Shown here one piece after another: positions 1 through 64,000 of a DNA stretch of 64,000 nt. A program made the translations under genes and the position numbers. This DNA is from Chloroflexi bacterium UBA4730 (lineage in GTDB: Bacteria > Chloroflexota > Limnocylindria > P2-11E). The notes under the pieces are model-generated. The model saw only the letters and a list, made by a program, of their open reading frames with translations, was not told where the DNA came from and made no database searches. The first letter of the stretch is position 1. The number at the start of each line of letters is the position of its first letter. The DNA lies in the NCBI GenBank assembly GCA_002404155.1, contig DHJC01000073.1:38937-102936 (forward strand). The letters run 5' to 3'.

Positions 1-1008
1 GTTCTCGAGCGGCTGACCGAGGGCGCCCTCCGGGTACACCCGGTCGAAGATCTCGCCGATGATGTGGAAGTTCGAGTCGACGAAGCCACCGACGCCGAAG
101 TAGATCCGGACCCTCTCGCCGACCTTCGCCGTGAGCGCGCCCGTGCCGGTCAGTGCACCGACCCGGCCGTTGAACAGAACGTAGTCCGGCGACTCGGCGA
201 GCAGCTTGTCGTTGGACAGGTCGTGGTGGCCCGGGATGCCGAACGCGGTCGTGGTGTAGAGCTCGCTCTGCATCACGTAGTACTCGTGATCGACCTTCGG
301 CAGGCCGCCGACCGGCTCGACCAGGATCATCCCGAACATCCCGTTGATGATGTGCGTCGGGATCGGCGCGGTGGCGCAGTGGTAGACGTAGAGCCCGGGG
401 TTGAGCGCCTTGAACGTGAACTTCGCCTCTTGTCCCGGCGAGACGATCGTGGCCCCCGACCCGCCGCCTGGACCGTTGACCGCGTGCAGGTCGATCGAGT
501 GCTGCATCACGTCGCCCGGCGCGTTCTTCAGGTGGAGCTCGACCGTATCGCCCACCCGCACCCGCAGCATCGGCCCCGGCACCGTGCCGTCGAAGGTCCA
601 GTAGCTGTAGGTCTGGCCCTCGTCGAGCTTCGCGATCAATTCCCTGGTTTCAAGAGTGACCACGACGGTCGTCGGCGTCGTCCGCGTGATCGGCGGTGGA
701 ACATCCGACGCCGCGCGCGAGATCTCATTCACGGTGACGGGCTTGGCACTCGCCGCCGGCGCCGCACCTGCCGCCGGCGTGGTGCTGGTCGATACGGGGT
801 CCATCCCGGGCATGGTGGCCGGCATCGCGGTCGCGACGGGACCCGAGACGGTGGCCGCGACCTTGGGCTGACTCGCGGCCGTCAGCACGAGCACCGTCGA
901 GGTGAAGAGCACAGCGACGGTGATGATCGTCAGGAGCAGATAGCGGTAGCCCTCGCCCATTGGATCGAAGACCGGTCGCGACACAGGCTGCACACGGTGT
1001 CCACTCAT
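1..1008 (-). CDS. nirK: Copper-containing nitrite reductase, N-terminally membrane-anchored; 3' end runs off the left edge
   Basis: Not in the ORF track; translated by hand from ATG at 1008. MSGHRVQ..., TM helix (YLLLTIITVAVLFTSTVLVLTAA), P/A/T linker, then WTFDGTVPGPMLRVRVGD, HSIDLHAV (type 1/type 2 Cu His, catalytic Asp), GLYVYHC, THIINGMFG, SNFHIIGEIFDRVY, which are NirK/AniA signatures. Confidence 0.93.
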   Translation of the reverse strand, partial: MSGHRVQPVSRPVFDPMGEGYRYLLLTIITVAVLFTSTVLVLTAASQPKVAATVSGPVATAMPATMPGMDPVSTSTTPAAGAAPAASAKPVTVNEISRAASDVPPPITRTTPTTVVVTLETRELIAKLDEGQTYSYWTFDGTVPGPMLRVRVGDTVELHLKNAPGDVMQHSIDLHAVNGPGGGSGATIVSPGQEAKFTFKALNPGLYVYHCATAPIPTHIINGMFGMILVEPVGGLPKVDHEYYVMQSELYTTTAFGIPGHHDLSNDKLLAESPDYVLFNGRVGALTGTGALTAKVGERVRIYFGVGGFVDSNFHIIGEIFDRVYPEGALGQPLEN

Positions 1009-1065
1009 GCGCTGACGGTATCGGTCATCAGCTAGGCAAGCGCCTGCCGAGGGTCATCGTCTGGC

Positions 1066-1081
1066 AGGGCCGGAGGTCCCG
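1066..1081. promoter_or_regulatory. DosR/OsdR-like operator box (AGGGCCGGAGGTCCCG) upstream of nirK
   Basis: Quasi-palindrome in the short intergenic gap, ~60 nt before the nirK start; same motif recurs at least 15 times in intergenic DNA. Confidence 0.65.
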
Positions 1082-1090
1082 ACCGCGGGG

Positions 1091-2392
1091 CTAGCGGCGG
1101 CGGCCGAAGCGGATCTCGAGCGGCACCGGCGCGCCCGCCGCGACCACCTCGGCGCTCGGACCCCGCAGCGTGCGGACCACGTTCAACGCGAAGAGCACGA
1201 GCGCACCGTAGGCGAGGAGCCCGGAGATGCCGACGATCGCGTCGCTCGGCGCACCCGTGGCTTGAACCAGCTGCGGCCCGACGCGCAGCGCGATCGCCAG
1301 ATTCGCGACCGCGAGCGTCGCCGCTTGCACTCGAAGGCTCCAAAGGCGGCGGCCGAGGAAGGCAGGCAGCGCACGCGACGCCACCGAGTAGATCATCAGC
1401 GTGACGAACCCAAGCGCCAGCGCGTGCCGGGCCGCCGAGACCTGGAGGTACGAGCCCGCGAGTCCCACCGTGCCCGCCGCGATGATCGCGAGTCCGATGA
1501 ACGCCCACAGGAACGCGGAACGCACGCCGATGCGGGTCAGGCGGGCGTGATCATGCAAGGGCTGACGGGCGATGCCCGATCCAAATACGCCCATCGCGCG
1601 GGTCAGCGCCGCAAGACCGACCAGCAGCAGCCATGGCCCCGGGGCCACGCCGAGCGAGAGAGTGAGGACACCCGCGAGCCAAAACGACGCGCCGGTGATG
1701 AGCAGCGGAGGCTTCGCTGGCACAGCGGCCACAAAGCCGGGGGCGAGGCGAGTCCACACGCCGAAGATGAGCGTGCTGAGGCTCCCGAGCAGCATCACCC
1801 ACACCGCCCGGTCATCGATGCCCTGGTCGACGAGCACGGGTGCAGATCCCGCCATCTCGAGGGCGACGAGCAGCGCGGCGATGGGCAGCACGCAGATCCC
1901 CGCGCCGATGAGAAGCTCGTCGGGCCGGTGGGGATTGCGGCCGGTCGCGAGCGATCGGAGTGCCGCGTAGCTGAAGGCGAGCGTTCCCACGCACAACAAC
2001 GCGCCGCTCAGAACAAGCAGCGAACCACGCGCGGGGAGGTCGGGCATCGGTTGGGCGATGGAGCGCAGGGCGAGGCCGCCCAGGGTCCCGAGGTACGTGA
2101 TCCACACGAGCGCCATCCGCGGAGGCGCCGCACCGCGGAATCGTGGCAGCGCGTTCAGCGCGACGCCCATCGCGAAGAGGCCGGCGAAGCCGAACAGCTG
2201 CAGCAGCCCATGGACCTGAACGAGTACGAGCCAGTTCGCGCCGAACATGCTGACGCCCCACACGCGGGCCAACAGCAACCAGAGACCGAGGCCGAAGCCC
2301 GCGCTCAGGCCGATCGCCAGCGAGGTCGCCGCGAAGAGGGCGACCGGCGGCGGACGAGTACTAGTCGACGTGTCGGTCGGCCAGGCCCGCAT
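1091..2392 (-). CDS. nnrS: NnrS-family multi-pass membrane protein (NO-stress associated)
   Basis: 433 aa, ~12 hydrophobic helices, HGLLQLFGFAGLFAMGVA...LPRF and RHALALGFVTLMIYSVASRALPAF repeats typical of NnrS; adjacent to nirK. Confidence 0.72.
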   Translation of the reverse strand: MRAWPTDTSTSTRPPPVALFAATSLAIGLSAGFGLGLWLLLARVWGVSMFGANWLVLVQVHGLLQLFGFAGLFAMGVALNALPRFRGAAPPRMALVWITYLGTLGGLALRSIAQPMPDLPARGSLLVLSGALLCVGTLAFSYAALRSLATGRNPHRPDELLIGAGICVLPIAALLVALEMAGSAPVLVDQGIDDRAVWVMLLGSLSTLIFGVWTRLAPGFVAAVPAKPPLLITGASFWLAGVLTLSLGVAPGPWLLLVGLAALTRAMGVFGSGIARQPLHDHARLTRIGVRSAFLWAFIGLAIIAAGTVGLAGSYLQVSAARHALALGFVTLMIYSVASRALPAFLGRRLWSLRVQAATLAVANLAIALRVGPQLVQATGAPSDAIVGISGLLAYGALVLFALNVVRTLRGPSAEVVAAGAPVPLEIRFGRRR

Positions 2393-2573
2393 CCTGACCG
2401 ACGGGGACCGGACTTACGGCAGCGCAGCGCAGCGCCGGCGTGCCGGCGGAGCGATCCAGATCGAGCAACCAGTTGCATTCTAGGCAGCGCGCGAGATCGA
2501 CCTCCTCGCCCCGCCGAGCGCAGTGCACCCGCCCGCTGGCAAGGACGGGACGCCAGCCACGCTCGCTATTCAT
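2361..2573 (-). CDS. Small Cys-rich hypothetical protein (70 aa), putative metal-binding
   Basis: MNSERGWRPVLASGRVHCARRGEEVDLARCLECNWLLDLDRSAGTPALRC...; ATG overlaps the end of the upstream PCYCGC gene (ATGAATAG), and the ORF overlaps the NnrS start. Confidence 0.55.
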   Translation of the reverse strand: MNSERGWRPVLASGRVHCARRGEEVDLARCLECNWLLDLDRSAGTPALRCAAVSPVPVGQDAGLADRHVD

Positions 2574-3024
2574 CGGGGTATGGGGTCGACGCGGACGGTC
2601 CCATCTCCATCCACTTCGCATCGATCGCGGCCCGAATTTCCTTCAGGCTCATGCCGCTCGCGAGCATGGCCTTCGTGTCGAGCGCGACACCCACGCAGGT
2701 GCCGCAGGCGAAGCCGTGCGGATCGAGGATGAACGTGTCTGGCGCCGTCTCTTCTTTCACGAAGCAGTCCCAGTTGTCACGATGCCCGGGGCCGCAGCCG
2801 CAGAAGCACGGGATGTGGCGCAGCTGCGCCTTGTGATCGACCGCGAACGCGTAGGCCTCGCGGACCGCTTGCGGCGCCTGCGCATAGCGACCGGGCCACA
2901 TGCCGTGCAGCGGCATCGCCAGCAGTGCGTTCGCGGTCGGTGCCGGTGCTGTTGCGACGGCGGGGGCCGCGCACGCGGCGAGCGCGGCACCGGCGAGCGC
3001 GACGAGGAACTCCCGGCGACGCAC
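2566..3024 (-). CDS. PCYCGC-motif lipoprotein
   Basis: GTG start at 3024; RRREFLVALAGAALAAC signal/lipobox; AYAFA, HIPCFCGCG..H..NWDC and HGFACGTC motifs characteristic of the family. Confidence 0.85.
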   Translation of the reverse strand: MRRREFLVALAGAALAACAAPAVATAPAPTANALLAMPLHGMWPGRYAQAPQAVREAYAFAVDHKAQLRHIPCFCGCGPGHRDNWDCFVKEETAPDTFILDPHGFACGTCVGVALDTKAMLASGMSLKEIRAAIDAKWMEMGPSASTPYPDE

Positions 3025-3025
3025 G

Positions 3026-3372
3026 TCAGGCCGACACGGCGGTGTACGGAGCGGTCGCCGGGAAGCCCTTCCCGTTGATCGTGAACCCACCGAGGGCGTC
3101 GCTGAGGATGAACAGCTCGTCCGTGTCGTCGGACGGGTCCACATTCCTCTCTCTTGGTACGACGATCAGCGGTCCAAGCATTCCCAGGCCGACCTGCTCC
3201 GTCGCGTTGTGGTGTGCGTCGTACTGCCGAACGGGCCGGCCGTGAACTCGTACGCGTACGTCAAGCCCGGCTTGATCGGCGGTTGGGTGATAGACGGGAC
3301 GCCGTCCATCGAGTTCGGGACCCGCTGGCCGTGCCGGTGGAACGCGGTGCTCTCAGACGGCGTGTAAGTCAC
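3026..3372 (-). pseudogene. Truncated, frameshifted multicopper-oxidase (cupredoxin domain) relic
   Basis: TAFHRHGQRVPNSMDGVPSITQPPIKPG..YEFTAGPFGS, then a frameshift near 3222 to YDAHHNATEQVGLGMLGPLIV...FTINGKGFPATAPYTAVSA*. HWH has become HRH; no signal peptide; C-terminal Cu-binding part absent. Confidence 0.8.
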
Positions 3373-3417
3373 CTGCCGTCCATGGGCCCAAGCTACGGGC
3401 GGAGTGCGGCCCCACCT

Positions 3418-3456
3418 ACGGCCGCAGGTCCCGACTCGCGTAGGCCGAACGGCCCG
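3418..3456. promoter_or_regulatory. Two DosR/OsdR-like boxes (3418-3433 ACGGCCGCAGGTCCCG; 3441-3456 TAGGCCGAACGGCCCG)
   Basis: Match to the recurrent intergenic motif, upstream of the multicopper-oxidase relic/PCYCGC/NnrS genes. Confidence 0.5.
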
Positions 3457-3468
3457 ACCCCCGCGTTC

Positions 3469-4965
3469 CTACTGCACCAGGAACGCGAAGCGGAAGATCG
3501 GCAGCCGATTTCCCGGATGGTCGTCGAGGGCCGTCAGCTGCGGCATCTTGTAGTTCGCGGGCCGCGTCTCACTTCCCTGGTAGATGCCGGGGTACATGTC
3601 GATGAAGTGCCAACCCGGCTCGCCGGCGACGGTGAGCAGGATCTCGATGTCGCCGGCGCTCTGGAACGCGCAGGAGTAGCCGGCGAAGGCGTTGTCGTAC
3701 ACGAGGTGGTAGATCTGCTCGGTCTCGGTCCACCCGACGCCCTTGAGGTGCACCGACACCTTCGTCCCCGCGGGACCGCGGTCGACCGAGAGCGGGAACG
3801 CGTTCGCGAGGATGTAGAGGTTCGTCTTGGCGACGACGGTGTCGCCGATCTTCGCGGAGAGCACGTGGTCGCCGCCGAGGTCGTCGGGGACCTTGAACGC
3901 CCAGGTGAATGCGCCGTTGCCGTCGGTGCGCGTCGTGCCGAGCGCCTTGGTGCGCTCCTCGAAGCCGGTGACGGACCGGTTGCCGACCATTGTGGTCCAC
4001 CCGATCTCGATGTCGCTGTTCGCGGGGAGGGCCTTCGCGTTCAGCGTCGCGGGCGTGCCGACGATGGCGCCGCCTGGCGAGGTCCAGATGCCCTTGTCGA
4101 CCGGCTTCGCGCCGATGATCGCGAAGCCCTGCTGCTCGACGGGCTCGGGGAGGACGGCCGGGCCGTCGGTGATGGTGAACGGCAGGTGCGGGAACGGCCG
4201 CGATGCGACGACGGGCTGCTGCTGCGGGTTGAGGTACGGAGCGCCGAACTCGCTGTGCCCGAGGGTGATGTAGTGCGCGCCGGGCCTGCCGGTCGCCGGG
4301 ATGACGAACTTCGCGTAGCCGTCGGTCGTGATCGAGGAGACCCAACCGGTGTAGGCGTTGTCCCAGGAGAGCTGAAAGCTGTTCTGGTACGACTGCCAGC
4401 CGATGCCCTTCACCTCGACGGTGATCGGCGTGCCGAGCGGGCCGCTCGTCGGGCTGATGGTGGTGACCATGTCGACGTCGAAGAGGCTCTTGTTCCTGAT
4501 GATGCTCTGCGCGTCGACGACCATGACGTCGTGCGCGTAGCCGAAGCCGCGCGGCACGCTGAACGTCGCCTGGAAGCCGCCGTTCGCGTCGGTGGTCGGG
4601 CTCTGCAGCACGTTCTGGATGAGCGACGCACTGCGGCCCAGAAACTTGCTGCGATCGTCCGAAAGCTTCCATTGGACCTTGCCAGTGGTCCAGACGAGGT
4701 CGTACTTCGTCGACGGCTTCATGCCGGTCACCGTCGCCGTGACCTTCGTGTCCCACGGACCGCGTGCTGGTTCGAGGGCGAACTTGCCGACGACCTCCAT
4801 CGGCTGGACCGATGCGGTCGGGGCGGTGGATGCGACGGCCGCCGCCGCGCTCGCGGCGGGCTTGGCCGTCGCAGCACTCTCCAGACTCCGCGTGGGCGGA
4901 GCCTGGGTCGTGCTGCAGGCCGCGAGGAAGAGCGCCGCCGCGATCGCGACGGCGACACGCCTCAT
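3469..4965 (-). CDS. Lipoprotein of unknown function with repeated Ig/IPT-like beta-sandwich modules (498 aa)
   Basis: Lipobox LFLAAC; repeated module starts EPARGPWDTKVTATVTG / SPTSGPLGTPITVEVKGIGW / SVDRGPAGTKVSVHLKGVGW; repeated YDN(A)Y/F.G and TTDANGGF/TRTDGNGAF. Confidence 0.8.
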   Translation of the reverse strand: MRRVAVAIAAALFLAACSTTQAPPTRSLESAATAKPAASAAAAVASTAPTASVQPMEVVGKFALEPARGPWDTKVTATVTGMKPSTKYDLVWTTGKVQWKLSDDRSKFLGRSASLIQNVLQSPTTDANGGFQATFSVPRGFGYAHDVMVVDAQSIIRNKSLFDVDMVTTISPTSGPLGTPITVEVKGIGWQSYQNSFQLSWDNAYTGWVSSITTDGYAKFVIPATGRPGAHYITLGHSEFGAPYLNPQQQPVVASRPFPHLPFTITDGPAVLPEPVEQQGFAIIGAKPVDKGIWTSPGGAIVGTPATLNAKALPANSDIEIGWTTMVGNRSVTGFEERTKALGTTRTDGNGAFTWAFKVPDDLGGDHVLSAKIGDTVVAKTNLYILANAFPLSVDRGPAGTKVSVHLKGVGWTETEQIYHLVYDNAFAGYSCAFQSAGDIEILLTVAGEPGWHFIDMYPGIYQGSETRPANYKMPQLTALDDHPGNRLPIFRFAFLVQ

Positions 4966-4970
4966 GTCAT

Positions 4971-5525
4971 TTACCTCTTTCCGAGCGGCACGACGGTGAG
5001 AAGGGCCGCGGCGACCTTGAACTGATCCCAGGTGCCAACGGCACCATCGAGCGTCGTTACCTTGATCTGGTAGGTGAATGCGCCCGTTGGGTAGTCCTTT
5101 GGCAGGCTGAAGCCAGAGGTCCAGAAGAAGTCCGTGGGCACTGCGTTCGCACCGCCCGGGTGACCGCCGTACTTGAAGGCCTGGGTCTTTCCGTCCGGGA
5201 GCGTCAGGTCAAACGACTTGATGGCCTTGTCGTCCAGGGCCTTGCCCGAGAGCGGATCGAGCGCCTTGAAGCGCCACACGATGCGCGAGCCCTGCGGGAA
5301 CCGGCTCTGCTGGACGCAGGAGAGGAACGTCTTCTCCTCGTCGGTGAGCGCTTCGGGACTGCGGACCGTGTCGCCCTGCAGGATGAGGAACGATGCGACC
5401 TGCGGCTTCGCCGTGGTGGCCGCGGTCGCGGCGGTCGATTCGCCGGTGCCGCCTCCACACGAGGCAAGCGTGCCGACGACGAACGCGAAGGACGCGGTGG
5501 TCGCGAGGATGCGGCGCAAGATCAT
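4971..5525 (-). CDS. Lipoprotein of unknown function (184 aa)
   Basis: Signal peptide with lipobox LASC, A/T linker, beta-rich domain (SCVQQSRF...VWRFKALDP...YGGHP...FWT...DYPTG); start overlaps the upstream stop. Confidence 0.75.
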   Translation of the reverse strand: MILRRILATTASFAFVVGTLASCGGGTGESTAATAATTAKPQVASFLILQGDTVRSPEALTDEEKTFLSCVQQSRFPQGSRIVWRFKALDPLSGKALDDKAIKSFDLTLPDGKTQAFKYGGHPGGANAVPTDFFWTSGFSLPKDYPTGAFTYQIKVTTLDGAVGTWDQFKVAAALLTVVPLGKR

Positions 5526-6181
5526 GCGGTGTCTCCCTTTCGGCGTGATTCATTCGCGCGGGCGACCACGCCACGCGCGGTACCGAACAACGAAAGCGCG
5601 ATGAGGCCCCAGACCGCGAGCACCACGACCCCGGCCGCGTACGGGACGTACGCACTGAAGGTCGCGAGCGCGGGCCGGTCGACGGTGTACGCGGGCGCGG
5701 CGACGGTGGCCTCGAGCGTCGTGACGCCGAGTGACGGTGTGAGCGTGCCCTGTCCCGCGAAGCGCGCGACGATCTGGTGCGCGCCCGTCATGGCGGGGAG
5801 GTACGAGATCGCGGTGAGACCCTGTCCGTCGGTCACCGCGCTGCCGATGAGCTCCTCCCGCTGGCCGAACAGGTCGACGATGTCGTAGAAGCGGATCGTC
5901 GCGTCGTTCACCGGCATTCCGGCGGGGCTGATGACCGTCACGCTCAGCGTGTATCCGAGCTCCAGCTTCGCGGCGGGCGCCGTCGAGAGTGTCACCCGCG
6001 ATCCGTCGGCCGGCGGGACGATCGGCTGTGGGGCGGCGACCGTCGGCGCGCCGCTGTGCGCATGCGCGTCGTCGCTCGCCGCCGGAGCGCCCGCCACGAG
6101 CGGGAGCCGACCGCTGGCGAAGGCGATCACCGCGAGCGTCGCGACGAGGGCCGAGCCCAATAGCAGAGCTTTCCTGATCAC
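5522..6181 (-). CDS. Membrane-anchored Ig-like domain protein (signal/TM + Ig-like + C-terminal TM); homologous to the C-terminal fusion domain of the NrfD at 61740-63707
   Basis: GTG at 6181 overlaps the NrfD stop (GTGA); G.PV.DATIRF...IGSAVTDGQG.......TGAHQIVARFAG, then TM GVVVLAVWGLIALSLFG. Confidence 0.75.
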   Translation of the reverse strand: MIRKALLLGSALVATLAVIAFASGRLPLVAGAPAASDDAHAHSGAPTVAAPQPIVPPADGSRVTLSTAPAAKLELGYTLSVTVISPAGMPVNDATIRFYDIVDLFGQREELIGSAVTDGQGLTAISYLPAMTGAHQIVARFAGQGTLTPSLGVTTLEATVAAPAYTVDRPALATFSAYVPYAAGVVVLAVWGLIALSLFGTARGVVARANESRRKGDTA

Positions 6182-7512
6182 TTCCCACCGCCCTCGGCGA
6201 ACGTCGGCACGAGCACGATGGCGCGCGGCTCGGGCGTGCCTTCCACCTCTTCCATCTCGTGGACCGACATCACCGGGAAGAAGCGGAAGAAGATGATGAG
6301 GATGAGCGGGATCGCGGCGGCGGAGCCGATCGTGATCGTGACCTCGACCCACGTGGGCGAGTACCGGCCCCAGTCCCACGGCATGATCGGCTCGGCCATG
6401 CCGGGCACCACGATGAGGAACCGCTTCAGCCACATCCCGGCGATGACGAGCGTCGAGGCGCCGACCGCGCGCGCGATCGTGAACCGACCGGGAAACGCGG
6501 CGAGTGCGAGCGGGACGATGAGGCCGAGGATGGTGAAGGACCAGAAGGCCGGCGCGTAGCTGCCGACGAAGATCGCCTCGAGTACCGGCGTGACGCTCTC
6601 CTCGGCGAGGTATCCCTCCGTGAGGTACTCGCTGACCATGAAGTACAGGTAGCCGACGCCCAGGGCGATCATCAGATAGGAGAGGTACCGAAAGTGCCTC
6701 GCGGTGATGAACTCCTGGAGGCCGTAGACCTTGCGGAACGCGGCCACGACGAGGATGACCGCCGCGACGCCCGAGAGCATCGCGGCCAGGACGAACAGCG
6801 GAGCGAAGATCGTGCTGTGCCACCCGCCGCGCGCCGTCACCGCGAAGAGCCACGCGAGGACCGAGTGGACCGAGACCGCGAGCGGGATGATCAGCACGGC
6901 CATGATCCCGATGCCCCGGTGGAGCGAGGCCCGTTGGCCCGGCGTGCCCTTCCACCCGAGCGCGAGGACGCCGTAGATGCGCTGCAGCCTGCTCATGCGG
7001 AGCGAGTCGCGCGTGGTCGCGAGATCCGGGATGAGCGGCAGGTAGAGGAAGACGAGGCTCGCGATCATGTACGTGCTGATCGCGACGACGTCCCACACGA
7101 CCGGTGATCCGACCTGGCCGTACCGGAGGATGTACAGGAAGCGGTCCGGACGGCCCATGTCGATGATCGGGTACACCGCGCCGACGAGGAGCGCCGCGAC
7201 CGCCGTCGTTTCCGCCAGTCGCGTGAGCGGTGCGCGCCACTTCGCGTTCGTGAGACGGAGGATCGCGCTCGTCATCGCGCCGCCGTAGCTCATGCCGATG
7301 AAGAAGACGCAGTTGATGATGTAAAAGCCCCAGGAGACCTGCTGGTTAAGGCCGGTGACCCAGAGGCCGCGCTGGATCTGGTAGATCCAGGCGTAGATGC
7401 CGGCTGCGACGAGCGCGGACAGGACGGAGACCGCGATCCAGAAGTTGCGATCGCCGCGGCCGATGGGCCACGTCGCGCGCTCGATGTAACGGTCGTGCGT
7501 CCGGCGGTCCAT
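6178..7512 (-). CDS. NrfD/PsrC/DsrP-family quinone-interacting membrane subunit
   Basis: 444 aa, ~10 TM; GLWVTGLNQQVSWGFYI, DMGRPDRF, SPVVWD, SVHSVLAWLF, GWHSTIFAPLFV, MWLKRFLIVVPG, YSPTWVE. Confidence 0.9.
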   Translation of the reverse strand: MDRRTHDRYIERATWPIGRGDRNFWIAVSVLSALVAAGIYAWIYQIQRGLWVTGLNQQVSWGFYIINCVFFIGMSYGGAMTSAILRLTNAKWRAPLTRLAETTAVAALLVGAVYPIIDMGRPDRFLYILRYGQVGSPVVWDVVAISTYMIASLVFLYLPLIPDLATTRDSLRMSRLQRIYGVLALGWKGTPGQRASLHRGIGIMAVLIIPLAVSVHSVLAWLFAVTARGGWHSTIFAPLFVLAAMLSGVAAVILVVAAFRKVYGLQEFITARHFRYLSYLMIALGVGYLYFMVSEYLTEGYLAEESVTPVLEAIFVGSYAPAFWSFTILGLIVPLALAAFPGRFTIARAVGASTLVIAGMWLKRFLIVVPGMAEPIMPWDWGRYSPTWVEVTITIGSAAAIPLILIIFFRFFPVMSVHEMEEVEGTPEPRAIVLVPTFAEGGGK

Positions 7513-8292
7513 CTAGAAGTCCAAGAGCTGACCGTGGCCGGCGATGTAGTAGACGCGCGGGCCGGTGCCGAGCTCTTCCTTGTAGCGGAACGCGTCATTC
7601 TCCTTAAGGAACGTCGAGAGGCGTACGGTCCGGTCACCGTTCGTGGCGACGTCCTCGACGAGGTCGCCGATGTAGATCGCCTTCATGGGGCAGCCCTCAA
7701 CGCACGCGGGGAGCTGCCCCTCCGCGGTGCGGTGGACGCAGAACATGCATTTGCCGACGGTGCCCTTCTGCTGCGGCACCGGGAACTCCGGGGTCGCGTG
7801 TCCGAAGGGGTTGTCGTACTTCGGCGGGTCGACGTAGTTGAAGTAGCGGGCGCCGTACGGGCACGCCGCCATGCACATGCGGCAGCCGATGCAGCGGTCC
7901 TGATCGACGAGGACGACGCCGTCGGCTACACGGTAGGTCGCGGCGACCGGGCACACGCGGAGGCACGGGGCGTTCTCGCACTGGAAGCAAGGACGCGGCA
8001 TGAAGTACTCGCCGCCGTGCTTGTCCTTGACCTGGAAGACCTTGATCCACTCGAAGTTCTGCGGGAGGTGGTGCGTCTCCTGGCAGGCCTCCGTGCACTT
8101 CTTGCAGCCGTCGCAATTCCGAAGGTCGATGACCATCGCCCACTGACGCGGCTTGGCGTCGGGTGCGTGTTCCGACTCGGCCGCCGCCTCGAACGTGATC
8201 GGGGACATCCCGGCCGCGACGGCCACAGCGGCGCTGGCGCCCAGACCGCCGAGACCAACCAGGAGCTGCCTGCGGGAGACCGGGCCCGCCAT
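7513..8292 (-). CDS. Tat-exported 4x[4Fe-4S] ferredoxin subunit (NrfC/DsrO/DmsB-like)
   Basis: ATG at 8292 after a GAGGAGAGG RBS; SRRQLL twin-arginine signal; MVIDLRNCDGCKKCTEAC, CFQCENAPCLRVCP, CIGCRMCMAACPY, CMFC...ACVEGCP. Confidence 0.92.
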   Translation of the reverse strand: MAGPVSRRQLLVGLGGLGASAAVAVAAGMSPITFEAAAESEHAPDAKPRQWAMVIDLRNCDGCKKCTEACQETHHLPQNFEWIKVFQVKDKHGGEYFMPRPCFQCENAPCLRVCPVAATYRVADGVVLVDQDRCIGCRMCMAACPYGARYFNYVDPPKYDNPFGHATPEFPVPQQKGTVGKCMFCVHRTAEGQLPACVEGCPMKAIYIGDLVEDVATNGDRTVRLSTFLKENDAFRYKEELGTGPRVYYIAGHGQLLDF

Positions 8293-8368
8293 TTGTCCTC
8301 TCCTCATGCCGCGGTCTGACCAGTCAGCCGGGTTGGCTCCAAGATGGCGGGGGCGCCGGGCGCGAATA

Positions 8369-8384
8369 AGGGCCGTTCGGCCCA
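8369..8384. promoter_or_regulatory. DosR/OsdR-like box (AGGGCCGTTCGGCCCA) upstream of the NrfC/NrfD-nirK operon
   Basis: Near-perfect palindrome; 14/16 identical to the OsdR consensus AGGGCCGATCGGCCCT as I recall it; a degenerate copy sits at 8476-8491. Confidence 0.75.
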
Positions 8385-8550
8385 TACGACCGGGTCTAGG
8401 GGGCCCCTTTTCCCGGGCCCAAGCTCGGCCACGAAAAACGCGGCTCCGGGGTTGCGATCGATGCCGCGCCAGGCATGGGCCGGATGACCTCGCAAGACCG
8501 GTCCGATGGCCCTTGTCATCTCGATCGCACGCCAACAACATCGCGACCGC

Positions 8551-8793
8551 ATGAGGAGCTACGTGCTCGAGTTCGTGGTTACGCATCCAGTTGCGACCGC
8601 CAGCGCGCTTCGTCAACAGCTGCGCAAGAGCCTTCCGTGGGCGCACGAGCTGCTCGTGGTCGGCGACGAGGACGTACTCAAGGTGCATGTGCGAACGGGG
8701 CGTCCCGATCTCGCACTCGGGATCGGCCTGGAGTGCGGCGTGGTCGACGACATCGTGCTCAAGGCCGAGGCGAGTTCGGTGCTCGTCGCCTAA
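8551..8793 (+). CDS. Stand-alone small protein resembling the middle domain of DAK2/FakA fatty-acid kinases
   Basis: LLVVGDEDVLKVHVRTGRPDLALGIGLECGVVDDI resembles the VVGD..VKVHVHT..P motif of FakA/YloV; start could be 8506 or 8551. Confidence 0.55.
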   Translation: MRSYVLEFVVTHPVATASALRQQLRKSLPWAHELLVVGDEDVLKVHVRTGRPDLALGIGLECGVVDDIVLKAEASSVLVA

Positions 8794-8851
8794 GCCTCGC
8801 GACGCCGGCGTTCTTCCCTATCGGGGCCCGTTCAGCCGACCTATGGCGGCG

Positions 8852-9496
8852 CTAGAGGCGCGGCTTGTGCTTCGCCATGTACGCCGCGGCCTCGGCGCGG
8901 CGTGAGAGGCCGAGCTTGTCGAGGATCCGGCTGACGTAGTTCTTCACCGTCTTCTCCGACAGGAAGAGTGCGTCGCCGATCTCGCGGTTCGTCTTTCCTT
9001 CGGCCAGGCCCGAAAGCACCTTGCGCTCCTGCTCGGTGAGCGAAGCGAGTGCAGGATCTTCAGCCCGGCTCTCTCGCAGTCGCTCCAGCACCTTGCCCGT
9101 GACATCGGGATCGAGCAACGAGCGACCGGCGGCGACGGCGGTGATCGCGTCGACGACGGCCTGACCGCGGGTCTGCTTCAACAGATACCCGGAGGCGCCG
9201 GCGATGATCGAGGCGAACAGCGCCTCGTCGTCGGCGTACGAAGTGAGCATGATCACCTTCGTCTCGGGTCGCGCCTCGCGGATCGCGCGGCATGCCTCGA
9301 CTCCGGAGCCATCGGGAAGGCGCACGTCCATGATCACCACATCCGGCTTGGCGCGTGCCGCGGCCTCGATCGATTCGGCCACGCTGCCGGCCTCCCCGAC
9401 CACGCTCATCCCCGCCTGGCGGCTGATTAAGCCGCGAAGTCCCTCCCGTACCACCTCGTGGTCATCGCAGATCAGCACCCGTGTCGTCGTCGTCAT
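8852..9496 (-). CDS. NarL/LuxR-family response regulator, DosR/DevR-like
   Basis: RVLICDDHEVVREGL, DVVIMDVRLPDGSGVEACR, LTSYADDEALFASIIAGASGYLLK, LTEQERKVL..LAEGKTNREIG..LFLSEKTVKNYVSRILDKLG, closely matching DevR. Confidence 0.92.
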   Translation of the reverse strand: MTTTTRVLICDDHEVVREGLRGLISRQAGMSVVGEAGSVAESIEAAARAKPDVVIMDVRLPDGSGVEACRAIREARPETKVIMLTSYADDEALFASIIAGASGYLLKQTRGQAVVDAITAVAAGRSLLDPDVTGKVLERLRESRAEDPALASLTEQERKVLSGLAEGKTNREIGDALFLSEKTVKNYVSRILDKLGLSRRAEAAAYMAKHKPRL

Positions 9497-10863
9497 GCCG
9501 CGGCTCCCTTCGATATAGGCATCCGCATCACCAGGCGGGTCCCGGCGCCCGGGCGCGACTCAAGCTCCAAGCGTGCACCCGCATTGAACGCGCGCTGGCG
9601 GATGTTCCGCAGACCAAGGCCCCCGACCGCACGCTCGGTCTGGAATCCGACGCCGTCGTCCTGGATCTCGAGCACGACCGCACCGTCCTCGTGGCGCAGA
9701 GCGAGCACGACGTGCCGTGCCCGCGCGTGACGCGAGACGTTGCCGAGGGCATCGGCAGCAACGTAGAACACGGCCTCGCGTGCGGCGCGATCCAAGCGCG
9801 CCTCTGCCTCCGGATCGATGCGCACGTCCACGTCCAGCAGCGCGTTGGTCGCGATGTGCTGCGCCAGGGTCGGGAGCGACTCGCGTAGCGGGCGGTCAGA
9901 TCCTCCGATCGGGCGGAGGCCGAGCACGTAGCCGCGCAGATCGGCGATGGCGGCATTGAGTCGGTCGACCGCACGTTCGAGCTGCGCGCGGGCCTCACTG
10001 GGTGCGCGTTCGACCTCTTCGGAAGCGCCCTCGATGAGCAGGCCCAGAGCGTAGAGCGACTGGATCGCGCCGTCGTGCAGATCCATCCCGATGCGATGCC
10101 GCTCCTCGAGCACGGACATCTTGCTGGTCTGGGCGTAGAGACGCGCGTTCTCGATCGCGATCGCGGCTTGCGCGGCCAACGCGAGCAACGCCTCCTCGTC
10201 CTCGACCGTGAACTCGTTGCCGCCCAGTTTCTCGGTCAGGTAGAGATTGCCCACCGACTCACCCCGCCAGCGGATCGGCACACCCAGGAAGCTCTTCATC
10301 GGTGGATGGTTGGGCGGAAAGCCGACGGAGGCCGGATGCGCGCGGAGGTCACGTAGCCGGATCGGGCGACCCTCGCGGGGCAGGAGCCCGAGGATACCTT
10401 TGCCCACTGGCGGCGGGCCGATCCGTTCGTGTGCTTCGTCGCTGATCCCTGACGTGTAGAAGTGCGTGATGCGCCCCTGCTCATCGAACGTGCCCAGCGC
10501 CGCGTACTTGGCATCGCCGACGATGCGCGCAAGCTCGGCGATCTTGTGCAGCAGGGTCTCGGTCTCGAGCTCGGCACTGAGCGCGAGTCCAGCTTCGTTC
10601 AGCGCCCGGAGCCGACGCGACTGCGCGATCTCGCGCAGGTGCAGATCACCCAAGCGTGCCAGGATCGCGATCGCGAAGGTGACGACGCCAGCGGCACCGA
10701 TCGCCAGAAGTGCGGCGTGGCCCGCTGCCGAGGGCAGTGACGGCTCCAGTACCCAATAGTCGAGCCCGACGAGCGCAGCGAGCAGCAGCACGGGAAGCAC
10801 GAGCGCCGCAGCGATGAGGCGAGCGGGATAGACACGCCGACCGGCCAGGACGCCGAGGTTCAC
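9493..10863 (-). CDS. GAF-domain sensor histidine kinase, DosS/DosT-like
   Basis: Two N-terminal TM; GAF with HPASVGFPPNHPPMKSFLGVPI (DosS-type heme His position); HisKA_3 ERHRIGMDLHDGAIQSL; HATPase DDGVGF...GLGLRNI; coupled to the regulator (ATGA overlap). Confidence 0.9.
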   Translation of the reverse strand: MNLGVLAGRRVYPARLIAAALVLPVLLLAALVGLDYWVLEPSLPSAAGHAALLAIGAAGVVTFAIAILARLGDLHLREIAQSRRLRALNEAGLALSAELETETLLHKIAELARIVGDAKYAALGTFDEQGRITHFYTSGISDEAHERIGPPPVGKGILGLLPREGRPIRLRDLRAHPASVGFPPNHPPMKSFLGVPIRWRGESVGNLYLTEKLGGNEFTVEDEEALLALAAQAAIAIENARLYAQTSKMSVLEERHRIGMDLHDGAIQSLYALGLLIEGASEEVERAPSEARAQLERAVDRLNAAIADLRGYVLGLRPIGGSDRPLRESLPTLAQHIATNALLDVDVRIDPEAEARLDRAAREAVFYVAADALGNVSRHARARHVVLALRHEDGAVVLEIQDDGVGFQTERAVGGLGLRNIRQRAFNAGARLELESRPGAGTRLVMRMPISKGAAA

Positions 10864-10871
10864 ACCCTCGA

Positions 10872-11243
10872 TTATCGGACTAGCCCGTGGACCCCGGGCC
10901 CGACGCAGGCGTCCGCGCCTGCGGACGCGACGGCCGTGATGACGGGCTCGTGGCGCCCCTGGGCATCAAGCTGGTCCTTGGCGAAGGCGATCGGGAGCGA
11001 GTGGCTCGCGCGGATCAGCATGAGGGTGAGCTCTGGCGTGAGTGTGGATCGGTCATAGATCGCCAGGTCCGCCTCCGTGTGGAGCGGGCAGTGGGCGCCG
11101 TCGAGGAGCACGCAGAGCACCTGGGGCCCGACGCAACGGAGGGTGCGCATACCGAGCGCCTCGAGGTGGCGCGCCCAGTCGGAACGGACCGCGGAATCCG
11201 CACTGACGACCAGTGCTGTTCGCAGACGAGAGGGGCGGATCAC
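10872..11243 (-). CDS. Hypothetical protein, degenerate receiver-like fold with Cys/His cluster
   Basis: ALVVSADSAVRSDWARHLEALGMRTLRCVGPQVLCVLLDGAHCPLHTEADLAIYD; directly upstream of and co-oriented with the sensor kinase. Confidence 0.6.
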   Translation of the reverse strand: MIRPSRLRTALVVSADSAVRSDWARHLEALGMRTLRCVGPQVLCVLLDGAHCPLHTEADLAIYDRSTLTPELTLMLIRASHSLPIAFAKDQLDAQGRHEPVITAVASAGADACVGPGVHGLVR

Positions 11244-11290
11244 TCCGCCCCTCTCGGAAAAGGAGTGGACGTCACGACGTGGACGTCACG

Positions 11291-11466
11291 TCAGACTGCC
11301 GCGGGCGGCGCGTTGCCGCGGATCCGCGGCGTCTTGTCTTGGTTGACTCGCCACGGGGTGCCGAGGATCGGCAGCAGGCCGATGAGCGCCGGCGAGTGTC
11401 GCTGAAGAGGAACCTCGCGATGGGCGGGTCCGAGATGATGCGCTCTTGGGTGATGATGTTCGCCAC
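11291..11466 (-). pseudogene. Internally deleted DoxX/DoxD-like membrane protein relic
   Basis: GTG start with RBS; N-terminus ANIITQERIISDPPIARFLFSDTR joined out of frame to C-terminus ALIGLLPILGTPWRVNQDKTP...AV*; the central TM region is missing. Family assignment from recalled terminal motifs. Confidence 0.6.
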
Positions 11467-11511
11467 GCGCGCCTCCCCTCGGGCTTCACTGTCGCCCTTG
11501 TGGGGGAGCGC

Positions 11512-11579
11512 CGGAAGGGGCTTTCGGCACCATTGCGCTGGGCAGTTGTCCCGACTGGCCAGAACCTTCACCTCGTCGC
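11512..11579 (-). repeat. Copy 1 of duplicated 5'-leader element (candidate cis-regulatory RNA)
   Basis: 58/63 nt identical to 12201-12263; ends ~45 nt upstream of the DoxX-relic start. Confidence 0.85.
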
Positions 11580-11741
11580 ACGTCGAAAACCCGCCCGATC
11601 GCGGGACTCGGCACGGCGAATGTCTGGCCCGCGGAAGGCCCTTCGACTAACGGAAGGCCCTCCGACCAGTGCGGTGTGCTCGAGCACCGCGCACCCTATT
11701 CGGGGGCTTCCGTTTGTAACTCAGGTCTGGGGAGACCTGGG

Positions 11742-12152
11742 CTAGTTGACCGTGAAGGTCAGGTGCATGCCGGCCGCGTAGTGGCCGACCTCGTTGCACA
11801 TGATCACGTAATGACCGGCCGGGATGGTGATGGTGAACGTCTTGGACTCGCCGACCTTTACCTCACCGGTCTCACCGACGTTTCCGGTCTCGTCCACCTT
11901 GCCGGGCTCTTCCACGTCCGGGGCGAGCTTGTTCTCGGCCAGGTCGGTCTGGATGACGACGAGCTCGTGCTCCATCGTCCCGCTGTTCTTCACCACGAAC
12001 GTGATCGGACCGGCCGGAAGGCTCGTCTTGTCCAGCGCGATCTTCATCTCGGTGAGCGTCGCGTTGACCGTACCGCCCTTCGCGGGGGCGGCGCAGCCCA
12101 TGACGAGGGCCGCAGCGATCGCGAGCATCGCCATGAACTTCAGCTTGCGCAT
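11742..12152 (-). CDS. Type 1 blue copper (cupredoxin) lipoprotein
   Basis: ATG at 12152 after AAGGAG; lipobox LVMGC; MEHELVV and HYVIMCNEVGHYAAGM (His, Cys-x4-His-x4-Met Cu ligands). Confidence 0.9.
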   Translation of the reverse strand: MRKLKFMAMLAIAAALVMGCAAPAKGGTVNATLTEMKIALDKTSLPAGPITFVVKNSGTMEHELVVIQTDLAENKLAPDVEEPGKVDETGNVGETGEVKVGESKTFTITIPAGHYVIMCNEVGHYAAGMHLTFTVN

Positions 12153-12200
12153 ATATCGTGACTCCTTTTCGGCTTCACACTCGGGCCTGACCGGCAGCGT

Positions 12201-12268
12201 CGGAAGGGGCTTTCGGCACCATTGGGCTGGGCAGTTGTCCCGGCTCGCCGGGACCTTCACCTCTTCCG
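12201..12268 (-). repeat. Copy 2 of duplicated 5'-leader element (candidate cis-regulatory RNA)
   Basis: Sense strand CGGAAGAGGUGAAG-GUCCCGG(CGAG)CCGGGAC-AACUGCCCAGCCCAAUGGUGCCGAAAGCCCCUUCCG; ends can pair (CGGAAG/CUUCCG); ~50 nt upstream of the cupredoxin ATG. Confidence 0.85.
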
Positions 12269-12321
12269 AAGGCTGAAAACCGGGCAATCGCCGGCTGGCT
12301 CGCGAGCTGCGCCCTGTCCGT

Positions 12322-12337
12322 CGGGACCTACCGGCCG
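12322..12337. promoter_or_regulatory. DosR/OsdR-like box (CGGGACCTACCGGCCG) upstream of the cupredoxin leader
   Basis: Partial match to the recurrent motif. Confidence 0.4.
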
Positions 12338-12762
12338 AAGAGCGCACGCGCGGGCCAGCCCAGCCAGAGCTGGGTCACGAGCACAGCGGCGCTGACCGAG
12401 AGCGCCGCCACCGGGTTGAACAGCGGCCAGGTCCGATGAAGAGCGCGAGGCCGAGCGTCGAGACGACGGCGGACAGGACTGCGAGCGTCCTCCACGCCTC
12501 GCTCGGAACGAGCACTCCCCAGAACGAGCAGGCGGCGGCGATGAATCCGATCATCGAGACGGCCCAGAAGCCGGTGGCCAGCGGTCGCGATCGGACTCGC
12601 GAGCGACGGCAGCAGCCAGGAGCGCGCGGCGAGCCACCCAGCCTGATCCGCCGCTGCGACGTAGCCCAGCTTCCGAGTGACCAGCGCTCCGATGACTCCC
12701 ACGTGACCGAGCCCATGGATCGAGAGCACGGCCGTGATCCGGTTGAGGTTCTCGGTCGACAC
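12328..12762 (-). pseudogene. Small membrane protein gene with two frameshifts
   Basis: A coherent hydrophobic sequence is obtained only by switching frames: IHGLGHVG...SLASPIAT / LATGFWAVSMIGFIAAACSFWGVLVPSEAWRTLAVLSAVVSTLGLALFIG / TWPLFNPVAALSVSAAVLVTQLWLGWP. Confidence 0.6.
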
Positions 12763-13074
12763 CGGAGCGGCCCCCCTGATGGCGTGACAGGCGAAAGTGC
12801 CTCAAGCGGCCTGCCGGCCATCGACGAGGTATTCATGACACACCTCCCGTCGCGGCGGAGGCGGTCGTGTGATGCCATCGCTGACCGTCGTCGATGCCGC
12901 TCCCGAGGTTGGCCATTGATGAGATCTCTGGCGTCGACCTCTCTCGCAGGTCCCTTGAGGCTCGCTCATCCTTGGCGCCACACGCGCTCATCCGGAAGGG
13001 CCACCCGTCGTGCGCCAGCGGGACCGACGTCATCTCTTGCGTCGTCGTCCGGCGCACAAGCTGATCTCGGCGGG

Positions 13075-14096
13075 TCAATGGGGCAGGGGCGCGGTCCGGT
13101 CCCAGATCTCGGCGATCGAGGGTCGGTCACGGTCGAGCGATCCAGCGGATCCGTGCTCGTCCATCGCGAGAGGAAGTGCGAGCGCGAAAACGCTGCCGGC
13201 GCTGGAGCTGGTCTCCAGCCACAGTCGCCCGCCCTGACGTTCGGCGAGCCGTTGGCTGATGTGCAGGCCCAATCCGGTGCCAGGCACCGAGCGGGTGCTC
13301 GATGATCGAAAGAACGGCGTGAAGAGCCGGCCGCGCTCATCTGCGCGAACACCGACACCGTGGTCCGCGACCCGGACCTGCGCCTCAGCGCCGAGCATCG
13401 TGAGCGAGACCTCGATCGGCGCCTCCGCTGGGCTGTATTTGCGCGCGTTGCCCAGCAGGTTGTCGAGGATCTCTGCGGTCCGATCGAGGTCGCCACGTAC
13501 CGGCACCGGGCCCTCCGGACAGTGGAAGGTGATCCGTCGCGTCGCACCGTCCTCGTGCCGGGCGATCGCGTCCGCGATCGCGGGCGCGAGATCGAAGGCC
13601 ACGACCGTGAGGCTGAGGCCGTTCACGGCGAGGGCTGCTGCGTCCAGCAGCGCGCTGAGCAGCTTCGCCATCCGGTCGACCTGCGCGATCGCGAGGTCGA
13701 ACGTGTCGCGCTCGCGCTCCGGATCCTTCCCGATCTGCCGCCGCCCGAGCTGCAGCTGGCCGCGGATGACGGTGAGCGGCTGGCGCAGCTCATGGACGAT
13801 CGTGGCGAAGAGGTCGGTCTCCGGCCACGCAGCCGCGGGCGGCAAGCCGTCCTTCGGGAAGACGCTGATACCCGCCGCGGGCGCGGCCGGTCCCTCCACC
13901 GCGCTATTCACCGTCGCAAGGAGCTCCTCGACCACGTACGGCTTGGTCGCGAACCCGGCAGCGCGGCTGAAATCGCCCGCCCGCGCTTCGGCGAGCGCAG
14001 CGCTGTCCGCGCTGAAGATCACGACCGGGAGGGTCGGACCTCCGGATGAATGGGTTCAGCGTCATCCTCGACCACGAGTACGTTCTGCGGATCCAT
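13075..14096 (-). pseudogene. Hybrid receiver-histidine kinase with internally deleted, frameshifted receiver domain; HisKA/HATPase part (13075-14022) is an intact ORF
   Basis: RBS GGAGGA + ATG at 14096: MDPQNVLVVEDDAE, then out of frame to PTLPVVIFSAD...FATKPYVVEELL; kinase motifs TIVHELRQPLT, NLLGNARKYS, DHGVG, GTGLGLHIS. Confidence 0.75.
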
Positions 14097-14221
14097 CGGT
14101 TCCTCCGCCAGCTGAGCCGTTCCGTGACCGCCTCCGCTGGTTGATCGGACTTTTCTGGAGGCGCGCCGTCCGGCAGGTCCCTCGGGCTGGAACATCCTCG
14201 CGTGCGTCCGAGCTCGCGACG

Positions 14222-14259
14222 AGGGCCGGTGGTCCCGTTCCGATGGGCCGAAGGTCGGC
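14222..14259. promoter_or_regulatory. Two DosR/OsdR-like boxes (14222-14237 AGGGCCGGTGGTCCCG; 14244-14259 TGGGCCGAAGGTCGGC)
   Basis: Recurrent motif, upstream of the REC-HK gene. Confidence 0.65.
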
Positions 14260-14262
14260 CGC

Positions 14263-16659
14263 CTACGCCGGGCTCATGATCCGGTGCTTCACCAGCTCCA
14301 CGATGCCCAGATACGTAGCGACGACGGCGACGATGAACACGTAGTACGCCGGTGGAAGGGGCACGAAGCCGAGCGCCGTCGCGAACGGGCTGTACGGCAG
14401 GACCAGCCCGACGGCCACCGCCGCGAGCACCGCCAGGAACAACGGGCGGCTCGGACGGTTGCGCAGCGGATCGGCCGCGGTCCGGATCACGAGCAGCACG
14501 AGGGTCTGGGTCGCGAGCGACTCGATGAACCAGCCGGTCTGGAAGGCCGCGGCCCCGAAGCCGAACACGAAGATGAGCGCGCCGAACGTGAGCAGGTCAT
14601 AGGCCGAGCTCACCGGCCCCAGGACCAGCATGAACTTCCACACGAGCTTGATGTCCCAGCGGCGCGGCTTGCGGGTGAAGCTCGGATCGACGTTGTCAGT
14701 CGGGATGGCCATCTGCGACACGTCGTATAGGAAGTCGTTGACCAGGATCTGGCGGGGCATCATCGGGAGGAACGGCAGGAACAGCGACGCCGCGGCCATG
14801 CTGAGGACATTCCCGAAGCTCGAGCTGGTGCCCATGAGCAGGTACTTCACGACGTTCCCGAACGATCGGCGGCCGGCGACGATCCCCGTGTGGAGCACGG
14901 CGAGGGACCGGCTGCGAAGGATGACGTCGGCCGCGTCCTTCGCAACGTCGACGCCGGCAATGACCGAGATGCCGATGTCCGCCGAGTGGAGCGACGGCGC
15001 GTCGTTCACGCCGTCGCCGAGGAAGCCGACGACGTGCCCCCGGCGCTTCAGCGCGCGGATGACGCGCTCCTTCTGATCCGGTGTCACGCGGGCGAAGGCC
15101 CTGGTCGCCTCGGCGACCAGCGGCAGCCGCGCGTCGTCGATGCGATCAAGGTCGCTGCCCACGACGATCGGACCCGGATCCATGCCGATGCGCTCGCACA
15201 CATGCCGTGTGACGAGCTCGTTGTCGCCGGAGAGGATCTTGAGCTCGACGCCGTCGTCCCGCAGCGCGCGCACGACGTCGCCCACGCCCTCCAGCGGTGG
15301 ATCGGCGAACGCCAGGAAGCCCGCGAGCGCCAGGCCGTGCTCGTCCTCGGGACCGTAGGCCGCCTGCTCGGAGATCTCCCGCGAGCCGACCGCGAGGACG
15401 CGGAAGCCGTCCGCAGAGAGCGCGCGATACGTGGCCATCGCCCCCTCCCGCGCGTCCGTGTCGATGACGCAGGTGTCGAGGACGCCCTCCGGGGCGCCCT
15501 TGGTGACCAGCAGCCGCCGCCGGTCGCATGCCACGACGACCGAGGTCCGGCGCCGGGTGAAGTCGAACGGGACCTCGTCGATCTTCCGCGACCGTGCCGG
15601 GTCGGGGCGCTCGCGCGCGAGGATCGCCGCGTCCAACGGGCTCGCGATCCCGGTCTCGTACGCGCTGTTCAGCGCCCCGAGCCGGAGCGGCTCGTCGCAT
15701 GCGACACCGGCCGCATCGACGGCGCGTTCGAGCGCGAGGGCGCCGCTCGTGAGGGTGTTCGTCTTGTCGCTGCAGAGCACGTCGATGCTGCCGAGGTCCT
15801 GGATCGACGCGAGACGCTTCACGATGACGCCCTCGCGCGACATGCGAACCGCCCCCTGCGCGAGCGTGACCGTCATGATCATCGGCAGGTATTCGGGCGT
15901 GAGGCCCATCGCGAGCGCGATCGCGAACAGCAGTGTCTCGAGCGGATCGCGATGCAGCGCGATGTTCACCAGCAGCACGAAGAGGACGAAGAAGAAGACG
16001 GTCCGCATGATGAGGACGCCGAAGGCGCGGGTGCCGCGCTCGAACTCGGTCTCGGGCGGCCGCTGCGTCAGCGACGCCGCGATCCGGCCGAACGCCGTGG
16101 CGCCGCCCGTGCGGACGACCTCGGCCACCGCGAATCCGGCCACCACGGACGTCCCGGCATAGGCGGCGTCGCCGACCGCCTTCTCGGCCGGCACGGATTC
16201 GCCGGTGAGGACGGCCTCCTGGACGTGCAGCTCGCGCTCCTCCCGGAGCTCGGCGTCGGCGGGGACGAGGTCGCCGGCGGACAGCCGGATCAGGTCGCCG
16301 ATGACCAGCTCGCGATGCGGGATCTCGACCCACGCGCCGTCCCGCTGCACGTGGGCGAGCGGAGCGACGAGGGCCCGTAGGGCGGAGGCGGCTCTCTGCG
16401 AGCGATAGGTTTGGACGAACGACAGGGCGGTGCCCATCGCGACCATCGCGACGATTACCGTCGCGTTCACGACCTCGCCGACCGCCGCCGACACCGCGCT
16501 CGCGAGGACCAGGATCACGATCAGGGGGTTCGTCACGAGCGTCGCGAGCTCGCGCGCCGCGCTGAAGCGCTCGCGACGAGCGATCTCGTTCGGACCGTCG
16601 CGGGCGAGCCGCCGCCGCGCCGCGTCGGACGAGAGCCCGGACACCGGCGCGTCCGTCAC
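14263..16659 (-). CDS. mgtA: P-type ATPase, Mg2+-importing MgtA-like
   Basis: GTG at 16659; LTGES, GLTPEYLPMI, DVLCSDKTNTLT (variant), KGAPE, DPP, SGDN, GDGVNDAPSLHSADIGIS, FQTGWFIESLATQTLV (MgtA-type). Confidence 0.82.
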   Translation of the reverse strand: MTDAPVSGLSSDAARRRLARDGPNEIARRERFSAARELATLVTNPLIVILVLASAVSAAVGEVVNATVIVAMVAMGTALSFVQTYRSQRAASALRALVAPLAHVQRDGAWVEIPHRELVIGDLIRLSAGDLVPADAELREERELHVQEAVLTGESVPAEKAVGDAAYAGTSVVAGFAVAEVVRTGGATAFGRIAASLTQRPPETEFERGTRAFGVLIMRTVFFFVLFVLLVNIALHRDPLETLLFAIALAMGLTPEYLPMIMTVTLAQGAVRMSREGVIVKRLASIQDLGSIDVLCSDKTNTLTSGALALERAVDAAGVACDEPLRLGALNSAYETGIASPLDAAILARERPDPARSRKIDEVPFDFTRRRTSVVVACDRRRLLVTKGAPEGVLDTCVIDTDAREGAMATYRALSADGFRVLAVGSREISEQAAYGPEDEHGLALAGFLAFADPPLEGVGDVVRALRDDGVELKILSGDNELVTRHVCERIGMDPGPIVVGSDLDRIDDARLPLVAEATRAFARVTPDQKERVIRALKRRGHVVGFLGDGVNDAPSLHSADIGISVIAGVDVAKDAADVILRSRSLAVLHTGIVAGRRSFGNVVKYLLMGTSSSFGNVLSMAAASLFLPFLPMMPRQILVNDFLYDVSQMAIPTDNVDPSFTRKPRRWDIKLVWKFMLVLGPVSSAYDLLTFGALIFVFGFGAAAFQTGWFIESLATQTLVLLVIRTAADPLRNRPSRPLFLAVLAAVAVGLVLPYSPFATALGFVPLPPAYYVFIVAVVATYLGIVELVKHRIMSPA

Positions 16660-16660
16660 G

Positions 16661-17794
16661 CTAGCCGCCGCTAGATGCGGCGCGGAGGAGCGCGCGGACC
16701 TCGCCCGCGACGACAAGATCCTCGCGCGCCTCGATCCGCAGCACGGCGGGACCGCCACCCCGGCGACCGTCGAGCACCGCATCGATCGCCACGTCGCGCG
16801 CTTCGACACGGGCGATCCCCAGCGTCGCGAGCCGCGCGCACACGGACGCGCGTACGGCCGCCGAACCCTCGCCGATCCCGCCGGTGAACACGACCGCGTC
16901 GAGGCGCGGCAGCGCCGTCGTCGCGGCCGCGATGCCGGCGGCCACCCGGCGCACGAACAGCTCGAGCGCCAGGCGCGCGCGCTCATCACCCTGCCCGGAT
17001 CGCTCCAGCACGTCGCGCATGTCAGCGGTACCGGCGACGCCGAGCAGTCCGGAGCCGCGCTCCAGCACGTGCTCGAGGTCGGCCGCGGAGATGCCGTGAC
17101 GCTGTTGGACGGCGAGCAGGATCCCCGGGTCCACCGATCCGGAGCGCGTCGCCATCATCAGCCCTTCGAGCGGCGTCATCCCCATCGACGTGTCGGCCGA
17201 GCTCCCGCGCCATACGGCGGTGACCGAGCAGCCGCTGCCGAGGTGCGCGACGACCACGCCAAGATCTGCGGCGCGCCGCCGGAGCAGCTCCGCCGCGCGG
17301 CGCACGGCCCACTGGACGGAGAGTCCATGAAAGCCGAAGCGCCGCACGCCCCAGTCCTCGTACCAGCTCCAGGGAAGCGGATAGCGCCATGCGGCAGGCG
17401 GCAGCGCGGCGTGGAATGCGGTGTCGAACGAGGCGACATGCGGGACGATCGGAAAGCGGGCCCGCGCCGCGGCGATCACGGCTTCGGCGAGCGCGTTGTG
17501 CAGCGGGGCAAGGGACCGCACTGCCGCGAGCCGGCCGAGCATCTCGTCGCTCACCCGCGCCGGCGCGGTGAACGCGGTGCCGCCGTGGACGACGCGATGT
17601 CCGACGGCCCCGATGGCGCGGGCATCCACCGCCGCGGCGGCGAGCACGGCGTCGAGGGCCGCGGCCGCGCCGGACGGCTCGCCGTCCCACGGCATCGTGG
17701 CGGCCGCGGGGGTGCGTTCGCCGGCGTCGATGACGCTCGCCTTGAGCGAGCTCGAGCCCGCGTTGAGGACGAGGACCGCGGGCTCGCCGATCAC
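16661..17794 (-). CDS. ackA: Acetate kinase
   Basis: LVLNAGSSSLK, GHRVVHGG, LAPLHN, FDTAFH, RRFGFHGLS, HLGSGCS, DTSMGMTPLEGLMMATRSGSVDP, FTGGIGE; GTG overlaps the xfp stop. Confidence 0.95.
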   Translation of the reverse strand: MIGEPAVLVLNAGSSSLKASVIDAGERTPAAATMPWDGEPSGAAAALDAVLAAAAVDARAIGAVGHRVVHGGTAFTAPARVSDEMLGRLAAVRSLAPLHNALAEAVIAAARARFPIVPHVASFDTAFHAALPPAAWRYPLPWSWYEDWGVRRFGFHGLSVQWAVRRAAELLRRRAADLGVVVAHLGSGCSVTAVWRGSSADTSMGMTPLEGLMMATRSGSVDPGILLAVQQRHGISAADLEHVLERGSGLLGVAGTADMRDVLERSGQGDERARLALELFVRRVAAGIAAATTALPRLDAVVFTGGIGEGSAAVRASVCARLATLGIARVEARDVAIDAVLDGRRGGGPAVLRIEAREDLVVAGEVRALLRAASSGG

Positions 17795-20166
17795 CGCTCG
17801 GACCAGCGCCACCCCGAGATCTCGAGGGGGTCGTCGCCCTCGCGAGTGATGTACGCGCGGTGCTCCGCTAGACGCAGCTCGTAGTCCCGGATCCGCGCGT
17901 CGCCGTCGGCGCCCGGGAGCACGGCCCGGCGGATCGCCTCGATCGCCAGCTGGTATCGGCTCATGCCATTCCGGACGAGCATGTCGAAGGGCGTGGTGGT
18001 CGTTCCTTCCTCGATGTACCCCTTGACGTGGAATCGCTCGGGAGCCGGACGGTCGTACACGAGCTGATGGACCGCCGAGGGGTAGCCGTGAAAGGCGAAC
18101 ACGACGGGGCGGTCCGCGGTGAACAGGTCGGCGAACGCGGAGTCGGAGAGACCGTGCGGATGATGCTTCCGCGAGCCCAGGACCATGAGGTCGGTCACGT
18201 TGACCACGCGCACGCGCAGGCCGGGTAGATCGCGCCGCAACAGCTCCGCCGCCGCGAGCGTTTCGCGGGTCGGGACGTTCCCCGCCGCGGCGAGGACCAG
18301 GTCCGGCTCCTGGCCGCCGTCGATGGAGGCCCACCGCCACACGGACGCACCCGCCGCGCAGTGGGCGACCGCCTCGTCCATCGAGAGCCACTGCGGCATC
18401 GGCTGCTTCGTGGCCACGATGAGGTTGATGTAGTCGGTGGACCGCAGGCAGTGGTCGACCGTCGAGACGAGGGTGTTGGCGTCCGGCGGCAGATAGATCC
18501 GGAGAATGGAGCCCTTCTTGTTCAGCAGGCTGTTGATGAACCCCGGCCCCTGGTGCGAGTAGCCGTTGTGGTCCTGCCGCCAGCCCTCACTCGTCAGCAG
18601 GAACGTGAGGGACGAAAGCGGCGCACGCCACGGCTGCTCGCGGTGGACCTTCAGATACTTCGCGTACTGGCCGACCATCGAGTCGACGATGAGCACGAAG
18701 GCCTCGTAGCAGGGGAAGATACCGTGCCGCCCGGTCTTGAGGTATCCCTCGAGGAACCCCTCGCACAGGTGCTCCGACAGGACCTCGACCACCCGGCCGG
18801 AGGGTGCGAGGTGCTCGTCGTTCGGCCCGGTCGGCCAGACGTACGCGCGATTGGTGACGTCGAGCACCGCGCCGAGCTTGTTGGAGACCAGCTCATCGGG
18901 ACACACGATCCGGAAGTCGCGGCGCCGGTCACTGCGCCGCATGACCTCCGCGAGATACAGGCCGACCTGCTCGAGCGCGCTGTCGTCCACTGCGCCGCGC
19001 GATGGAACGGCGACCGCGGCGATCGCCGGGTCGGGGAGGTCGAGCGGCCGGCGGCGGGACCCGCCGTTCGCGCGCGCGTTCATCCCCATGCGCTTGGACC
19101 CGCGAGGGACGAACGCGCGGATGTCCGCCGCCGGACGGCCGTCGGCGTCGAACAGCTCCTCGGGACGGTACGAGCGCAGCCACGACTCGACGATCGCGCG
19201 GTGCCCGGGATCGGTCCGCGCTCTCTCGGCGGGCACCTGGTGGGAGCGGAAGCTGCCCTCGACCGGAAGACCGTCGACGGACCGCGGACCGGTCCAGCCC
19301 TTGGGCGTACGCAGGACGAGCATCGGCCAGCGCGGCGACGTGGTCAGGACACCGGAGCGGGCGCGGCGCTGGATGTCGGCGATCTCGTCCATCGCCGCGT
19401 CGAACGTCGTCGCGAGCGCTGTGTCGATGCGGTCGTCGGAGCCGGCGATGATGCGCGGTCCCCAGCCGTATCCGGTGAAGAGCTCGGTCAGCTCGTCGTC
19501 GCTCATCGTGCCGAACACCGTCGGCTGGCTGATCTTGTAGCCGTTCAGATGGAGGATCGGGAAGACCGCGCCGCTCGTCGCGGGGTCGAGGAACTTCGTC
19601 GCGTGCCATGCCGCAGCCGTGGGGCCGGTCTCGGCCTCGCCATCGCCGACGATGCACGCGACGAGCAGGTCCGGATCATCGAACGCCGCACCGAACGCCG
19701 TCGCGAGCGCGTACCCGAGCTCCCCGCCCTCGTGGATCGTCCCCGGAAGAGCAGGCGTGAGGTGGCTGGCGAGCCCGCCGGGCCACGAGAATGCCCGCAC
19801 CAACCGCTCGAGGCCCTGCGCCCCATGGGTCAGCTCCGGGTAGATCTGGGCGAGCGAGCCCTCGAGGTAGAGGTTGGCCAGGTTCGCCGCAGCGCCGTGG
19901 CCCGGTCCGGTGACCAAGAGGATGTCGCACTCGCGCTCGGTGATGACGCGATCGAGGTGGGCGTACACGAGGTTGATGCCGGGCGCGGTGCCCCAGTGCC
20001 CGAGGAGTCGGGGTTTGATGTGCTCGGGCCGCAGCGGCTCGCGCAGCAGCACGTTCGCGCGCAAGTAGATCTGCGCCACGGTCAGGTAGTTCGCGGCGCG
20101 GCGGTAGCGCCGGAGCGCGTCGAGCCCGGCGCGGGGCTCGACGATCGCGATGTCCGCGCGGGTCAC
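17791..20166 (-). CDS. xfp: Phosphoketolase (XFP family)
   Basis: RAANYL, IKPRLLGHWGT, GPGHG, HEGGELGY, GDGEAETGP, HLNGYK, RTPKGWTGP, SHQVP, LSEHLCEG, WRQDHNGYSHQ. Confidence 0.96.
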   Translation of the reverse strand: MTRADIAIVEPRAGLDALRRYRRAANYLTVAQIYLRANVLLREPLRPEHIKPRLLGHWGTAPGINLVYAHLDRVITERECDILLVTGPGHGAAANLANLYLEGSLAQIYPELTHGAQGLERLVRAFSWPGGLASHLTPALPGTIHEGGELGYALATAFGAAFDDPDLLVACIVGDGEAETGPTAAAWHATKFLDPATSGAVFPILHLNGYKISQPTVFGTMSDDELTELFTGYGWGPRIIAGSDDRIDTALATTFDAAMDEIADIQRRARSGVLTTSPRWPMLVLRTPKGWTGPRSVDGLPVEGSFRSHQVPAERARTDPGHRAIVESWLRSYRPEELFDADGRPAADIRAFVPRGSKRMGMNARANGGSRRRPLDLPDPAIAAVAVPSRGAVDDSALEQVGLYLAEVMRRSDRRRDFRIVCPDELVSNKLGAVLDVTNRAYVWPTGPNDEHLAPSGRVVEVLSEHLCEGFLEGYLKTGRHGIFPCYEAFVLIVDSMVGQYAKYLKVHREQPWRAPLSSLTFLLTSEGWRQDHNGYSHQGPGFINSLLNKKGSILRIYLPPDANTLVSTVDHCLRSTDYINLIVATKQPMPQWLSMDEAVAHCAAGASVWRWASIDGGQEPDLVLAAAGNVPTRETLAAAELLRRDLPGLRVRVVNVTDLMVLGSRKHHPHGLSDSAFADLFTADRPVVFAFHGYPSAVHQLVYDRPAPERFHVKGYIEEGTTTTPFDMLVRNGMSRYQLAIEAIRRAVLPGADGDARIRDYELRLAEHRAYITREGDDPLEISGWRWSER

Positions 20167-20597
20167 CGCTTCTCGAATCGACCGCTGCGTTCGGCCAGGC
20201 GGATGCGGAACGCCACGCCGGCAAGGCCGGCCTGACCCGCGGGGTGCCCGGCCGGTCCGACCGTCTCGCTCGACGTCAGCGGCGCGAGGCGCGACCGAAG
20301 CAGGTTCATCGCCGCCGTCGCTAGGTCGCCGGACAGCTCCTCGTAGCGGCCCCAGGCGATCGCGCTCCGCCAACTCGCGAGGTCGTCGATCTGATCGACC
20401 TCGAAGCACACGTCCGGGGCGGCGCGCATCATCCGGATCTTGAGTCCGAGCGCCGAATGGCCGTAGACGTTGTCCCCGTCGTAGACGTAGGTGATCGGCA
20501 CGACGTACGTCCGGCCCTCCGCGTGCACACCGATGCGCCCGACCGTCTCCGTGTGGAGGATCCGGTCGATCTGCTCAGGCTCGAGCGTGCCCAGCAT
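20163..20597 (-). CDS. Pyridoxamine-5'-phosphate oxidase-like (split-barrel FMN-binding) protein
   Basis: VGRIG....RTYVVPITY, GLKIRMMR..PDVCFEVD, WRSAIAWGRYEEL. Confidence 0.85.
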   Translation of the reverse strand: MLGTLEPEQIDRILHTETVGRIGVHAEGRTYVVPITYVYDGDNVYGHSALGLKIRMMRAAPDVCFEVDQIDDLASWRSAIAWGRYEELSGDLATAAMNLLRSRLAPLTSSETVGPAGHPAGQAGLAGVAFRIRLAERSGRFEKR

Positions 20598-21514
20598 CAG
20601 ACGGCCTGGCTCGCCGTGGACGGTCGTGCGGCTGCCGCGTCAGCCGCCACCGTCTGCCGCACGATGAGAACGGAGCACGGCGCGTGATAGAGGATCCCGC
20701 GCGCGACGCTGCCGAGCAGCAGTCGGGTGAGCCCCGCGTTCCCACGCGAACCGACGGCGATGAGGTCCGCGTTCGTCGCCGTCGCCGCCTCGATCACGCC
20801 GTAGGCCGCGTCGCCCTGCGGCACCTCGGCGGTGGCGGGGATCCCGTGCTCCGCGAGGCGCTTCGCGGCCGCGGCGGCGATCCTCTCGTGCGAGCTGCGC
20901 TGGTCGTCGATGATCTGCTGATACATCTCGCCGCTGAACGCGGGCCCGCCCGCGGGGTACCACGGGAGGAGCGGCGCGACGCTGACGACCCGCACCGGGA
21001 GTGCGCTGAGGAACGGAAGCGACCGCACGACCTCCTCCGCCCGCCGCGATCCTGGCGAATTGTCGGCCGCCAGGACGATGCGGCTGACCGATGTGCCCCG
21101 GGCGACGAGCACCGGGCAGGGCGCGTGGTCGACGACCTCCGCGGCGACAGAGCCCAAGAGCGCCGACGCGAACGGTCCGTGCCCGCGGCTGCCGAGGACG
21201 ACGAGGTCGGCCCCGATGCGCGCGGCGGTGGCGGAGATGACGCTTGCGGGACGTCCGAACACGACTGTCGTCACGATCTCGCGGCCCGGTCCGCTCAGCG
21301 CGGCCCTCACCGCCGCGAGCTCCTTGTCGGTGTCCTCACGCAGGAGCGTGTGGAGCGCCGAGCGCTGCCGCTCCGGCAGGTCGGTCTCTTCCTCGAACAG
21401 CTGGTCGACGTAGAGCACCTCGACCGTGCTCGGATCGGGCAGCCGCAGGGTGGCGAGCAGGGCCTCGGCACGCTTCGCGGATGGCGAGCCGTCGGTCGCG
21501 AACAAGATCTTCAT
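20597..21514 (-). CDS. Tandem-domain universal stress protein (USP 1)
   Basis: MKILFATDGS; two G.PA..I...ADL(V/I)..GSRG...LLGSVA...APC.VL repeats. Confidence 0.93.
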   Translation of the reverse strand: MKILFATDGSPSAKRAEALLATLRLPDPSTVEVLYVDQLFEEETDLPERQRSALHTLLREDTDKELAAVRAALSGPGREIVTTVVFGRPASVISATAARIGADLVVLGSRGHGPFASALLGSVAAEVVDHAPCPVLVARGTSVSRIVLAADNSPGSRRAEEVVRSLPFLSALPVRVVSVAPLLPWYPAGGPAFSGEMYQQIIDDQRSSHERIAAAAAKRLAEHGIPATAEVPQGDAAYGVIEAATATNADLIAVGSRGNAGLTRLLLGSVARGILYHAPCSVLIVRQTVAADAAAARPSTASQAV

Positions 21515-21549
21515 GGGTCCGACGGTAGGTCCGCGGCGCTCTCCGGCCA

Positions 21550-21627
21550 TGGGCCGAAGGTCACGACTGCGTGTGCCGAAGGGACCGCATGGAGCATCCG
21601 GCCCACGGCCGCGGGCCGTCCGGCCCT
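21550..21627. promoter_or_regulatory. DosR/OsdR-like boxes in the divergent USP/Pat promoter (21550-21565 TGGGCCGAAGGTCACG; 21612-21627 CGGGCCGTCCGGCCCT)
   Basis: Recurrent motif; a weaker copy lies near 21573. Confidence 0.7.
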
Positions 21628-21663
21628 ATTGGCCCGGCCGTACGGACCCGTACCGTCGGGTCG

Positions 21664-24377
21664 ATGGGCGCGACGGCCGTGACCCCCGCGTATCCGGCGT
21701 ACCGCGAGGCCGACGTCGTCCTGCGCGACGGCGGTGTCGCCCGGGTCCGGCCGGTGCGGCCCGATGACGAGCCGGCAGTCCTCGCGCTGCTCGCATCGCT
21801 CGGGTCCGGATCGCGGCTGAACCGCTTCTTCTCGCTCGGGACGGATCTGGCCACCGAGGCTCGGCGCGCTGTGGCTGTCGACTACGACCGGACCTATGCG
21901 CTCGTCGCGACCGCGGGCCCCGACCGACGCATCGTCGCGCATGCTGCGTACTACGCGAAGCCCGAGGGCCCGGCGGAAGTGGCGTGGGTCGTCGCGGACG
22001 ATTGGCAGCGCAACGGCCTCGGGACGCTCCTGCTTGCGCACCTCGCCGAGCACGCCGAGTCGCTCGGGATCGGCCCGTTCATCGCCTACGTGCTGCCCGA
22101 GAACCGCCGGATGGTCGACGTCCTGCGCGAGAGCGGATTCCCCCTCCGCACCTCGCGGACGGTCGGGCAGGTGGTCTTCGAGTTCCCCACGTCGCTGTCG
22201 GCGGCCGCGCGCGATCGCTTCGACCGACGGGAGCGCGTCGCCGCGGCGGCGAGCGTCGGCGCGCTCATCGCACCGCGCTCCATCGCGGTCGTCGGGGCGT
22301 CGCGCTCGCGAGGCACGATCGGCGGTGAGGTATTCCACAACCTGCTCGCCACGGGGTTCACGGGTCCCGTCTTCCCGGTGAACCCCGCTGCGCGGGTGGT
22401 GCAGTCGGTCCTGTCCTACCCATCCATCCGTGACGTGCCCGGCCCGGTCGACCTCGCGGTCATCGTGGTCCCCGCCGCGAGCGTGCTGGACGCCGCGAGG
22501 GAGTGCGCCGCGAAGGGCGTCCACGCGCTGGTCGTCATCTCGGCCGGCTTCGCCGAGACCGGGGCCGACGGCGCACGGCTCCAGCACGAGCTGCTCGCGA
22601 TCTGTCGCGACGCCGGGATGCGGCTCGTCGGACCGAACTGCATGGGGATCATGAATACCGCCGGCGCGGTACGGATGAACGCCACCTTCGCACCGAGCTT
22701 CCCACCGGCCGGCCGCGTCGGGTTCATGTCGCAGAGCGGCGCCCTCGGCCTCGCGATCATCGAGGAGGTCGCGCGCCGCGGGATCGGCCTCTCGTCGTTC
22801 GTGTCGGTCGGCAACAAGGCGGACGTGTCGGGCAACGACCTGGTGCAGTACTGGGCGAGCGACCCGGCGACCGATGTGATGCTCCTCTACCTCGAGTCGT
22901 TCGGGAACCGCGCAAGTTCGCGCGGCTCTCGCGCGAGATCGGACGGACGAAACCGATCCTCGCGGTGAAGAGCGGCCGTTCGGTCGCCGGCGCGCGGGCG
23001 ACCTCATCCCACACCGGCGCGCTCGTCGCGGCGTCCGACGTGACAGTCGACGCGCTCTTCCGCCAGGTCGGTGTGGTCCGTACCGAAACGCTGGCCGAGC
23101 TTCTCGACGCCGCCGCGCTGTTCGCGACGCAGCCGCTGCCGGCGGGCCCCCGCGTCGGGATCGTGACGAACGCCGGCGGACCCGCGATCCTCTGCACCGA
23201 CGCGTGCGAGGCGCGCGGCCTCGTCGTGCCGCAGCTCCCCGAGAGCGTTCGCGCGGCGTTGCGGGCGTTCCTACCGGCCGAGGCTTCGGTCGCGAACCCG
23301 GTCGACATGATCGCCTCGGCCACACCGGAGCAGTACGCCCGGGCGATCACGACGCTCGCCGCGAGCGACGCGGTCGACGCGATCGTCGCGATCTTCATCC
23401 CACCGCTCGTCACGCGGGTCGCGGAGGTCGCCCGTGCGATCGCGGCCGCCGCGCGCGAGCTGCCGCGGCGTGTCCCACTCATCGCCGTGCTCATGTCCGA
23501 GGACCGGGCCCAGGCTGTCCTCGCCGAGGCTCGCGTACCCGTTTATCCGTATCCCGAGGACGCCGCGCGCGCGCTGGCCCACGCCGCCGCGCACGCACGA
23601 TGGCGCGCGCGGCCCGAGGGGACCGTGCCCGCGTTCGCGGACGTCCGCACGGCCGACGCATCGGCGCTCGTCGGGTCGGCGCTCCGCGAGGGCCGCGGCT
23701 GGCTCGATCCGCGCGAGGTCGCCGAGCTGCTGTCCTGCTACGGCCTCTCCGTCGCGCCGTACCGGATCGCGACCGCGCCCGAGACCGCGGGCGTGGCCGC
23801 GGCGGAGCTCGGCGGCGACGTCGCGCTCAAGGCGATCGCGCCCGGCCTCGTGCACAAGACGGAGGCGAATGCCGTCCGGCTCGGGCTCGCAGGGCCGCTG
23901 GCGACGGAGGCCGCGGCGCGCGAGCTCGCCGCCGGCGTCGCGCGCGCCGGGCATCAGCTCGAGGGCTACCTCGTGCAGCGGATGATCGGCCCGGGCGTCG
24001 ACATGCTCGTCGGCATGGTCCACGACCCGTCGTTCGGCCCGGTCGTGGTCTGCGGCTCGGGCGGCACGGCGGTCGAGCTGCTGAAGGACGTGAGCGTCCG
24101 CGTGACCCCGCTCACCGACCGCGACGCGGCGGACATGCTGCGCTCGCTCCGGACGTTCCCCCTCCTCGACGGCTACCGTGGCCGGCCGAAGGCCGACGTC
24201 GGAGCGCTCGAGGGCACGATCCTCCGGATCGCGGCGCTGGTCGAGGCGCATCCCGAGATCGCGGAGCTCGACTGCAATCCGGTGATGGTGCTCGCCGTCG
24301 GCGCGGTCGTGGTCGACGCGCGCATCCGCCTCGAGGCGGTCACGCCGTGGCCACCGATGGGCGCGCTACAGCGGTGA
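21664..24377 (+). pseudogene. GNAT + CoA-binding + ATP-grasp protein (Pat/YfiQ-type acetyltransferase / ADP-forming acyl-CoA ligase), frameshifted
   Basis: N-terminal GNAT (VLRDG...RPVRPDD...QRNGLGT), PRSIAVVGAS, GPNCMG, SQSGA, SVGNKAD; one base missing at ~22909 (LESFGN-CG-CGC should be NPR); continues KSGRS..G..ATSSHTG, NAGG, NPVDM, DCNPV. May be a sequencing indel. Confidence 0.85.
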
Positions 24378-24653
24378 TCTCCGCCGGCGCGAGCGCGTCG
24401 ATGCGGTGAATGTCGGCCGGAAGGTCAGCAGATCTGCGTGGCTGGTGGGCTGTATCGGTCTCCACTCGTGTGTTCCGTCGTAGCCGCTACCGCAGTACGC
24501 CCACGAATCGCGATAGATCGTCACCGGTGAGCGATCACCGGCCGCCGGCCGGTGGGCGATGCAGTAGTAGCGAACGACGGCACCGCCAACGAGCGTGGGC
24601 GATCGCGTTCGTTTGGACGCCGGTGCGTGGCGTTCGTCGATCTGTGCGGACAT
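24366..24653 (-). CDS. Small hypothetical protein with CxxH / YC..H motifs
   Basis: RBS-like GGGAGG before ATG 24653; YYCIAH...WAYCGSG..GTHEWRPI. Confidence 0.5.
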   Translation of the reverse strand: MSAQIDERHAPASKRTRSPTLVGGAVVRYYCIAHRPAAGDRSPVTIYRDSWAYCGSGYDGTHEWRPIQPTSHADLLTFRPTFTASTRSRRRRSPL

Positions 24654-24702
24654 GAGAACCCCTCCCATCTCTCTGGCGCGTGGGCAACGTGCCCAGGTCT
24701 CT

Positions 24703-25278
24703 TCAGCCGGTGCCTCTCGAAGCCGTGGGCGCCGGATCGCGGCGCGGCTCCGGGATCCGAGCACTCGGGGCCAGGTGCGGCGTGGGCTCGCGCGCGACGT
24801 CGATCCAGATATGGTCCTCCGCGCGTCCGCCCAGGGGGCAGAACGCGGGTCGACCGCGGAAGAGCTGAGGCACTCCGTCTGACGGCCGAAGTGTGCAGTG
24901 ATCGTGTTGCTCGACCGATGGTCCGGTCACCAGCCAGCGCCGGTCGCGCAGTCGCATCGCGTCGCGACGTGCTGCGACGAGGTGATGATCCGGATTCGCG
25001 CAGCTGAAGCCGGTGTCTTTCACCCGACCTGGTTCCGTCGTCTCGCGCAGCTCACCGAGCGATCTCGATCGATCGCCTCCGCCGGGTCGAGCGGAGCTGC
25101 GTCCGGTGGCCGCGAAGCGCGTTGGCTCTCGGACGAAGATCTCTCGGCACGTCGGTGAGCAAAAGACGTACTCGCGATCTTCGTACTCGATCGCGAGGGC
25201 GTGCTCGAGCGATTCGTTCGATTCGACCGTCGAGCCGCACACGGGGTCGACCGCGTACTCGAGTGTCGTCGTGGTCAT
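24703..25278 (-). CDS. YHS-domain protein (C-terminal extension doubtful)
   Basis: MTTTTLEYAVDPVCG...EYEDREYVFCSPTCREIFVREPTRF is a YHS signature; the sequence after about residue 60 is low-complexity and may be non-coding read-through. Confidence 0.65.
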   Translation of the reverse strand: MTTTTLEYAVDPVCGSTVESNESLEHALAIEYEDREYVFCSPTCREIFVREPTRFAATGRSSARPGGGDRSRSLGELRETTEPGRVKDTGFSCANPDHHLVAARRDAMRLRDRRWLVTGPSVEQHDHCTLRPSDGVPQLFRGRPAFCPLGGRAEDHIWIDVAREPTPHLAPSARIPEPRRDPAPTASRGTG

Positions 25279-25309
25279 GTCACACCCCCAGCCAAGACCG
25301 AATTCACAC

Positions 25310-25810
25310 TCACGGCAGCCTGCGGAGCGATCCCGGATAGCGAGTGCCGCGCTGCGCGTACGCGAGGATCGCGCCCCCCGCGCCGATGGCGACGCCGGTC
25401 GAGACCACGAGCTCGACGAGCAGCTCGACCGCGGCCTGATATGGCGGGTTGCCGCGTTCGATGGACGTGACAACGATCGCGAAGGCCGCGTAGATCGCGA
25501 GCAGTGCGACGCTCCCGCCCGCGATGAGGAGCGCGACCCCGACGTCCCGATGCTGACCGCTGCGGATCATGACGAGGCCGGACCCGAGCGCGCCGGCAGC
25601 GAAGCCGACCGGAGTCACGACGAGCGCGATGAAGCGGTCGATACCCTCGGGGAGGCCGAGCTGCCCGCCGAACAGGGCCGCGAGTGGACCGACGACGACC
25701 GACCCGATGAGCACGAGCGTCCACCGCTGCGCGTCGGGCACGTCGTCGCGGACGAGGGCGACGACGATCGTGACGGCCAGCGCGCAGCCGAGCACGAACA
25801 GGTAGAACAC
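25310..25810 (-). CDS. Hypothetical multi-pass membrane protein
   Basis: 166 aa with ~5 hydrophobic helices; co-oriented with neighbours. Confidence 0.6.
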   Translation of the reverse strand: MFYLFVLGCALAVTIVVALVRDDVPDAQRWTLVLIGSVVVGPLAALFGGQLGLPEGIDRFIALVVTPVGFAAGALGSGLVMIRSGQHRDVGVALLIAGGSVALLAIYAAFAIVVTSIERGNPPYQAAVELLVELVVSTGVAIGAGGAILAYAQRGTRYPGSLRRLP

Positions 25811-25817
25811 CTGTGGC

Positions 25818-25856
25818 CTACGCGGTCGAGCCGCTGTCGGCGAACAGGATCTTCAT
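25818..25856 (-). pseudogene. 12-codon relic of a USP gene start
   Basis: GGAGGGAG RBS + MKILFADSGSTA*, compared with MKILFATDGSPSA of USP 1. Confidence 0.6.
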
Positions 25857-26365
25857 CGCGGTCTCCCTCCATGGCTGCCGGTCACGCTCGCTCGTCCCGC
25901 GATCAGCGCGCGACGGCCGGGTGTCCGAGGCCGCCGGTGCGCCGGCCGCTTCGGCGACGGCCCGAAGGCGTGCGCCGTCTCCAGGAGCGCCTCCTCGATG
26001 AGGGCGAAGTCGCGCTCGCTGATGAGGCGTAGCACGCCAAGCACATCGAACCGCCGTTGGACGGACCACCCGCGTGCCGCGGCGAGCCGCGGGCCGAGCG
26101 AGGTCACCGAGATCTCGTGACCCGGGACGGGCGCCACGCGATGGCGGAGCCGCAGCGCGCGCGTCTCGCGAGAGAGCTTCGTGACGGTCGCGGTCCCAGC
26201 GAGCACGGATCGGCGGTCGACGCCGCGATCGGGCCAGCTGACGATCGCTACACGGTCGCGCAGCGCGAGCTCGTCGGGGACCGGAAGGAGCTCGGCGAAC
26301 CAATCGTGCTCGCCGAACGACGGCGCACTCGCCGCCGTGACGAGGAGCCACGTACGACCGGTCAT
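25853..26365 (-). CDS. Hypothetical protein, possibly EVE/PUA-like
   Basis: MTGRTWLLVT...DRVAIV...LAGTATVT...LRLISERDFALIEEAL pattern recalls EVE domains; overlaps both neighbours by 4 nt. Confidence 0.5.
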   Translation of the reverse strand: MTGRTWLLVTAASAPSFGEHDWFAELLPVPDELALRDRVAIVSWPDRGVDRRSVLAGTATVTKLSRETRALRLRHRVAPVPGHEISVTSLGPRLAAARGWSVQRRFDVLGVLRLISERDFALIEEALLETAHAFGPSPKRPAHRRPRTPGRRALIAGRASVTGSHGGRPR

Positions 26366-26628
26366 GTCGCGGCCTCGCGAGCCGCCTCGTGCTGCCGCCA
26401 GATCGGGACCGATCCGAGCTCGAGGAGCAGGCGGCCATGGCAGCGCGGGCAATGCGGGGTGAGCGTTGCATCCCAGAGGGGCCGGAACCCGGATTCCGCG
26501 GTGCCGAGCGCGCGACGGACCGCGGCCCGGCTCAGCTCGTCGATCCGGATCTCGATGCTGGGCGTGTCCAGGCCGCACATCAGGCAGCTGAAGGAGACCT
26601 TCACCAGCCGCGACCTCGATGCCGACAT
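26362..26628 (-). CDS. Small zinc-ribbon protein
   Basis: CLMC ... CPRC pair in 88 aa; ATGA overlap with the next gene. Confidence 0.6.
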   Translation of the reverse strand: MSASRSRLVKVSFSCLMCGLDTPSIEIRIDELSRAAVRRALGTAESGFRPLWDATLTPHCPRCHGRLLLELGSVPIWRQHEAAREAAT

Positions 26629-26687
26629 TTCGCCTCGACGCTACGCAGGGCGCCGCCGTCCCGCGAGGGCCATCCGTCTCCGGTCGG

Positions 26688-26703
26688 TGGTCCGGTCGGC
26701 CCT
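26688..26703. promoter_or_regulatory. DosR/OsdR-like box (reverse strand AGGGCCGACCGGACCA) in divergent promoter
   Basis: Recurrent motif between the Zn-ribbon gene and the P-type ATPase. Confidence 0.6.
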
Positions 26704-26749
26704 ATCCGCGACGCCGGTCGAGCCCCAGCCTCGACCGGGCGTGACCATC

Positions 26750-29239
26750 ATGCTGGACCCGCGCGTGCAACCTACCTCCCCTGAGCCGCCCGGTCTGACC
26801 ACGGCGGAGGCGCGGCTGCGGCTCGCGCGCTCCGGACCGAACGAGCTGGTCCCGCCAGCCCGTCCGCCTGGCGCGCTCACGTGGCTGCGCCGGGTCATCA
26901 CGGATCCGATGGTCGTGCTGTTGCTCGTCGCGGGCGCCGTGTACGCCAGCGTCGGGGACTACGGCGACGCGGCGGTCAGCCTGATCGCGCTCGTCGCGAT
27001 CACCGCGGTGAGCGTGGTCCTCGAGCTGCGGACCGAGCGCGCCCTCGAGGCGCTGCAGCGGCTCACCAGCCCGGTCGCCGCGGTCTGGCGCGATGGCCAG
27101 CTCCGCACGATCGCGGCGAGCGAGATCGTACCGGGCGATCGCATCGTCCTTCGGGAAGGCGACGTCATCCCGGCGGACGCGGCGCTCGTCGCGGACGGGC
27201 GGCTGATGGTCGACGAGTCGTCGCTCACCGGCGAGTCCCATCCGGTCGACAGGGAGCGCGACGAGGCGGCGTGGGCGGGGACGACGGTCCTCTCGGGCCG
27301 CGCCGACGCCGTCGTCGTCGAGACGGGCGCGCGAACGCGCTATGGGAAGATCGGCGTGCTCGTCGCGGGGATCACCGAGCCCCCCACACCGCTGCAGCGC
27401 GGGATCCGCCGGTTCGTCACATCGCTCGGCGTCGTCGCGGGCGTCGCTTCCGTCTTGGTCATCGCCGTCGAGCTCGCCCACGGGGCCGGCTGGGCGGCCG
27501 CGATCGTCGCCGGCATCTCGCTCGCGATGGCGGCGATCCCCGAAGAGTTCCCGATGGTCTTCGCGCTCTACCTCGCTCTCGGCGCGTGGCGTCTCGCGCG
27601 GGATCACGCACTCATCCGCCGGCTGGCGAAGGTCGAGACGCTCGGCTCGACGACGGTCATCGCGACGGACAAGACGGGCACGCTCACCGCCGGCCGGCTC
27701 GAGCTGCGCGCCCTCGCATCGGCCGACGGACACATCGTCGACGGCACCGAGCGCGTGGCGCTCCTCGAGGCCGCGACCCTCGCGAGCGAGCCGAGCGGAC
27801 ACGATCCGTTCGACGCGGCGATCCTCCGCCACGCCGCCGGCGTCGCCGCCGGCGAGCTCGTCGCGAGCTATCCGTTCGACCCGAGGGGCAGGCACACCGT
27901 GCAGGTGTGGCGTCGCGACGGCCGGCTCGAGTCGTACGCGAAGGGCGCGCTCGAGCCGATGCTCGACCGGACCGCGGCGAGCCCGGTCGTGCGGGCCGGC
28001 GCCGAAACGGCGAACGCCGGCTTCGCGGATCGCGGCATGCGGATCCTCGCGCTCGCCTCGGGTGCGCCGGCGACCGGCACGACGCGCGCGGACGCCGAGG
28101 CCGGACTGCGGTTCCTGGGACTGATCGCGTTCGCGGACCCGGTCCGCGAGGGGGTGCGCGAGGCGCTCGACGAGTGCCGATCCGCCGGCATCCGGGTCGT
28201 CATGATCACCGGCGACCACCCGGCCACGGCGCGGGCCGTGGCGCGCGATCTCGGCCTCGCCGGCGCCGACCGGGTCCTGACCGGCGAGCAGCTCACGCTC
28301 CTGTCCGGCGACGAGCGCGCACGAGCCGTCGGGGACGTCACGGTGTTCGCGCGGATCGAGGCCGCGCAGAAGTACGAGCTCGTGCGCGCGCTGCACGCGC
28401 GCGGCGCGGTCGTGGCGATGACCGGCGACGGCACGAACGACGCGCCCGCGCTCCGGGAGGCCGACATCGGCATCGCGATGGGCCGCCGCGGCACCGAGGT
28501 CGCTCGCTCGGCCGCGACGATGGTCCTCCTCGACGACAACTTCGCGACGATCGTTCGCTCGATCCGCGACGGCCGGCGCATCTTCGAGAACCTCCGCCGC
28601 GCGTTCTCCTATCTGATCGCGTTCCACATCCCGCTGCTGCTCGCTGCGGTCACAATCCCGTTCCTCGGCGCGCCGCTGCTCTTGCTGCCGGTGCATCTCG
28701 TCTGGCTCGAGATCGTCGTGCACCCGACGTCGTCGCTCGTCTTCGAGGCCGACCCGCCGCCGCCCGACATCATGCGGCGGCCCCCTCGGACGTCGTCCGC
28801 CGCGGAGCTCATCACCCTTGCCGACCTTCGACGGCCGGCGCTCCTCGGCGCCACGCTGACCGTGGCGGTGCTGGGGCTCTACCTCGCCGACCTGGGGCGC
28901 GGCTCGCAGGTCGAGCACGCGCGGGCCCTCGCCCTCACCGCGCTCCTCTGCGGCCAGCTCCTGCTTGTGCTCGTCACGCGATCGCCGCAGCGGGCGTTCT
29001 GGCGCACCCCGGCCGCGGGGAACCGCGCGCTGCCGCTCGTCGTCGGTGGTGCGGCAGTGTCGCTCGTCGCGGTGCTGCAGGTTCCCGTGTTCGCCCGCTT
29101 CTTCGAGGTGGCCCCGCTCGATCCGCTCGAGTGGGCGGCGGCGCTCGGCATCGCGGTCCTCGCGACCCTCTGGTCCGAGCCGCTGAAGCGGTCAGCGCCC
29201 GGCGGGCAGGACCCGGGAGCGGCCGCGCTCGGCGAGTAG
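26750..29239 (+). CDS. Cation-transporting P-type ATPase (P2-type, CtpF-like)
   Basis: GLTTAEA..RL...GPNEL, DESSLTGES, IPEEFP, DKTGTLT, KGALE, DPVR, ITGDH, MTGDGTNDAPAL..ADIGIAMG. Confidence 0.92.
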   Translation: MLDPRVQPTSPEPPGLTTAEARLRLARSGPNELVPPARPPGALTWLRRVITDPMVVLLLVAGAVYASVGDYGDAAVSLIALVAITAVSVVLELRTERALEALQRLTSPVAAVWRDGQLRTIAASEIVPGDRIVLREGDVIPADAALVADGRLMVDESSLTGESHPVDRERDEAAWAGTTVLSGRADAVVVETGARTRYGKIGVLVAGITEPPTPLQRGIRRFVTSLGVVAGVASVLVIAVELAHGAGWAAAIVAGISLAMAAIPEEFPMVFALYLALGAWRLARDHALIRRLAKVETLGSTTVIATDKTGTLTAGRLELRALASADGHIVDGTERVALLEAATLASEPSGHDPFDAAILRHAAGVAAGELVASYPFDPRGRHTVQVWRRDGRLESYAKGALEPMLDRTAASPVVRAGAETANAGFADRGMRILALASGAPATGTTRADAEAGLRFLGLIAFADPVREGVREALDECRSAGIRVVMITGDHPATARAVARDLGLAGADRVLTGEQLTLLSGDERARAVGDVTVFARIEAAQKYELVRALHARGAVVAMTGDGTNDAPALREADIGIAMGRRGTEVARSAATMVLLDDNFATIVRSIRDGRRIFENLRRAFSYLIAFHIPLLLAAVTIPFLGAPLLLLPVHLVWLEIVVHPTSSLVFEADPPPPDIMRRPPRTSSAAELITLADLRRPALLGATLTVAVLGLYLADLGRGSQVEHARALALTALLCGQLLLVLVTRSPQRAFWRTPAAGNRALPLVVGGAAVSLVAVLQVPVFARFFEVAPLDPLEWAAALGIAVLATLWSEPLKRSAPGGQDPGAAALGE

Positions 29240-29806
29240 CCGGCGCCAGTCGATGCGGGTGAACAGGACGAGCGCGGCGAGGGCGAGGATCTCGAGCCCG
29301 ATGAGGACGCCGTTGCGCAGCTCGGCGGCGAAGAGATCGCCGAGACGCGTGACCGCGAGGTGCGCCGTGCTCACCCAGAACGTGTAGCTGAGCAACCGGC
29401 CGACGAAGAACGCGCCGACGATCGGGACGAGGTTCGCCGTCGTGAGCCCCGCGGCGATGAAGAGCTGGTTGGAGGGGATCGGGCCGAAGCTGTAGACGAG
29501 CATCGCGACCGGCGCCGCGACCTTGCCCTTCGTATCGATCCACTCGCCGAGCGCGGCGAGGTTCTCGCGCCGGTCGCGGCTGAGGAACCGCCGTCCGCCG
29601 CGGCGGCTCGCGAGGGCCAGCGCGAGGCGTCCCGCGCTGGCGGCGATCGCGCCGCCGATCGCCAGCGGTAGGACCGGCAGCTGGAAGGTGATGGCGAAGA
29701 ACGCGAGGATCGACCAGGTCGGCGGCATGAACGCCGGCGCGAGGTTGATCGCGAAGACGACGACGTAGGCCGCGAGCAGCATGGCCACGTCCTCGACGCT
29801 AGGCAC
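29192..29806 (-). CDS. Hypothetical membrane protein
   Basis: VVFAINLAPAFMPPTW, FGPIPSNQLFIAAG, FFVGRLLSY; 4-5 TM; start may be 29782. Confidence 0.7.
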   Translation of the reverse strand: MPSVEDVAMLLAAYVVVFAINLAPAFMPPTWSILAFFAITFQLPVLPLAIGGAIAASAGRLALALASRRGGRRFLSRDRRENLAALGEWIDTKGKVAAPVAMLVYSFGPIPSNQLFIAAGLTTANLVPIVGAFFVGRLLSYTFWVSTAHLAVTRLGDLFAAELRNGVLIGLEILALAALVLFTRIDWRRLLAERGRSRVLPAGR

Positions 29807-29823
29807 GGGGCCGCCCAGCCGAT

Positions 29824-29839
29824 AGGGCCGGAGGTCGCC
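29824..29839. promoter_or_regulatory. DosR/OsdR-like box (AGGGCCGGAGGTCGCC)
   Basis: Recurrent motif just upstream of the membrane protein gene. Confidence 0.6.
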
Positions 29840-29927
29840 CGCGGTCAGGGTCGAACGGGGGGTGGACGGCAGCGAACGGCCGCGCCGGCGGATCGCCGGC
29901 GCGGCCGGGGCCCGGGGTGAGAGGGGG

Positions 29928-30596
29928 TCAGTGGATGACGGCGAGCTTGTTCGTCAGATCCTTGACGCCACGGGTCGCCCACGTGATCGTCTCGGCCTCA
30001 CGGACGATCCGGTACGTCGGGACGCGGCCCTGCAGGATCACGATGCCGTTGTTGACGGCAACGTCGAGGTGCTCGAACGGGAACCGGCGCATGAGCGCGG
30101 CCTTCAACTCGTCGTGGATCTCCGTGTCCGTCCGGATGGGCGGCGCGAGCACGATGTGGTTGTTCACGCTGACGACGCCGAGCAGGTGGGCGACGGCGTC
30201 GGCCACGGCCTTCCGCTGGTACCAGTAGTCGACCGTGCCCTTGAGCGTGACCACGCCGTTGCGGACGATGGACTCGATCTTCTCCTCGGGGACCGTCACG
30301 TCCCACTCGAGGGCGTTGCGGACCGCCCGGGCGATCGCGGTATCGTCACGCGGCGCGCCGACGAGCGCGACGGTGAGCTTGTTCGCCACGTCCTTGACAC
30401 TCGGGACCATGGACGCGATGTCCGCGGCCTCGCCGACCTTGAGGTAGCTCGAGACTGTCCCGGTGAGGGTGACGATCCCGTCGTCGACCTCGACACCGAT
30501 CTCTGCGGGCTTGAAGTAGAAGTCGCGCTCGATGTCAGCGAGTACGTCGAGCTGGATCTGCTTGTCGGTCTTGGAGCGAGTCTGCGTGATGGTCAT
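29928..30596 (-). CDS. Triple-BON-domain (OsmY-like) protein (BON 1)
   Basis: Three D..I...V...L...V.V.DGIVTLTG.V...A....GV..V.N.L repeats. Confidence 0.9.
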   Translation of the reverse strand: MTITQTRSKTDKQIQLDVLADIERDFYFKPAEIGVEVDDGIVTLTGTVSSYLKVGEAADIASMVPSVKDVANKLTVALVGAPRDDTAIARAVRNALEWDVTVPEEKIESIVRNGVVTLKGTVDYWYQRKAVADAVAHLLGVVSVNNHIVLAPPIRTDTEIHDELKAALMRRFPFEHLDVAVNNGIVILQGRVPTYRIVREAETITWATRGVKDLTNKLAVIH

Positions 30597-30600
30597 CGCC

Positions 30601-31044
30601 TTATCCCTTCGCTTTGACTTGCACGCGCGCGGGCTTGGTGACCTCGGCCTTGGGCATCGTGACGGTGAGGATGCCATCGGCCTGGACGGCGTCGATCTGC
30701 GCGGGGCTGATCGGCAGCGGCAGCGCGAAGCTCCGCTTGAAGACGCCGGCCTGACGCTCCTGGCGGAGGTAGGTCGCGTCCGTGATGGTCGCCTCGCTCT
30801 TGTACTCGCCGGCGATGCTGACGCTGTCGGCCGTCGCCGTGATGTCGATGTCCTCCGGCTTGATGCCGGGGAGCGATGCCTTGAGCATGTATGCGTCCGT
30901 CGTCTCGCTCAGATCGACCGCGAACGTCGTGGATGGTCCTTCGAACAGCCCGAACGGCCAGACCATGCTCTCCTCGACGATGCGGTCCAGGGCCTCGCGC
31001 AACGACATGAAATCGCGCTTGATCGGGGTCGGTGCGAGCTTCAT
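30601..31044 (-). CDS. Hsp20/alpha-crystallin small heat-shock protein
   Basis: VDLSET.DAY.LKASLPGIKPEDIDI, ERQAGVFKRSFALP, DGILTVTMPK. Confidence 0.93.
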   Translation of the reverse strand: MKLAPTPIKRDFMSLREALDRIVEESMVWPFGLFEGPSTTFAVDLSETTDAYMLKASLPGIKPEDIDITATADSVSIAGEYKSEATITDATYLRQERQAGVFKRSFALPLPISPAQIDAVQADGILTVTMPKAEVTKPARVQVKAKG

Positions 31045-31151
31045 GGAACGATTCTCCTTTCGGTGGGCTCCACCTCGCGATCCATCGATCGCGGGCCATC
31101 CTTCAGGGTCGCTCGCTGAGCACCGATCCGCGAGGGTCGTTACGCCCGAAG

Positions 31152-31637
31152 TCAGAGGGCCTTCGACACCATCGCGCTGCGCGGGGCGTCGACGCGCGCC
31201 GGACGCCCGCTGAGGAGCCGACGACGCGACGGATCGCGCACCGTGACGTCCCGCCGGGCCTTCTCGACGGCGTCCCTGAAGAGCGGCGCCATCGTCCGCG
31301 CAACCTTGCGCGCGTGCGCCGCGCTCGGGAGCCGGGAGACGTCGGGCGCCAGATTCACCGAGCGGTACGGGCCGACCTCGGGCAGCTCGATCGGGTACGC
31401 CGCGTAGTCGCGGCCGCTCATCTGGATCGTCGGGGGAAAGCGGTCATCCGGCGGGAAGGCCAGCGCGTTCAAGGTCCACGGCGTGATCAGGATGAGCGTC
31501 GGCGTATCGCCTGCCATGCCGGCGTCGACGACCTCGACCTTGAGCTGCGGGTTGGTCGTCGGGTCGAGCAGGAACACCGAATGATGGATCCGTTCGAACG
31601 CCTGGCCTACGCGGCCGGCGAGATCGACCTCGGGCAT
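31152..31637 (-). CDS. hybE: [NiFe]-hydrogenase assembly chaperone, HybE/HupJ-like
   Basis: F.RI....FLLDP..NPQLKVEVV...LILITPWTLN and C-terminal SRRRLL; divergent from the hydrogenase operon. Confidence 0.7.
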   Translation of the reverse strand: MPEVDLAGRVGQAFERIHHSVFLLDPTTNPQLKVEVVDAGMAGDTPTLILITPWTLNALAFPPDDRFPPTIQMSGRDYAAYPIELPEVGPYRSVNLAPDVSRLPSAAHARKVARTMAPLFRDAVEKARRDVTVRDPSRRRLLSGRPARVDAPRSAMVSKAL

Positions 31638-31671
31638 GGCCCGACCGTAGGGAGAGACCGCCGACCGCAGT

Positions 31672-31709
31672 AGGGCCTGAGGTCCCGCATTTCGGGGCCG
31701 GACGGCCCT
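31672..31709. promoter_or_regulatory. Two DosR/OsdR-like boxes (31672-31687 AGGGCCTGAGGTCCCG; 31694-31709 GGGGCCGGACGGCCCT) in the hybE/hydrogenase divergent promoter
   Basis: Recurrent motif. Confidence 0.7.
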
Positions 31710-31782
31710 CTCACGACTGACCAGTTAGTCAGGAACATGGCCGTCATGGGGGTCGCCGCAACGGGCCCCACCCGGAGGCAGC

Positions 31783-32883
31783 ATGGCCACCCTCCTCGAG
31801 CGCCTTGAGGCGAACGGGATCTCGCGTCGCTCCTTCCTCACCTACTGCGCATCCCTCACCACCATGCTCGCGCTCCCCGCGAGCTTGACCCCGCAGATCG
31901 CGAACGCGCTGTCCAAGGTCGACAAGCCAAGCATCATCTGGCGCGAGTTCCAGGACTGTGCCGGCAACACGGAATCGTTCCTGCGCTCCCGCAACCCGGG
32001 CGTCGCCGACCTCATCCTCGATCTCCTCTCCGTCGACTACCACGAGACGATCATGGCCGCGGCCGGCCGGCAGGCCGAGGCGGCAAGCGACGCGGCCGCG
32101 AAGAAGGGCGGTTACATCCTCGTCGTCGAGGGCTCGGTGCCGCTCAAGGACGACGGCGTGTACTGCACGATCGCCGGCAAGACCGCGAAGCAGCATCTCG
32201 AGGAACTCTCGAAGGGCGCCGCGGCCATCGTGAACGTGGGCACCTGCTCGAGCTACGGGGGCATTCCCGCGGCGAACCCGAATCCGACCGGCGCCGTGGG
32301 CGTGCCATCGCTCGTGTCGAACGTCCCGATCGTGAACCTGCCCGGGTGCCCGGCGAACGCGGACAACATCACCGCGACGTTCGTCCACTACCTGACCTTC
32401 GGGTCGCTGCCGGCGCGCGATCAGCTCGGCCGGCCGCTGTTCGCGTACGGCGAGCGCATCCACGACTCGTGCGAGCGGCGCGCGCATTTCGACGCGGGCC
32501 AGTTCGCGCTCGCGTTCGGCGACGAAGGCCATCGCAAGGGCTGGTGTCTGTACAAGCTCGGCTGCAAGGGACCGAACACGTTCAACAACTGCCCCGCGAT
32601 CCGCTGGAACGGCGGCACGAGCTGGCCGGTCGGCGCCGGTCACGGGTGCGTCGGGTGTTCCGAGCCGGAGTTCTGGGACGCGATGGGTCCGCTCTACCAG
32701 CACCTGCCCAATGTTTCCGGCTTCGGCGTGGAGGCGACCGCCGACCAGTTCGGCGTCGCGCTCGTCGGCGCCACCGCCCTCGCCTTCGCGGCGCACGGCG
32801 TCGCGAAGTACGCCCAGCACCGCATCACAGCCGAGCCAGCCGCGCAGCCGGTCGCGGCGGGCCAGCCCACCGAGGAGGACTAG
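31783..32883 (+). CDS. hyaA: Group 1 [NiFe]-hydrogenase small subunit, Tat-exported, C-terminal membrane anchor
   Basis: SRRSFLTYC Tat signal; FQDCAGNTES, VGTCSSYGG, PGCP, IHDSCERR, WCLYKLGCKGP, NNCP..RWN..TSWPVGAGHGCVGC; C-terminal TM. Confidence 0.95.
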   Translation: MATLLERLEANGISRRSFLTYCASLTTMLALPASLTPQIANALSKVDKPSIIWREFQDCAGNTESFLRSRNPGVADLILDLLSVDYHETIMAAAGRQAEAASDAAAKKGGYILVVEGSVPLKDDGVYCTIAGKTAKQHLEELSKGAAAIVNVGTCSSYGGIPAANPNPTGAVGVPSLVSNVPIVNLPGCPANADNITATFVHYLTFGSLPARDQLGRPLFAYGERIHDSCERRAHFDAGQFALAFGDEGHRKGWCLYKLGCKGPNTFNNCPAIRWNGGTSWPVGAGHGCVGCSEPEFWDAMGPLYQHLPNVSGFGVEATADQFGVALVGATALAFAAHGVAKYAQHRITAEPAAQPVAAGQPTEED

Positions 32884-34602
32884 ATGGCCCGCGTCGTCGT
32901 CGATCCGATCACCCGCATCGAGGGACACCTCCGCATCGAGGCCCAGGTAGACGCCGGGAAGATCACCAACGCGTGGTCATCGGGCACGATGTGGCGCGGC
33001 ATCGAGACGATCCTGCACGGGCGCGACCCGCGCGAGGCCTGGTACTTCGCGCAGCGCATCTGCGGGGTCTGCACGACGGTGCACGCGCTCACTTCGGTGC
33101 GAGCGGTCGAGGACGCCCTCGGGATCATCCCGCCGCTCAACGCGATCCTCATCCGCAACCTCATCACGTTGTCACAGTTCGTGCAGGACCACGCCGTCCA
33201 CTTCTACCACCTGCACGCGCTCGATTGGGTCGACATCGTGTCCGCGCTCGACGCGGATCCGGTCGCGACGTCGAAGCTCGCGCAGTCGATCTCCGACTAT
33301 CCGCGCTCGAGCCCGAAGCTCTTCTCCGCGGTCAAGGACCGCCTCACCTCGTTCGTGAAGGCGGGCCGACTCGGACCGTTCGCCAACGGCTACTGGGGCC
33401 ATCCGGCCTACAAGCTCCCGGCCGAGGCGAACCTCATGGCGGTGAGCCATTACCTTGACGCGCTCGACTTCCAGCGCGACTACATCCGCATCCACTCGAT
33501 CCTCGGCGGGAAGAACCCGCACCTCCAGACGTACCTCGTCGGCGGGATGAGCGTGCCGATCGATCCCAACAGCCAGGCCGCGATCAACGCCGGGACGCTC
33601 GCGGAGCTGCGGGTCATCCTGCAGAAGGGCCTCGACTTCGTCACCCAGGCCTACGTCCCGGACCTCATCGCGATCGCCTCCTTCTACACGGACTGGACCG
33701 CGATCGGCGGTGGGCTCGGCAACTACCTCTCGTTCGGCGAGTTCCCGACCGCCGCGACGAACCTCTCGAAGACCGACGCGGGCCTGTTCCTGCCGCGCGG
33801 CCTCGTCCTCGGGAAGGACCTCTCGAAGGTCCTGCCGGTCGATCCGCTCAAGGTCGCCGAGTACATCTCGCACTCCTGGTACTCCTACACGGTCGGCAAC
33901 GACAAACCGCTGCCGCCGTTCGAGGGCGAGACGACGCCGTCGTACACCGGCCCGAAGCCGCCGTACGACCAGCTCGACGTGGCGAGCAAGTACTCCTGGC
34001 TGAAGTCGCCGCGCTACGACGATCGCGCCGTCGAGGTCGGCCCGCTCGCACGGATGCTCGTCGCGTACGCCGCTGGCCACCCGCGGGTGAAGGAGCTCGT
34101 CGGGTACGTGCTCGGCCAGCTCAAGGTCGGCCCGGAGGTGCTCTTCTCGACGCTCGGCCGGACGGCCGCGCGGGGCATCGAGAGTCAGCTCCTCGCGGAA
34201 CAGTCGCTCAAAGTACTCGACCAGCTCGAGGCGAACATCGCCGGCGGGGACCTCCGCGTCCACGACGGCGCGAAGTGGGATCCAGGTACGTGGCCGGCCC
34301 GGGCGCAGGGCTTCGGCCTCCACGAGGCACCGCGCGGCTCGCTCTCGCACTGGGTGACGATCCAGAACACCAAGATCGAGGCCTACCAGATCGTGGTGCC
34401 CTCGACCTGGAACGCCGGCCCGCGCGATGCGAAGGGCCAGCGCGGCGCGTACGAATCCGCGCTCCTGAACACGCCCGTCGCCGATCCGGAGAAGCCGCTC
34501 GAGATCCTCCGCACCGTCCACTCGTTCGACCCGTGCATGGCCTGCGCCGCCCACATCCTCGATCCGCGCGGGAACGAGCTCGTCGAGGTGACGATCGCAT
34601 GA
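32884..34602 (+). CDS. hyaB: Group 1 [NiFe]-hydrogenase large subunit
   Basis: VVDPITRIEGHL, L1 QRICGVCTTVH, EAPRGSLSHW, VVPSTWN, L2 SFDPCMACAAH followed by a cleavable C-terminal tail. Confidence 0.97.
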   Translation: MARVVVDPITRIEGHLRIEAQVDAGKITNAWSSGTMWRGIETILHGRDPREAWYFAQRICGVCTTVHALTSVRAVEDALGIIPPLNAILIRNLITLSQFVQDHAVHFYHLHALDWVDIVSALDADPVATSKLAQSISDYPRSSPKLFSAVKDRLTSFVKAGRLGPFANGYWGHPAYKLPAEANLMAVSHYLDALDFQRDYIRIHSILGGKNPHLQTYLVGGMSVPIDPNSQAAINAGTLAELRVILQKGLDFVTQAYVPDLIAIASFYTDWTAIGGGLGNYLSFGEFPTAATNLSKTDAGLFLPRGLVLGKDLSKVLPVDPLKVAEYISHSWYSYTVGNDKPLPPFEGETTPSYTGPKPPYDQLDVASKYSWLKSPRYDDRAVEVGPLARMLVAYAAGHPRVKELVGYVLGQLKVGPEVLFSTLGRTAARGIESQLLAEQSLKVLDQLEANIAGGDLRVHDGAKWDPGTWPARAQGFGLHEAPRGSLSHWVTIQNTKIEAYQIVVPSTWNAGPRDAKGQRGAYESALLNTPVADPEKPLEILRTVHSFDPCMACAAHILDPRGNELVEVTIA

Positions 34603-35258
34603 CCATCTTGGTGTGGGAGCGCCCGGTCCGTCTCATCCACTGGACGATCTTCATCGCGGTGATCGTCCTCGCGGTGACCGGCTTCTACATCGGCAATCCG
34701 ATCCTCGTGTCAGGCGGCGCGCCGACGGACTTCCTCATGGGGACGTATCGCGCGATCCATGTCGCCGCCGCGTGGGTCTTCGGCGTCGCGGTCGTCGCCC
34801 GACTCATCTGGGCGTTCATCGGCAACCGCTACTCGCGCTGGGACCAGTTCGTCCCGGTGAGCCGGGCGCGCCGCGCCGATATCAAGACCAGTTTCAAGTA
34901 CTACCTGTTCATGCAGCGCGAGACGCCGCCCGGCCCGGGGCACAACCCGCTGGCCGGACTGACGTACCTCGTCCTGTACGCGATGTTCGCGGTGCAGATC
35001 TGGACCGGGCTGGCCCTCGCGTCGCTTGCCGACCCGGGAAGCTTCCTGTGGAGCGTGAGCGGCTGGACGTTCTCGCTCGTGCCGATCCCGACGATCCGAT
35101 TCGTCCACCACCTCATCCTGTGGCTCACCCTCGGCTTCATCGTCCACCACGTGTACTCGGCAACGCTCATCGACGTCGAGGAACGCAGCGGCGTGCTGTC
35201 CTCGATCGTCACCGGGTGGAAGCGCATCCGTCCAGGACAGGCGGGGCAGGCGGAATGA
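34599..35258 (+). CDS. hyaC: Ni/Fe-hydrogenase b-type cytochrome subunit
   Basis: VWERPVRLIHW, RAIH, GHNPLAGLTY, RFVHH...IVHHVY; ATGA overlap. Confidence 0.93.
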   Translation: MTILVWERPVRLIHWTIFIAVIVLAVTGFYIGNPILVSGGAPTDFLMGTYRAIHVAAAWVFGVAVVARLIWAFIGNRYSRWDQFVPVSRARRADIKTSFKYYLFMQRETPPGPGHNPLAGLTYLVLYAMFAVQIWTGLALASLADPGSFLWSVSGWTFSLVPIPTIRFVHHLILWLTLGFIVHHVYSATLIDVEERSGVLSSIVTGWKRIRPGQAGQAE

Positions 35259-35737
35259 CCGCGCCATACCTCGCGCTCGGGCTGGGGAACATCCTCTTCC
35301 AGGACGAGGGCGTCGGCGTCGCGGCCGCGGAGCGACTCGCGGAGCACGAGCTCGACGGCGTCGAGGTGCTGGATGGCAGCACCCTCGGCATTGCGCTCCT
35401 GCCGATGATCGCCGGCCGGCGCGGCCTGGTCGTCCTCGACGCCCTCGCGTCGAGCGCCGCAGAGCCCGGGACGGTCGTGCGCCTCGACGATACCGACATC
35501 GAGCGGCATCGCCGAATGGCGTTCTCGGTGCATCAGATCGATCTGGTCGACGCGCTCCTCGCGGCGGAGCTCAGTGGCTGCGCGCCAAGGTACGTCGCGA
35601 TCGTGGGCCTGGTGCCCGCATCCATCGAGACCGGCTACGGCCTCACGCCCAGGGCGGAGGCCGGGCTCGACGAGATGGTCCGGCGTGCGCTCGAGATCCT
35701 TGCCGAGTGGGGCGTCCGGGAGCGCGTCCGTGCATGA
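35255..35737 (+). CDS. hyaD: Hydrogenase maturation protease
   Basis: LGLGNILFQDEGVG, VLDGSTLG, VLDA, SVHQ. Confidence 0.92.
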   Translation: MTAPYLALGLGNILFQDEGVGVAAAERLAEHELDGVEVLDGSTLGIALLPMIAGRRGLVVLDALASSAAEPGTVVRLDDTDIERHRRMAFSVHQIDLVDALLAAELSGCAPRYVAIVGLVPASIETGYGLTPRAEAGLDEMVRRALEILAEWGVRERVRA

Positions 35738-36041
35738 GCAGGGTCTGTTGGCGAAGGCGGCCGCGCGCCTGCTCGGCGGCGAGCCCGTCCGCGCGATCCG
35801 CGTGTCGATCGGCCCGCGCGCGGACCGCGACGTCGTCGAGATGAGCTGGCCCAACCTCGTCGCCGGGACGCCGCTCGCAGAGGCCGAGGTCACGTTCGCG
35901 GACGTCCGGGACCCGATGGTGTGCCTCGAGTGCGCCGCCGAATACGAGGGCAGCACCCTCGCGAGCTGCCCGGCATGCGGCGGCAACGGCCTGCCGGTCG
36001 GGCTCGCGCCGGACGTCGACGTCGAGGTCGTGGAACGCTGA
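35730..36041 (+). CDS. hypA: Hydrogenase nickel insertion protein HypA
   Basis: GTG start MHE motif; CLEC ... CPACGG zinc site. Confidence 0.85.
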   Translation: MHEQGLLAKAAARLLGGEPVRAIRVSIGPRADRDVVEMSWPNLVAGTPLAEAEVTFADVRDPMVCLECAAEYEGSTLASCPACGGNGLPVGLAPDVDVEVVER

Positions 36042-36274
36042 TGTGCCTCGGGATGATCGGCCGCGTCGAGCGGCGGTGGGACGCGGGCGGCGTGCCGATG
36101 GCCGCGGTCTCACTCGACACCGGCGAGGCCGCGGTGTGCCTGCTGTACGAGCCGGAGGCCGTGGTCGGTGAGCACGTGCTCGTTCAGTTCGGATTCGTCA
36201 TCGAGCGGCTCGACGACGCGCGAGCGGCGGACGCCGTCGCGCTGCGATCGAGCTTCACCTCGCGGAATGCATAA
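36041..36274 (+). CDS. hypC: HypC/HupF-family hydrogenase chaperone
   Basis: MCLGMIGRV...VGEHVLVQFGFVIERLD; TGATG overlap with hypA. Confidence 0.85.
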   Translation: MCLGMIGRVERRWDAGGVPMAAVSLDTGEAAVCLLYEPEAVVGEHVLVQFGFVIERLDDARAADAVALRSSFTSRNA

Positions 36275-36287
36275 GGAGGACCGTGCC

Positions 36288-37229
36288 ATGTCACGCCGCG
36301 CATCGGGCATTGCTCTCGCGTTCGTCACGGCCGCGATCAGCGGCGTGGCGGTGTTCCTGAACGGCTACGCCGTGAAGGAGTTCGGGAACGCGACGCTCTA
36401 CACCACCGCCAAGAATCTCGTTGCAGCGATCCTGCTCGTCGCGATCCTCGCTGTCGCCAGCCGCGCCAAGCTGCCGGGCGCGATCCATTCCAGCTGGGGA
36501 TTCACCCGGCCGCGCGGCGCTCGGGAGATCGCGGGGCTCGTCGCAGTAGGCATCATCGGGGGCGGCATCCCGTTCGTCCTCTTCTTCGAGGGCCTCGCCC
36601 GGACATCGTCGACGTCCGCGGCCTTCATCCAGAAGATGCTCGTGATCTTCGTCGCGGTCCTCGCGGTCACGTTCCTCAAGGAGCGCTTCACGATCCTGCA
36701 CGCGGCGGCGATCGGTGTCCTCGTGCTCGGCCAGGCGATCGTCGCGGGCGGTCTGGGTCACCCCGCGCTCGACGCCGGAGAGGCGATGGTCTTCGCAGCC
36801 ACGATCCTCTGGTCGATCGAGATCGCGATCGCGAAGCCGCTCCTTGGCCGGCTCTCCGCGTTGACGGTCGGCGCGGGCCGGATGGCCATCGGCTTGGTGG
36901 TGCTCGCCGGCTTCTCGGTCTCGAGCGGCGCGATCGCGCAGCTCTCGCACGTCACGCCGACGGGGTGGCTCTGGGCCGTCGCCACCGGGATCATCCTCAC
37001 CGCCTACGTCGCGACGTGGTACGCCGCGCTCGCGCGGGCCCAGGCGACCGACGTCACCGCGGTCCTCGTGTCCGCGGCCATCGTCACGGCGGTCCTCAAC
37101 GCCGGCGTCAAGGGCGCGAGCCTCGCCCCGACCGCGTTCGGCCTCTCGCTCATCGTGGCGGGAGCCATGGCGATCGCGGTCCTCGCGGTCCGTCCCCACC
37201 AGACGGCCGCGGGGATGCGCGCGGCGTGA
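36288..37229 (+). CDS. DMT/EamA-family transporter
   Basis: AAGGAGG RBS; ~10 TM in two repeats; FVLFFEGLART...AAFIQK..VIFVAVLAVTFLKERF. Confidence 0.85.
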   Translation: MSRRASGIALAFVTAAISGVAVFLNGYAVKEFGNATLYTTAKNLVAAILLVAILAVASRAKLPGAIHSSWGFTRPRGAREIAGLVAVGIIGGGIPFVLFFEGLARTSSTSAAFIQKMLVIFVAVLAVTFLKERFTILHAAAIGVLVLGQAIVAGGLGHPALDAGEAMVFAATILWSIEIAIAKPLLGRLSALTVGAGRMAIGLVVLAGFSVSSGAIAQLSHVTPTGWLWAVATGIILTAYVATWYAALARAQATDVTAVLVSAAIVTAVLNAGVKGASLAPTAFGLSLIVAGAMAIAVLAVRPHQTAAGMRAA

Positions 37230-37990
37230 GCGTCGCGGGACCGCTGCTGTTCGCGCGGTACGCATATCCGCCGAACGCGCTCGGCTATTGCGGCCCCGCG
37301 GATCACGACGCCCTCCTCGGCTACGGAACGGCCGGTGTCGTCGACACCGGCCTCCGTGATCTCGCCAAAGGCTTCGAGGGCGCGTGGCCGTACCTCGAGC
37401 TCATCGCGCGCGCGAACGCGATCAGCGATCCACTCGACAAGCGGGTCGTCGAGGCGTACTGGGTCGGCAACGCGCTGCTGGACCGCGTCGGCCCGCGGCT
37501 CTTCGCCGACTCGCTCGATGACCGGTTCCGCCGGCGCGCCGGCCGCACCTTCGACCGGATCGCCGCCCCGCTCGCGGCCGGCGGCGTGCCGCACCACAGC
37601 TTCCACGTGTTCGCCGTCTACCCGTGGGTCGGGCTGATGCGATCGGGATCGATCGAGCAGCCCCTCCAGGTCATCGACCAATGCCGGATCCGCTGGGGCC
37701 ACGTCGAGGCGGTCGAGGGAGACCGTGTCGCCGTACGTTCGCGTCCGCTGATTTGGACCGGAGGCCGGCTCATCCTCGGCGAGCCCCGCCGCGAGGTGGC
37801 GCGGGCGGCGATCGATGGCGTCGGCTTCGTGAGCGGCCTCGCCGCGGGCGACTGGATCGCGCTCCATTGGGATTGGGTGTGCGATCGCCTGGACGCGCGC
37901 CGGCTCGCGCAGCTACGCGCGTACACCGGACGCCACCTCGCGATCGTGAACAGCGCCGCCTACCCGGCGCCGGCGGCGGTGCTCGCCTAG
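37226..37990 (+). CDS. Conserved hypothetical (DUF6390-like) protein with HypC-like C-terminus
   Basis: LFARYAYPPNALGYCGP, FEGAWPYLELIA, DKRVVEAYWVGN, PHHSFHV, IDQCRIRWG, GDWIALHWDWVC; family name from recall. Confidence 0.7.
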   Translation: MSVAGPLLFARYAYPPNALGYCGPADHDALLGYGTAGVVDTGLRDLAKGFEGAWPYLELIARANAISDPLDKRVVEAYWVGNALLDRVGPRLFADSLDDRFRRRAGRTFDRIAAPLAAGGVPHHSFHVFAVYPWVGLMRSGSIEQPLQVIDQCRIRWGHVEAVEGDRVAVRSRPLIWTGGRLILGEPRREVARAAIDGVGFVSGLAAGDWIALHWDWVCDRLDARRLAQLRAYTGRHLAIVNSAAYPAPAAVLA

Positions 37991-38072
37991 GCTGACCGCA
38001 ACGCAGCCGAATTTTGTCGTTCCGTCTCTCGATGAGACGATCGAGCGAATTGAGACCGGCCGCGGCCTGGGC

Positions 38073-38552
38073 TCAGGCTCGTTCGCGTCCGGCCGGCGGC
38101 ACATGGAAGTGCCGTCCTGTGATTTCCGATGGCTTGATAGCCATCCAGTGCCAGCGGTCGCCGGGAGCGACGGGCTGGACAGGCACCCAGCGGAGATGCT
38201 CCGCTACCCGACCTGGATTGGTCGTGACCTCTTCGGCGCGGCCCCTGGCCACCACGCTCCAGCCGATGCCCGAATCAGGGTCCCAATTCTCCACTTCAAA
38301 GGCGACTGATGTCCTGGACACCGCATCCAGCTTGGTGCCAGCGCCGGTCCGGAAGACGATTATCTTGCCCTCCATGCCGTAGTTGACCGGGAAGATCTCG
38401 ACCTTGCCTTCGAAGTCAAAGGCGATCCGGCCCACCTCGCGCGATCGGAGGAGCGCAAGACAATCGTCCTCTGTCAGAACCGTTGCTGAATCGTCGAATG
38501 TCACCTGCTCAAGACGTGGCGTACGCATACCCGTGTCGAGGCGACTGCTCAC
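38073..38552 (-). CDS. Pyridoxamine-5'-phosphate oxidase-like protein (second copy)
   Basis: LTEDDCLALLRSREVGRIAF...IFPVNY...IVFRTGAGTKL...VAFEVE.....GWSVVARG. Confidence 0.88.
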   Translation of the reverse strand: MSSRLDTGMRTPRLEQVTFDDSATVLTEDDCLALLRSREVGRIAFDFEGKVEIFPVNYGMEGKIIVFRTGAGTKLDAVSRTSVAFEVENWDPDSGIGWSVVARGRAEEVTTNPGRVAEHLRWVPVQPVAPGDRWHWMAIKPSEITGRHFHVPPAGRERA

Positions 38553-38938
38553 GGCGCCGCCTCACGTTCGACGGACCGCTCGCGCTCGACGTCGCGCGCG
38601 GCCTGCGGTCGCGCGACGAGACGATCGAGCGGGATCGGACGGCCGCAGTCGACGCACATGCCGTACGTGCCCGCGCCCATGCGTCCGAGCGCGGCCTCGA
38701 CGTCGTACCGGTCGCGCTTGAACGCGGTGATCTCGGCGAGCCGCAGCTCGCGCTCGTAGAGGTCCGCCGCAGCGCCGTGTGCGATCTCGTCGTCGTCCTG
38801 CGCCGCGGCTGTCGCCAGCTCGCGCTCGCCGTCGGCGACCTCCTGCCGCAGCGACGAGCGGAACGTCTCGAGGTCGGTGCGACGCAGCGGAAGACGCTCC
38901 TGCAACAGGACCGGGATGTGTCCGGTAATGGCGGCCAT
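38549..38938 (-). CDS. TraR/DksA-family protein, two-cysteine variant
   Basis: Coiled coil followed by DVEAALGRMGAGTYGMCVDCGRPIPLDRLVARPQAARDVERE; the second CxxC is absent. Confidence 0.8.
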   Translation of the reverse strand: MAAITGHIPVLLQERLPLRRTDLETFRSSLRQEVADGERELATAAAQDDDEIAHGAAADLYERELRLAEITAFKRDRYDVEAALGRMGAGTYGMCVDCGRPIPLDRLVARPQAARDVERERSVEREAAP

Positions 38939-39020
38939 CGCGATCAGAGTCGTGCCCGCCCACCGCCACGGGTAGTGCCGGTGGTCCCGGCCGAGGTGGT
39001 CGTTCGGACCAATGGCCGCG

Positions 39021-39331
39021 TCAACGCGCCGGACCGCCCCAGACCGGCGCGTAGTGGCTGTACCAAGCGTCCCGCGAGACCTCCCGGCCGTCCTGGAGCA
39101 CGCCGTTCGTCGAACGCCACTCGCTGCCCTCACCGACGACCGCCACGACCACGGCCTCGAGCACCGCGGACTGGGCGAGCAGTCGCTCGCGCGCCGACGC
39201 GGCGGAGCGCCCGCCGATGTCGATCCCGCGGCGCGGACGCCCGGAACGATGTCATCGCCGAGCGACGTCGCGGCCCAGCCGAGGCCGGCGGCCGTCGCGA
39301 AGAGGAGCACGAGGATCGCGATATGCCGCAT
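39021..39331 (-). pseudogene. Frameshifted/truncated relic resembling the N-terminus of VanW-like / PG-binding exported proteins
   Basis: MRHIAILVLLFATAAGLGWAATSLGDDIVPGVRAA, frameshift at ~39225 to GIDIGGRSAASARERLLAQ...AR*. Confidence 0.45.
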
Positions 39332-39450
39332 CGGTCCCATCGTGTGCCGCGATGCGCAACGTGGCGGCGGCCGAACGTCGCGTTGTGGTTGAGCACTACG
39401 GCACCGCATCGCTCCTCGCGGCGCGGAACACGAGAGGAGCGGATCGCTTG

Positions 39451-40380
39451 TCACACGGCAATAGCCGCCGTCGGAGGCTTCTCGACGGGCGGTGCGCCCA
39501 CGGACTGCCGGACGATGAGCACCGAGCACGGGGCTTGGTACAGAACGGTCCGCGCCACGCTGCCCAAGAGCAGGCGCGCGAGGCCGGTGTTGCCGCGCGA
39601 GCCCACGACGATCAGCTGTGCGTGTGCGGCGGCGATCGCATCCAGCAGACCGTCGGCAGAGGCTCCGGCACGGACCTCCGCGCTCGCCGTGAGTCCACGT
39701 TCGACCAGCCGCGCTGTGGCCGCATTTGCGACGCGCGCGCTTCTAGCGCGGCGCTCGTCGAGCACCTCTTGCAGGAACTCGTCAGTGATGCCCGAACTCA
39801 TCCCGGCGTCGGCGGTCATGTACCAGGGCGGGAGCAGGGGGCTCACACTGACCACGCGCACGGTCTCGTGGGCGAGGAACGGCCACGTCGCCACAAGCTC
39901 TTCAGCGTGCTTCGCGCCCTCCGACCCGTCGTGCCCGAGCACGATCGGCCCCAGGCTCGAGGAGCGGGCGACCAGCACCGGGCACGGAGCGTGGTCCACG
40001 ACCTCGGCCGCGACCGATCCGAGCGTGAACGACGCGAACGCCCCGTGGTTGTGGCTCCCGATGAGCACCAACTCCGAGCCGAGCTGGCCCGCCTCGGAGA
40101 CGATGGCGGTGGCTGGCCGGCCGAAGATGACACGTGCATGAACCGTGCGACCCGGACCGCTCAGCTCCTCCACCAGCGCGGCCAAGCGATCGTCGATCTC
40201 GTGGCGCCGCGCGGCGTACGCGGCCGCGAAGCGCTGCGGCCGCAGATCGATCTCGTCATCGATGAACTGATCGACCCGGAGCACCTCGATGACGGTGCCG
40301 GCCGGCCATGTGGTCGCGGCGGCGAGCGCCTCCGCGTGCTTGGCTGAAGGCGAGCCATCGGTCGCGAGCAGGATCTTCAT
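39451..40380 (-). CDS. Tandem-domain universal stress protein (USP 2)
   Basis: MKILLATDGSPSAKHAE; LGSVAAEVVDHAPCPVLVAR; GSRGNTGLARLLLGSVA; close paralog of USP 1. Confidence 0.93.
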   Translation of the reverse strand: MKILLATDGSPSAKHAEALAAATTWPAGTVIEVLRVDQFIDDEIDLRPQRFAAAYAARRHEIDDRLAALVEELSGPGRTVHARVIFGRPATAIVSEAGQLGSELVLIGSHNHGAFASFTLGSVAAEVVDHAPCPVLVARSSSLGPIVLGHDGSEGAKHAEELVATWPFLAHETVRVVSVSPLLPPWYMTADAGMSSGITDEFLQEVLDERRARSARVANAATARLVERGLTASAEVRAGASADGLLDAIAAAHAQLIVVGSRGNTGLARLLLGSVARTVLYQAPCSVLIVRQSVGAPPVEKPPTAAIAV

Positions 40381-40402
40381 CAACGTTCTCCCACTTTCGG
40401 AG

Positions 40403-40585
40403 CTACGCGGCGCTCCGTACCCTGCGGTCCGCAGCACCGCGGCGCAGCGCCAACTCGAGTCGCCAATCGTTGCGCCGGCGCCAGGCGTCGGCGTAGCCAC
40501 GGTCGTACGCCGCGATCGCGAGGAACGTCATCGCGATCGCGCCGACCGCGGCTCCGGCCACGAGTCCGATCAGCAAGAGGCCCAC
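40403..40585 (-). CDS. Small single-pass membrane protein (60 aa)
   Basis: Hydrophobic N-terminus followed by YDRGYADAW; fills the gap between co-oriented genes. Confidence 0.55.
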   Translation of the reverse strand: MGLLLIGLVAGAAVGAIAMTFLAIAAYDRGYADAWRRRNDWRLELALRRGAADRRVRSAA

Positions 40586-40587
40586 CG

Positions 40588-40866
40588 TTACGCCGGCGTC
40601 TGGCTCTCGCGCCGCTCCACCACGACGGTGGCATCGGCCACGATCGTCGCGATCGTCGCGATCGCGGCCCAGATCGGAAGCAGCATCGCGCCGACGACGC
40701 CGATGGTGAGCGGAGCTTCGATCAGCGTGACGCCGTCACGGTCCTTCACGATCAGACGGCGCACGTTGCCTTCGTGGATCAGGGCCTTGATCTTCTCGAT
40801 GACCCGGTCCACGCCCTCGTCGTCGAGGTGGAAGGTCTCGCAGATCGTTTCCTTGGTGAGCGGCAC
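40588..40866 (-). CDS. DUF4342-domain protein
   Basis: VIEKIKALIHEGNVRRLIVK...LIEAPLTIGVVGAMLLPIWAAIA...ATVVVER. Confidence 0.85.
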   Translation of the reverse strand: MPLTKETICETFHLDDEGVDRVIEKIKALIHEGNVRRLIVKDRDGVTLIEAPLTIGVVGAMLLPIWAAIATIATIVADATVVVERRESQTPA

Positions 40867-41012
40867 GGGACGCCTCCTTGGATTCTTCGAACAAGCATCG
40901 CCACGCGTGTCCCCGCCAACTAGGGCCAGTCGGCTCATCAAAGCGAGCCGCTCGGCTCTCGTCCCTGGTGGCCATGCGGCGACGCTGTTCGCACTCCGCC
41001 TCGAGGAGTGAG

Positions 41013-41567
41013 ATGAAAATCGTTGGCACCTGCGCTCTGATCGTGTTCGCCGTGATGTCATGTACGGCACCGGCGGCACGGCCGAGCGCGTCACCGACAC
41101 CGACCGCCACGACCGTCGCCTCAGCGTCACCGTCCCCGGGGACGGCGAGCTGGGTCGTGTACTTCGCGCGTGACCTCGCGAGTCCCGTCCCGGTGACGCT
41201 CGAGGGACCTGCTCCGGGCGCCGGCATCGAGCTGCGCGTGCGACAGCGGATGGAGCTCCTCGCCAACGGACCACGCAGCCGCGACGGCGGCGCGTTCAAC
41301 GTGCTCCCTGGAATGAACGCGCGCCTCGCGACCGTCACGGTCGCCGCTGATCTGGCCACGCTGGATTACCTCGTGCCCGAGGACGACTGGGGTCTGAACG
41401 GCAGCGCGACGCTGCGGGCCTTCGTCCAGCAGATGATCTTCACGGCCTCCGAGGAGCCGGGGATCGTCCGCGTCCTCATCACCCAGAACGGCGGGCATCA
41501 AGCCATCGTCGGTGGTGAGGGGCTCGTCGTCTCGGCTCCCCAGACCCGCGCAGGGCTTGGCTACTAG
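41013..41567 (+). CDS. GerMN-domain lipoprotein
   Basis: Lipobox VMSC, S/P/T linker, VYFARD...LANGP...ATLDY...VQQMIFTASEEPGIVRVLI. Confidence 0.75.
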   Translation: MKIVGTCALIVFAVMSCTAPAARPSASPTPTATTVASASPSPGTASWVVYFARDLASPVPVTLEGPAPGAGIELRVRQRMELLANGPRSRDGGAFNVLPGMNARLATVTVAADLATLDYLVPEDDWGLNGSATLRAFVQQMIFTASEEPGIVRVLITQNGGHQAIVGGEGLVVSAPQTRAGLGY

Positions 41568-41773
41568 CTCTCATGCCGAACCAAGCAGCGCGCGTGATAG
41601 GGATGAGCGTGACCAGCGCGCATCCGCTGCTGGTGCCGAACGGGATCCCGGATAACTGGACGGCCGCGGTCGATGCGGATCGAGCGGCGTGCCGTACGTC
41701 CCGGGCGCCAGCGGACTCACCGATACGGAGTTCTGGCGGCTCGCCAACTCGCTCCACCCGAACCAGATCTAGC

Positions 41774-41789
41774 GGGGTCGAAGGTCCGG
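41774..41789. promoter_or_regulatory. DosR/OsdR-like box (GGGGTCGAAGGTCCGG) upstream of BON 2
   Basis: Partial match to the recurrent motif. Confidence 0.4.
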
Positions 41790-41919
41790 GGAAACCGGGC
41801 CACTCGGCACTCGTCGCGCCACCCCTCACGGAGCACGCTCGCGGTCGCGCGGCGCGCGCGCGCCACGGACCGGAGATCCGTGGGCTTCCGCGTCGAACGC
41901 GGAGCAGGAAGGACCCGAC

Positions 41920-42585
41920 ATGACGCTCACCCGAGGCCGCGCCAAGACCGACCAAGAGATCCAGCTCGACGTTCTCGCGGAGATCGCTCGCGACTTCCGC
42001 TTCAAGCCGGCCGAGCTCGGGGTCGAGGTCGATGGCGGCATCGTCACGCTCACCGGCACCGTCTCCGGCTTCCGCAAGATCGGGGAGGCGGCCGAGCTCG
42101 CCACCGGCGTGCCAGGCGTCCGAGATGTCGCCAACGAGCTGACGGTCAACCCGGTCGCAACGTTCCGTGACGACACGGCCATCGCGCGAGCCGTCCGCAA
42201 CGCGCTCGAGTGGGACGCGGTCGTTCCCGACGACCGGATCGACAGCATCGTTCGCCACGGCGTCGTGACGCTGACCGGCACCGTCGACTACGGCTTCCAG
42301 CGCAAGATGGCGGCGGATGCGATCGCCAACCTCAACGGCGTGGTATTCGTGAACAATCACATCCGCATCGTGCCGCCGGTCCGCTCCGATGCCGACATCT
42401 ACGGCGAGCTCACGGCTGCGCTGCGCCGCCGCTTCCCGTCCGAGGACCTCGACGCGATCGTCGACGCCGGCACCGTCACGCTCATGGGGACGGTCCCGAG
42501 CTATCGGATCCGCCGGGAGGCCGAGGGCGTCGCCTGGGCCACGCACGGCGTCCAAGCGCTCACGAACAACATCGTCATCGCCTGA
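41920..42585 (+). CDS. Triple-BON-domain protein (BON 2)
   Basis: Close paralog of BON 1 (KTD.EIQLDVLAEI.RDF.FKPAE.GVEVD.GIVTLTG). Confidence 0.92.
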   Translation: MTLTRGRAKTDQEIQLDVLAEIARDFRFKPAELGVEVDGGIVTLTGTVSGFRKIGEAAELATGVPGVRDVANELTVNPVATFRDDTAIARAVRNALEWDAVVPDDRIDSIVRHGVVTLTGTVDYGFQRKMAADAIANLNGVVFVNNHIRIVPPVRSDADIYGELTAALRRRFPSEDLDAIVDAGTVTLMGTVPSYRIRREAEGVAWATHGVQALTNNIVIA

Positions 42586-42623
42586 TCGAGGGAGAGACCA
42601 CCACTCGAAGATGGAAGTGTGAG

Positions 42624-43412
42624 ATGACCCAGACGATCGTTCGACCGACCGACGCGGCCGAGGTTCGCGTTCCACGCCTACAGAACAAGGTGGCGATCGT
42701 CACCGGTGCCGGTTCCGGCATCGGCCGGGCGACCGCGGAGCTCTTCCACCGAGAGGGCGCGATGGTCGTAGCGGTCGATCAGGTTGCCGCCGGGCTCGCC
42801 CAGCTACCGGCGGACGAGCGCATGCAGAGCGTCGTCGCCGATGTCTCCAGGCGGGCCGACGACGAGCGAGCCGTGGCGACGGCGGTCGATCGTTTCGGCC
42901 GGCTCGACGCGCTGTGCAACGTCGCCGGCATCGTGGACCGACTACTCCCGGTCGGCGAGCTCACCGACGAGGTGTGGGAGCACGTCCTGGCCGTGAACCT
43001 CACCGGTCCGATGCTGGCGATGCGCGCCGCCATCCCGGCGATGTTGCTGGGAGGAGGTGGCGTCATCGTCAATATCTCATCGATCGGTGGGCTGTTCGGC
43101 GCACGCGGCGGCGCGGCGTACGCGGCCAGCAAGCACGGGCTCATCGGCCTCACGAAAAACGTGGCCGCGACCTACGGCCGCGAGGGCATCCGCGCGGTCG
43201 CTGTGTGTCCGGGCGCGGTCGACACCGGGATCAGCCTGGGCGGAGACCCCAGCCCCAGGGGCCTCGAGGCGCTGAACGCAACACTGCCAGCGAACCCGCG
43301 CGCCGCCGCCGCGCTCGAGATCGCGAATCTCATCCTGTTCCTCGCGTCGGACGAGGCCAGCTTCGTCAACGGCGCAGCCATCGTCGCCGACGGGGGTTGG
43401 ACCGCCGCGTAA
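42624..43412 (+). CDS. Short-chain dehydrogenase/reductase
   Basis: TGAGSGIG, CNVAGI, NISS, YAASKHG, VCPG, DGGWTA. Confidence 0.93.
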   Translation: MTQTIVRPTDAAEVRVPRLQNKVAIVTGAGSGIGRATAELFHREGAMVVAVDQVAAGLAQLPADERMQSVVADVSRRADDERAVATAVDRFGRLDALCNVAGIVDRLLPVGELTDEVWEHVLAVNLTGPMLAMRAAIPAMLLGGGGVIVNISSIGGLFGARGGAAYAASKHGLIGLTKNVAATYGREGIRAVAVCPGAVDTGISLGGDPSPRGLEALNATLPANPRAAAALEIANLILFLASDEASFVNGAAIVADGGWTAA

Positions 43413-43447
43413 CGGCCTCGGTTCGGGGGACGGTCCGCCCCATATCC

Positions 43448-43463
43448 GGTGACCTTCGGCCCT
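43448..43463. promoter_or_regulatory. DosR/OsdR-like box (reverse strand AGGGCCGAAGGTCACC) upstream of the microprotein-aconitase unit
   Basis: Recurrent motif. Confidence 0.65.
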
Positions 43464-43498
43464 ATTGACCGCCGAGCGGCGAGCCGAAGATTTGAGGC

Positions 43499-43639
43499 AT
43501 GGACTTCGGAATCATGCTCACGACGGTGATCCTTTTCGCAGTCATGATCGCGACCGTTGCCGGCTTCGTCGCCGCACGCGTGCTGATGCACGCGGCCGAG
43601 ACAAGATCGCCGAAGGGTCGTGAATCACATGACCGCTGA
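43499..43639 (+). CDS. Single-pass membrane microprotein (46 aa)
   Basis: GAGG RBS; MDFGIMLTTVILFAVMIATVAGFVAARVLMHAAETRSPKGRESHDR*; below the ORF-track cutoff. Confidence 0.55.
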   Translation: MDFGIMLTTVILFAVMIATVAGFVAARVLMHAAETRSPKGRESHDR

Positions 43640-43772
43640 TGCGCTCGTCTTTCTCGTCGCGCTTGTCCTTCCGATCATGACCCTCGCCATCCTCGTCGGG
43701 TTGATCACCGGAGTCGCTGAGCTCGAACGCTCGCGCGACGAGCTCATCGAGCTCAGCGCGTCGAAGAGGTAG
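43629..43772 (+). CDS. Single-pass membrane microprotein (47 aa)
   Basis: MTADALVFLVALVLPIMTLAILVGLITGVAELERSRDELIELSASKR*; overlaps the previous ORF by 11 nt. Confidence 0.55.
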   Translation: MTADALVFLVALVLPIMTLAILVGLITGVAELERSRDELIELSASKR

Positions 43773-43837
43773 GGTGGTGTTCTGGAAGAAGCGCGACCGC
43801 GCCCTACGGCAAGCGACTGCCTGAGCTCACGCTCTCG

Positions 43838-45790
43838 GTGACCGGCTCGGTCACGGAAACGATCCTCCGTGAGCATCTGATCGAGGGTGAGCTCACGCCG
43901 GGGAGCGAGATCGCGATCCGCATCGATCACACCCTGACCCAGGATGCGACCGGGACGTTGGCGTATCTGCAGTTCGAGGCCCTCGGTCTCGAGCGCGTAC
44001 GCAACGAGCTCGCGGTTTCCTATATCGACCACAACATGCTGCAGACCGGTTTCGAGAACGCGGACGACCACCGGTTCCTGCAGAGCACGGCGGCGAGGTT
44101 CGGCGCGCACTTCTCGCGGCCGGGCAACGGGATCTGCCACCAGGTGCATCTGGAGCGCTTCGCCGCACCGGGCAAGACGCTGCTCGGCAGCGACTCGCAC
44201 ACCCCGACCGCCGGCGGGATGGGCATGCTCGCGATCGGTGCGGGCGGCCTCGACATCGCGATGGCCATGGCGGGAGAGCCGTTCATTCTCGAGATGCCGA
44301 CGGTGGTGGCCGTCCGGCTGCACGGCGCACTCATGCCGATGGTCTCGGCCAAAGACATCATCCTCGAGCTGCTCCGGCGACTGAGCGTGCGCGGCGGCCG
44401 CGGGCGGATCTTCGAGTACATCGGCCCCGGCGTCGACGGGCTCTCGGTGCCCGAGCGGGCGACGATCACGAACATGGGCGCCGAGCTCGGCGCGACGACC
44501 TCGATCTTCCCCAGCGACGAGCAGACCCGCCGCTACCTGCGCGCGCAGGGCCGCGAGCTCACCTGGCGTCGGCTGCTCGCCGATGCCGCCGGGTCGTACG
44601 CGGAGGAGCTCGCGATCGATCTGACGACCCTTGGACCGCTCGTAGCGCTGCCGCACTCGCCAGACCACGTCGTGCCCATCACCGGCGTCGTCGGCACCCC
44701 CATCCAGCAGGTCGCGATCGGCTCGTGCACCAATTCGAGCTACCGGGACCTCCTGATCGCGGCGAAGATCCTCGAGGGTCACAGCATCGACCCGAGCGTT
44801 TCGCTCGTGGTGAGCCCTGGGTCGCGTCAGGCGTTCCTGATGGCCGAGCGCGAGGGCGTGATCGAGACCTTCGTGCGGGCCGGGGCACGGATCCTCGAGT
44901 CAGCCTGCGGCCCCTGCATCGGGATGGGTCAGGCGCCGGCGTCAGGCTCGGCGTCGCTGCGCTCGTTCAACCGCAACTTCAGCGGCCGCTCCGGAACCGC
45001 GGATGCCGGCGTGTACCTCGCCAGCCCCGAGGTCTGCGCCGCGAGCGCGCTGAGCGGCCGGATCAGCGATCCGCGCGACCTCGAGCGCATTCCTGAGGTG
45101 CGCGCGATCCCCGCTGCGTACCAGATCGACGACTCGCAGATCCTCGCGCCCGCACCGACCAGCGACGTTGCGATCGTCCGCGGTCCGAACATCGCCCCAC
45201 TCCCCACCTTCGGCCCGCTTCCGGCGACGGTCGCGGGTCCGCTGCTCAAGAAGCTCGGCGACGACATCTCCACCGACGACATCCTCCCCGCCGGGGCCGA
45301 GATCCTGCCGTTCCGCTCGAACATCCCGGTGCTCGCGCGATTCACGTTCAAGCGCCTGGACCCGAGCTTCGCCACCCGCGCGGCAGCGCAGTCCGGCTCG
45401 TTCATCGTGGCGGGGCGCAACTACGGTCAAGGGAGCTCGCGCGAACACGCAGCCATGGTGCTGCGCTACCTCGGCGTCCAGGTCGTCATCGCGGAGTCCT
45501 TCGCCCGGATCCACGCAGCCAATCTGGTGAACTTCGGGATCGTCCCGCTGACCTTCGATGATCCGCGCGATCTGCAGCTGCTCCAAGAGGGCGACACGCT
45601 CGCGATCGAGGACATCGCCGGAGCGCTTGCTGTCGAGTCGGTGCCGATCCGGCTGGAAGTGTCGCGTCTGGAGCGGCCGGTGCTGCTCCGCCACCAGCTG
45701 ACCGAGCGGCAGATCGCGATCCTCCAGGCCGGCGGGCTCCTCAACCGGGCCCGGCGCGCGGATCGCTCGAAGGCGGCGGCGCTGGCCTGA
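43838..45790 (+). CDS. Aconitate hydratase (short ~650 aa type)
   Basis: DHTLTQDATG, YIDHN, PGNGICHQ, GSDSHT, IGSCTNSS, CGPCIGMG, RSFNRNF.GRSG, ISTDDI, NYGQGSSREHA. Confidence 0.92.
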   Translation: MTGSVTETILREHLIEGELTPGSEIAIRIDHTLTQDATGTLAYLQFEALGLERVRNELAVSYIDHNMLQTGFENADDHRFLQSTAARFGAHFSRPGNGICHQVHLERFAAPGKTLLGSDSHTPTAGGMGMLAIGAGGLDIAMAMAGEPFILEMPTVVAVRLHGALMPMVSAKDIILELLRRLSVRGGRGRIFEYIGPGVDGLSVPERATITNMGAELGATTSIFPSDEQTRRYLRAQGRELTWRRLLADAAGSYAEELAIDLTTLGPLVALPHSPDHVVPITGVVGTPIQQVAIGSCTNSSYRDLLIAAKILEGHSIDPSVSLVVSPGSRQAFLMAEREGVIETFVRAGARILESACGPCIGMGQAPASGSASLRSFNRNFSGRSGTADAGVYLASPEVCAASALSGRISDPRDLERIPEVRAIPAAYQIDDSQILAPAPTSDVAIVRGPNIAPLPTFGPLPATVAGPLLKKLGDDISTDDILPAGAEILPFRSNIPVLARFTFKRLDPSFATRAAAQSGSFIVAGRNYGQGSSREHAAMVLRYLGVQVVIAESFARIHAANLVNFGIVPLTFDDPRDLQLLQEGDTLAIEDIAGALAVESVPIRLEVSRLERPVLLRHQLTERQIAILQAGGLLNRARRADRSKAAALA

Positions 45791-45799
45791 CGCCGACGG

Positions 45800-45970
45800 C
45801 AGCGGGATCACGACGATGGTGCGATCCGGGTCCGCGACCGCTCTGGCAGGGAGTTCGCGATCAGCGTGCGGGGTCACACCCTGCCCAGTGGTCAACCGCG
45901 CGATGGACCACTGCACCGTCAGCCAGACCCTGCGGTACCCGCCCCGGGTGGAGCTGCTCGTGGCTGATAC
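45800..45970 (+). pseudogene. Internally deleted OsmC-like relic
   Basis: One frame gives IRVRDRSGREFAISVRGHTL (OsmC-like N-terminus), another gives RAMDHCTVSQTLRYPPRVEL (C-terminal HCTV..TL motif); the middle and a start codon are missing. Confidence 0.55.
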
Positions 45971-46115
45971 GGGCGCGCTCAGCACCAGCGAGCTCATCGA
46001 GCGATCGGGGCCGTTCGACCCGCGGCCTGCGGGCCGTTCGCCTCGAGGTGCGAGCGTCACGGCGACCGATGCTTGGCGGCAGCCTCGCACGTCGCGAGGC
46101 AGCAGGGAGACGGTG

Positions 46116-46400
46116 ATGGGCGCTCTTGCTCTCACGGTCATCGTTGGCGCCGGGCTGGTCATCGGCTTCGGCGTGCAGTACCTGACGCACCCCCGGACCC
46201 AGCTGGACTGGCTGTTCGTGGCAATCGCCACGGGCATCGGCGCGTCCCTCGGCCGCGAGGTGCTGGCGAACGTGTTCGGCGTCATGGCCGGCGGCCCCGA
46301 GATCGACGGGCTTGTCATCATCCCCGCGGTCATCACGGGTCTGGTCCTCGGCCTGCTGGCCGACGCGTTCGTCCGTTATATCGCGCTCGAGCCCGCCTAG
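46116..46400 (+). CDS. Small membrane protein, GlsB/YeaQ/YmgE-like
   Basis: GGGAG RBS; three Gly-rich TM helices. Confidence 0.65.
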   Translation: MGALALTVIVGAGLVIGFGVQYLTHPRTQLDWLFVAIATGIGASLGREVLANVFGVMAGGPEIDGLVIIPAVITGLVLGLLADAFVRYIALEPA

Positions 46401-46505
46401 CCCCCGCCCGACGCCTGGGCCCATTTCCCTCATGGCGACGCCGCCGCGGTCCCCACCACGGCGGCGTCACACCGTCTCGCAGACGGGTCATTCGTCTTGC
46501 CACGA

Positions 46506-46521
46506 CGAGTCGTTCGGCCCT
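46506..46521. promoter_or_regulatory. DosR/OsdR-like box (reverse strand AGGGCCGAACGACTCG) upstream of USP 3
   Basis: One strong half-site of the recurrent motif. Confidence 0.45.
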
Positions 46522-46570
46522 CTCCCCCACCCGACGTGCGCGGTAGGTTCGCCGTCGGAGGTTCGAGCTC

Positions 46571-47491
46571 ATGAAGGTGCTGTTCGCGACCGATGGATCC
46601 CCGGAAGATCAGCAGGCCCGTCACTTCGTGGCCGCGGCGTCCTGGCCGGCCGGCACCCAGATCGAGCTGTTCGGGGTCATGGCGCCAGTCGCGCTCGCGG
46701 TGTCAGGTGAGCTGCTCGATCGGAACGCGCGCGACTTCGAGCACGAGCTCGACTACCTTGCCACGAGCCTCCCCCGCCGTGACGCCACGGTGACCTGGCG
46801 GGACGCGGTCGGGCAGCCGGCTGACGCGATCGCGGCGCGGGCACGGGCGATGGAGGCCGATCTCATCGTGGTCGGTTCGCGTGGACGTGGACCCCTCGCC
46901 ACGAGCATCCTCGGTTCGGTCTCGGCCGGCGTGATCGACCGTGCACCCTGTCCGGTGCTCGTCGCACGGCGCGCGCGGACCGAGCGGATCGTGCTCGCCG
47001 ACGACGGATCGGTCGGCGCCGCGACCGCCGCCGCGTTCTTCGATGAATGGCCGATCTTCGGCGAGACCTCGCTCCAGGTCGTGACCGTGGTCGACGTGGG
47101 TCGTCCGCTCTCGGCCTCCGACGACGCGCCGATGCTTTACTCCGCGGGCGAGCGGCTGTACATCGAGTCGCTCGACGAGGAGCGCGAGCGCGCGCGTCAG
47201 ACGGTCGCCGCGCGCGCGAAGGGGTTGAAGCCGCGAGCTCGCACGATCAAGACGTGCATCCGCGAGGGCGCCGCGGCCGACGAGATCCTCACCGCGGCGC
47301 ACGACTTCGCCGCCGATCTCATCGTGATGGGCTCGCGCGGCCACACCGGGCTCGCCCGGTTTTTTGCCGGCAGTGTCGCGCGGCAGGTGCTGCTGGGGGC
47401 GACGTGCTCGGTGCTCATCGCGCGCGGCTCGGCGCAGCTGGTGCGTGAGCGCGAGCACCCGACACCGTTCGGTGTCGTGGCGCTGGCCTGA
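46571..47491 (+). CDS. Tandem-domain universal stress protein (USP 3)
   Basis: MKVLFATDGS; GSRGRGP...LGSVSAGVIDRAPCPVLVAR; GSRGHTG...GSVARQVL. Confidence 0.92.
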   Translation: MKVLFATDGSPEDQQARHFVAAASWPAGTQIELFGVMAPVALAVSGELLDRNARDFEHELDYLATSLPRRDATVTWRDAVGQPADAIAARARAMEADLIVVGSRGRGPLATSILGSVSAGVIDRAPCPVLVARRARTERIVLADDGSVGAATAAAFFDEWPIFGETSLQVVTVVDVGRPLSASDDAPMLYSAGERLYIESLDEERERARQTVAARAKGLKPRARTIKTCIREGAAADEILTAAHDFAADLIVMGSRGHTGLARFFAGSVARQVLLGATCSVLIARGSAQLVREREHPTPFGVVALA

Positions 47492-47510
47492 GCCGTTGAG
47501 CACGAAGACG

Positions 47511-48173
47511 ATGACTGTGCCGCGCCCGCCGAAGTCCGACCGCGAGATCCAGAGCGAGGTGCTGGCCGAGCTCGATCGCGACGGCCGCCTCTCTGCGGCG
47601 GAGGTCGGCGTCGCGGTGGCGGGTGGCGTCGTCACCCTGACCGGTACCGTGTCTTGCTGCGAGAAGGTCGAAGCCACGTCGGACACCGCCGTGAGCGTTG
47701 CGGGGGTGCGCGACGTTGCCAACAAGCTCGCGGTCGAGGGCGATGGGCATGAGCACGACGATACGAAAATCGCCCGCACGATCCGCCACGCGCTGGGTTG
47801 GAACACGGCAGTGCCCGCGGAGCAGATCGACACCATCGTCCGCCGCGGCGTGGTGACCCTGCGCGGCAGCGTCGAACACTGGTACCAGCGCAAGGCCGCC
47901 GAGGGGACGGTCGCGGGCGTCGCGGGCGTCGTGTCGGTGAGCAACCAGATCCAGCTCTTGGCCACGCCCACGAATGACGAGATCCTCCGCGAGGAGGTCG
48001 AAGACGCGCTGGCGCATCTGCCGAGCTGCGGCGACGTCGATGTTTGGGTCGCAGACGGCGTCGTCACGCTGGTCGGCGAGGTCGGCTCGAGCCCGCTGCG
48101 CCGGCACGCCGAGACGCTCGCGGCGGCCGCGTGCGGCGTGCGTTCGGTCATCAACCAGCTGCGGTCGCGCTAG
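47511..48173 (+). CDS. Triple-BON-domain protein (BON 3)
   Basis: KSDREIQSEVLAEL, GVVTLTG, DDTKIAR.IRHAL.WN..VP, GVVTLRG. Confidence 0.9.
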   Translation: MTVPRPPKSDREIQSEVLAELDRDGRLSAAEVGVAVAGGVVTLTGTVSCCEKVEATSDTAVSVAGVRDVANKLAVEGDGHEHDDTKIARTIRHALGWNTAVPAEQIDTIVRRGVVTLRGSVEHWYQRKAAEGTVAGVAGVVSVSNQIQLLATPTNDEILREEVEDALAHLPSCGDVDVWVADGVVTLVGEVGSSPLRRHAETLAAAACGVRSVINQLRSR

Positions 48174-48878
48174 GTGACGGTCAGCCTGACCAGCCAGCAC
48201 ATCGAGCGGCACTTCCGCGGCAGCGCCGTGGTGCGCGACGTCGTGATCGGGATGTCCGATGGACTCACGGTGCCATTCGCGTTGGCGGCCGGACTCTCCG
48301 GCGCGGTCGCCTCCTCAGGCATCGTGGTGACCGCGGGGCTCGCGGAGATCGCCGCGGGGTCGATCGCGATGGGTCTAGGGGGCTTCCTCGCGGCGCAGAG
48401 CGAGGCCGAGCACTACGCCTCCGAGCGCGCTCGCGAGGAGCGGGAAGTCCGCGCGGTCCCGGAGCTGGAGCGGCGGGAGGTCGAGCACATCCTCCGTTCG
48501 TACGGCCTCTCGCAGGGGTCAACGGAGACGATCGCCCGCACCCTGGCGCGTCGGCCGAGGCGGTGGGTCGACTTCATGATGCGATTCGAGCTCGGCCTCG
48601 AGACGCCCGATCCACGCCGCGGAGCGCGCAGCGCCATCACGATCGGCGGCTCCTACGCCATCGGCGGCCTGGTGCCGCTGCTCCCGTACATGCTCATGGC
48701 GCGCGCGGCGAGCGCGTTGCTCGTTTCGGCCGTGTTCACGCTGGCCACTCTCCTGGTCTTTGGCTACGTGAAAGGGCGATTCACCGGCGGGCCCGCAATT
48801 CGAAGCGCGGTGCAGTCGCTGCTCATCGGCGGCGTCGCTGCGGCCGCCGCGTTCGCGCTCGCGCGGGCGATCTCATGA
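48174..48878 (+). CDS. VIT1/CCC1-family Fe/Mn transporter
   Basis: RDVVIGMSDGLTVPFALAAGLSGA, AGSIAMGLGGFLA, EREVRAVPELE, MMRFELGL, GGLVPLLPY. Confidence 0.93.
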   Translation: MTVSLTSQHIERHFRGSAVVRDVVIGMSDGLTVPFALAAGLSGAVASSGIVVTAGLAEIAAGSIAMGLGGFLAAQSEAEHYASERAREEREVRAVPELERREVEHILRSYGLSQGSTETIARTLARRPRRWVDFMMRFELGLETPDPRRGARSAITIGGSYAIGGLVPLLPYMLMARAASALLVSAVFTLATLLVFGYVKGRFTGGPAIRSAVQSLLIGGVAAAAAFALARAIS

Positions 48879-48972
48879 CGGCCCTCCGGCCGAGCGAATT
48901 TCATCCAAGCACGAATTGATACCAGCTTCGCGTCGAAACCGACGTTTCGCGCGGCGAGAGTCCCGCCCACGT

Positions 48973-48988
48973 GGGGCCGAATGGCCCT
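48973..48988. promoter_or_regulatory. DosR/OsdR-like box (GGGGCCGAATGGCCCT)
   Basis: Near-palindromic copy of the recurrent motif ~45 nt before the ATG at 49035. Confidence 0.7.
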
Positions 48989-49034
48989 ATCCGGGCCTCC
49001 TGGGCAGCGAGACCATCAGGCTCGGAGTACGAAG

Positions 49035-49682
49035 ATGACTGGTTCCACCTCCACCGTGGCCGATCGAGCGCGACGCTCCCACGTCCTTTCGATGCCCTCA
49101 GCGCCAGTCCTCGTCCTGGTCGTGCTCGCCCTTCTTGCCGGCGTGCTCGTGGTCGCCGTGAGTGCGCCGTCCGCGGTGCCCAGCGTCGCGAGTGACCTCC
49201 GCCAGACCGCGACGGTCATGGATCAGCACGCGGACACGATGACTGCCGACGGGCAACGGCTCGCCGACCAAGCGCGCGCGGTCACCGGTACCGATCGCGA
49301 TCTCTGGGTCGCGACGGCCCAGCACATGATCTCCGACGGAACCAGCCTCCGGGCGATGGCGCAACGCTTGCGCGCGAGCGCCAGCATCCTCGGTGACGAG
49401 CCGACGTACCGCGCGAACGCGAATCCGACCTCGCTCGTTGCGCAGGCGGCACTGCTGCGGGCAGACGGTCAAGCCGCCCTCGATCATGGGCGCCTCATGA
49501 TCGACCAGGCCGCGTTCATGGCCACGCTTGCGCGCAGGCCGGGAAGCGGGATCACGGAGCAGGACGCTTCGCTCATGGCGACGGACGCCACTCGGATCAT
49601 CGACGCGGGAGAGCGGACGCTCGCGCTCGCGAGCCGCCTCGACGCCGACGCGGACCAGCTTCGCCGAGGTCTCAGCCGCTGA
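49035..49682 (+). CDS. Membrane-anchored all-helical Met/His-containing hypothetical protein
   Basis: One TM followed by helical repeats (MDQHADTMTADG, QHMISDG, LDHGRLMIDQA, LMATDA). Confidence 0.65.
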   Translation: MTGSTSTVADRARRSHVLSMPSAPVLVLVVLALLAGVLVVAVSAPSAVPSVASDLRQTATVMDQHADTMTADGQRLADQARAVTGTDRDLWVATAQHMISDGTSLRAMAQRLRASASILGDEPTYRANANPTSLVAQAALLRADGQAALDHGRLMIDQAAFMATLARRPGSGITEQDASLMATDATRIIDAGERTLALASRLDADADQLRRGLSR

Positions 49683-49822
49683 TATAGGTGAGCTCTTCGT
49701 AGACCTGGGTCACACGCCACCGGTCTAACGAGCGTCGGGCACACCTCTTCGACTTTTCCCGTGGTACCTTGCTGCTCAAGACGCGGGTGGGGCGGCAACA
49801 TCACGGGGAGCCGGAGGCCCGA

Positions 49823-50986
49823 GTGTCGGCACGCGGGAGCGCAGGCAACGCGCCTCGCGGTCACCTGCCCTTCCTCATCCTGCTGATCGTTGTCGCCAGC
49901 GGCTGCGGCGGCGTGAGGCAGAACGCATCATCAGCGGCCGTTCTCTTGCCCGCACGGCATGGTTCCTCCGAGCCAGCGCCGTCTGAGCGGATCCTCTGGG
50001 CCACGTCGCTCCAACCGCTCGTGGCGTCCTTCGACGGCGATGCGACCGTGTGGATCGCGCGACCGGACCAGGCGGAGCCGCTCTTCTCCGTGGATCCGGA
50101 TCGGCCGGTGCTGGCCGCCTCGCTCTACAAGCTCGCCGTGATGCTCGAGGTCGAGCGGCGGGTCGAGGCAGGTGGCTGGTCGTACGAGAACCCAGTGGTG
50201 ATCCGCGACGAGGACGTCACGATCGACGGCTCGAACGAGTTTCCCGGCACCGTCCTGACGGTCGATGCGGCGCTCGAAGAGATGATCACGTACTCGGACA
50301 ACGGCTCCGCGCTTGCGCTCCTCCGGCTGGTCGGCGCCCAGCGGGTAAACGCGACCCTCGGCGCCGCGGGCCTGGGCAACTTCCATGTGGCGCTGAACGC
50401 GGATGACGATCACACGGTCACCGCGCGGGCCGTCGGTACGTTCTTCGCACTGCTCGGCCGTGGCGAGCTGCTGTCGCCCGCCGCGTCTCGACGCATGCTC
50501 GAGCGGCTCCAGCGGCAGCACATCAACGACCGCATGCCCGCCAAGCTCCCGGCAGGGACAGTGGTCGCGCACAAGACCGGGGACCTCGTCGGCTACACCC
50601 ACGACGGCGGCATCATCCAAAGTTCGAGTGGGCCACTGATCTTCGTCGCGCTGACTCAGGACGCCCCTCAGGATGACGCGCGGCAGTTCATCGCTCAGGC
50701 CGCGGCGCTTGCGTATCACGGCGCGAGCAGCGCCGATCCAGCGACCGATGCCGGTTCCGGCACGCGCACCGCTGCGCACCTATTGGTCGCTCCCCCAGCG
50801 TTCACGGCCGCACCTGGCTGGCGCGACTGGGCCGGGGCGGGCGGTCTCCTTCTTGTTGCCTACGGGTACGCGCGCACTCGTCGTCGTCGTACATGGACAA
50901 GCGCATACGGCTCGCGAGGTCCGGTGCGCCGGAAAGCCAGGTCGACAAAGAGGATGGCCGTGCCCGACACGCGCCGGCGCCACTGA
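49823..50986 (+). CDS. Class A beta-lactamase-like serine hydrolase, membrane-tethered
   Basis: AASLYKL (SxxK), MITYSDN (SDN), AHKTG (KTG); lipobox-like VASGC; C-terminal TM; GTG at 49823 after GGAGG. Confidence 0.85.
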   Translation: MSARGSAGNAPRGHLPFLILLIVVASGCGGVRQNASSAAVLLPARHGSSEPAPSERILWATSLQPLVASFDGDATVWIARPDQAEPLFSVDPDRPVLAASLYKLAVMLEVERRVEAGGWSYENPVVIRDEDVTIDGSNEFPGTVLTVDAALEEMITYSDNGSALALLRLVGAQRVNATLGAAGLGNFHVALNADDDHTVTARAVGTFFALLGRGELLSPAASRRMLERLQRQHINDRMPAKLPAGTVVAHKTGDLVGYTHDGGIIQSSSGPLIFVALTQDAPQDDARQFIAQAAALAYHGASSADPATDAGSGTRTAAHLLVAPPAFTAAPGWRDWAGAGGLLLVAYGYARTRRRRTWTSAYGSRGPVRRKARSTKRMAVPDTRRRH

Positions 50987-51071
50987 ACGACGAGTCCATG
51001 GCGGGGGCTCGCGAACAGGCGGCTTCAGCGCTCACAGGAGATTCACAGGCGTCACGGGCGACACTTGATCC

Positions 51072-51743
51072 ATGGCCGGCTTGCGCGTTCTAGTGGTCGA
51101 GGATGAGCCGACCCTTGCGCGGCTGGTGGCCCGAGCACTGACTGAAGACGGCAGCGACGTGCGCGTCGTCCACGATGGGCAACTCGGGCTCAAGTCGGCG
51201 CTCGCCGAGCCGCCAGATGTCGTCGTGCTCGACCTGATGTTGCCCCGGCTCGACGGCATAGCGCTCTGTCGCGAGCTGCGTCGTCTCGCCAGCCCCTCGG
51301 GCATCCTGATGCTCACCGCTCGCGACGCAGTTCCCGACCGCGTGCGCGGACTCGACGCCGGCGCCGACGACTACTTGGTAAAACCGTTCGCGCTCGACGA
51401 GCTGCTGGCGCGCGTACGCGCGGTCGCACGTAGAACAGGAGGCGGTGGGACCCTGCGGGTCGATGATCTGGTTCTGGATGCAGACCGGCGCACGGTGAAC
51501 CGCGCCGGTTCCGCGGTCCAGCTGAGTCCGACGGAGTTCCGCCTCCTCGAGCATCTCGTGCGGAACGCTGGGCGTGTCGTCGCCAAGGAGCGGCTGCTCG
51601 AGCGTGTGTGGGGCGACGAAACCGAGGCGACCGAAAACGTCGTCGAAACGTACATCCACTACCTGCGGACGAAGCTGGACCGCCCGCCGGCCAAGCCGTT
51701 GATCCACACCGTGCGCGGCGCCGGGTACATCTTACGGTCGTGA
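51072..51743 (+). CDS. OmpR-family response regulator
   Basis: VLVVEDE, VLDLMLP, LMLTARD, GLDAGADDYLVKPF, LSPTEFRLL, IHTVRGAGY. Confidence 0.95.
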   Translation: MAGLRVLVVEDEPTLARLVARALTEDGSDVRVVHDGQLGLKSALAEPPDVVVLDLMLPRLDGIALCRELRRLASPSGILMLTARDAVPDRVRGLDAGADDYLVKPFALDELLARVRAVARRTGGGGTLRVDDLVLDADRRTVNRAGSAVQLSPTEFRLLEHLVRNAGRVVAKERLLERVWGDETEATENVVETYIHYLRTKLDRPPAKPLIHTVRGAGYILRS

Positions 51744-52993
51744 AGGCGGAACTCACGCGGACACGCCGCCGCCTCGTCGCGATCGACCTCGCCGTGATCG
51801 CGCTGCTCCTTGTCGTCGCGGGGGCCGCGGTCTACGGGACGTTCGCGGTCACGCTGCTCGATCCGGTCGATGCTGCCCTCGGGGTGAGCTCCGCCGAACT
51901 GCAGCAGGGTGGCTCGCGCGAGATCGCTGAGCACTTCGGCGCCGGCTACCGCGGCGGCCAGTTCGTGCTGGTGGTCGGCGCTGAGGGGGGCATCCTGGCC
52001 GATCCGCAAGGCGTCGGTCTTGCGAATGGCGCCGCTCTCACCGCCCCGGGGCTGCACACCGTCCCGCTTGCGAACGGCGACGCACGCGTGCTCGCCACTC
52101 CCTTGGGTGCGAACCCTCCTGCGACGCTGGTGATTGGCAGCTCGCTGGTGACCCAGGAAGAATTCCTGCGGCACGTCATCGTCGTGTTGGTCGCGACCGG
52201 CTTCGGCGCATTTGTGCTGGCGTTCATCGCGGCTGAGCTTCTCGCCCGTCGTGCACTGGTGCCGATCGGCGAGGCGTTCCGTCGCCAGCAGGAGTTCGTC
52301 GCCGATGCGTCACACGAGCTCCGGACCCCGCTGACGATCCTGCGCACTGCACTGGAGCTCCTGGTGCGATCACCGGATCGGACCGTGGCAGAGAGCGCGG
52401 ATCTGGTCGCAGACGCGCATGGCGAGGTGCTTCAGATGGAGCACATGGTGGCCGACCTGCTCACCCTGGCACGCTCCGATCTCGACGCGCTGCCGCTCAC
52501 CCTCAGAGCAGTTGATGGTGCGGCGCTCATCCAGGAGGCCGCGGAGAGAGTCCGCGCACTCGCGGAGACCAAGGGCATCACCCTCCGTGTGCTGGCGCCG
52601 CTGCCGTGCCGGATCGAAGCCGACAGCGAGCGCATCGCGCAAGCGCTGCTCGCACTTACGGACAATGCCCTCCAGCACACGCCAGCGAGCGGCAAGGTCA
52701 CGCTCTCGGCGCAGCGCGAAGGCGAGACGGTCGTGCTCGCGGTCGCCGACACCGGTGAGGGCATCACCTCAGAGGATCTTGCGCGCGTTACCGACCGGTT
52801 CTACCGCGCGGGCCGCGCCCGCGCGCGCGCCGGAGGTGGCGCAGGGCTGGGCTTGGCGATCGTCCGCTCGATCGTCGAGGCGCATGGCGGGACGCTCACG
52901 ATCACCAGCGAGCCCGGTGCGGGAACGACGGTCCAGCTCCGACTGCGCGGCGTCCGGCAAGAGGTCGGCGCGCCCCTCGAGGCGGCGGCGTGA
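51740..52993 (+). CDS. Sensor histidine kinase (HisKA)
   Basis: Two TM; FVADASHELRTPLT; DNALQHT; DTGEG; GAGLGLAIV. Confidence 0.93.
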   Translation: MKAELTRTRRRLVAIDLAVIALLLVVAGAAVYGTFAVTLLDPVDAALGVSSAELQQGGSREIAEHFGAGYRGGQFVLVVGAEGGILADPQGVGLANGAALTAPGLHTVPLANGDARVLATPLGANPPATLVIGSSLVTQEEFLRHVIVVLVATGFGAFVLAFIAAELLARRALVPIGEAFRRQQEFVADASHELRTPLTILRTALELLVRSPDRTVAESADLVADAHGEVLQMEHMVADLLTLARSDLDALPLTLRAVDGAALIQEAAERVRALAETKGITLRVLAPLPCRIEADSERIAQALLALTDNALQHTPASGKVTLSAQREGETVVLAVADTGEGITSEDLARVTDRFYRAGRARARAGGGAGLGLAIVRSIVEAHGGTLTITSEPGAGTTVQLRLRGVRQEVGAPLEAAA

Positions 52994-54312
52994 GAGGGCG
53001 CGCTCTTCTCTGGCTCTTCGTCTTGAATGTCGTCGCCATCCTGGTGTTCTGGCATGCGGCGAGCGGCTCGGAGCCCATCGTCAGCGTCGGCGAGCGGTGG
53101 AACGCGATCGGTCGGGTCACCGGATTGGTGGGCACCTACCTCGTCCTCGTCCAGTTGCTGCTGATCTCGCGCGTGCCGTGGCTCGAGGACGCCGTTGGGA
53201 TGGAGCGTCTGCTGGTATTCCACCGCTGGAACGCCTATGCGTCGCTGAGCCTGATCGTCGGGCACGCGGGGTTCCAGACCGTGGGCTACGCCGCGGTCAA
53301 TCGTCTTGGTATCGCCTCGCAGCTCGGAGACTTCGTCCTCCATTACGACGGGCTGCTCGGCGCGATCGTGGCGCTCGGGCTCCTGATCGGCGTGACCGTG
53401 CTGTCGGTCGCGATCGTCCGGCGGTTGCTCGCGTACCACGCCTGGTATTTCGTCCATCTGTACGCGTACCTCGCCGTCGCCCTCGCGTTCGGGCATCAGC
53501 TGGCCACCGGCGTGGACTTCGTCTCGAACCCCACCTTTCAGGCGTACTGGTGGGCGCTCTACGCCGTCGTCGCCGGGTCGCTCCTCTACTTCCGCGTGGC
53601 CCAGCCGCTCCTGCGTTTCGCGCGGCACCGCTTCCGGGTGGAGCGCATCGAGCGCGAGGCGACCGGGGCGGTCTCGATCTATGTCGGCGGCCGGGACCTG
53701 CGCACGTTTGCCTTCGAGCCCGGTCAGTTCGCGATCTGGCGCTTCCTCGATGGCCGACGCTGGTGGGAGGCGCATCCGTTCACGCTCTCGACCCTCCCGA
53801 GCGATCGCCGGCTGCGCCTCACGGTGAAGGGCAGTGGTGACTTCTCCTCACGACTCACGAACCTCCGAGTCGGCACGCCTGTTCTGGTGGAGGGCCCGTT
53901 CGGCCACTTCACCGTCGACGGAGCGACCAAGCCCAAGGTGCTGCTCATCGCCGGCGGGATCGGCATCACCCCGATCCGGGTCCTCGCGGAGCGATTCGCC
54001 CAGACTGGTCGGGATGTCTGTTTGCTCTACCGCTGCCGGCACGAGCGGGACCTGACGTTTCGCAAGGAGCTCGACAAGCTGGCGGTCGATCGGGGTATCC
54101 GGGTCGAGTACCTGCTCAGTGACCGGCCGCTCCTTGGTCGAGTCGGCTCGGAGTGGCTGCAGCCGACGGATCTTGGCGTGCTGGTCCCGGATGTACGCGA
54201 GCGCGAGGTGTACGTGTGCGGCCCGGACGGCTTGATCGCCCAGATCAAGCGCGCCCTTACGGCACTAGGCATCGAAGCTGGGCAAATCCATTCGGAGGTC
54301 TTTCATTTCTGA
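52990..54312 (+). CDS. Ferric-reductase-like transmembrane oxidoreductase with FAD/NAD(P)H-binding domains
   Basis: Heme His pairs (FHRW...GH; FVHLYAYL...FGH), HPFTLS, EGPFG, LIAGGIGITP, VYVCGP, HSEVF. Confidence 0.9.
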   Translation: MRGRALLWLFVLNVVAILVFWHAASGSEPIVSVGERWNAIGRVTGLVGTYLVLVQLLLISRVPWLEDAVGMERLLVFHRWNAYASLSLIVGHAGFQTVGYAAVNRLGIASQLGDFVLHYDGLLGAIVALGLLIGVTVLSVAIVRRLLAYHAWYFVHLYAYLAVALAFGHQLATGVDFVSNPTFQAYWWALYAVVAGSLLYFRVAQPLLRFARHRFRVERIEREATGAVSIYVGGRDLRTFAFEPGQFAIWRFLDGRRWWEAHPFTLSTLPSDRRLRLTVKGSGDFSSRLTNLRVGTPVLVEGPFGHFTVDGATKPKVLLIAGGIGITPIRVLAERFAQTGRDVCLLYRCRHERDLTFRKELDKLAVDRGIRVEYLLSDRPLLGRVGSEWLQPTDLGVLVPDVREREVYVCGPDGLIAQIKRALTALGIEAGQIHSEVFHF

Positions 54313-54758
54313 TGACTAGAGTCACTGCGGCACTCACCGCGACCGTGGCGGGGCTGATCCTGATCGCGACGTTCAAGGTGAGCCCGGAAGACGCAGCCGG
54401 TCTGGAGCCGACGCCCTCAGCCTCGGCGGGAGCCGGTCGTCTGACCGGACCGACGCCGTCGACCGGGCGGCCTGCCAGCAGCGGCACGGTCACCGGAGAT
54501 TCGGTCCAGACCATCTTCGGCAACGTGCAGGTCGCGATCACGGTCTCCGGGACCAAGCTGGTCGACGTGCAGGCACTCACGCTCCCAAGCGACCGGAGTC
54601 GCTCGGCCAGGATCAGCGACTACGCCGGACCCATGTTGCGCAGCGAGGCGATCCAGGCACAGAGCGCGCAGATCCACGTGGTCTCGGGCGCGACGTACAC
54701 GAGCCGTGCGTATAGCCAGTCGCTCGCGAGCGCCTTGAAGAAGGCGCACCTCGGGTAG
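54312..54758 (+). CDS. Membrane-anchored FMN-binding (flavinylated) domain protein
   Basis: N-terminal anchor, P/S/T linker, FGNVQV, VVSGATYTS (S/T-GA-T flavinylation motif). Confidence 0.88.
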   Translation: MTRVTAALTATVAGLILIATFKVSPEDAAGLEPTPSASAGAGRLTGPTPSTGRPASSGTVTGDSVQTIFGNVQVAITVSGTKLVDVQALTLPSDRSRSARISDYAGPMLRSEAIQAQSAQIHVVSGATYTSRAYSQSLASALKKAHLG

Positions 54759-54764
54759 CTGTCG

Positions 54765-55535
54765 GTGCAGGTCATCAAAGAGGTGATGGGCATGCCGATC
54801 ACGGTCGACGTCCGGGACCCAGATCCACCCGCGTCCGCCGTGGCCGAGGCCTTCGCGGACCTTGCGGCCGTCGACCGAACGTTCAGTCCGTTCGTGGCCG
54901 AGAGCGCGGTCAGTCGGATCAATGCCGGGCGGCTGCAGCCGTCCGAGGCCGAGCCGCTCGTCCAAGAGGTGCTCGCGCTCTGCCGGCGCTACGAGCGCGC
55001 GACCGACGGCTACTTCGCGGCGTGGATCGCTGGGCGTCTTGACCCATCGGGTCTGGTGAAGGGCTGGGCGATCGCCCGGGCCTGCGCGATCCTCGACCGC
55101 CACGGCTGCCAGAACTATTTCGTCGACGCCGGGGGTGACGTGCAAACCCGCGGATGGAGCGAGCCGCGGGTCCCCTGGCGGGTGGGCATCAGACATCCGG
55201 TGGAGAAAGACAAGGTCACCCGGGTGATCCGTGCGACCGGTCTCGGGGTCGCGACCTCCGGCACCTACGAGAAGGGGGCCCACATCCTCGACCCGCACAC
55301 CGGACACCCGGCGACCGAGCTCCTCTGCATGACCGTCGTCGGGCCGGACATCCTGGAGGCAGACGTGTATGCGACGGCGGCCTTCGCCATGGGTCGCCGG
55401 GGGCTCGACTTCATCGAGCGGCTCCCGGGGTTGGAGGCCTATGCGATCGGGCCCGACCTGGTCGCCTCGTGGACCGCCGGCTTCGACGCCTACTGCGAGG
55501 CCGCGGCTCCAGCTCGCGGGGTGCGGCGCACCTAG
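54765..55535 (+). CDS. apbE: FAD:protein FMN transferase
   Basis: VMGMPITV, FSPF...SAVSRIN, TDGYF, LDPSGLVKGWA, DAGGDV, VATSGTYE..HILDP, ADVYATAAFAMG. Confidence 0.92.
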   Translation: MQVIKEVMGMPITVDVRDPDPPASAVAEAFADLAAVDRTFSPFVAESAVSRINAGRLQPSEAEPLVQEVLALCRRYERATDGYFAAWIAGRLDPSGLVKGWAIARACAILDRHGCQNYFVDAGGDVQTRGWSEPRVPWRVGIRHPVEKDKVTRVIRATGLGVATSGTYEKGAHILDPHTGHPATELLCMTVVGPDILEADVYATAAFAMGRRGLDFIERLPGLEAYAIGPDLVASWTAGFDAYCEAAAPARGVRRT

Positions 55536-56167
55536 CCGCGCTCGACGAGGCCCTCGCGGACCGCGCGGGTAGCGAGCTCGACCCGGCTCTCCGCGTGAAG
55601 CTTCTCGAGGATGTTCTTCAGGTGGAATTTGGCGGTGTTCTCGGTGATCCCCAGCGTCGCCGCGATCTCCTTGTTACGAAGCCCCGTGGTGACGAGGCGA
55701 AGCACCTCGACTTCGCGGTCGGTGAGCCGATCAGGATCGGCGCGCACGCGCTCGGGGTGCTGAAATTCGTCGAGGATCCGGGCCGCGGTCGCGGGGGTGA
55801 TCGCCGCCTCGCCGCGCTCGACGGCGCCGAGCATGAGCCGGAACTGGGCGCTCTCCAGGTTCTTCTGCAGGTAGCCCTGCGCTCCGGCCTTGATCGCGTT
55901 GAACAGATCGTCTTCGTCCTCGCTCACCGTGAGCATCACGATCGCGATGTCCGGATGGCGTGCCCTGATGAGCTTGGTCGTCTCGACACCGGAGGGGCCG
56001 GGCATCCGCACGTCCATGAGGACGAGCTCCGGAAGCACCCGATCGACGAGCGCGATCGCCTCGGTCCCGTTGGCCGCTTGGCCGACGACGGTGTGGCCCC
56101 AGGCTTCGAGGAGGGCGCCGACGCCGTCGCGGAAGAGGGCGTGGTCGTCGACCAGGACGATCCGCAT
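55532..56167 (-). CDS. NarL/LuxR-family response regulator
   Basis: MRIVLVDDHALFRDG, LMDVRMP, MLTVSED, GAQGYLQK, LTDREVEVL...GLRNKEIA..L.ITENTAKFHLKNILEKL. Confidence 0.93.
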   Translation of the reverse strand: MRIVLVDDHALFRDGVGALLEAWGHTVVGQAANGTEAIALVDRVLPELVLMDVRMPGPSGVETTKLIRARHPDIAIVMLTVSEDEDDLFNAIKAGAQGYLQKNLESAQFRLMLGAVERGEAAITPATAARILDEFQHPERVRADPDRLTDREVEVLRLVTTGLRNKEIAATLGITENTAKFHLKNILEKLHAESRVELATRAVREGLVERG

Positions 56168-56168
56168 G

Positions 56169-57416
56169 TCAGCCGGCCAGGCCGACCGCGTGACCGATCG
56201 GCACGCGGAGGCGCAGGACGGTGCCCGCGCCGGGCTCGGTGGACCACGACACGGAGCCGCCGACGGAGGCCGCCCGCTCGCGGATCGCCCGCATGCCATA
56301 TCGAGGCCAGTCCTCCGGACCGGACGCACGAAGATCGAACCCCGTGCCGTCGTCCTCCACGAGGAGCACGAGCTCGCGATCGCGGGCGTCGACCTCCACA
56401 CGCGCGCGCCCGGCCGACGCGTGCTTCCGGATGTTCGTGAGGCCCTCCTGGACGATGCGGAACACCTGCGCCTGGATCTCCGGCGGGAGCTGAACGACGC
56501 GCGCCAGGGGGCTCGCGTCGACCTGGGTGACCAGCTTCGACGCTTCCGAGAACCGGACCGCGTATTCCTCGAGCGCGCCGACGAGGCCGCGCTCCGGCAC
56601 GATCGGGCTGGAGAGGCCGAGGATGGCTTCGCGCACGTCGACGTAGACGGAGCGCGCGGCCGCAGAGAGCTCGGCGAGCTGCTGCCGGGCCCGATGGGTG
56701 TTCCCCGCGGAGAGCAGCTCCTCGACCGCCTGGGCCTTCGTGTTCACGTATCCGAGGACCTGCGCGAGGCCGTCGTGCATTTCGTGCGCGATCCGGTCGC
56801 GCTCTCCCCTGATGGCGAGCTCACGTAGCTCCCGCTGCAGCCGGACGTTCTCGAGCGCGACGGCCGCTTGGGCGGCGAGCGCAGACAGCATCTCGAGGTC
56901 CTCGGGTCCGTAGCGGCGCCCGTCGGACAGCGATCCGACCGCGAGCGTGCCGATGGTCGCCGGTCCCCGCTGCAACGGCGCGACGAGGCGGGCGCTCCGC
57001 GCCCTGGGATCGCCGTCCATGATGGCGATCTGTTCCGAGCCGTCGGGCGCGACGAGCGTCGTGAAGGCCGCGTCCGTTTCGAGCAGGAGCCGCGCATCGG
57101 CGACGACCGCACGCAGGATCTCGTCGCTCCCGACGAGGGTCGTCATCTTCATGCCGAGGCGACGCAGGGCCTGGAGCGACGCGTTCCGCCGCTCGAGCGT
57201 CGCGTTGCGCTCCCGCAGGGTGTCCGAGAGACGGTCGATCCGCCGGAACGCGATCCGCCCGAGGACGAGCGACAGGAGGAGCACCGCGGTCGGAATGACG
57301 AGGACGTCGAACGGCGCCGGGAGGATCCGGTCGAGGATGCTGTCGCTCGCGAACTCGAGGAGGCCGACCAGCACCACCGGCAGGGCGATGACGGACCAGC
57401 GGATCTTCGACAGCAT
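56169..57416 (-). CDS. Sensor histidine kinase (HisKA_3, NarX/NarQ-like architecture)
   Basis: Two TM, short GAF-like segment, ERDRIAHEMHDGLAQ, EGLTNIRKHA, DDGTGF, YGMRAIRERA. Confidence 0.9.
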   Translation of the reverse strand: MLSKIRWSVIALPVVLVGLLEFASDSILDRILPAPFDVLVIPTAVLLLSLVLGRIAFRRIDRLSDTLRERNATLERRNASLQALRRLGMKMTTLVGSDEILRAVVADARLLLETDAAFTTLVAPDGSEQIAIMDGDPRARSARLVAPLQRGPATIGTLAVGSLSDGRRYGPEDLEMLSALAAQAAVALENVRLQRELRELAIRGERDRIAHEMHDGLAQVLGYVNTKAQAVEELLSAGNTHRARQQLAELSAAARSVYVDVREAILGLSSPIVPERGLVGALEEYAVRFSEASKLVTQVDASPLARVVQLPPEIQAQVFRIVQEGLTNIRKHASAGRARVEVDARDRELVLLVEDDGTGFDLRASGPEDWPRYGMRAIRERAASVGGSVSWSTEPGAGTVLRLRVPIGHAVGLAG

Positions 57417-57450
57417 CAGTTGAGGCTAGCCGTCGCCACAGGCTCGCCAG

Positions 57451-57466
57451 AGGGCCGTCCGGCGGC
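57451..57466. promoter_or_regulatory. DosR/OsdR-like box (AGGGCCGTCCGGCGGC) in the divergent HK / flavoprotein-operon promoter
   Basis: One strong half-site; related GCCGAACGGC words at ~57476 and ~57498. Confidence 0.4.
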
Positions 57467-57580
57467 TTCATTGGTGCCGAACGGCCTTCCTGCAAGTGCC
57501 GAACGGCACCAATCGGCCCATTCGATGGAGCAGGTCTCGGCCCACCCGGTCGCGTGTGGTGGCCCTCCGCGGCGAGAACG

Positions 57581-59542
57581 ATGCTCGTGACCGTGGCGTA
57601 TACGTTCCAGGTCGAGCGGTCGGGCTGCCTGAACTGTGGCGTCTGCATGGACGTCTGTCCGGTGCACGCCCTGGACATGACGCGGCGCACGGGGACATCG
57701 ATCGAGTCAGGAGCGGTCCGGCACCGGGCGTCGGCGGACGCCGGGGGTCAGGACTGGATGATGGAATTCCCGATCCAGACCGGGGTCTGCGTCGGCTGCC
57801 AGCTCTGCGCGACCGAGTGCCCCACGAGCGTGATCACGATCACCGCGGCTGTGGGGCGGACCGCGCTCGCACCTCCGCAGGGCCCGATCACGGCCGCGCC
57901 CGAGACGACCGGATGGGCGCCGCTCTCCGCCTACACGCACGATGCGCTGCGCGAGCCGCGGGGCGATCCGTGGGGTGCGCTCGCCGAGTGGCGTCCGGTG
58001 AACCGCCCTGACGCCTGGCAGACGTGGCGCGGCTGGGGCGATCCGGCGACGGCGCGATTCCTCGCGCCGTGCCAGGAGGCGTGCCCGGTCGGCACCGACG
58101 CGGGCCTCTATGTCGCGCTCGTCGGCGAAGGTCGCTATGCGGAGGCGTTCGCGGTGGCCGCCGAGTACAACCCGTTCCCGTCGATCTGCGGACGCGTGTG
58201 CACGGCTCCGTGCGAGATCGCGTGCCGGCGCGGCGTGCTCGACGAGCCCATCGCCATCCGTGAGCTGAAGCGGTTCGCCGCCGATCACGGGGCGGCCGGG
58301 TATCCCCGTCCGGTCCCCGCCGAGCGGCGCCGGGTCGAGCGGGTGGCGATCGTCGGCGCCGGCCCGACCGGGCTCAGCGCCGCGTACGCGCTGATCCGCT
58401 CCGGGTACGGCGTGACCGTCTTCGACGCGATGCCCGTCGCCGGCGGGATGATGGCGATCGGGATCCCCGAGTACCGCCTGCCCAAGGACGTGCTGCGAGC
58501 GGATGTCGATCGCATCGTCGGCCTCGGCGTGGAGCTGCGACTCAACACCGCGCTCGGGCGCGACATCAGCCTCGAGCAGCTCAAGGCCGAGGGCTACGAC
58601 GCCATCCTCCTCGCGACGGGTGCCTCGAAGAGCCAGCGCCTCGGGATCGCGGGCGAGGATGCCGAAGGGGTCTGGCCCGCGACGCTGTTCCTGAAGAAGG
58701 TGAACCTGGGCGAGCCCGTGGAGCTGACCGGTGAGGCGCTGGTCGTCGGTGGGGGCTCCACCGCGCTGGATGCCGCACGCACCGCCTGGCGAGCGGGGGC
58801 CCGGACCGTTCGCATCCTCTATCGCCGCACGAAAGAGGACATGCCCGCGCAGCACGAGGAGCTTCGCGCCGCCGACCACGAAGGCGTGGTCATCGAGCCG
58901 CTCGTGGCTCCGATCGAGGTGCTTCGCAAGAACGGTTGGATGACCGGCGTGCGCTGCGTGCGCCTCGCGATCACCGGTCGCGACGCCGATGGGCGGAGCG
59001 CGGTGGCGCCGATCCCCGGCAGCGAGTTCGTGATCGAGGCGTCCGCGCTCATGGTCGCGGTCGGCGAAGCCCCCGATCCGTCGATCCTGCCGGAAGGATC
59101 GAACATCCAGGTCGCCGAATGGGGCGGTGTCGTCGTCGACGCCGAGTCGCTCGCGACGGCGCAGCGCGGGATCTTCGCCGCGGGCGACGTGGCGACCGGT
59201 CCGCGGAGCGTCATCGAGGGAGCGGCCCAAGGGCAGCGCGCCGCGTGGGCGATCGATCGGTATCTACGGCACCAGGACGACGGCACCGACGTGGCCACAT
59301 ACGTGCCGAGCTGGCGCGTCACGCCGTCAGTTCCCAGCACGAAAACCGTCGCCGTCGACCTCGCGCAACGACCGCGCGCGGAGGCCGCCCTCGCGAGCGT
59401 TCGCGGGACGCCGGCGAGCTACGCGGAGGTCTCGCTCGGTCTCACCGAAGCCACCGCTCGCGCGGAAGCGACGCGCTGCTTCCGCTGCGACGTGATCGCG
59501 CAGTGCCCGGCCGTCCAAGTCCAAGGGAGGAGATCAGCATGA
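57581..59542 (+). CDS. 2x[4Fe-4S] ferredoxin fused to a GltD/NfnB-like FAD/NAD(P)H oxidoreductase
   Basis: CLNCGVCMDVCP and CVGCQLCATECP; APCQEACP, CGRVCTAPCEIAC; GAGPTG; GIPEYRLP; GGGSTALD; LYRR; AAGD; C-terminal EATRCFRC. Confidence 0.9.
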   Translation: MLVTVAYTFQVERSGCLNCGVCMDVCPVHALDMTRRTGTSIESGAVRHRASADAGGQDWMMEFPIQTGVCVGCQLCATECPTSVITITAAVGRTALAPPQGPITAAPETTGWAPLSAYTHDALREPRGDPWGALAEWRPVNRPDAWQTWRGWGDPATARFLAPCQEACPVGTDAGLYVALVGEGRYAEAFAVAAEYNPFPSICGRVCTAPCEIACRRGVLDEPIAIRELKRFAADHGAAGYPRPVPAERRRVERVAIVGAGPTGLSAAYALIRSGYGVTVFDAMPVAGGMMAIGIPEYRLPKDVLRADVDRIVGLGVELRLNTALGRDISLEQLKAEGYDAILLATGASKSQRLGIAGEDAEGVWPATLFLKKVNLGEPVELTGEALVVGGGSTALDAARTAWRAGARTVRILYRRTKEDMPAQHEELRAADHEGVVIEPLVAPIEVLRKNGWMTGVRCVRLAITGRDADGRSAVAPIPGSEFVIEASALMVAVGEAPDPSILPEGSNIQVAEWGGVVVDAESLATAQRGIFAAGDVATGPRSVIEGAAQGQRAAWAIDRYLRHQDDGTDVATYVPSWRVTPSVPSTKTVAVDLAQRPRAEAALASVRGTPASYAEVSLGLTEATARAEATRCFRCDVIAQCPAVQVQGRRSA

Positions 59543-60171
59543 CACCCGATCAGCTCGCGGACGCGATCGTCAAAGCTTTCCTGCAAGGTGGTGAGGGGTT
59601 CCTCGAGGGGACCATGGCGGCGGCGCTGCCGATCATCTGGCTGCTCGCCCTCGCCCTGCACCTCGCCCGTCCCTACATGCTCCGCATGACCCAGAAATTC
59701 ACCCTGCGGCTCGCCGCGGACATCTGGTGGGTGCTCTACATCGCGCTCCGCGATGGCCTCCTGGCGGTCGCTTTCATCATGAGCTTCATGTTCCTCTTCC
59801 CCGACGTCCTGCTCGCCGATGCTCTGCCGATCGGCGGATCGATCGCGACGGCGCTGCTGTTCGGGGTGCTGCTCACCAAGCTCGTCGCGGACACGGACGA
59901 TGACCCGCGCGCCTTCCGCCTGGTCTCGGGTCTGCTCGCCGGCGGCGTGGCCGTCTACGTCCTCCCGACGATTATCGGCGTGCAGGTGAGCGCGCTCGAT
60001 CTCGGAGATCCCTGGAACAGCATCGGGCAGTCGCTCGTGACGTCCACGAACGGAGCCCTGGCGATCACGTTCTGGTGGATCTCGCTCCTGGCGATCGGCG
60101 TGATGGGCGTCGTGGCGGTGTGGTTCAACCTGCGTACGCCCGGAATGACCCTTGGGAGGGCCGCACGATGA
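59539..60171 (+). CDS. Hypothetical multi-pass membrane protein, paralog A
   Basis: GGGAGG RBS; MTPDQLADAIVKAF; LHLARPY; FTLRLAADIWW..Y...RD; KL..D.DD. Confidence 0.8.
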   Translation: MTPDQLADAIVKAFLQGGEGFLEGTMAAALPIIWLLALALHLARPYMLRMTQKFTLRLAADIWWVLYIALRDGLLAVAFIMSFMFLFPDVLLADALPIGGSIATALLFGVLLTKLVADTDDDPRAFRLVSGLLAGGVAVYVLPTIIGVQVSALDLGDPWNSIGQSLVTSTNGALAITFWWISLLAIGVMGVVAVWFNLRTPGMTLGRAAR

Positions 60172-60815
60172 CACCCGATCAGATCACCGAGGCGATCACC
60201 AAGGCCTTTGTCGAAGGCGGGCAGCAGTGGCTCGTCCTCACGATCGCGGCATTCATGCCCGCGCTCTGGGCGTTCACGCTGATGCTCCATCTCGCGCGCC
60301 CCTACGTGATCCGCACGCTGCGCAAGCTGTCCCTGCGCTTCGGCGCCGACGTGTGGTGGCTGACCTACGTCCTCGTGCGCGACGCCGTGACCATCCTCAC
60401 GTTCGGTCTCAGCTTCATCTTCCTGATGCCGAACCTCATCCTCACGTTCGACCTCCCGCTCACCGCGCCGCTCGCCACGCTGTTCCTCTTCTGGGCGCTC
60501 TACGTGAAACTGCTCTACGACGCCGACGACAACTTCGGGGCGTACCGGCTCGTCACCGCGCTGCTCGTGATCGGCGCGACGCTCTACTTCGTCCCGCAGA
60601 CGCTCGGGCTCGAGTCGAACTCGCAGGACTACCTGGCAGGACTCGTCTCCTTCTTCGATTCGACGAAGAACCAGGCATGGGCTGGGCCGATCCTGATCGT
60701 CGCGCTCATCGGGTCTGCAGTGACGGCCGGGGCGATCTTCTGGCGCGTCGTGCTCGCTCCTGCGGGGTCGGCGGCCGCTGCGACCGGCGGGCAGCCGCGT
60801 CCGGCGACACGTTGA
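60168..60815 (+). CDS. Hypothetical multi-pass membrane protein, paralog B
   Basis: GGGAGG RBS; MTPDQITEAITKAF; LHLARPY; LSLRFGADVWW..Y...RD; KL..D.DD; ATGA overlap with paralog A. Confidence 0.8.
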   Translation: MTPDQITEAITKAFVEGGQQWLVLTIAAFMPALWAFTLMLHLARPYVIRTLRKLSLRFGADVWWLTYVLVRDAVTILTFGLSFIFLMPNLILTFDLPLTAPLATLFLFWALYVKLLYDADDNFGAYRLVTALLVIGATLYFVPQTLGLESNSQDYLAGLVSFFDSTKNQAWAGPILIVALIGSAVTAGAIFWRVVLAPAGSAAAATGGQPRPATR

Positions 60816-60864
60816 GCCGGTCGACGCAGGCGTCGGACATCGGTCCAAGCGTGGAAGGGATGAG

Positions 60865-61752
60865 ATGAGGGGCTCGATCTCGCGGCGAGGGTTCCTTGCT
60901 CGGCTGGGCGTGGGTGCGGGCGCCGCGGTGGTGGCCACCGGATTCGTGCCGATCCATTTCGACGCAGCGGCCTCGCCGCAGGCGACCGCGGCCGCCACGA
61001 ACAAGCGCCTGCGCCGCTGGTCGATGGTCATCGACTTACGGCGGTGCGACGGCTGTCAGGCGAACGGCACGCCACCGCAGTGCACCGAGGCGTGCATCCA
61101 GGGTCACTTCGTGCCAGAGCCGATGGAGTGGATCCAGGTGTACGAGGCGCCGCTCGACGCTGGTGGCAAGGCAACGCAGTTCATCCCCGCACCGTGTCAG
61201 CAGTGCCAGAACCCGCCGTGCGTGAACGTCTGCCCGGTCGCGGCGACCTACTCGACGCCCGAAGGCGTTGTCCTGATCGACCAGCAGCGCTGCATCGGCT
61301 GCCGGCTGTGCATGGAGGCGTGCCCCTACGACCGCCGCTTCTTCAACTGGGGCAACCCGCCGCAGCCGCCGGAGGCGATGTTCATGGACTACTCGCCCGA
61401 GCACCAGACACCGGCCATCCGCGGGACGGTGATGAAGTGCGACTTCTGCCCGGATATGGCGCGCGCCGGGCGCCTGCCGTATTGCTGCCAGGGTTGCCCG
61501 AACAACGCGATCTACTACGGCGACCTCGAGGAGGACGTCGCGACCAACGGGGTCGAGGTGGTCAAGCTCTCCAAGTTCCTCGCCGACCACACCGGCTACC
61601 GGCTGAAGGAAGAGCTCGGTACCGAGCCCCGAGTCCACTACATCCCCGGGCATGGCGAGCTCATCGGCCGGGATCCGACCAAGACGGGCCGCAAGCCAAC
61701 GACCTGGCCCTGGGTAAAGCTCATCCAAGGAGCGCTGACATGGACGCGCTGA
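60865..61752 (+). CDS. Tat-exported 4x[4Fe-4S] ferredoxin subunit (NrfC/DsrO-like), second copy
   Basis: SRRGFL Tat signal; MVIDLRRCDGC...CTEAC, CQQCQNPPCVNVCP, CIGCRLCMEACPY, CDFC...CCQGCP. Confidence 0.92.
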   Translation: MRGSISRRGFLARLGVGAGAAVVATGFVPIHFDAAASPQATAAATNKRLRRWSMVIDLRRCDGCQANGTPPQCTEACIQGHFVPEPMEWIQVYEAPLDAGGKATQFIPAPCQQCQNPPCVNVCPVAATYSTPEGVVLIDQQRCIGCRLCMEACPYDRRFFNWGNPPQPPEAMFMDYSPEHQTPAIRGTVMKCDFCPDMARAGRLPYCCQGCPNNAIYYGDLEEDVATNGVEVVKLSKFLADHTGYRLKEELGTEPRVHYIPGHGELIGRDPTKTGRKPTTWPWVKLIQGALTWTR

Positions 61753-63707
61753 GCTCGCACGAGGCCCCTGGCGTCACACCCCAGTGGCGGGAGCGCCTCG
61801 AGCGGCGCGCGCTCGCACCCCTCGCCTCGACCGGGCGGCGGTACTGGCTGTGGATCGGTTTTCTCCTGCTCACCATCAGCTGGGGGCTCTACGCCTGGTC
61901 GACGCAGTTGGAGAACGGCCTGATCGTCACCGGCCTGCGCGACCGCATCTCCTGGGGCGTGTACATCGCGAGCTTCGTCTTCTTTATCGGCATCAGCCAC
62001 GCCGGGACGCTCCTCTCGGCGATCCTCCGCGCGACCAAGGCGCGCTGGCAGCTCTCGATCACCCGCATGGCCGAGCTCATCACTGTCGTGGCGCTGTGCG
62101 TGGGGGCGCTGTTCCCCTTCATCGACATGGGCCACCCCGAACGCTTCATGAATCTGGTGTTCTTCGGCCGCTGGCAGTCGCCGCTCATCTGGGACATCCT
62201 CGCGATCACGACCTATCTCACCGGGTCGTCGCTCTACCTGCTGCTGCCGCTCATCCCCGACTTCGCGCTCGCCCGCGATCGGCTCGGCGCCACCGCGTCG
62301 CGCTTTCACCGCACCCTCTTCACCTTGGCCGCGGTCGGCTACCACGGGACGCCAGCTCAGCGGAAGGCGCTTGAGCGGGCGATGACTGTGATGATGATCA
62401 TCATCATCCCGGTCGCGGTGTCCGTGCACACCGTGGTCTCCTGGATCTTCGCGATGACCCTGCGGGTCCCGATGAACACCACGGTGTTCGGGCCCTTCTT
62501 CGTCGCTGGCGCGATCTACTCGGGCATCGCCGCGATCGTGTTGCTGATGGCGGTGCTGCGCAAGGTCCTGCACCTCGAGGAGTTCATCACGATCACGCAG
62601 TTCAGGTGCCTGGGCTATCTCCTGGGAGCGTTCACGCTGATCATGGCCTACTTCAACCTGCAGGAGTACGCGGTCCATGGCTACAAGCTCGAGGCCGGCA
62701 TGCCGTTCCACTTCGCCCAGCTCATGACCGGACCCTTCTGGCCACTCTTCTGGTTCTACATCCTGGGCGGCATCGTCCTTCCCGGTCTGCTCATCCTCAA
62801 TCCGGGTACCCGCACGATCCGGGGCATCGTCGCCGCCTCCGCGCTCGCGCTTCTCGGCATGTGGGGCGAGCGGTATCTGATCGTGGTGACGGGCTTCCGA
62901 GTGCCGCTCATGCCCTACGCGCCGTCGGACTACACCCCGACCTGGGTCGAGTGGTCGATCCTCGCGGGCGCGCTCGGCCTCTTCGCGCTGATCATCTCGA
63001 TCTTTGCCAAGCTCTTCCCGGTCATCTCGGTCTGGGAGGTGACCGAGCACCGCGGCCCAGAGCCCGTTGCCGAGTACCAGGCCCCGGCCCGTCGGCGGGT
63101 CGGCGCCGCGGCGGGAGCGGGCCTCCTCACCCTGCTCATGGTCGGCGGGACCGCGGCGGGCTTCATCCTCGGCTCGCAGGCGAGCGCCGACGGACGGACA
63201 GCGACCCAGATCACCGTGGCCGTTCCCGGGCAGGTGGCACTCGGCCAGACCATCGAGGCCCAGGCGCGGCTGCTCGACGGGACCGGCACACCCATCGCGA
63301 AGGCCATCATCCAGTTCACGGTCCCGCTCGCCTTCCTCGAATCGAGCAGCGACGTGGTGCTCGCCCAGGCGACGACCGACAAGAGTGGAATCGCGGACGT
63401 GCGGTTCGATATCCGGACCTCCGGAGCGCTCGAGGTGCACGCGGTCTACGCCGGGGACGATCGCTACGCGCCCGGGACCGCTGTCGCCCCGGTGACTGTC
63501 AACGGCGATCAGCAGCTCTACGTGCAGCACGCGGGCGTACCGGTGCCTGGGCTGAATGAGGCGCCTTCCCAGGTGTCCGCCGCTGACTCGCTGTGGCCTG
63601 GCTTGAGCGGATGGCCGATCGCGCTCGTGCTCATCGTCGTCTGGTCGCTCTTCGCCTTCGTCGCGGTGCTCGTCGCCCGCATCGCGCGAGTCCAGGAGGT
63701 CCCGTAG
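61740..63707 (+). CDS. NrfD/DsrP-family membrane subunit fused to a C-terminal TM + Ig-like + TM module
   Basis: GLIVTGLRDRISWGVYI, DMGHPERF, SPLIWD, SVHTVVSWIF, YTPTWVE; after the NrfD end comes a TM, then GTPIAKAIIQF...AQATTDKSG...SGALEVHAVYAGD and WPIALVLIVVWSLFAFVA. Confidence 0.9.
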   Translation: MDALSSHEAPGVTPQWRERLERRALAPLASTGRRYWLWIGFLLLTISWGLYAWSTQLENGLIVTGLRDRISWGVYIASFVFFIGISHAGTLLSAILRATKARWQLSITRMAELITVVALCVGALFPFIDMGHPERFMNLVFFGRWQSPLIWDILAITTYLTGSSLYLLLPLIPDFALARDRLGATASRFHRTLFTLAAVGYHGTPAQRKALERAMTVMMIIIIPVAVSVHTVVSWIFAMTLRVPMNTTVFGPFFVAGAIYSGIAAIVLLMAVLRKVLHLEEFITITQFRCLGYLLGAFTLIMAYFNLQEYAVHGYKLEAGMPFHFAQLMTGPFWPLFWFYILGGIVLPGLLILNPGTRTIRGIVAASALALLGMWGERYLIVVTGFRVPLMPYAPSDYTPTWVEWSILAGALGLFALIISIFAKLFPVISVWEVTEHRGPEPVAEYQAPARRRVGAAAGAGLLTLLMVGGTAAGFILGSQASADGRTATQITVAVPGQVALGQTIEAQARLLDGTGTPIAKAIIQFTVPLAFLESSSDVVLAQATTDKSGIADVRFDIRTSGALEVHAVYAGDDRYAPGTAVAPVTVNGDQQLYVQHAGVPVPGLNEAPSQVSAADSLWPGLSGWPIALVLIVVWSLFAFVAVLVARIARVQEVP

Positions 63708-63709
63708 CG

Positions 63710-64000
63710 ATGGACGTCTACATCGAGATAGCGGTGGGTATCGCAGCGCTTCTCGTGCTGAGCCGCATCGTTGCCGGCGTCCCGGGCGAACGCGCCTATC
63801 GCCGGGCCACCGTGTTCATTGGCGTGCTCCTGGTCTGCGTCGCGCTCACGATCCTCACGATCGGCGCGCGCAGCCCGTACACCCACGCGAACCTCAGCGC
63901 CGGCTACGACCCGCACTACGATTTCACCGCCCAGATCAGCACCGGCGACGACACGAGCTTCATGGGCGTGAGCCCGCAGGCCGCCCCAACCGCGGCTGAT
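63710..64000 (+). CDS. Membrane protein, 5' part only (runs off the right edge)
   Basis: GGAGG RBS; MDVYIEIAVGIAALLVLSRIV...VFIGVLLVCVALTILTIGARSPYTHANL...; two TM then a soluble segment. Confidence 0.7.
   Translation, partial: MDVYIEIAVGIAALLVLSRIVAGVPGERAYRRATVFIGVLLVCVALTILTIGARSPYTHANLSAGYDPHYDFTAQISTGDDTSFMGVSPQAAPTAAD

Follow-up and report, generated by a model that had tools for sequence, protein, structure and literature searches.

The window, by which is meant the whole 64,000-nucleotide stretch of DNA that was analysed, contains two gene modules on opposite strands, each of which encodes an iron–sulfur subunit of the NrfC type followed by a membrane subunit of the NrfD type (Table 1). 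The source is a fragmented metagenome-assembled genome (92 contigs, 83% complete), and the two NrfD genes of the window are the only NrfD homologues found in it. In module 2, the 3' end of the NrfC gene and the start of the NrfD gene share 13 nt, and the ten-helix NrfD domain is prolonged in the same reading frame by an extra helix, an Ig-like β-sandwich and a final helix. In module 1, a part of similar design, hereafter the Ig/TM protein, is encoded by a gene of its own, the GTG start of which overlaps the NrfD1 stop as GTGA and the stop of which overlaps the start of the next gene as ATGA; these start/stop overlaps suggest translational coupling. An earlier note on this DNA had placed both open reading frames correctly, as well as the stand-alone gene directly after the first NrfD copy.

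Searches with NrfC2 find PsrB (E = 2e-25) and the B2 domain of ActB (2e-21) in the PDB, together with NCBIfam matches of the DsrO/NrfC/TtrB-like kind, every one of them under its cut-off; NrfC1, of about 264 aa, gives a DsrO-like NCBIfam match of 176.8 bits against a cut-off of 200. Neither module contains a multihaem gene, and the one CxxCH protein lies in module 2, where the gene order NrfC, NrfD::Ig, cytochrome c is kept in loci L007–L009. Module 1 instead continues into two lipoprotein genes, which are kept one after the other in the same set of loci (L001–L006, L014–L019, L023 and L024). The first of these lipoproteins has an invariant Cys70 and a nearly invariant His122; Pfam and PDB sequence searches gave no relatives for it, and the Foldseek matches of its AF2 model (pLDDT 76.5) are generic Ig-like domains with E > 1e-3 throughout. 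For the second, the Pfam TIG match is weak and a PDB search returned no relative. None of the three outer proteins of module 1 carries a cofactor motif. The idea that module 2 is the sole complex III equivalent of the organism can be rejected in view of the two cytochrome b genes found in the genome.

Table 1. Genes and protein features of the two modules, in window coordinates.
Feature	Position	Strand	Description
NrfC2, module 2	60865..61752	+	295 aa; Tat-exported 4x[4Fe-4S] ferredoxin subunit; twin-arginine motif SRRGFL
Fused NrfD::Ig/TM ORF, module 2	61740-63707	+	655 aa
NrfD2 domain, aa 1-440	61740..63059	+	10-helix ActC-like quinone-binding membrane subunit; Pfam NrfD E 8.6e-34
TM11, aa 454-478	63099..63173	+	AF2 helix; position of former signal peptide
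Ig-like β-sandwich domain, aa 489-588	63204..63503	+	AF2: 8 strands, pLDDT >90 over most of domain
TM12, C-terminal anchor helix, aa 625-650	63612..63689	+	AF2 helix; conserved W635-S-L and R647
Cytochrome c, module 2	63710..64000 (gene end 64234, outside window)	+	Monohaem, membrane-anchored; CATCH haem motif; Pfam Cytochrome_CBB3 2e-13
Cupredoxin lipoprotein, next after cytochrome c	64231-65280		Two-domain; Cupredoxin_1 1.7e-11
NrfC1, module 1	7513..8307 (start 8307 or 8292)	-	Tat-exported FeS subunit; Tat motif SRRQLL
NrfD1, module 1	6178..7512	-	444 aa; ActC-like membrane subunit; Pfam NrfD 2e-38
Stand-alone Ig/TM protein, module 1	5522-6181	-	219 aa
Lipoprotein, module 1 fourth gene	4971..5525	-	184 aa; β-sandwich fold; conserved in cassette
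Lipoprotein, module 1 fifth gene	3469..4965	-	498 aa; weak IPT/TIG-like repeats

The AF2 model of the fused protein (pLDDT 82.6, pTM 0.74) contains 10+1 helices, a β-sandwich and a last helix, the sandwich being predicted to lie outside the cytoplasm. In Pfam, this domain matches Big_3_5 (2e-6) and Big_1 (2e-5), both under the gathering threshold; indeed, against a Big_3_5/Big_1 gathering score of 35.5 the two window proteins reach 28.7 and 22.3, and it is the relatives P0230 (37.7/36.2) and P0262 (37.0) that pass. For the Ig part, Foldseek returns macroglobulin MG domains and nanobodies. The domain resembles the Big_1/Big_3_5 domains (invasin/intimin-type, macroglobulin-like sandwiches) in fold and, weakly, in sequence, but those domains occur in tandem arrays of adhesins and surface proteins, whereas here a single domain is combined with one conserved helix and an NrfD gene. 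That helix, TM12, is conserved across 61 fused and split sequences (W635 98%, L631 98%, R647 90%), and the stand-alone family has its VW.L helix at the aligned place. In the module 1 protein itself, a hydrophobic N-terminal segment (aa 5–23) precedes the Ig-like domain (about aa 60–165) and a C-terminal transmembrane helix (aa 182–200) which carries V190-W191-x-L193, with R203 also noted. The family of this protein has 106 clusters of 186–259 aa. In the stand-alone forms, or at least in those of the module-2 type, the hydrophobic N-terminal segment seems to be a signal peptide that can be cleaved off and not a lasting transmembrane helix. In neither Ig/TM sub-family is any Cys, His or Met conserved and, because of this, the protein is probably a cofactor-free structural adaptor.

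The earlier note had aligned the C-terminus of the fusion with the stand-alone protein by eye. BLASTP reproduces the same motifs, aligning residues 58–149 of the stand-alone protein with 483–578 of the fusion at 25% identity (E = 0.004) and pairing GMPVNDATIRF with GTPIAKAIIQF, AVTDGQG with ATTDKSG, and GAHQIVARFAG with GALEVHAVYAG, a score which is marginal if taken alone. Such a score, the Pfam values below threshold, the commonness of a TD..G turn in folds of this kind and the finding that the weak profile matches in other genomes come from ordinary Ig proteins lacking an NrfD neighbour would all be in keeping with convergence, that is, with two unrelated generic Ig-like domains that happen to have hydrophobic flanks. 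Convergence is nevertheless very improbable. Profile–profile comparison by hhalign of the stand-alone family (P0002) with the fused C-termini gives a probability of 96.8% (E = 2.8e-10, 133 columns) for a match that spans the Ig domain and also the final helix with its common VW.L motif, and a second hhalign comparison gives 95.6%. Moreover, a profile made from 35 distant family members, with both window proteins excluded, finds the two window ORFs (8e-33 and 2.3e-7) as its sole matches at E < 10 among 30,161 six-frame ORFs of the genome, and these occupy the same operon slot. Within each sub-family, independently of the other, the Ig/TM part also occurs both split from and fused to the NrfD that belongs to it, such that each would support the subunit inference by itself even if the two were unrelated. 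The window copies are thus related, if remotely (HMM about 24–31 bits over a generic Big_1/Big_3_5 sandwich; NrfD1 and NrfD2 are 44% identical). The pattern reported in the earlier note, of one operon slot once split and once fused, is real, and is stronger in orthologues than in the window, where the copies are paralogous sub-families and not one gene that has been split or fused.

Stronger evidence than the direct similarity of the window copies is indeed provided by those split and fused orthologues. There are unfused NrfDs, 70–83% identical to NrfD2, for which the next gene encodes an Ig/TM protein of 227–243 aa, and such separate proteins match the fused tail at 43% (P0230, E = 4e-43) and 39% (E = 4e-36). 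The fused architecture is itself found in about 50 protein clusters of 641–680 aa from independent metagenomes and sources, and the 50 fused sequences fall into a single clade (support 0.988) with a split form as its sister. Given the fragmented assembly, and a high G+C content of the sort that yields long spurious open frames, the 655-aa frame might be thought an assembly or frameshift artefact joining two genes; with the same architecture recurring in one clade from independent sources, and with a junction that carries conserved motifs of its own, this is scarcely credible. A further fusion, of 679 aa (P0245, locus L024), belongs to the module-1 lineage, and L024 nests among split forms. As read from these sequences, fusion to NrfD has taken place at least twice, one event belonging to the module-2 lineage and another, independent one to the module-1 lineage, and the split state would be ancestral. 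In other words, the fused part is homologous to a separate protein and the fusion is both real and recurrent, which is the Rosetta-stone pattern.

Within the fused clade, the TM11 segment retains an n-region RRR and a hydrophobic core, and is followed by a conserved Q-A-x-A at aa 480–483 (Q480 in 44/48, A481 in 47/48 and A483 in 46/48) and then by D/A-D-R, while the split orthologues carry ordinary signal peptides which end in AxA at the aligned place. These features are consistent with the fused gene encoding a polyprotein, from which signal peptidase I would free a mature Ig/TM protein by cutting after Q-A-x-A, leaving NrfD with an eleventh helix; fused and split forms would then be alike at the protein level. 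There is a parallel in FbcH of Bradyrhizobium, a cytochrome b/c1 polyprotein in which gene fusion has joined a polytopic quinol-oxidising subunit to the partner at its outer face by way of an internal segment resembling a signal peptide, as here; cleavage has been demonstrated for FbcH, whereas for the window fusion it is the conserved AxA motif that suggests it. Against this, TM11 contains an invariant GxxxGxxxG (G470, G474 and G478, each 48/48), absent from the split signal peptides, which points to a helix retained for packing, although cleavage after the helix would still be compatible with it. Polyprotein processing is, on balance, a real possibility rather than our expectation, and it alters the maturation step and not the subunit inference.

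In a sample of 401 genomes of the phylum, 17 of the 18 strong matches of profile A3 are adjacent to NrfD, as are those in all ten genomes matched by profile A1, and in every one of the nine contexts that were looked up the Ig/TM part comes directly after NrfD, whichever outer partner is present. Adjacency to NrfD, which the earlier note had put forward as a check on its reading, is therefore the rule. The exception (L057) is a strong match that adjoins a cytochrome c with no NrfCD beside it. The Ig/TM part is also fused to redox partners, as cytochrome c::Ig/TM and cupredoxin::Ig/TM (L038/L064), and an Ig/TM::NHL fusion occurs after NrfCD. From the L057 locus and the fusions to cytochrome c, cupredoxin and NHL propeller, it could be argued that the Ig/TM protein serves to anchor the outer electron-transfer partner in the membrane or to assist its assembly, and that it adjoins NrfD from co-regulation only. 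This is unlikely, since in-frame fusion to NrfD, which arose twice independently, implies that the two parts are present 1:1 and close together, the gene keeps its place after NrfD irrespective of the partner, and the last helix is more conserved than a simple anchor would need. The repeated fusions are, in this regard, genomic evidence for an Ig/TM protein that works in contact with NrfD. Several close ActC-like NrfDs are without an Ig/TM partner, the place of which is taken in some cases by an SPFH/Band-7 gene or by a true ActD, and from this it follows that the Ig/TM protein is not obligatory for an NrfD of this type.

In many respiratory complexes, subunits of the NrfD/ActC type form the core that is coupled to quinone and may translocate ions; in the complexes described so far their partners are, to our knowledge, always of the haem, molybdopterin or hydrogenase kind. 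Both NrfDs of the window pass the Pfam NrfD model (PF03916; 118 and 133 bits, cut-off 25.8), and their sole PDB matches are ActC chains, with E from 1e-62 to 2e-49 for the pair (1e-62 to 8e-56 for NrfD1; best 2e-57 by phmmer for NrfD2). The AF2 model of NrfD2 gives TM-scores of 0.84–0.86 in Foldseek, at 29–30% identity, with the ActC chains 6btm_C, 8k9e_C, 6lod_C and 6f0k_C. The ActC-type ten-helix subunit is thus common to these modules and to alternative complex III (ActABCDEF; 6F0K, 6BTM, 6LOD, 8K9E), in which, moreover, the order actB-actC-actD-actE is paralleled by that of FeS subunit, ActC-like subunit, small membrane subunit and monohaem cytochrome c. The differences are those of reduction. 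ActB has about 950–1040 aa with a molybdopterin-like B1 domain, whereas the window NrfCs are without B1, resemble the FeS (B2) domain and align with ActB residues ~780–990 only; the pentahaem ActA is absent from both modules; and the second ActC-like subunit, ActF, has no counterpart, there being one NrfD homologue per module. As to the monohaem ActE, a monohaem cytochrome c does follow the fusion in module 2, and its closest PDB relatives are QcrC haem domains, not ActE. The modules are probably stripped-down relatives of alternative complex III.

In a canonical alternative complex III locus of the same phylum, ActD and then a monohaem cytochrome c stand in the matching operon slots. ActC has cytoplasmic termini, and ActD is its two-helix neighbour, the outer loop of which touches ActB (PMC5928083). 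As in the fused Ig/TM part, the two helices of ActD are connected on the outer face, although the split Ig/TM form probably has one helix. The soluble domain of ActD consists, however, of cytoplasmic β-α-β motifs, whereas that of the Ig/TM protein is predicted to be an outer Ig sandwich, and the conserved Glu of the second ActD helix is missing. Pfam scans of P0001, P0002, P0230 and P0262 gave no match to ActD (PF11821), which was found at E = 1e-25 in the control locus L075. The Ig/TM gene is, in other words, in the ActD operon slot and unrelated to ActD; a diverged ActD was considered and, with no PF11821 match, is kept as a positional analogy.

PsrBC, DsrOP, QrcCD and NrfCD likewise pair a Tat-exported four-cluster ferredoxin with a cofactor-free quinone subunit of the NrfD family, and the top-scoring named NCBIfam families are DsrO/DsrP and QrcC/QrcD, all under their cut-offs where scored (DsrP 131/127 against 350, QrcD 53/52 against 570, DsrO 174/177 against 200). 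Unlike those complexes, the window modules encode no molybdopterin, multihaem or DsrMK partner. The NrfD review (PMC8076601) describes no Ig-fold membrane subunit for any of the four, and neither it nor a literature search yielded a description of an Ig-fold NrfD partner. No family in Pfam, NCBIfam or the PDB names the Ig/TM protein, and a PDB sequence search with the family gave nothing meaningful. These results agree with the earlier note, the author of which knew of no such third subunit in described complexes.

In our view, the Ig/TM protein is likely to serve a clade of minimal NrfC/ActC-type quinone modules as a dedicated accessory subunit without a cofactor of its own. The proposal of a dedicated third subunit of an NrfCD subtype thus gains support from the split and fused orthologues, the second fusion and the gene context, all of which suggest a physical association. 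The ActC-like NrfD, with ten helices and both termini cytoplasmic, would bind quinol, and the Tat-exported NrfC, on the outer side of the membrane, would pass electrons along its FeS clusters. The C-terminal Ig/TM helix, with its conserved Trp followed by Arg, may pack against NrfD in the membrane and so position the Ig-like sandwich on the outer face next to NrfC, where it could serve as a scaffold or docking adaptor for the outer partner encoded in the operon, presumably the monohaem cytochrome c and cupredoxin in module 2 and the two Ig-fold lipoproteins in module 1. In the split form the N-terminal signal peptide would export the protein; in the fused form the same segment would have become an eleventh helix, by which the polypeptide leaves the cytoplasm, where NrfD ends, and reaches the outer side.

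A wider reading can be offered tentatively, as one that is rather improbable when taken whole: in a widespread, undescribed family of minimal complexes resembling alternative complex III, perhaps proton-motive, the Ig/TM protein might take over the function of ActD, with its conserved helix next to the four-helix bundle in which the ActC-like subunit binds quinol and its Ig domain selecting the outer redox partner that docks on NrfC (cytochrome c, cupredoxin, multihaem protein or Ig-fold lipoproteins), with the fused genes as polyproteins cut by signal peptidase at Q-A-x-A and a glycine-zipper helix left on NrfD.

The finding alone reveals no new principle of energy conservation. What the modules do present is a minimal core of FeS and ActC-like subunits, a conserved unnamed third subunit and interchangeable outer partners and, as such, they offer structural biology a small relative of alternative complex III of three or four proteins. 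There is also reason for annotators to name the Ig/TM family, which comprises 247 representatives at E <= 1e-10, or more than 200 clusters at 50% identity, now labelled ‘hypothetical protein’.

The Ig-like/transmembrane (Ig/TM) protein that accompanies NrfD in both modules of the window appears to be an undescribed accessory subunit of minimal modules akin to alternative complex III (ACIII), an assignment that is supported by the recurrent fusion of its gene to that of NrfD. No Ig-fold partner of NrfD is described in the NrfD review, in the other literature searched or in the family libraries, and the public records label these proteins as hypothetical or simply as NrfD/PsrC. The coordinates of the stand-alone and fused ORFs in the earlier note are correct, and the genome contains only two NrfD homologues, one in each module. 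In module 1 the stop of NrfD1 overlaps the start of the 219-aa ORF within GTGA, and the stop of the latter overlaps the start of the 184-aa lipoprotein gene within ATGA. Module 2 is accompanied by a flavoprotein (ferredoxin/GltD-like) and by a pair of paralogous membrane proteins (~210 aa) that match no Pfam family; this set lies upstream of the module in the window and in locus L009, downstream in L010, and is missing from L007, L008, L011 and L012.

Features discussed, with window positions unless a locus is named (L, locus; P, protein cluster; G, genome)
Feature	Position	Strand	Remark
NrfC2	60865-61752	+	twin-arginine signal; 13-nt overlap with fusion ORF
NrfD2::Ig/TM fusion ORF, 655 aa	61740-63707	+	
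TM11 and Q-A-x-A	63099-63191		aa 454-484 of fusion
Monohaem cytochrome c, membrane-anchored	starts three bases after fusion ORF	+	
Cupredoxin lipoprotein, two-domain	just outside window		after module-2 cytochrome c
Flavoprotein and two ~210-aa membrane proteins	57554-60815	+	also L009 2187-5415; L010 8577-11787
NrfC1	7513-8307	-	
NrfD1, 444 aa	6178-7512	-	
Ig/TM ORF, 219 aa	5522-6181	-	
Lipoprotein, 184 aa	4971-5525	-	
Lipoprotein, 498 aa	3469-4965	-	
Module-1 five-gene cassette	3469-8307	-	also L001-L006, L023, L024
PCYCGC, NnrS and NirK-like genes	1-3144	-	
NrfC::NrfD fusions	L012 6001-8301		P0211-P0229
Ig+helix fused to cytochrome c, cupredoxin			P0328, P0341
Ig+helix fused to NHL propeller	L025 3256-4899		P0283
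Genomic cytochrome c::Ig/TM fusion	L038/L064		
Ig/TM and cytochrome c of L057 (G307:C43)	L057 3283-5042		after sensor kinase and response regulator

The two NrfD parts share 44% identity (E 2e-118). As regards the Ig/TM parts, the earlier note had aligned the stand-alone protein with the fused tail by eye, and BLASTP recovers this alignment (25% identity over 96 residues, E 0.004), although the result is marginal alone, as is the Big_3_5/Big_1 Ig-like similarity of both proteins, which is sub-threshold in Pfam. It is the families, rather than this pair, that make the homology deduced from sequence solid. The stand-alone family comprises 106 clusters of 186-259 aa, and the fused tail 10 clusters in an initial region search and about 50 in a full-length search; hhalign matches the two families with a probability of 96.8% (E 2.8e-10, 133 columns) across the Ig domain and the last transmembrane helix, and a V-W-x-L motif is common to both. 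Moreover, an independent profile of 35 distant representatives, none from the window, gave exactly two matches at E<10 among the 30,161 six-frame ORFs of the genome, namely the 219-aa ORF (8e-33) and the fusion tail (2.3e-7).

The strongest Rosetta-stone evidence is not the pair within the window but the split and fused orthologues of NrfD2. These are 70-83% identical within the NrfD part and occur in three architectures: with the Ig/TM tail fused (641-680 aa), unfused (440-507 aa), or with NrfC fused at the other, N-terminal end (about 758-780 aa). In L010, L011 and L012, where NrfD is unfused or present as NrfC::NrfD, its stop is overlapped by a gene whose product (227-243 aa) combines a signal peptide with an Ig-like domain and a single C-terminal helix, and a monohaem cytochrome c comes next. 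Aligned with the window fusion over its residues 467-649, these split Ig/TM proteins show 43% and 39% identity (E 4e-43 and 4e-36). In a FastTree phylogeny of 126 NrfD domains, from which the fusion history is drawn, one clade (support 0.988) holds 50 of 50 fused sequences; its sole extra members are two C-terminally truncated records, and the sister of this module-2 clade is a split form. Another clade comprises the NrfC::NrfD fusions; such a single chain would need a Tat-exported FeS domain to be made together with a polytopic membrane protein. An exhaustive profile search showed that the module-1 lineage has a fusion of its own, a 679-aa protein with an NrfD part of module-1 type and a tail matching the module-1 Ig/TM family (E 1.9e-47), in a locus (L024) with the order NrfC, NrfD::Ig/TM, 190-aa gene, 498-aa gene. 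Since this fusion is placed among split module-1 forms, separately from the fused module-2 clade, at least two NrfD::Ig/TM fusion events are indicated. The proposal that the same slot is once split and once fused is borne out by the split NrfD2 orthologues and by a second fusion lineage.

The only significant PDB relatives of the NrfD part, by structure and sequence, are ActC subunits of ACIII (TM 0.84-0.86, 29-30% identity), and the window NrfC is similar to PsrB and to the FeS domain of ActB. The scores of the window proteins against DsrOP and QrcCD models lie under the cut-offs. In comparison with the ACIII operon, the actD slot is filled by the Ig/TM gene and the actE slot by cytochrome c. 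ActD has two helices, adjoins ActC helices 4 and 5 and contacts ActB through its outer loop (PMC5928083). It is, however, no homologue of the Ig/TM protein, the soluble domain of which is predicted on the opposite side of the membrane. ActA, the B1 domain of ActB, ActD and ActF are missing from both modules, which are therefore not ACIII. The genome as a whole also encodes one haem-copper oxidase besides two cytochrome b genes, and module 2 is therefore an extra branch of the chain; a role as sole complex-III equivalent is ruled out by the two cytochrome b genes.

The AF2 model of the fusion (pLDDT 82.6, pTM 0.74) has ten NrfD helices, an eleventh (TM11, 454-478), an eight-strand sandwich (489-588, pLDDT mostly above 90) and a last helix (625-650). 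Both termini of ActC are cytoplasmic (PMC5928083). With the C-terminus of NrfD in the cytoplasm, an outer domain, if fused, necessarily needs one more helix. The extra helix of the fusion aligns exactly with the typical signal peptide of the split orthologues, which ends in A-x-A before Q or E. Within the fused clade, TM11 contains an invariant GxxxGxxxG (each Gly 48/48) and is followed by Q-A-x-A (Q 44/48, A 47/48, A 46/48), at the place that aligns with the signal-peptide cleavage site of the split orthologues. TM11 may be a former signal peptide turned packing helix, or signal peptidase may still cleave the fusion, which would then be processed as a polyprotein; the two readings are compatible.

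The Ig/TM gene lies directly after NrfD in all nine contexts looked up (9/9), distant members included. In a phylum sample of 401 genomes, the best-scoring loci (E <= 3.5e-13) have NrfD immediately upstream in 14/14 cases, and three of four further strong places show the order NrfC, NrfD, Ig/TM, cytochrome c; the exception, L057, has Ig/TM and cytochrome c behind a two-component system without NrfCD. The NrfD-adjacent fraction, for which the earlier note had proposed a profile search, is thus 17 of 18 strong matches. At 16 weaker loci (E >= 1.5e-10) the match is confined to the Ig part of the profile, the helix is missing and no NrfD is nearby; these are ordinary Ig-domain proteins. In the L057 paralogue the Ig domain contains a His-rich insertion and further TM helices are present at the C-terminus; the same genome also has a normal NrfD-Ig/TM-cytochrome c locus (L036).

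The converse association, from ActC-like NrfD to Ig/TM, is weaker. ActC-like NrfD is present in 151 of the 401 genomes, and an Ig/TM gene accompanies most of the closest ones. After the close ActC-like NrfCD pairs of L067, L068 and L076 the slot holds an SPFH/Band-7 (stomatin-like) gene (PF01145, E 9e-35), in L073 an unrelated membrane protein, and in L075 a genuine ActD (PF11821, E 1e-25), behind which a monohaem cytochrome c is encoded. The idea of a dedicated third subunit is supported by recurrent fusion and adjacency to NrfD, with the qualification that several close ActC-like NrfDs carry other genes instead. Among relatives of the source genome the distribution is patchy: G317 (91% complete; the sole other genome of the genus in the sample) has neither ActC-like NrfD nor Ig/TM gene, and G325, of the same family, has the split module-2 form.

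No conserved Cys, His or Met is found in the alignment of either Ig/TM sub-family, and the protein therefore would carry no cofactor. Conservation lies in the sandwich core (TD..G turn, glycines) and in the last helix, where an invariant Trp precedes an Arg, and the module-2 type also conserves a juxtamembrane L-W-P..S-G-W-P. Elsewhere the Ig+helix module is fused to cytochrome c, cupredoxin or an NHL beta-propeller, and both the propeller fusion and the genomic cytochrome c fusion adjoin NrfD. From the lack of a cofactor, the conserved helix and core, and the fusions to redox and propeller partners, we infer a structural adaptor, the helix of which would pack against NrfD and the Ig domain of which would lie beside NrfC, aiding the docking of an outer partner. 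In L025 the propeller is joined to the Ig+helix via an additional TM segment, and the order is NrfC-NrfD, Ig/TM::NHL fusion, multihaem cytochrome, second NHL protein and PCYCGC protein.

The module-1 cassette (NrfC, NrfD, Ig/TM, ~190 aa, ~500 aa) is kept across distant genomes with differing flanks, and often adjoins a two-component system. All three of its outer proteins are Ig-like and none shows a cofactor motif; the 184-aa and 498-aa lipoproteins have no relatives in Pfam or PDB. The former is predicted to be a generic beta sandwich (AF2/Foldseek); in its family a His is nearly invariant and, in addition to the Cys of the lipobox, one further Cys is invariant. Immediately downstream of module 1 lie genes for a protein with a PCYCGC motif, for NnrS and for a NirK-like copper nitrite reductase with a membrane anchor. 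As a PCYCGC gene is also present near the Ig/TM::NHL fusion of L025 (7904-8410), a copper or nitrite link is hinted at.
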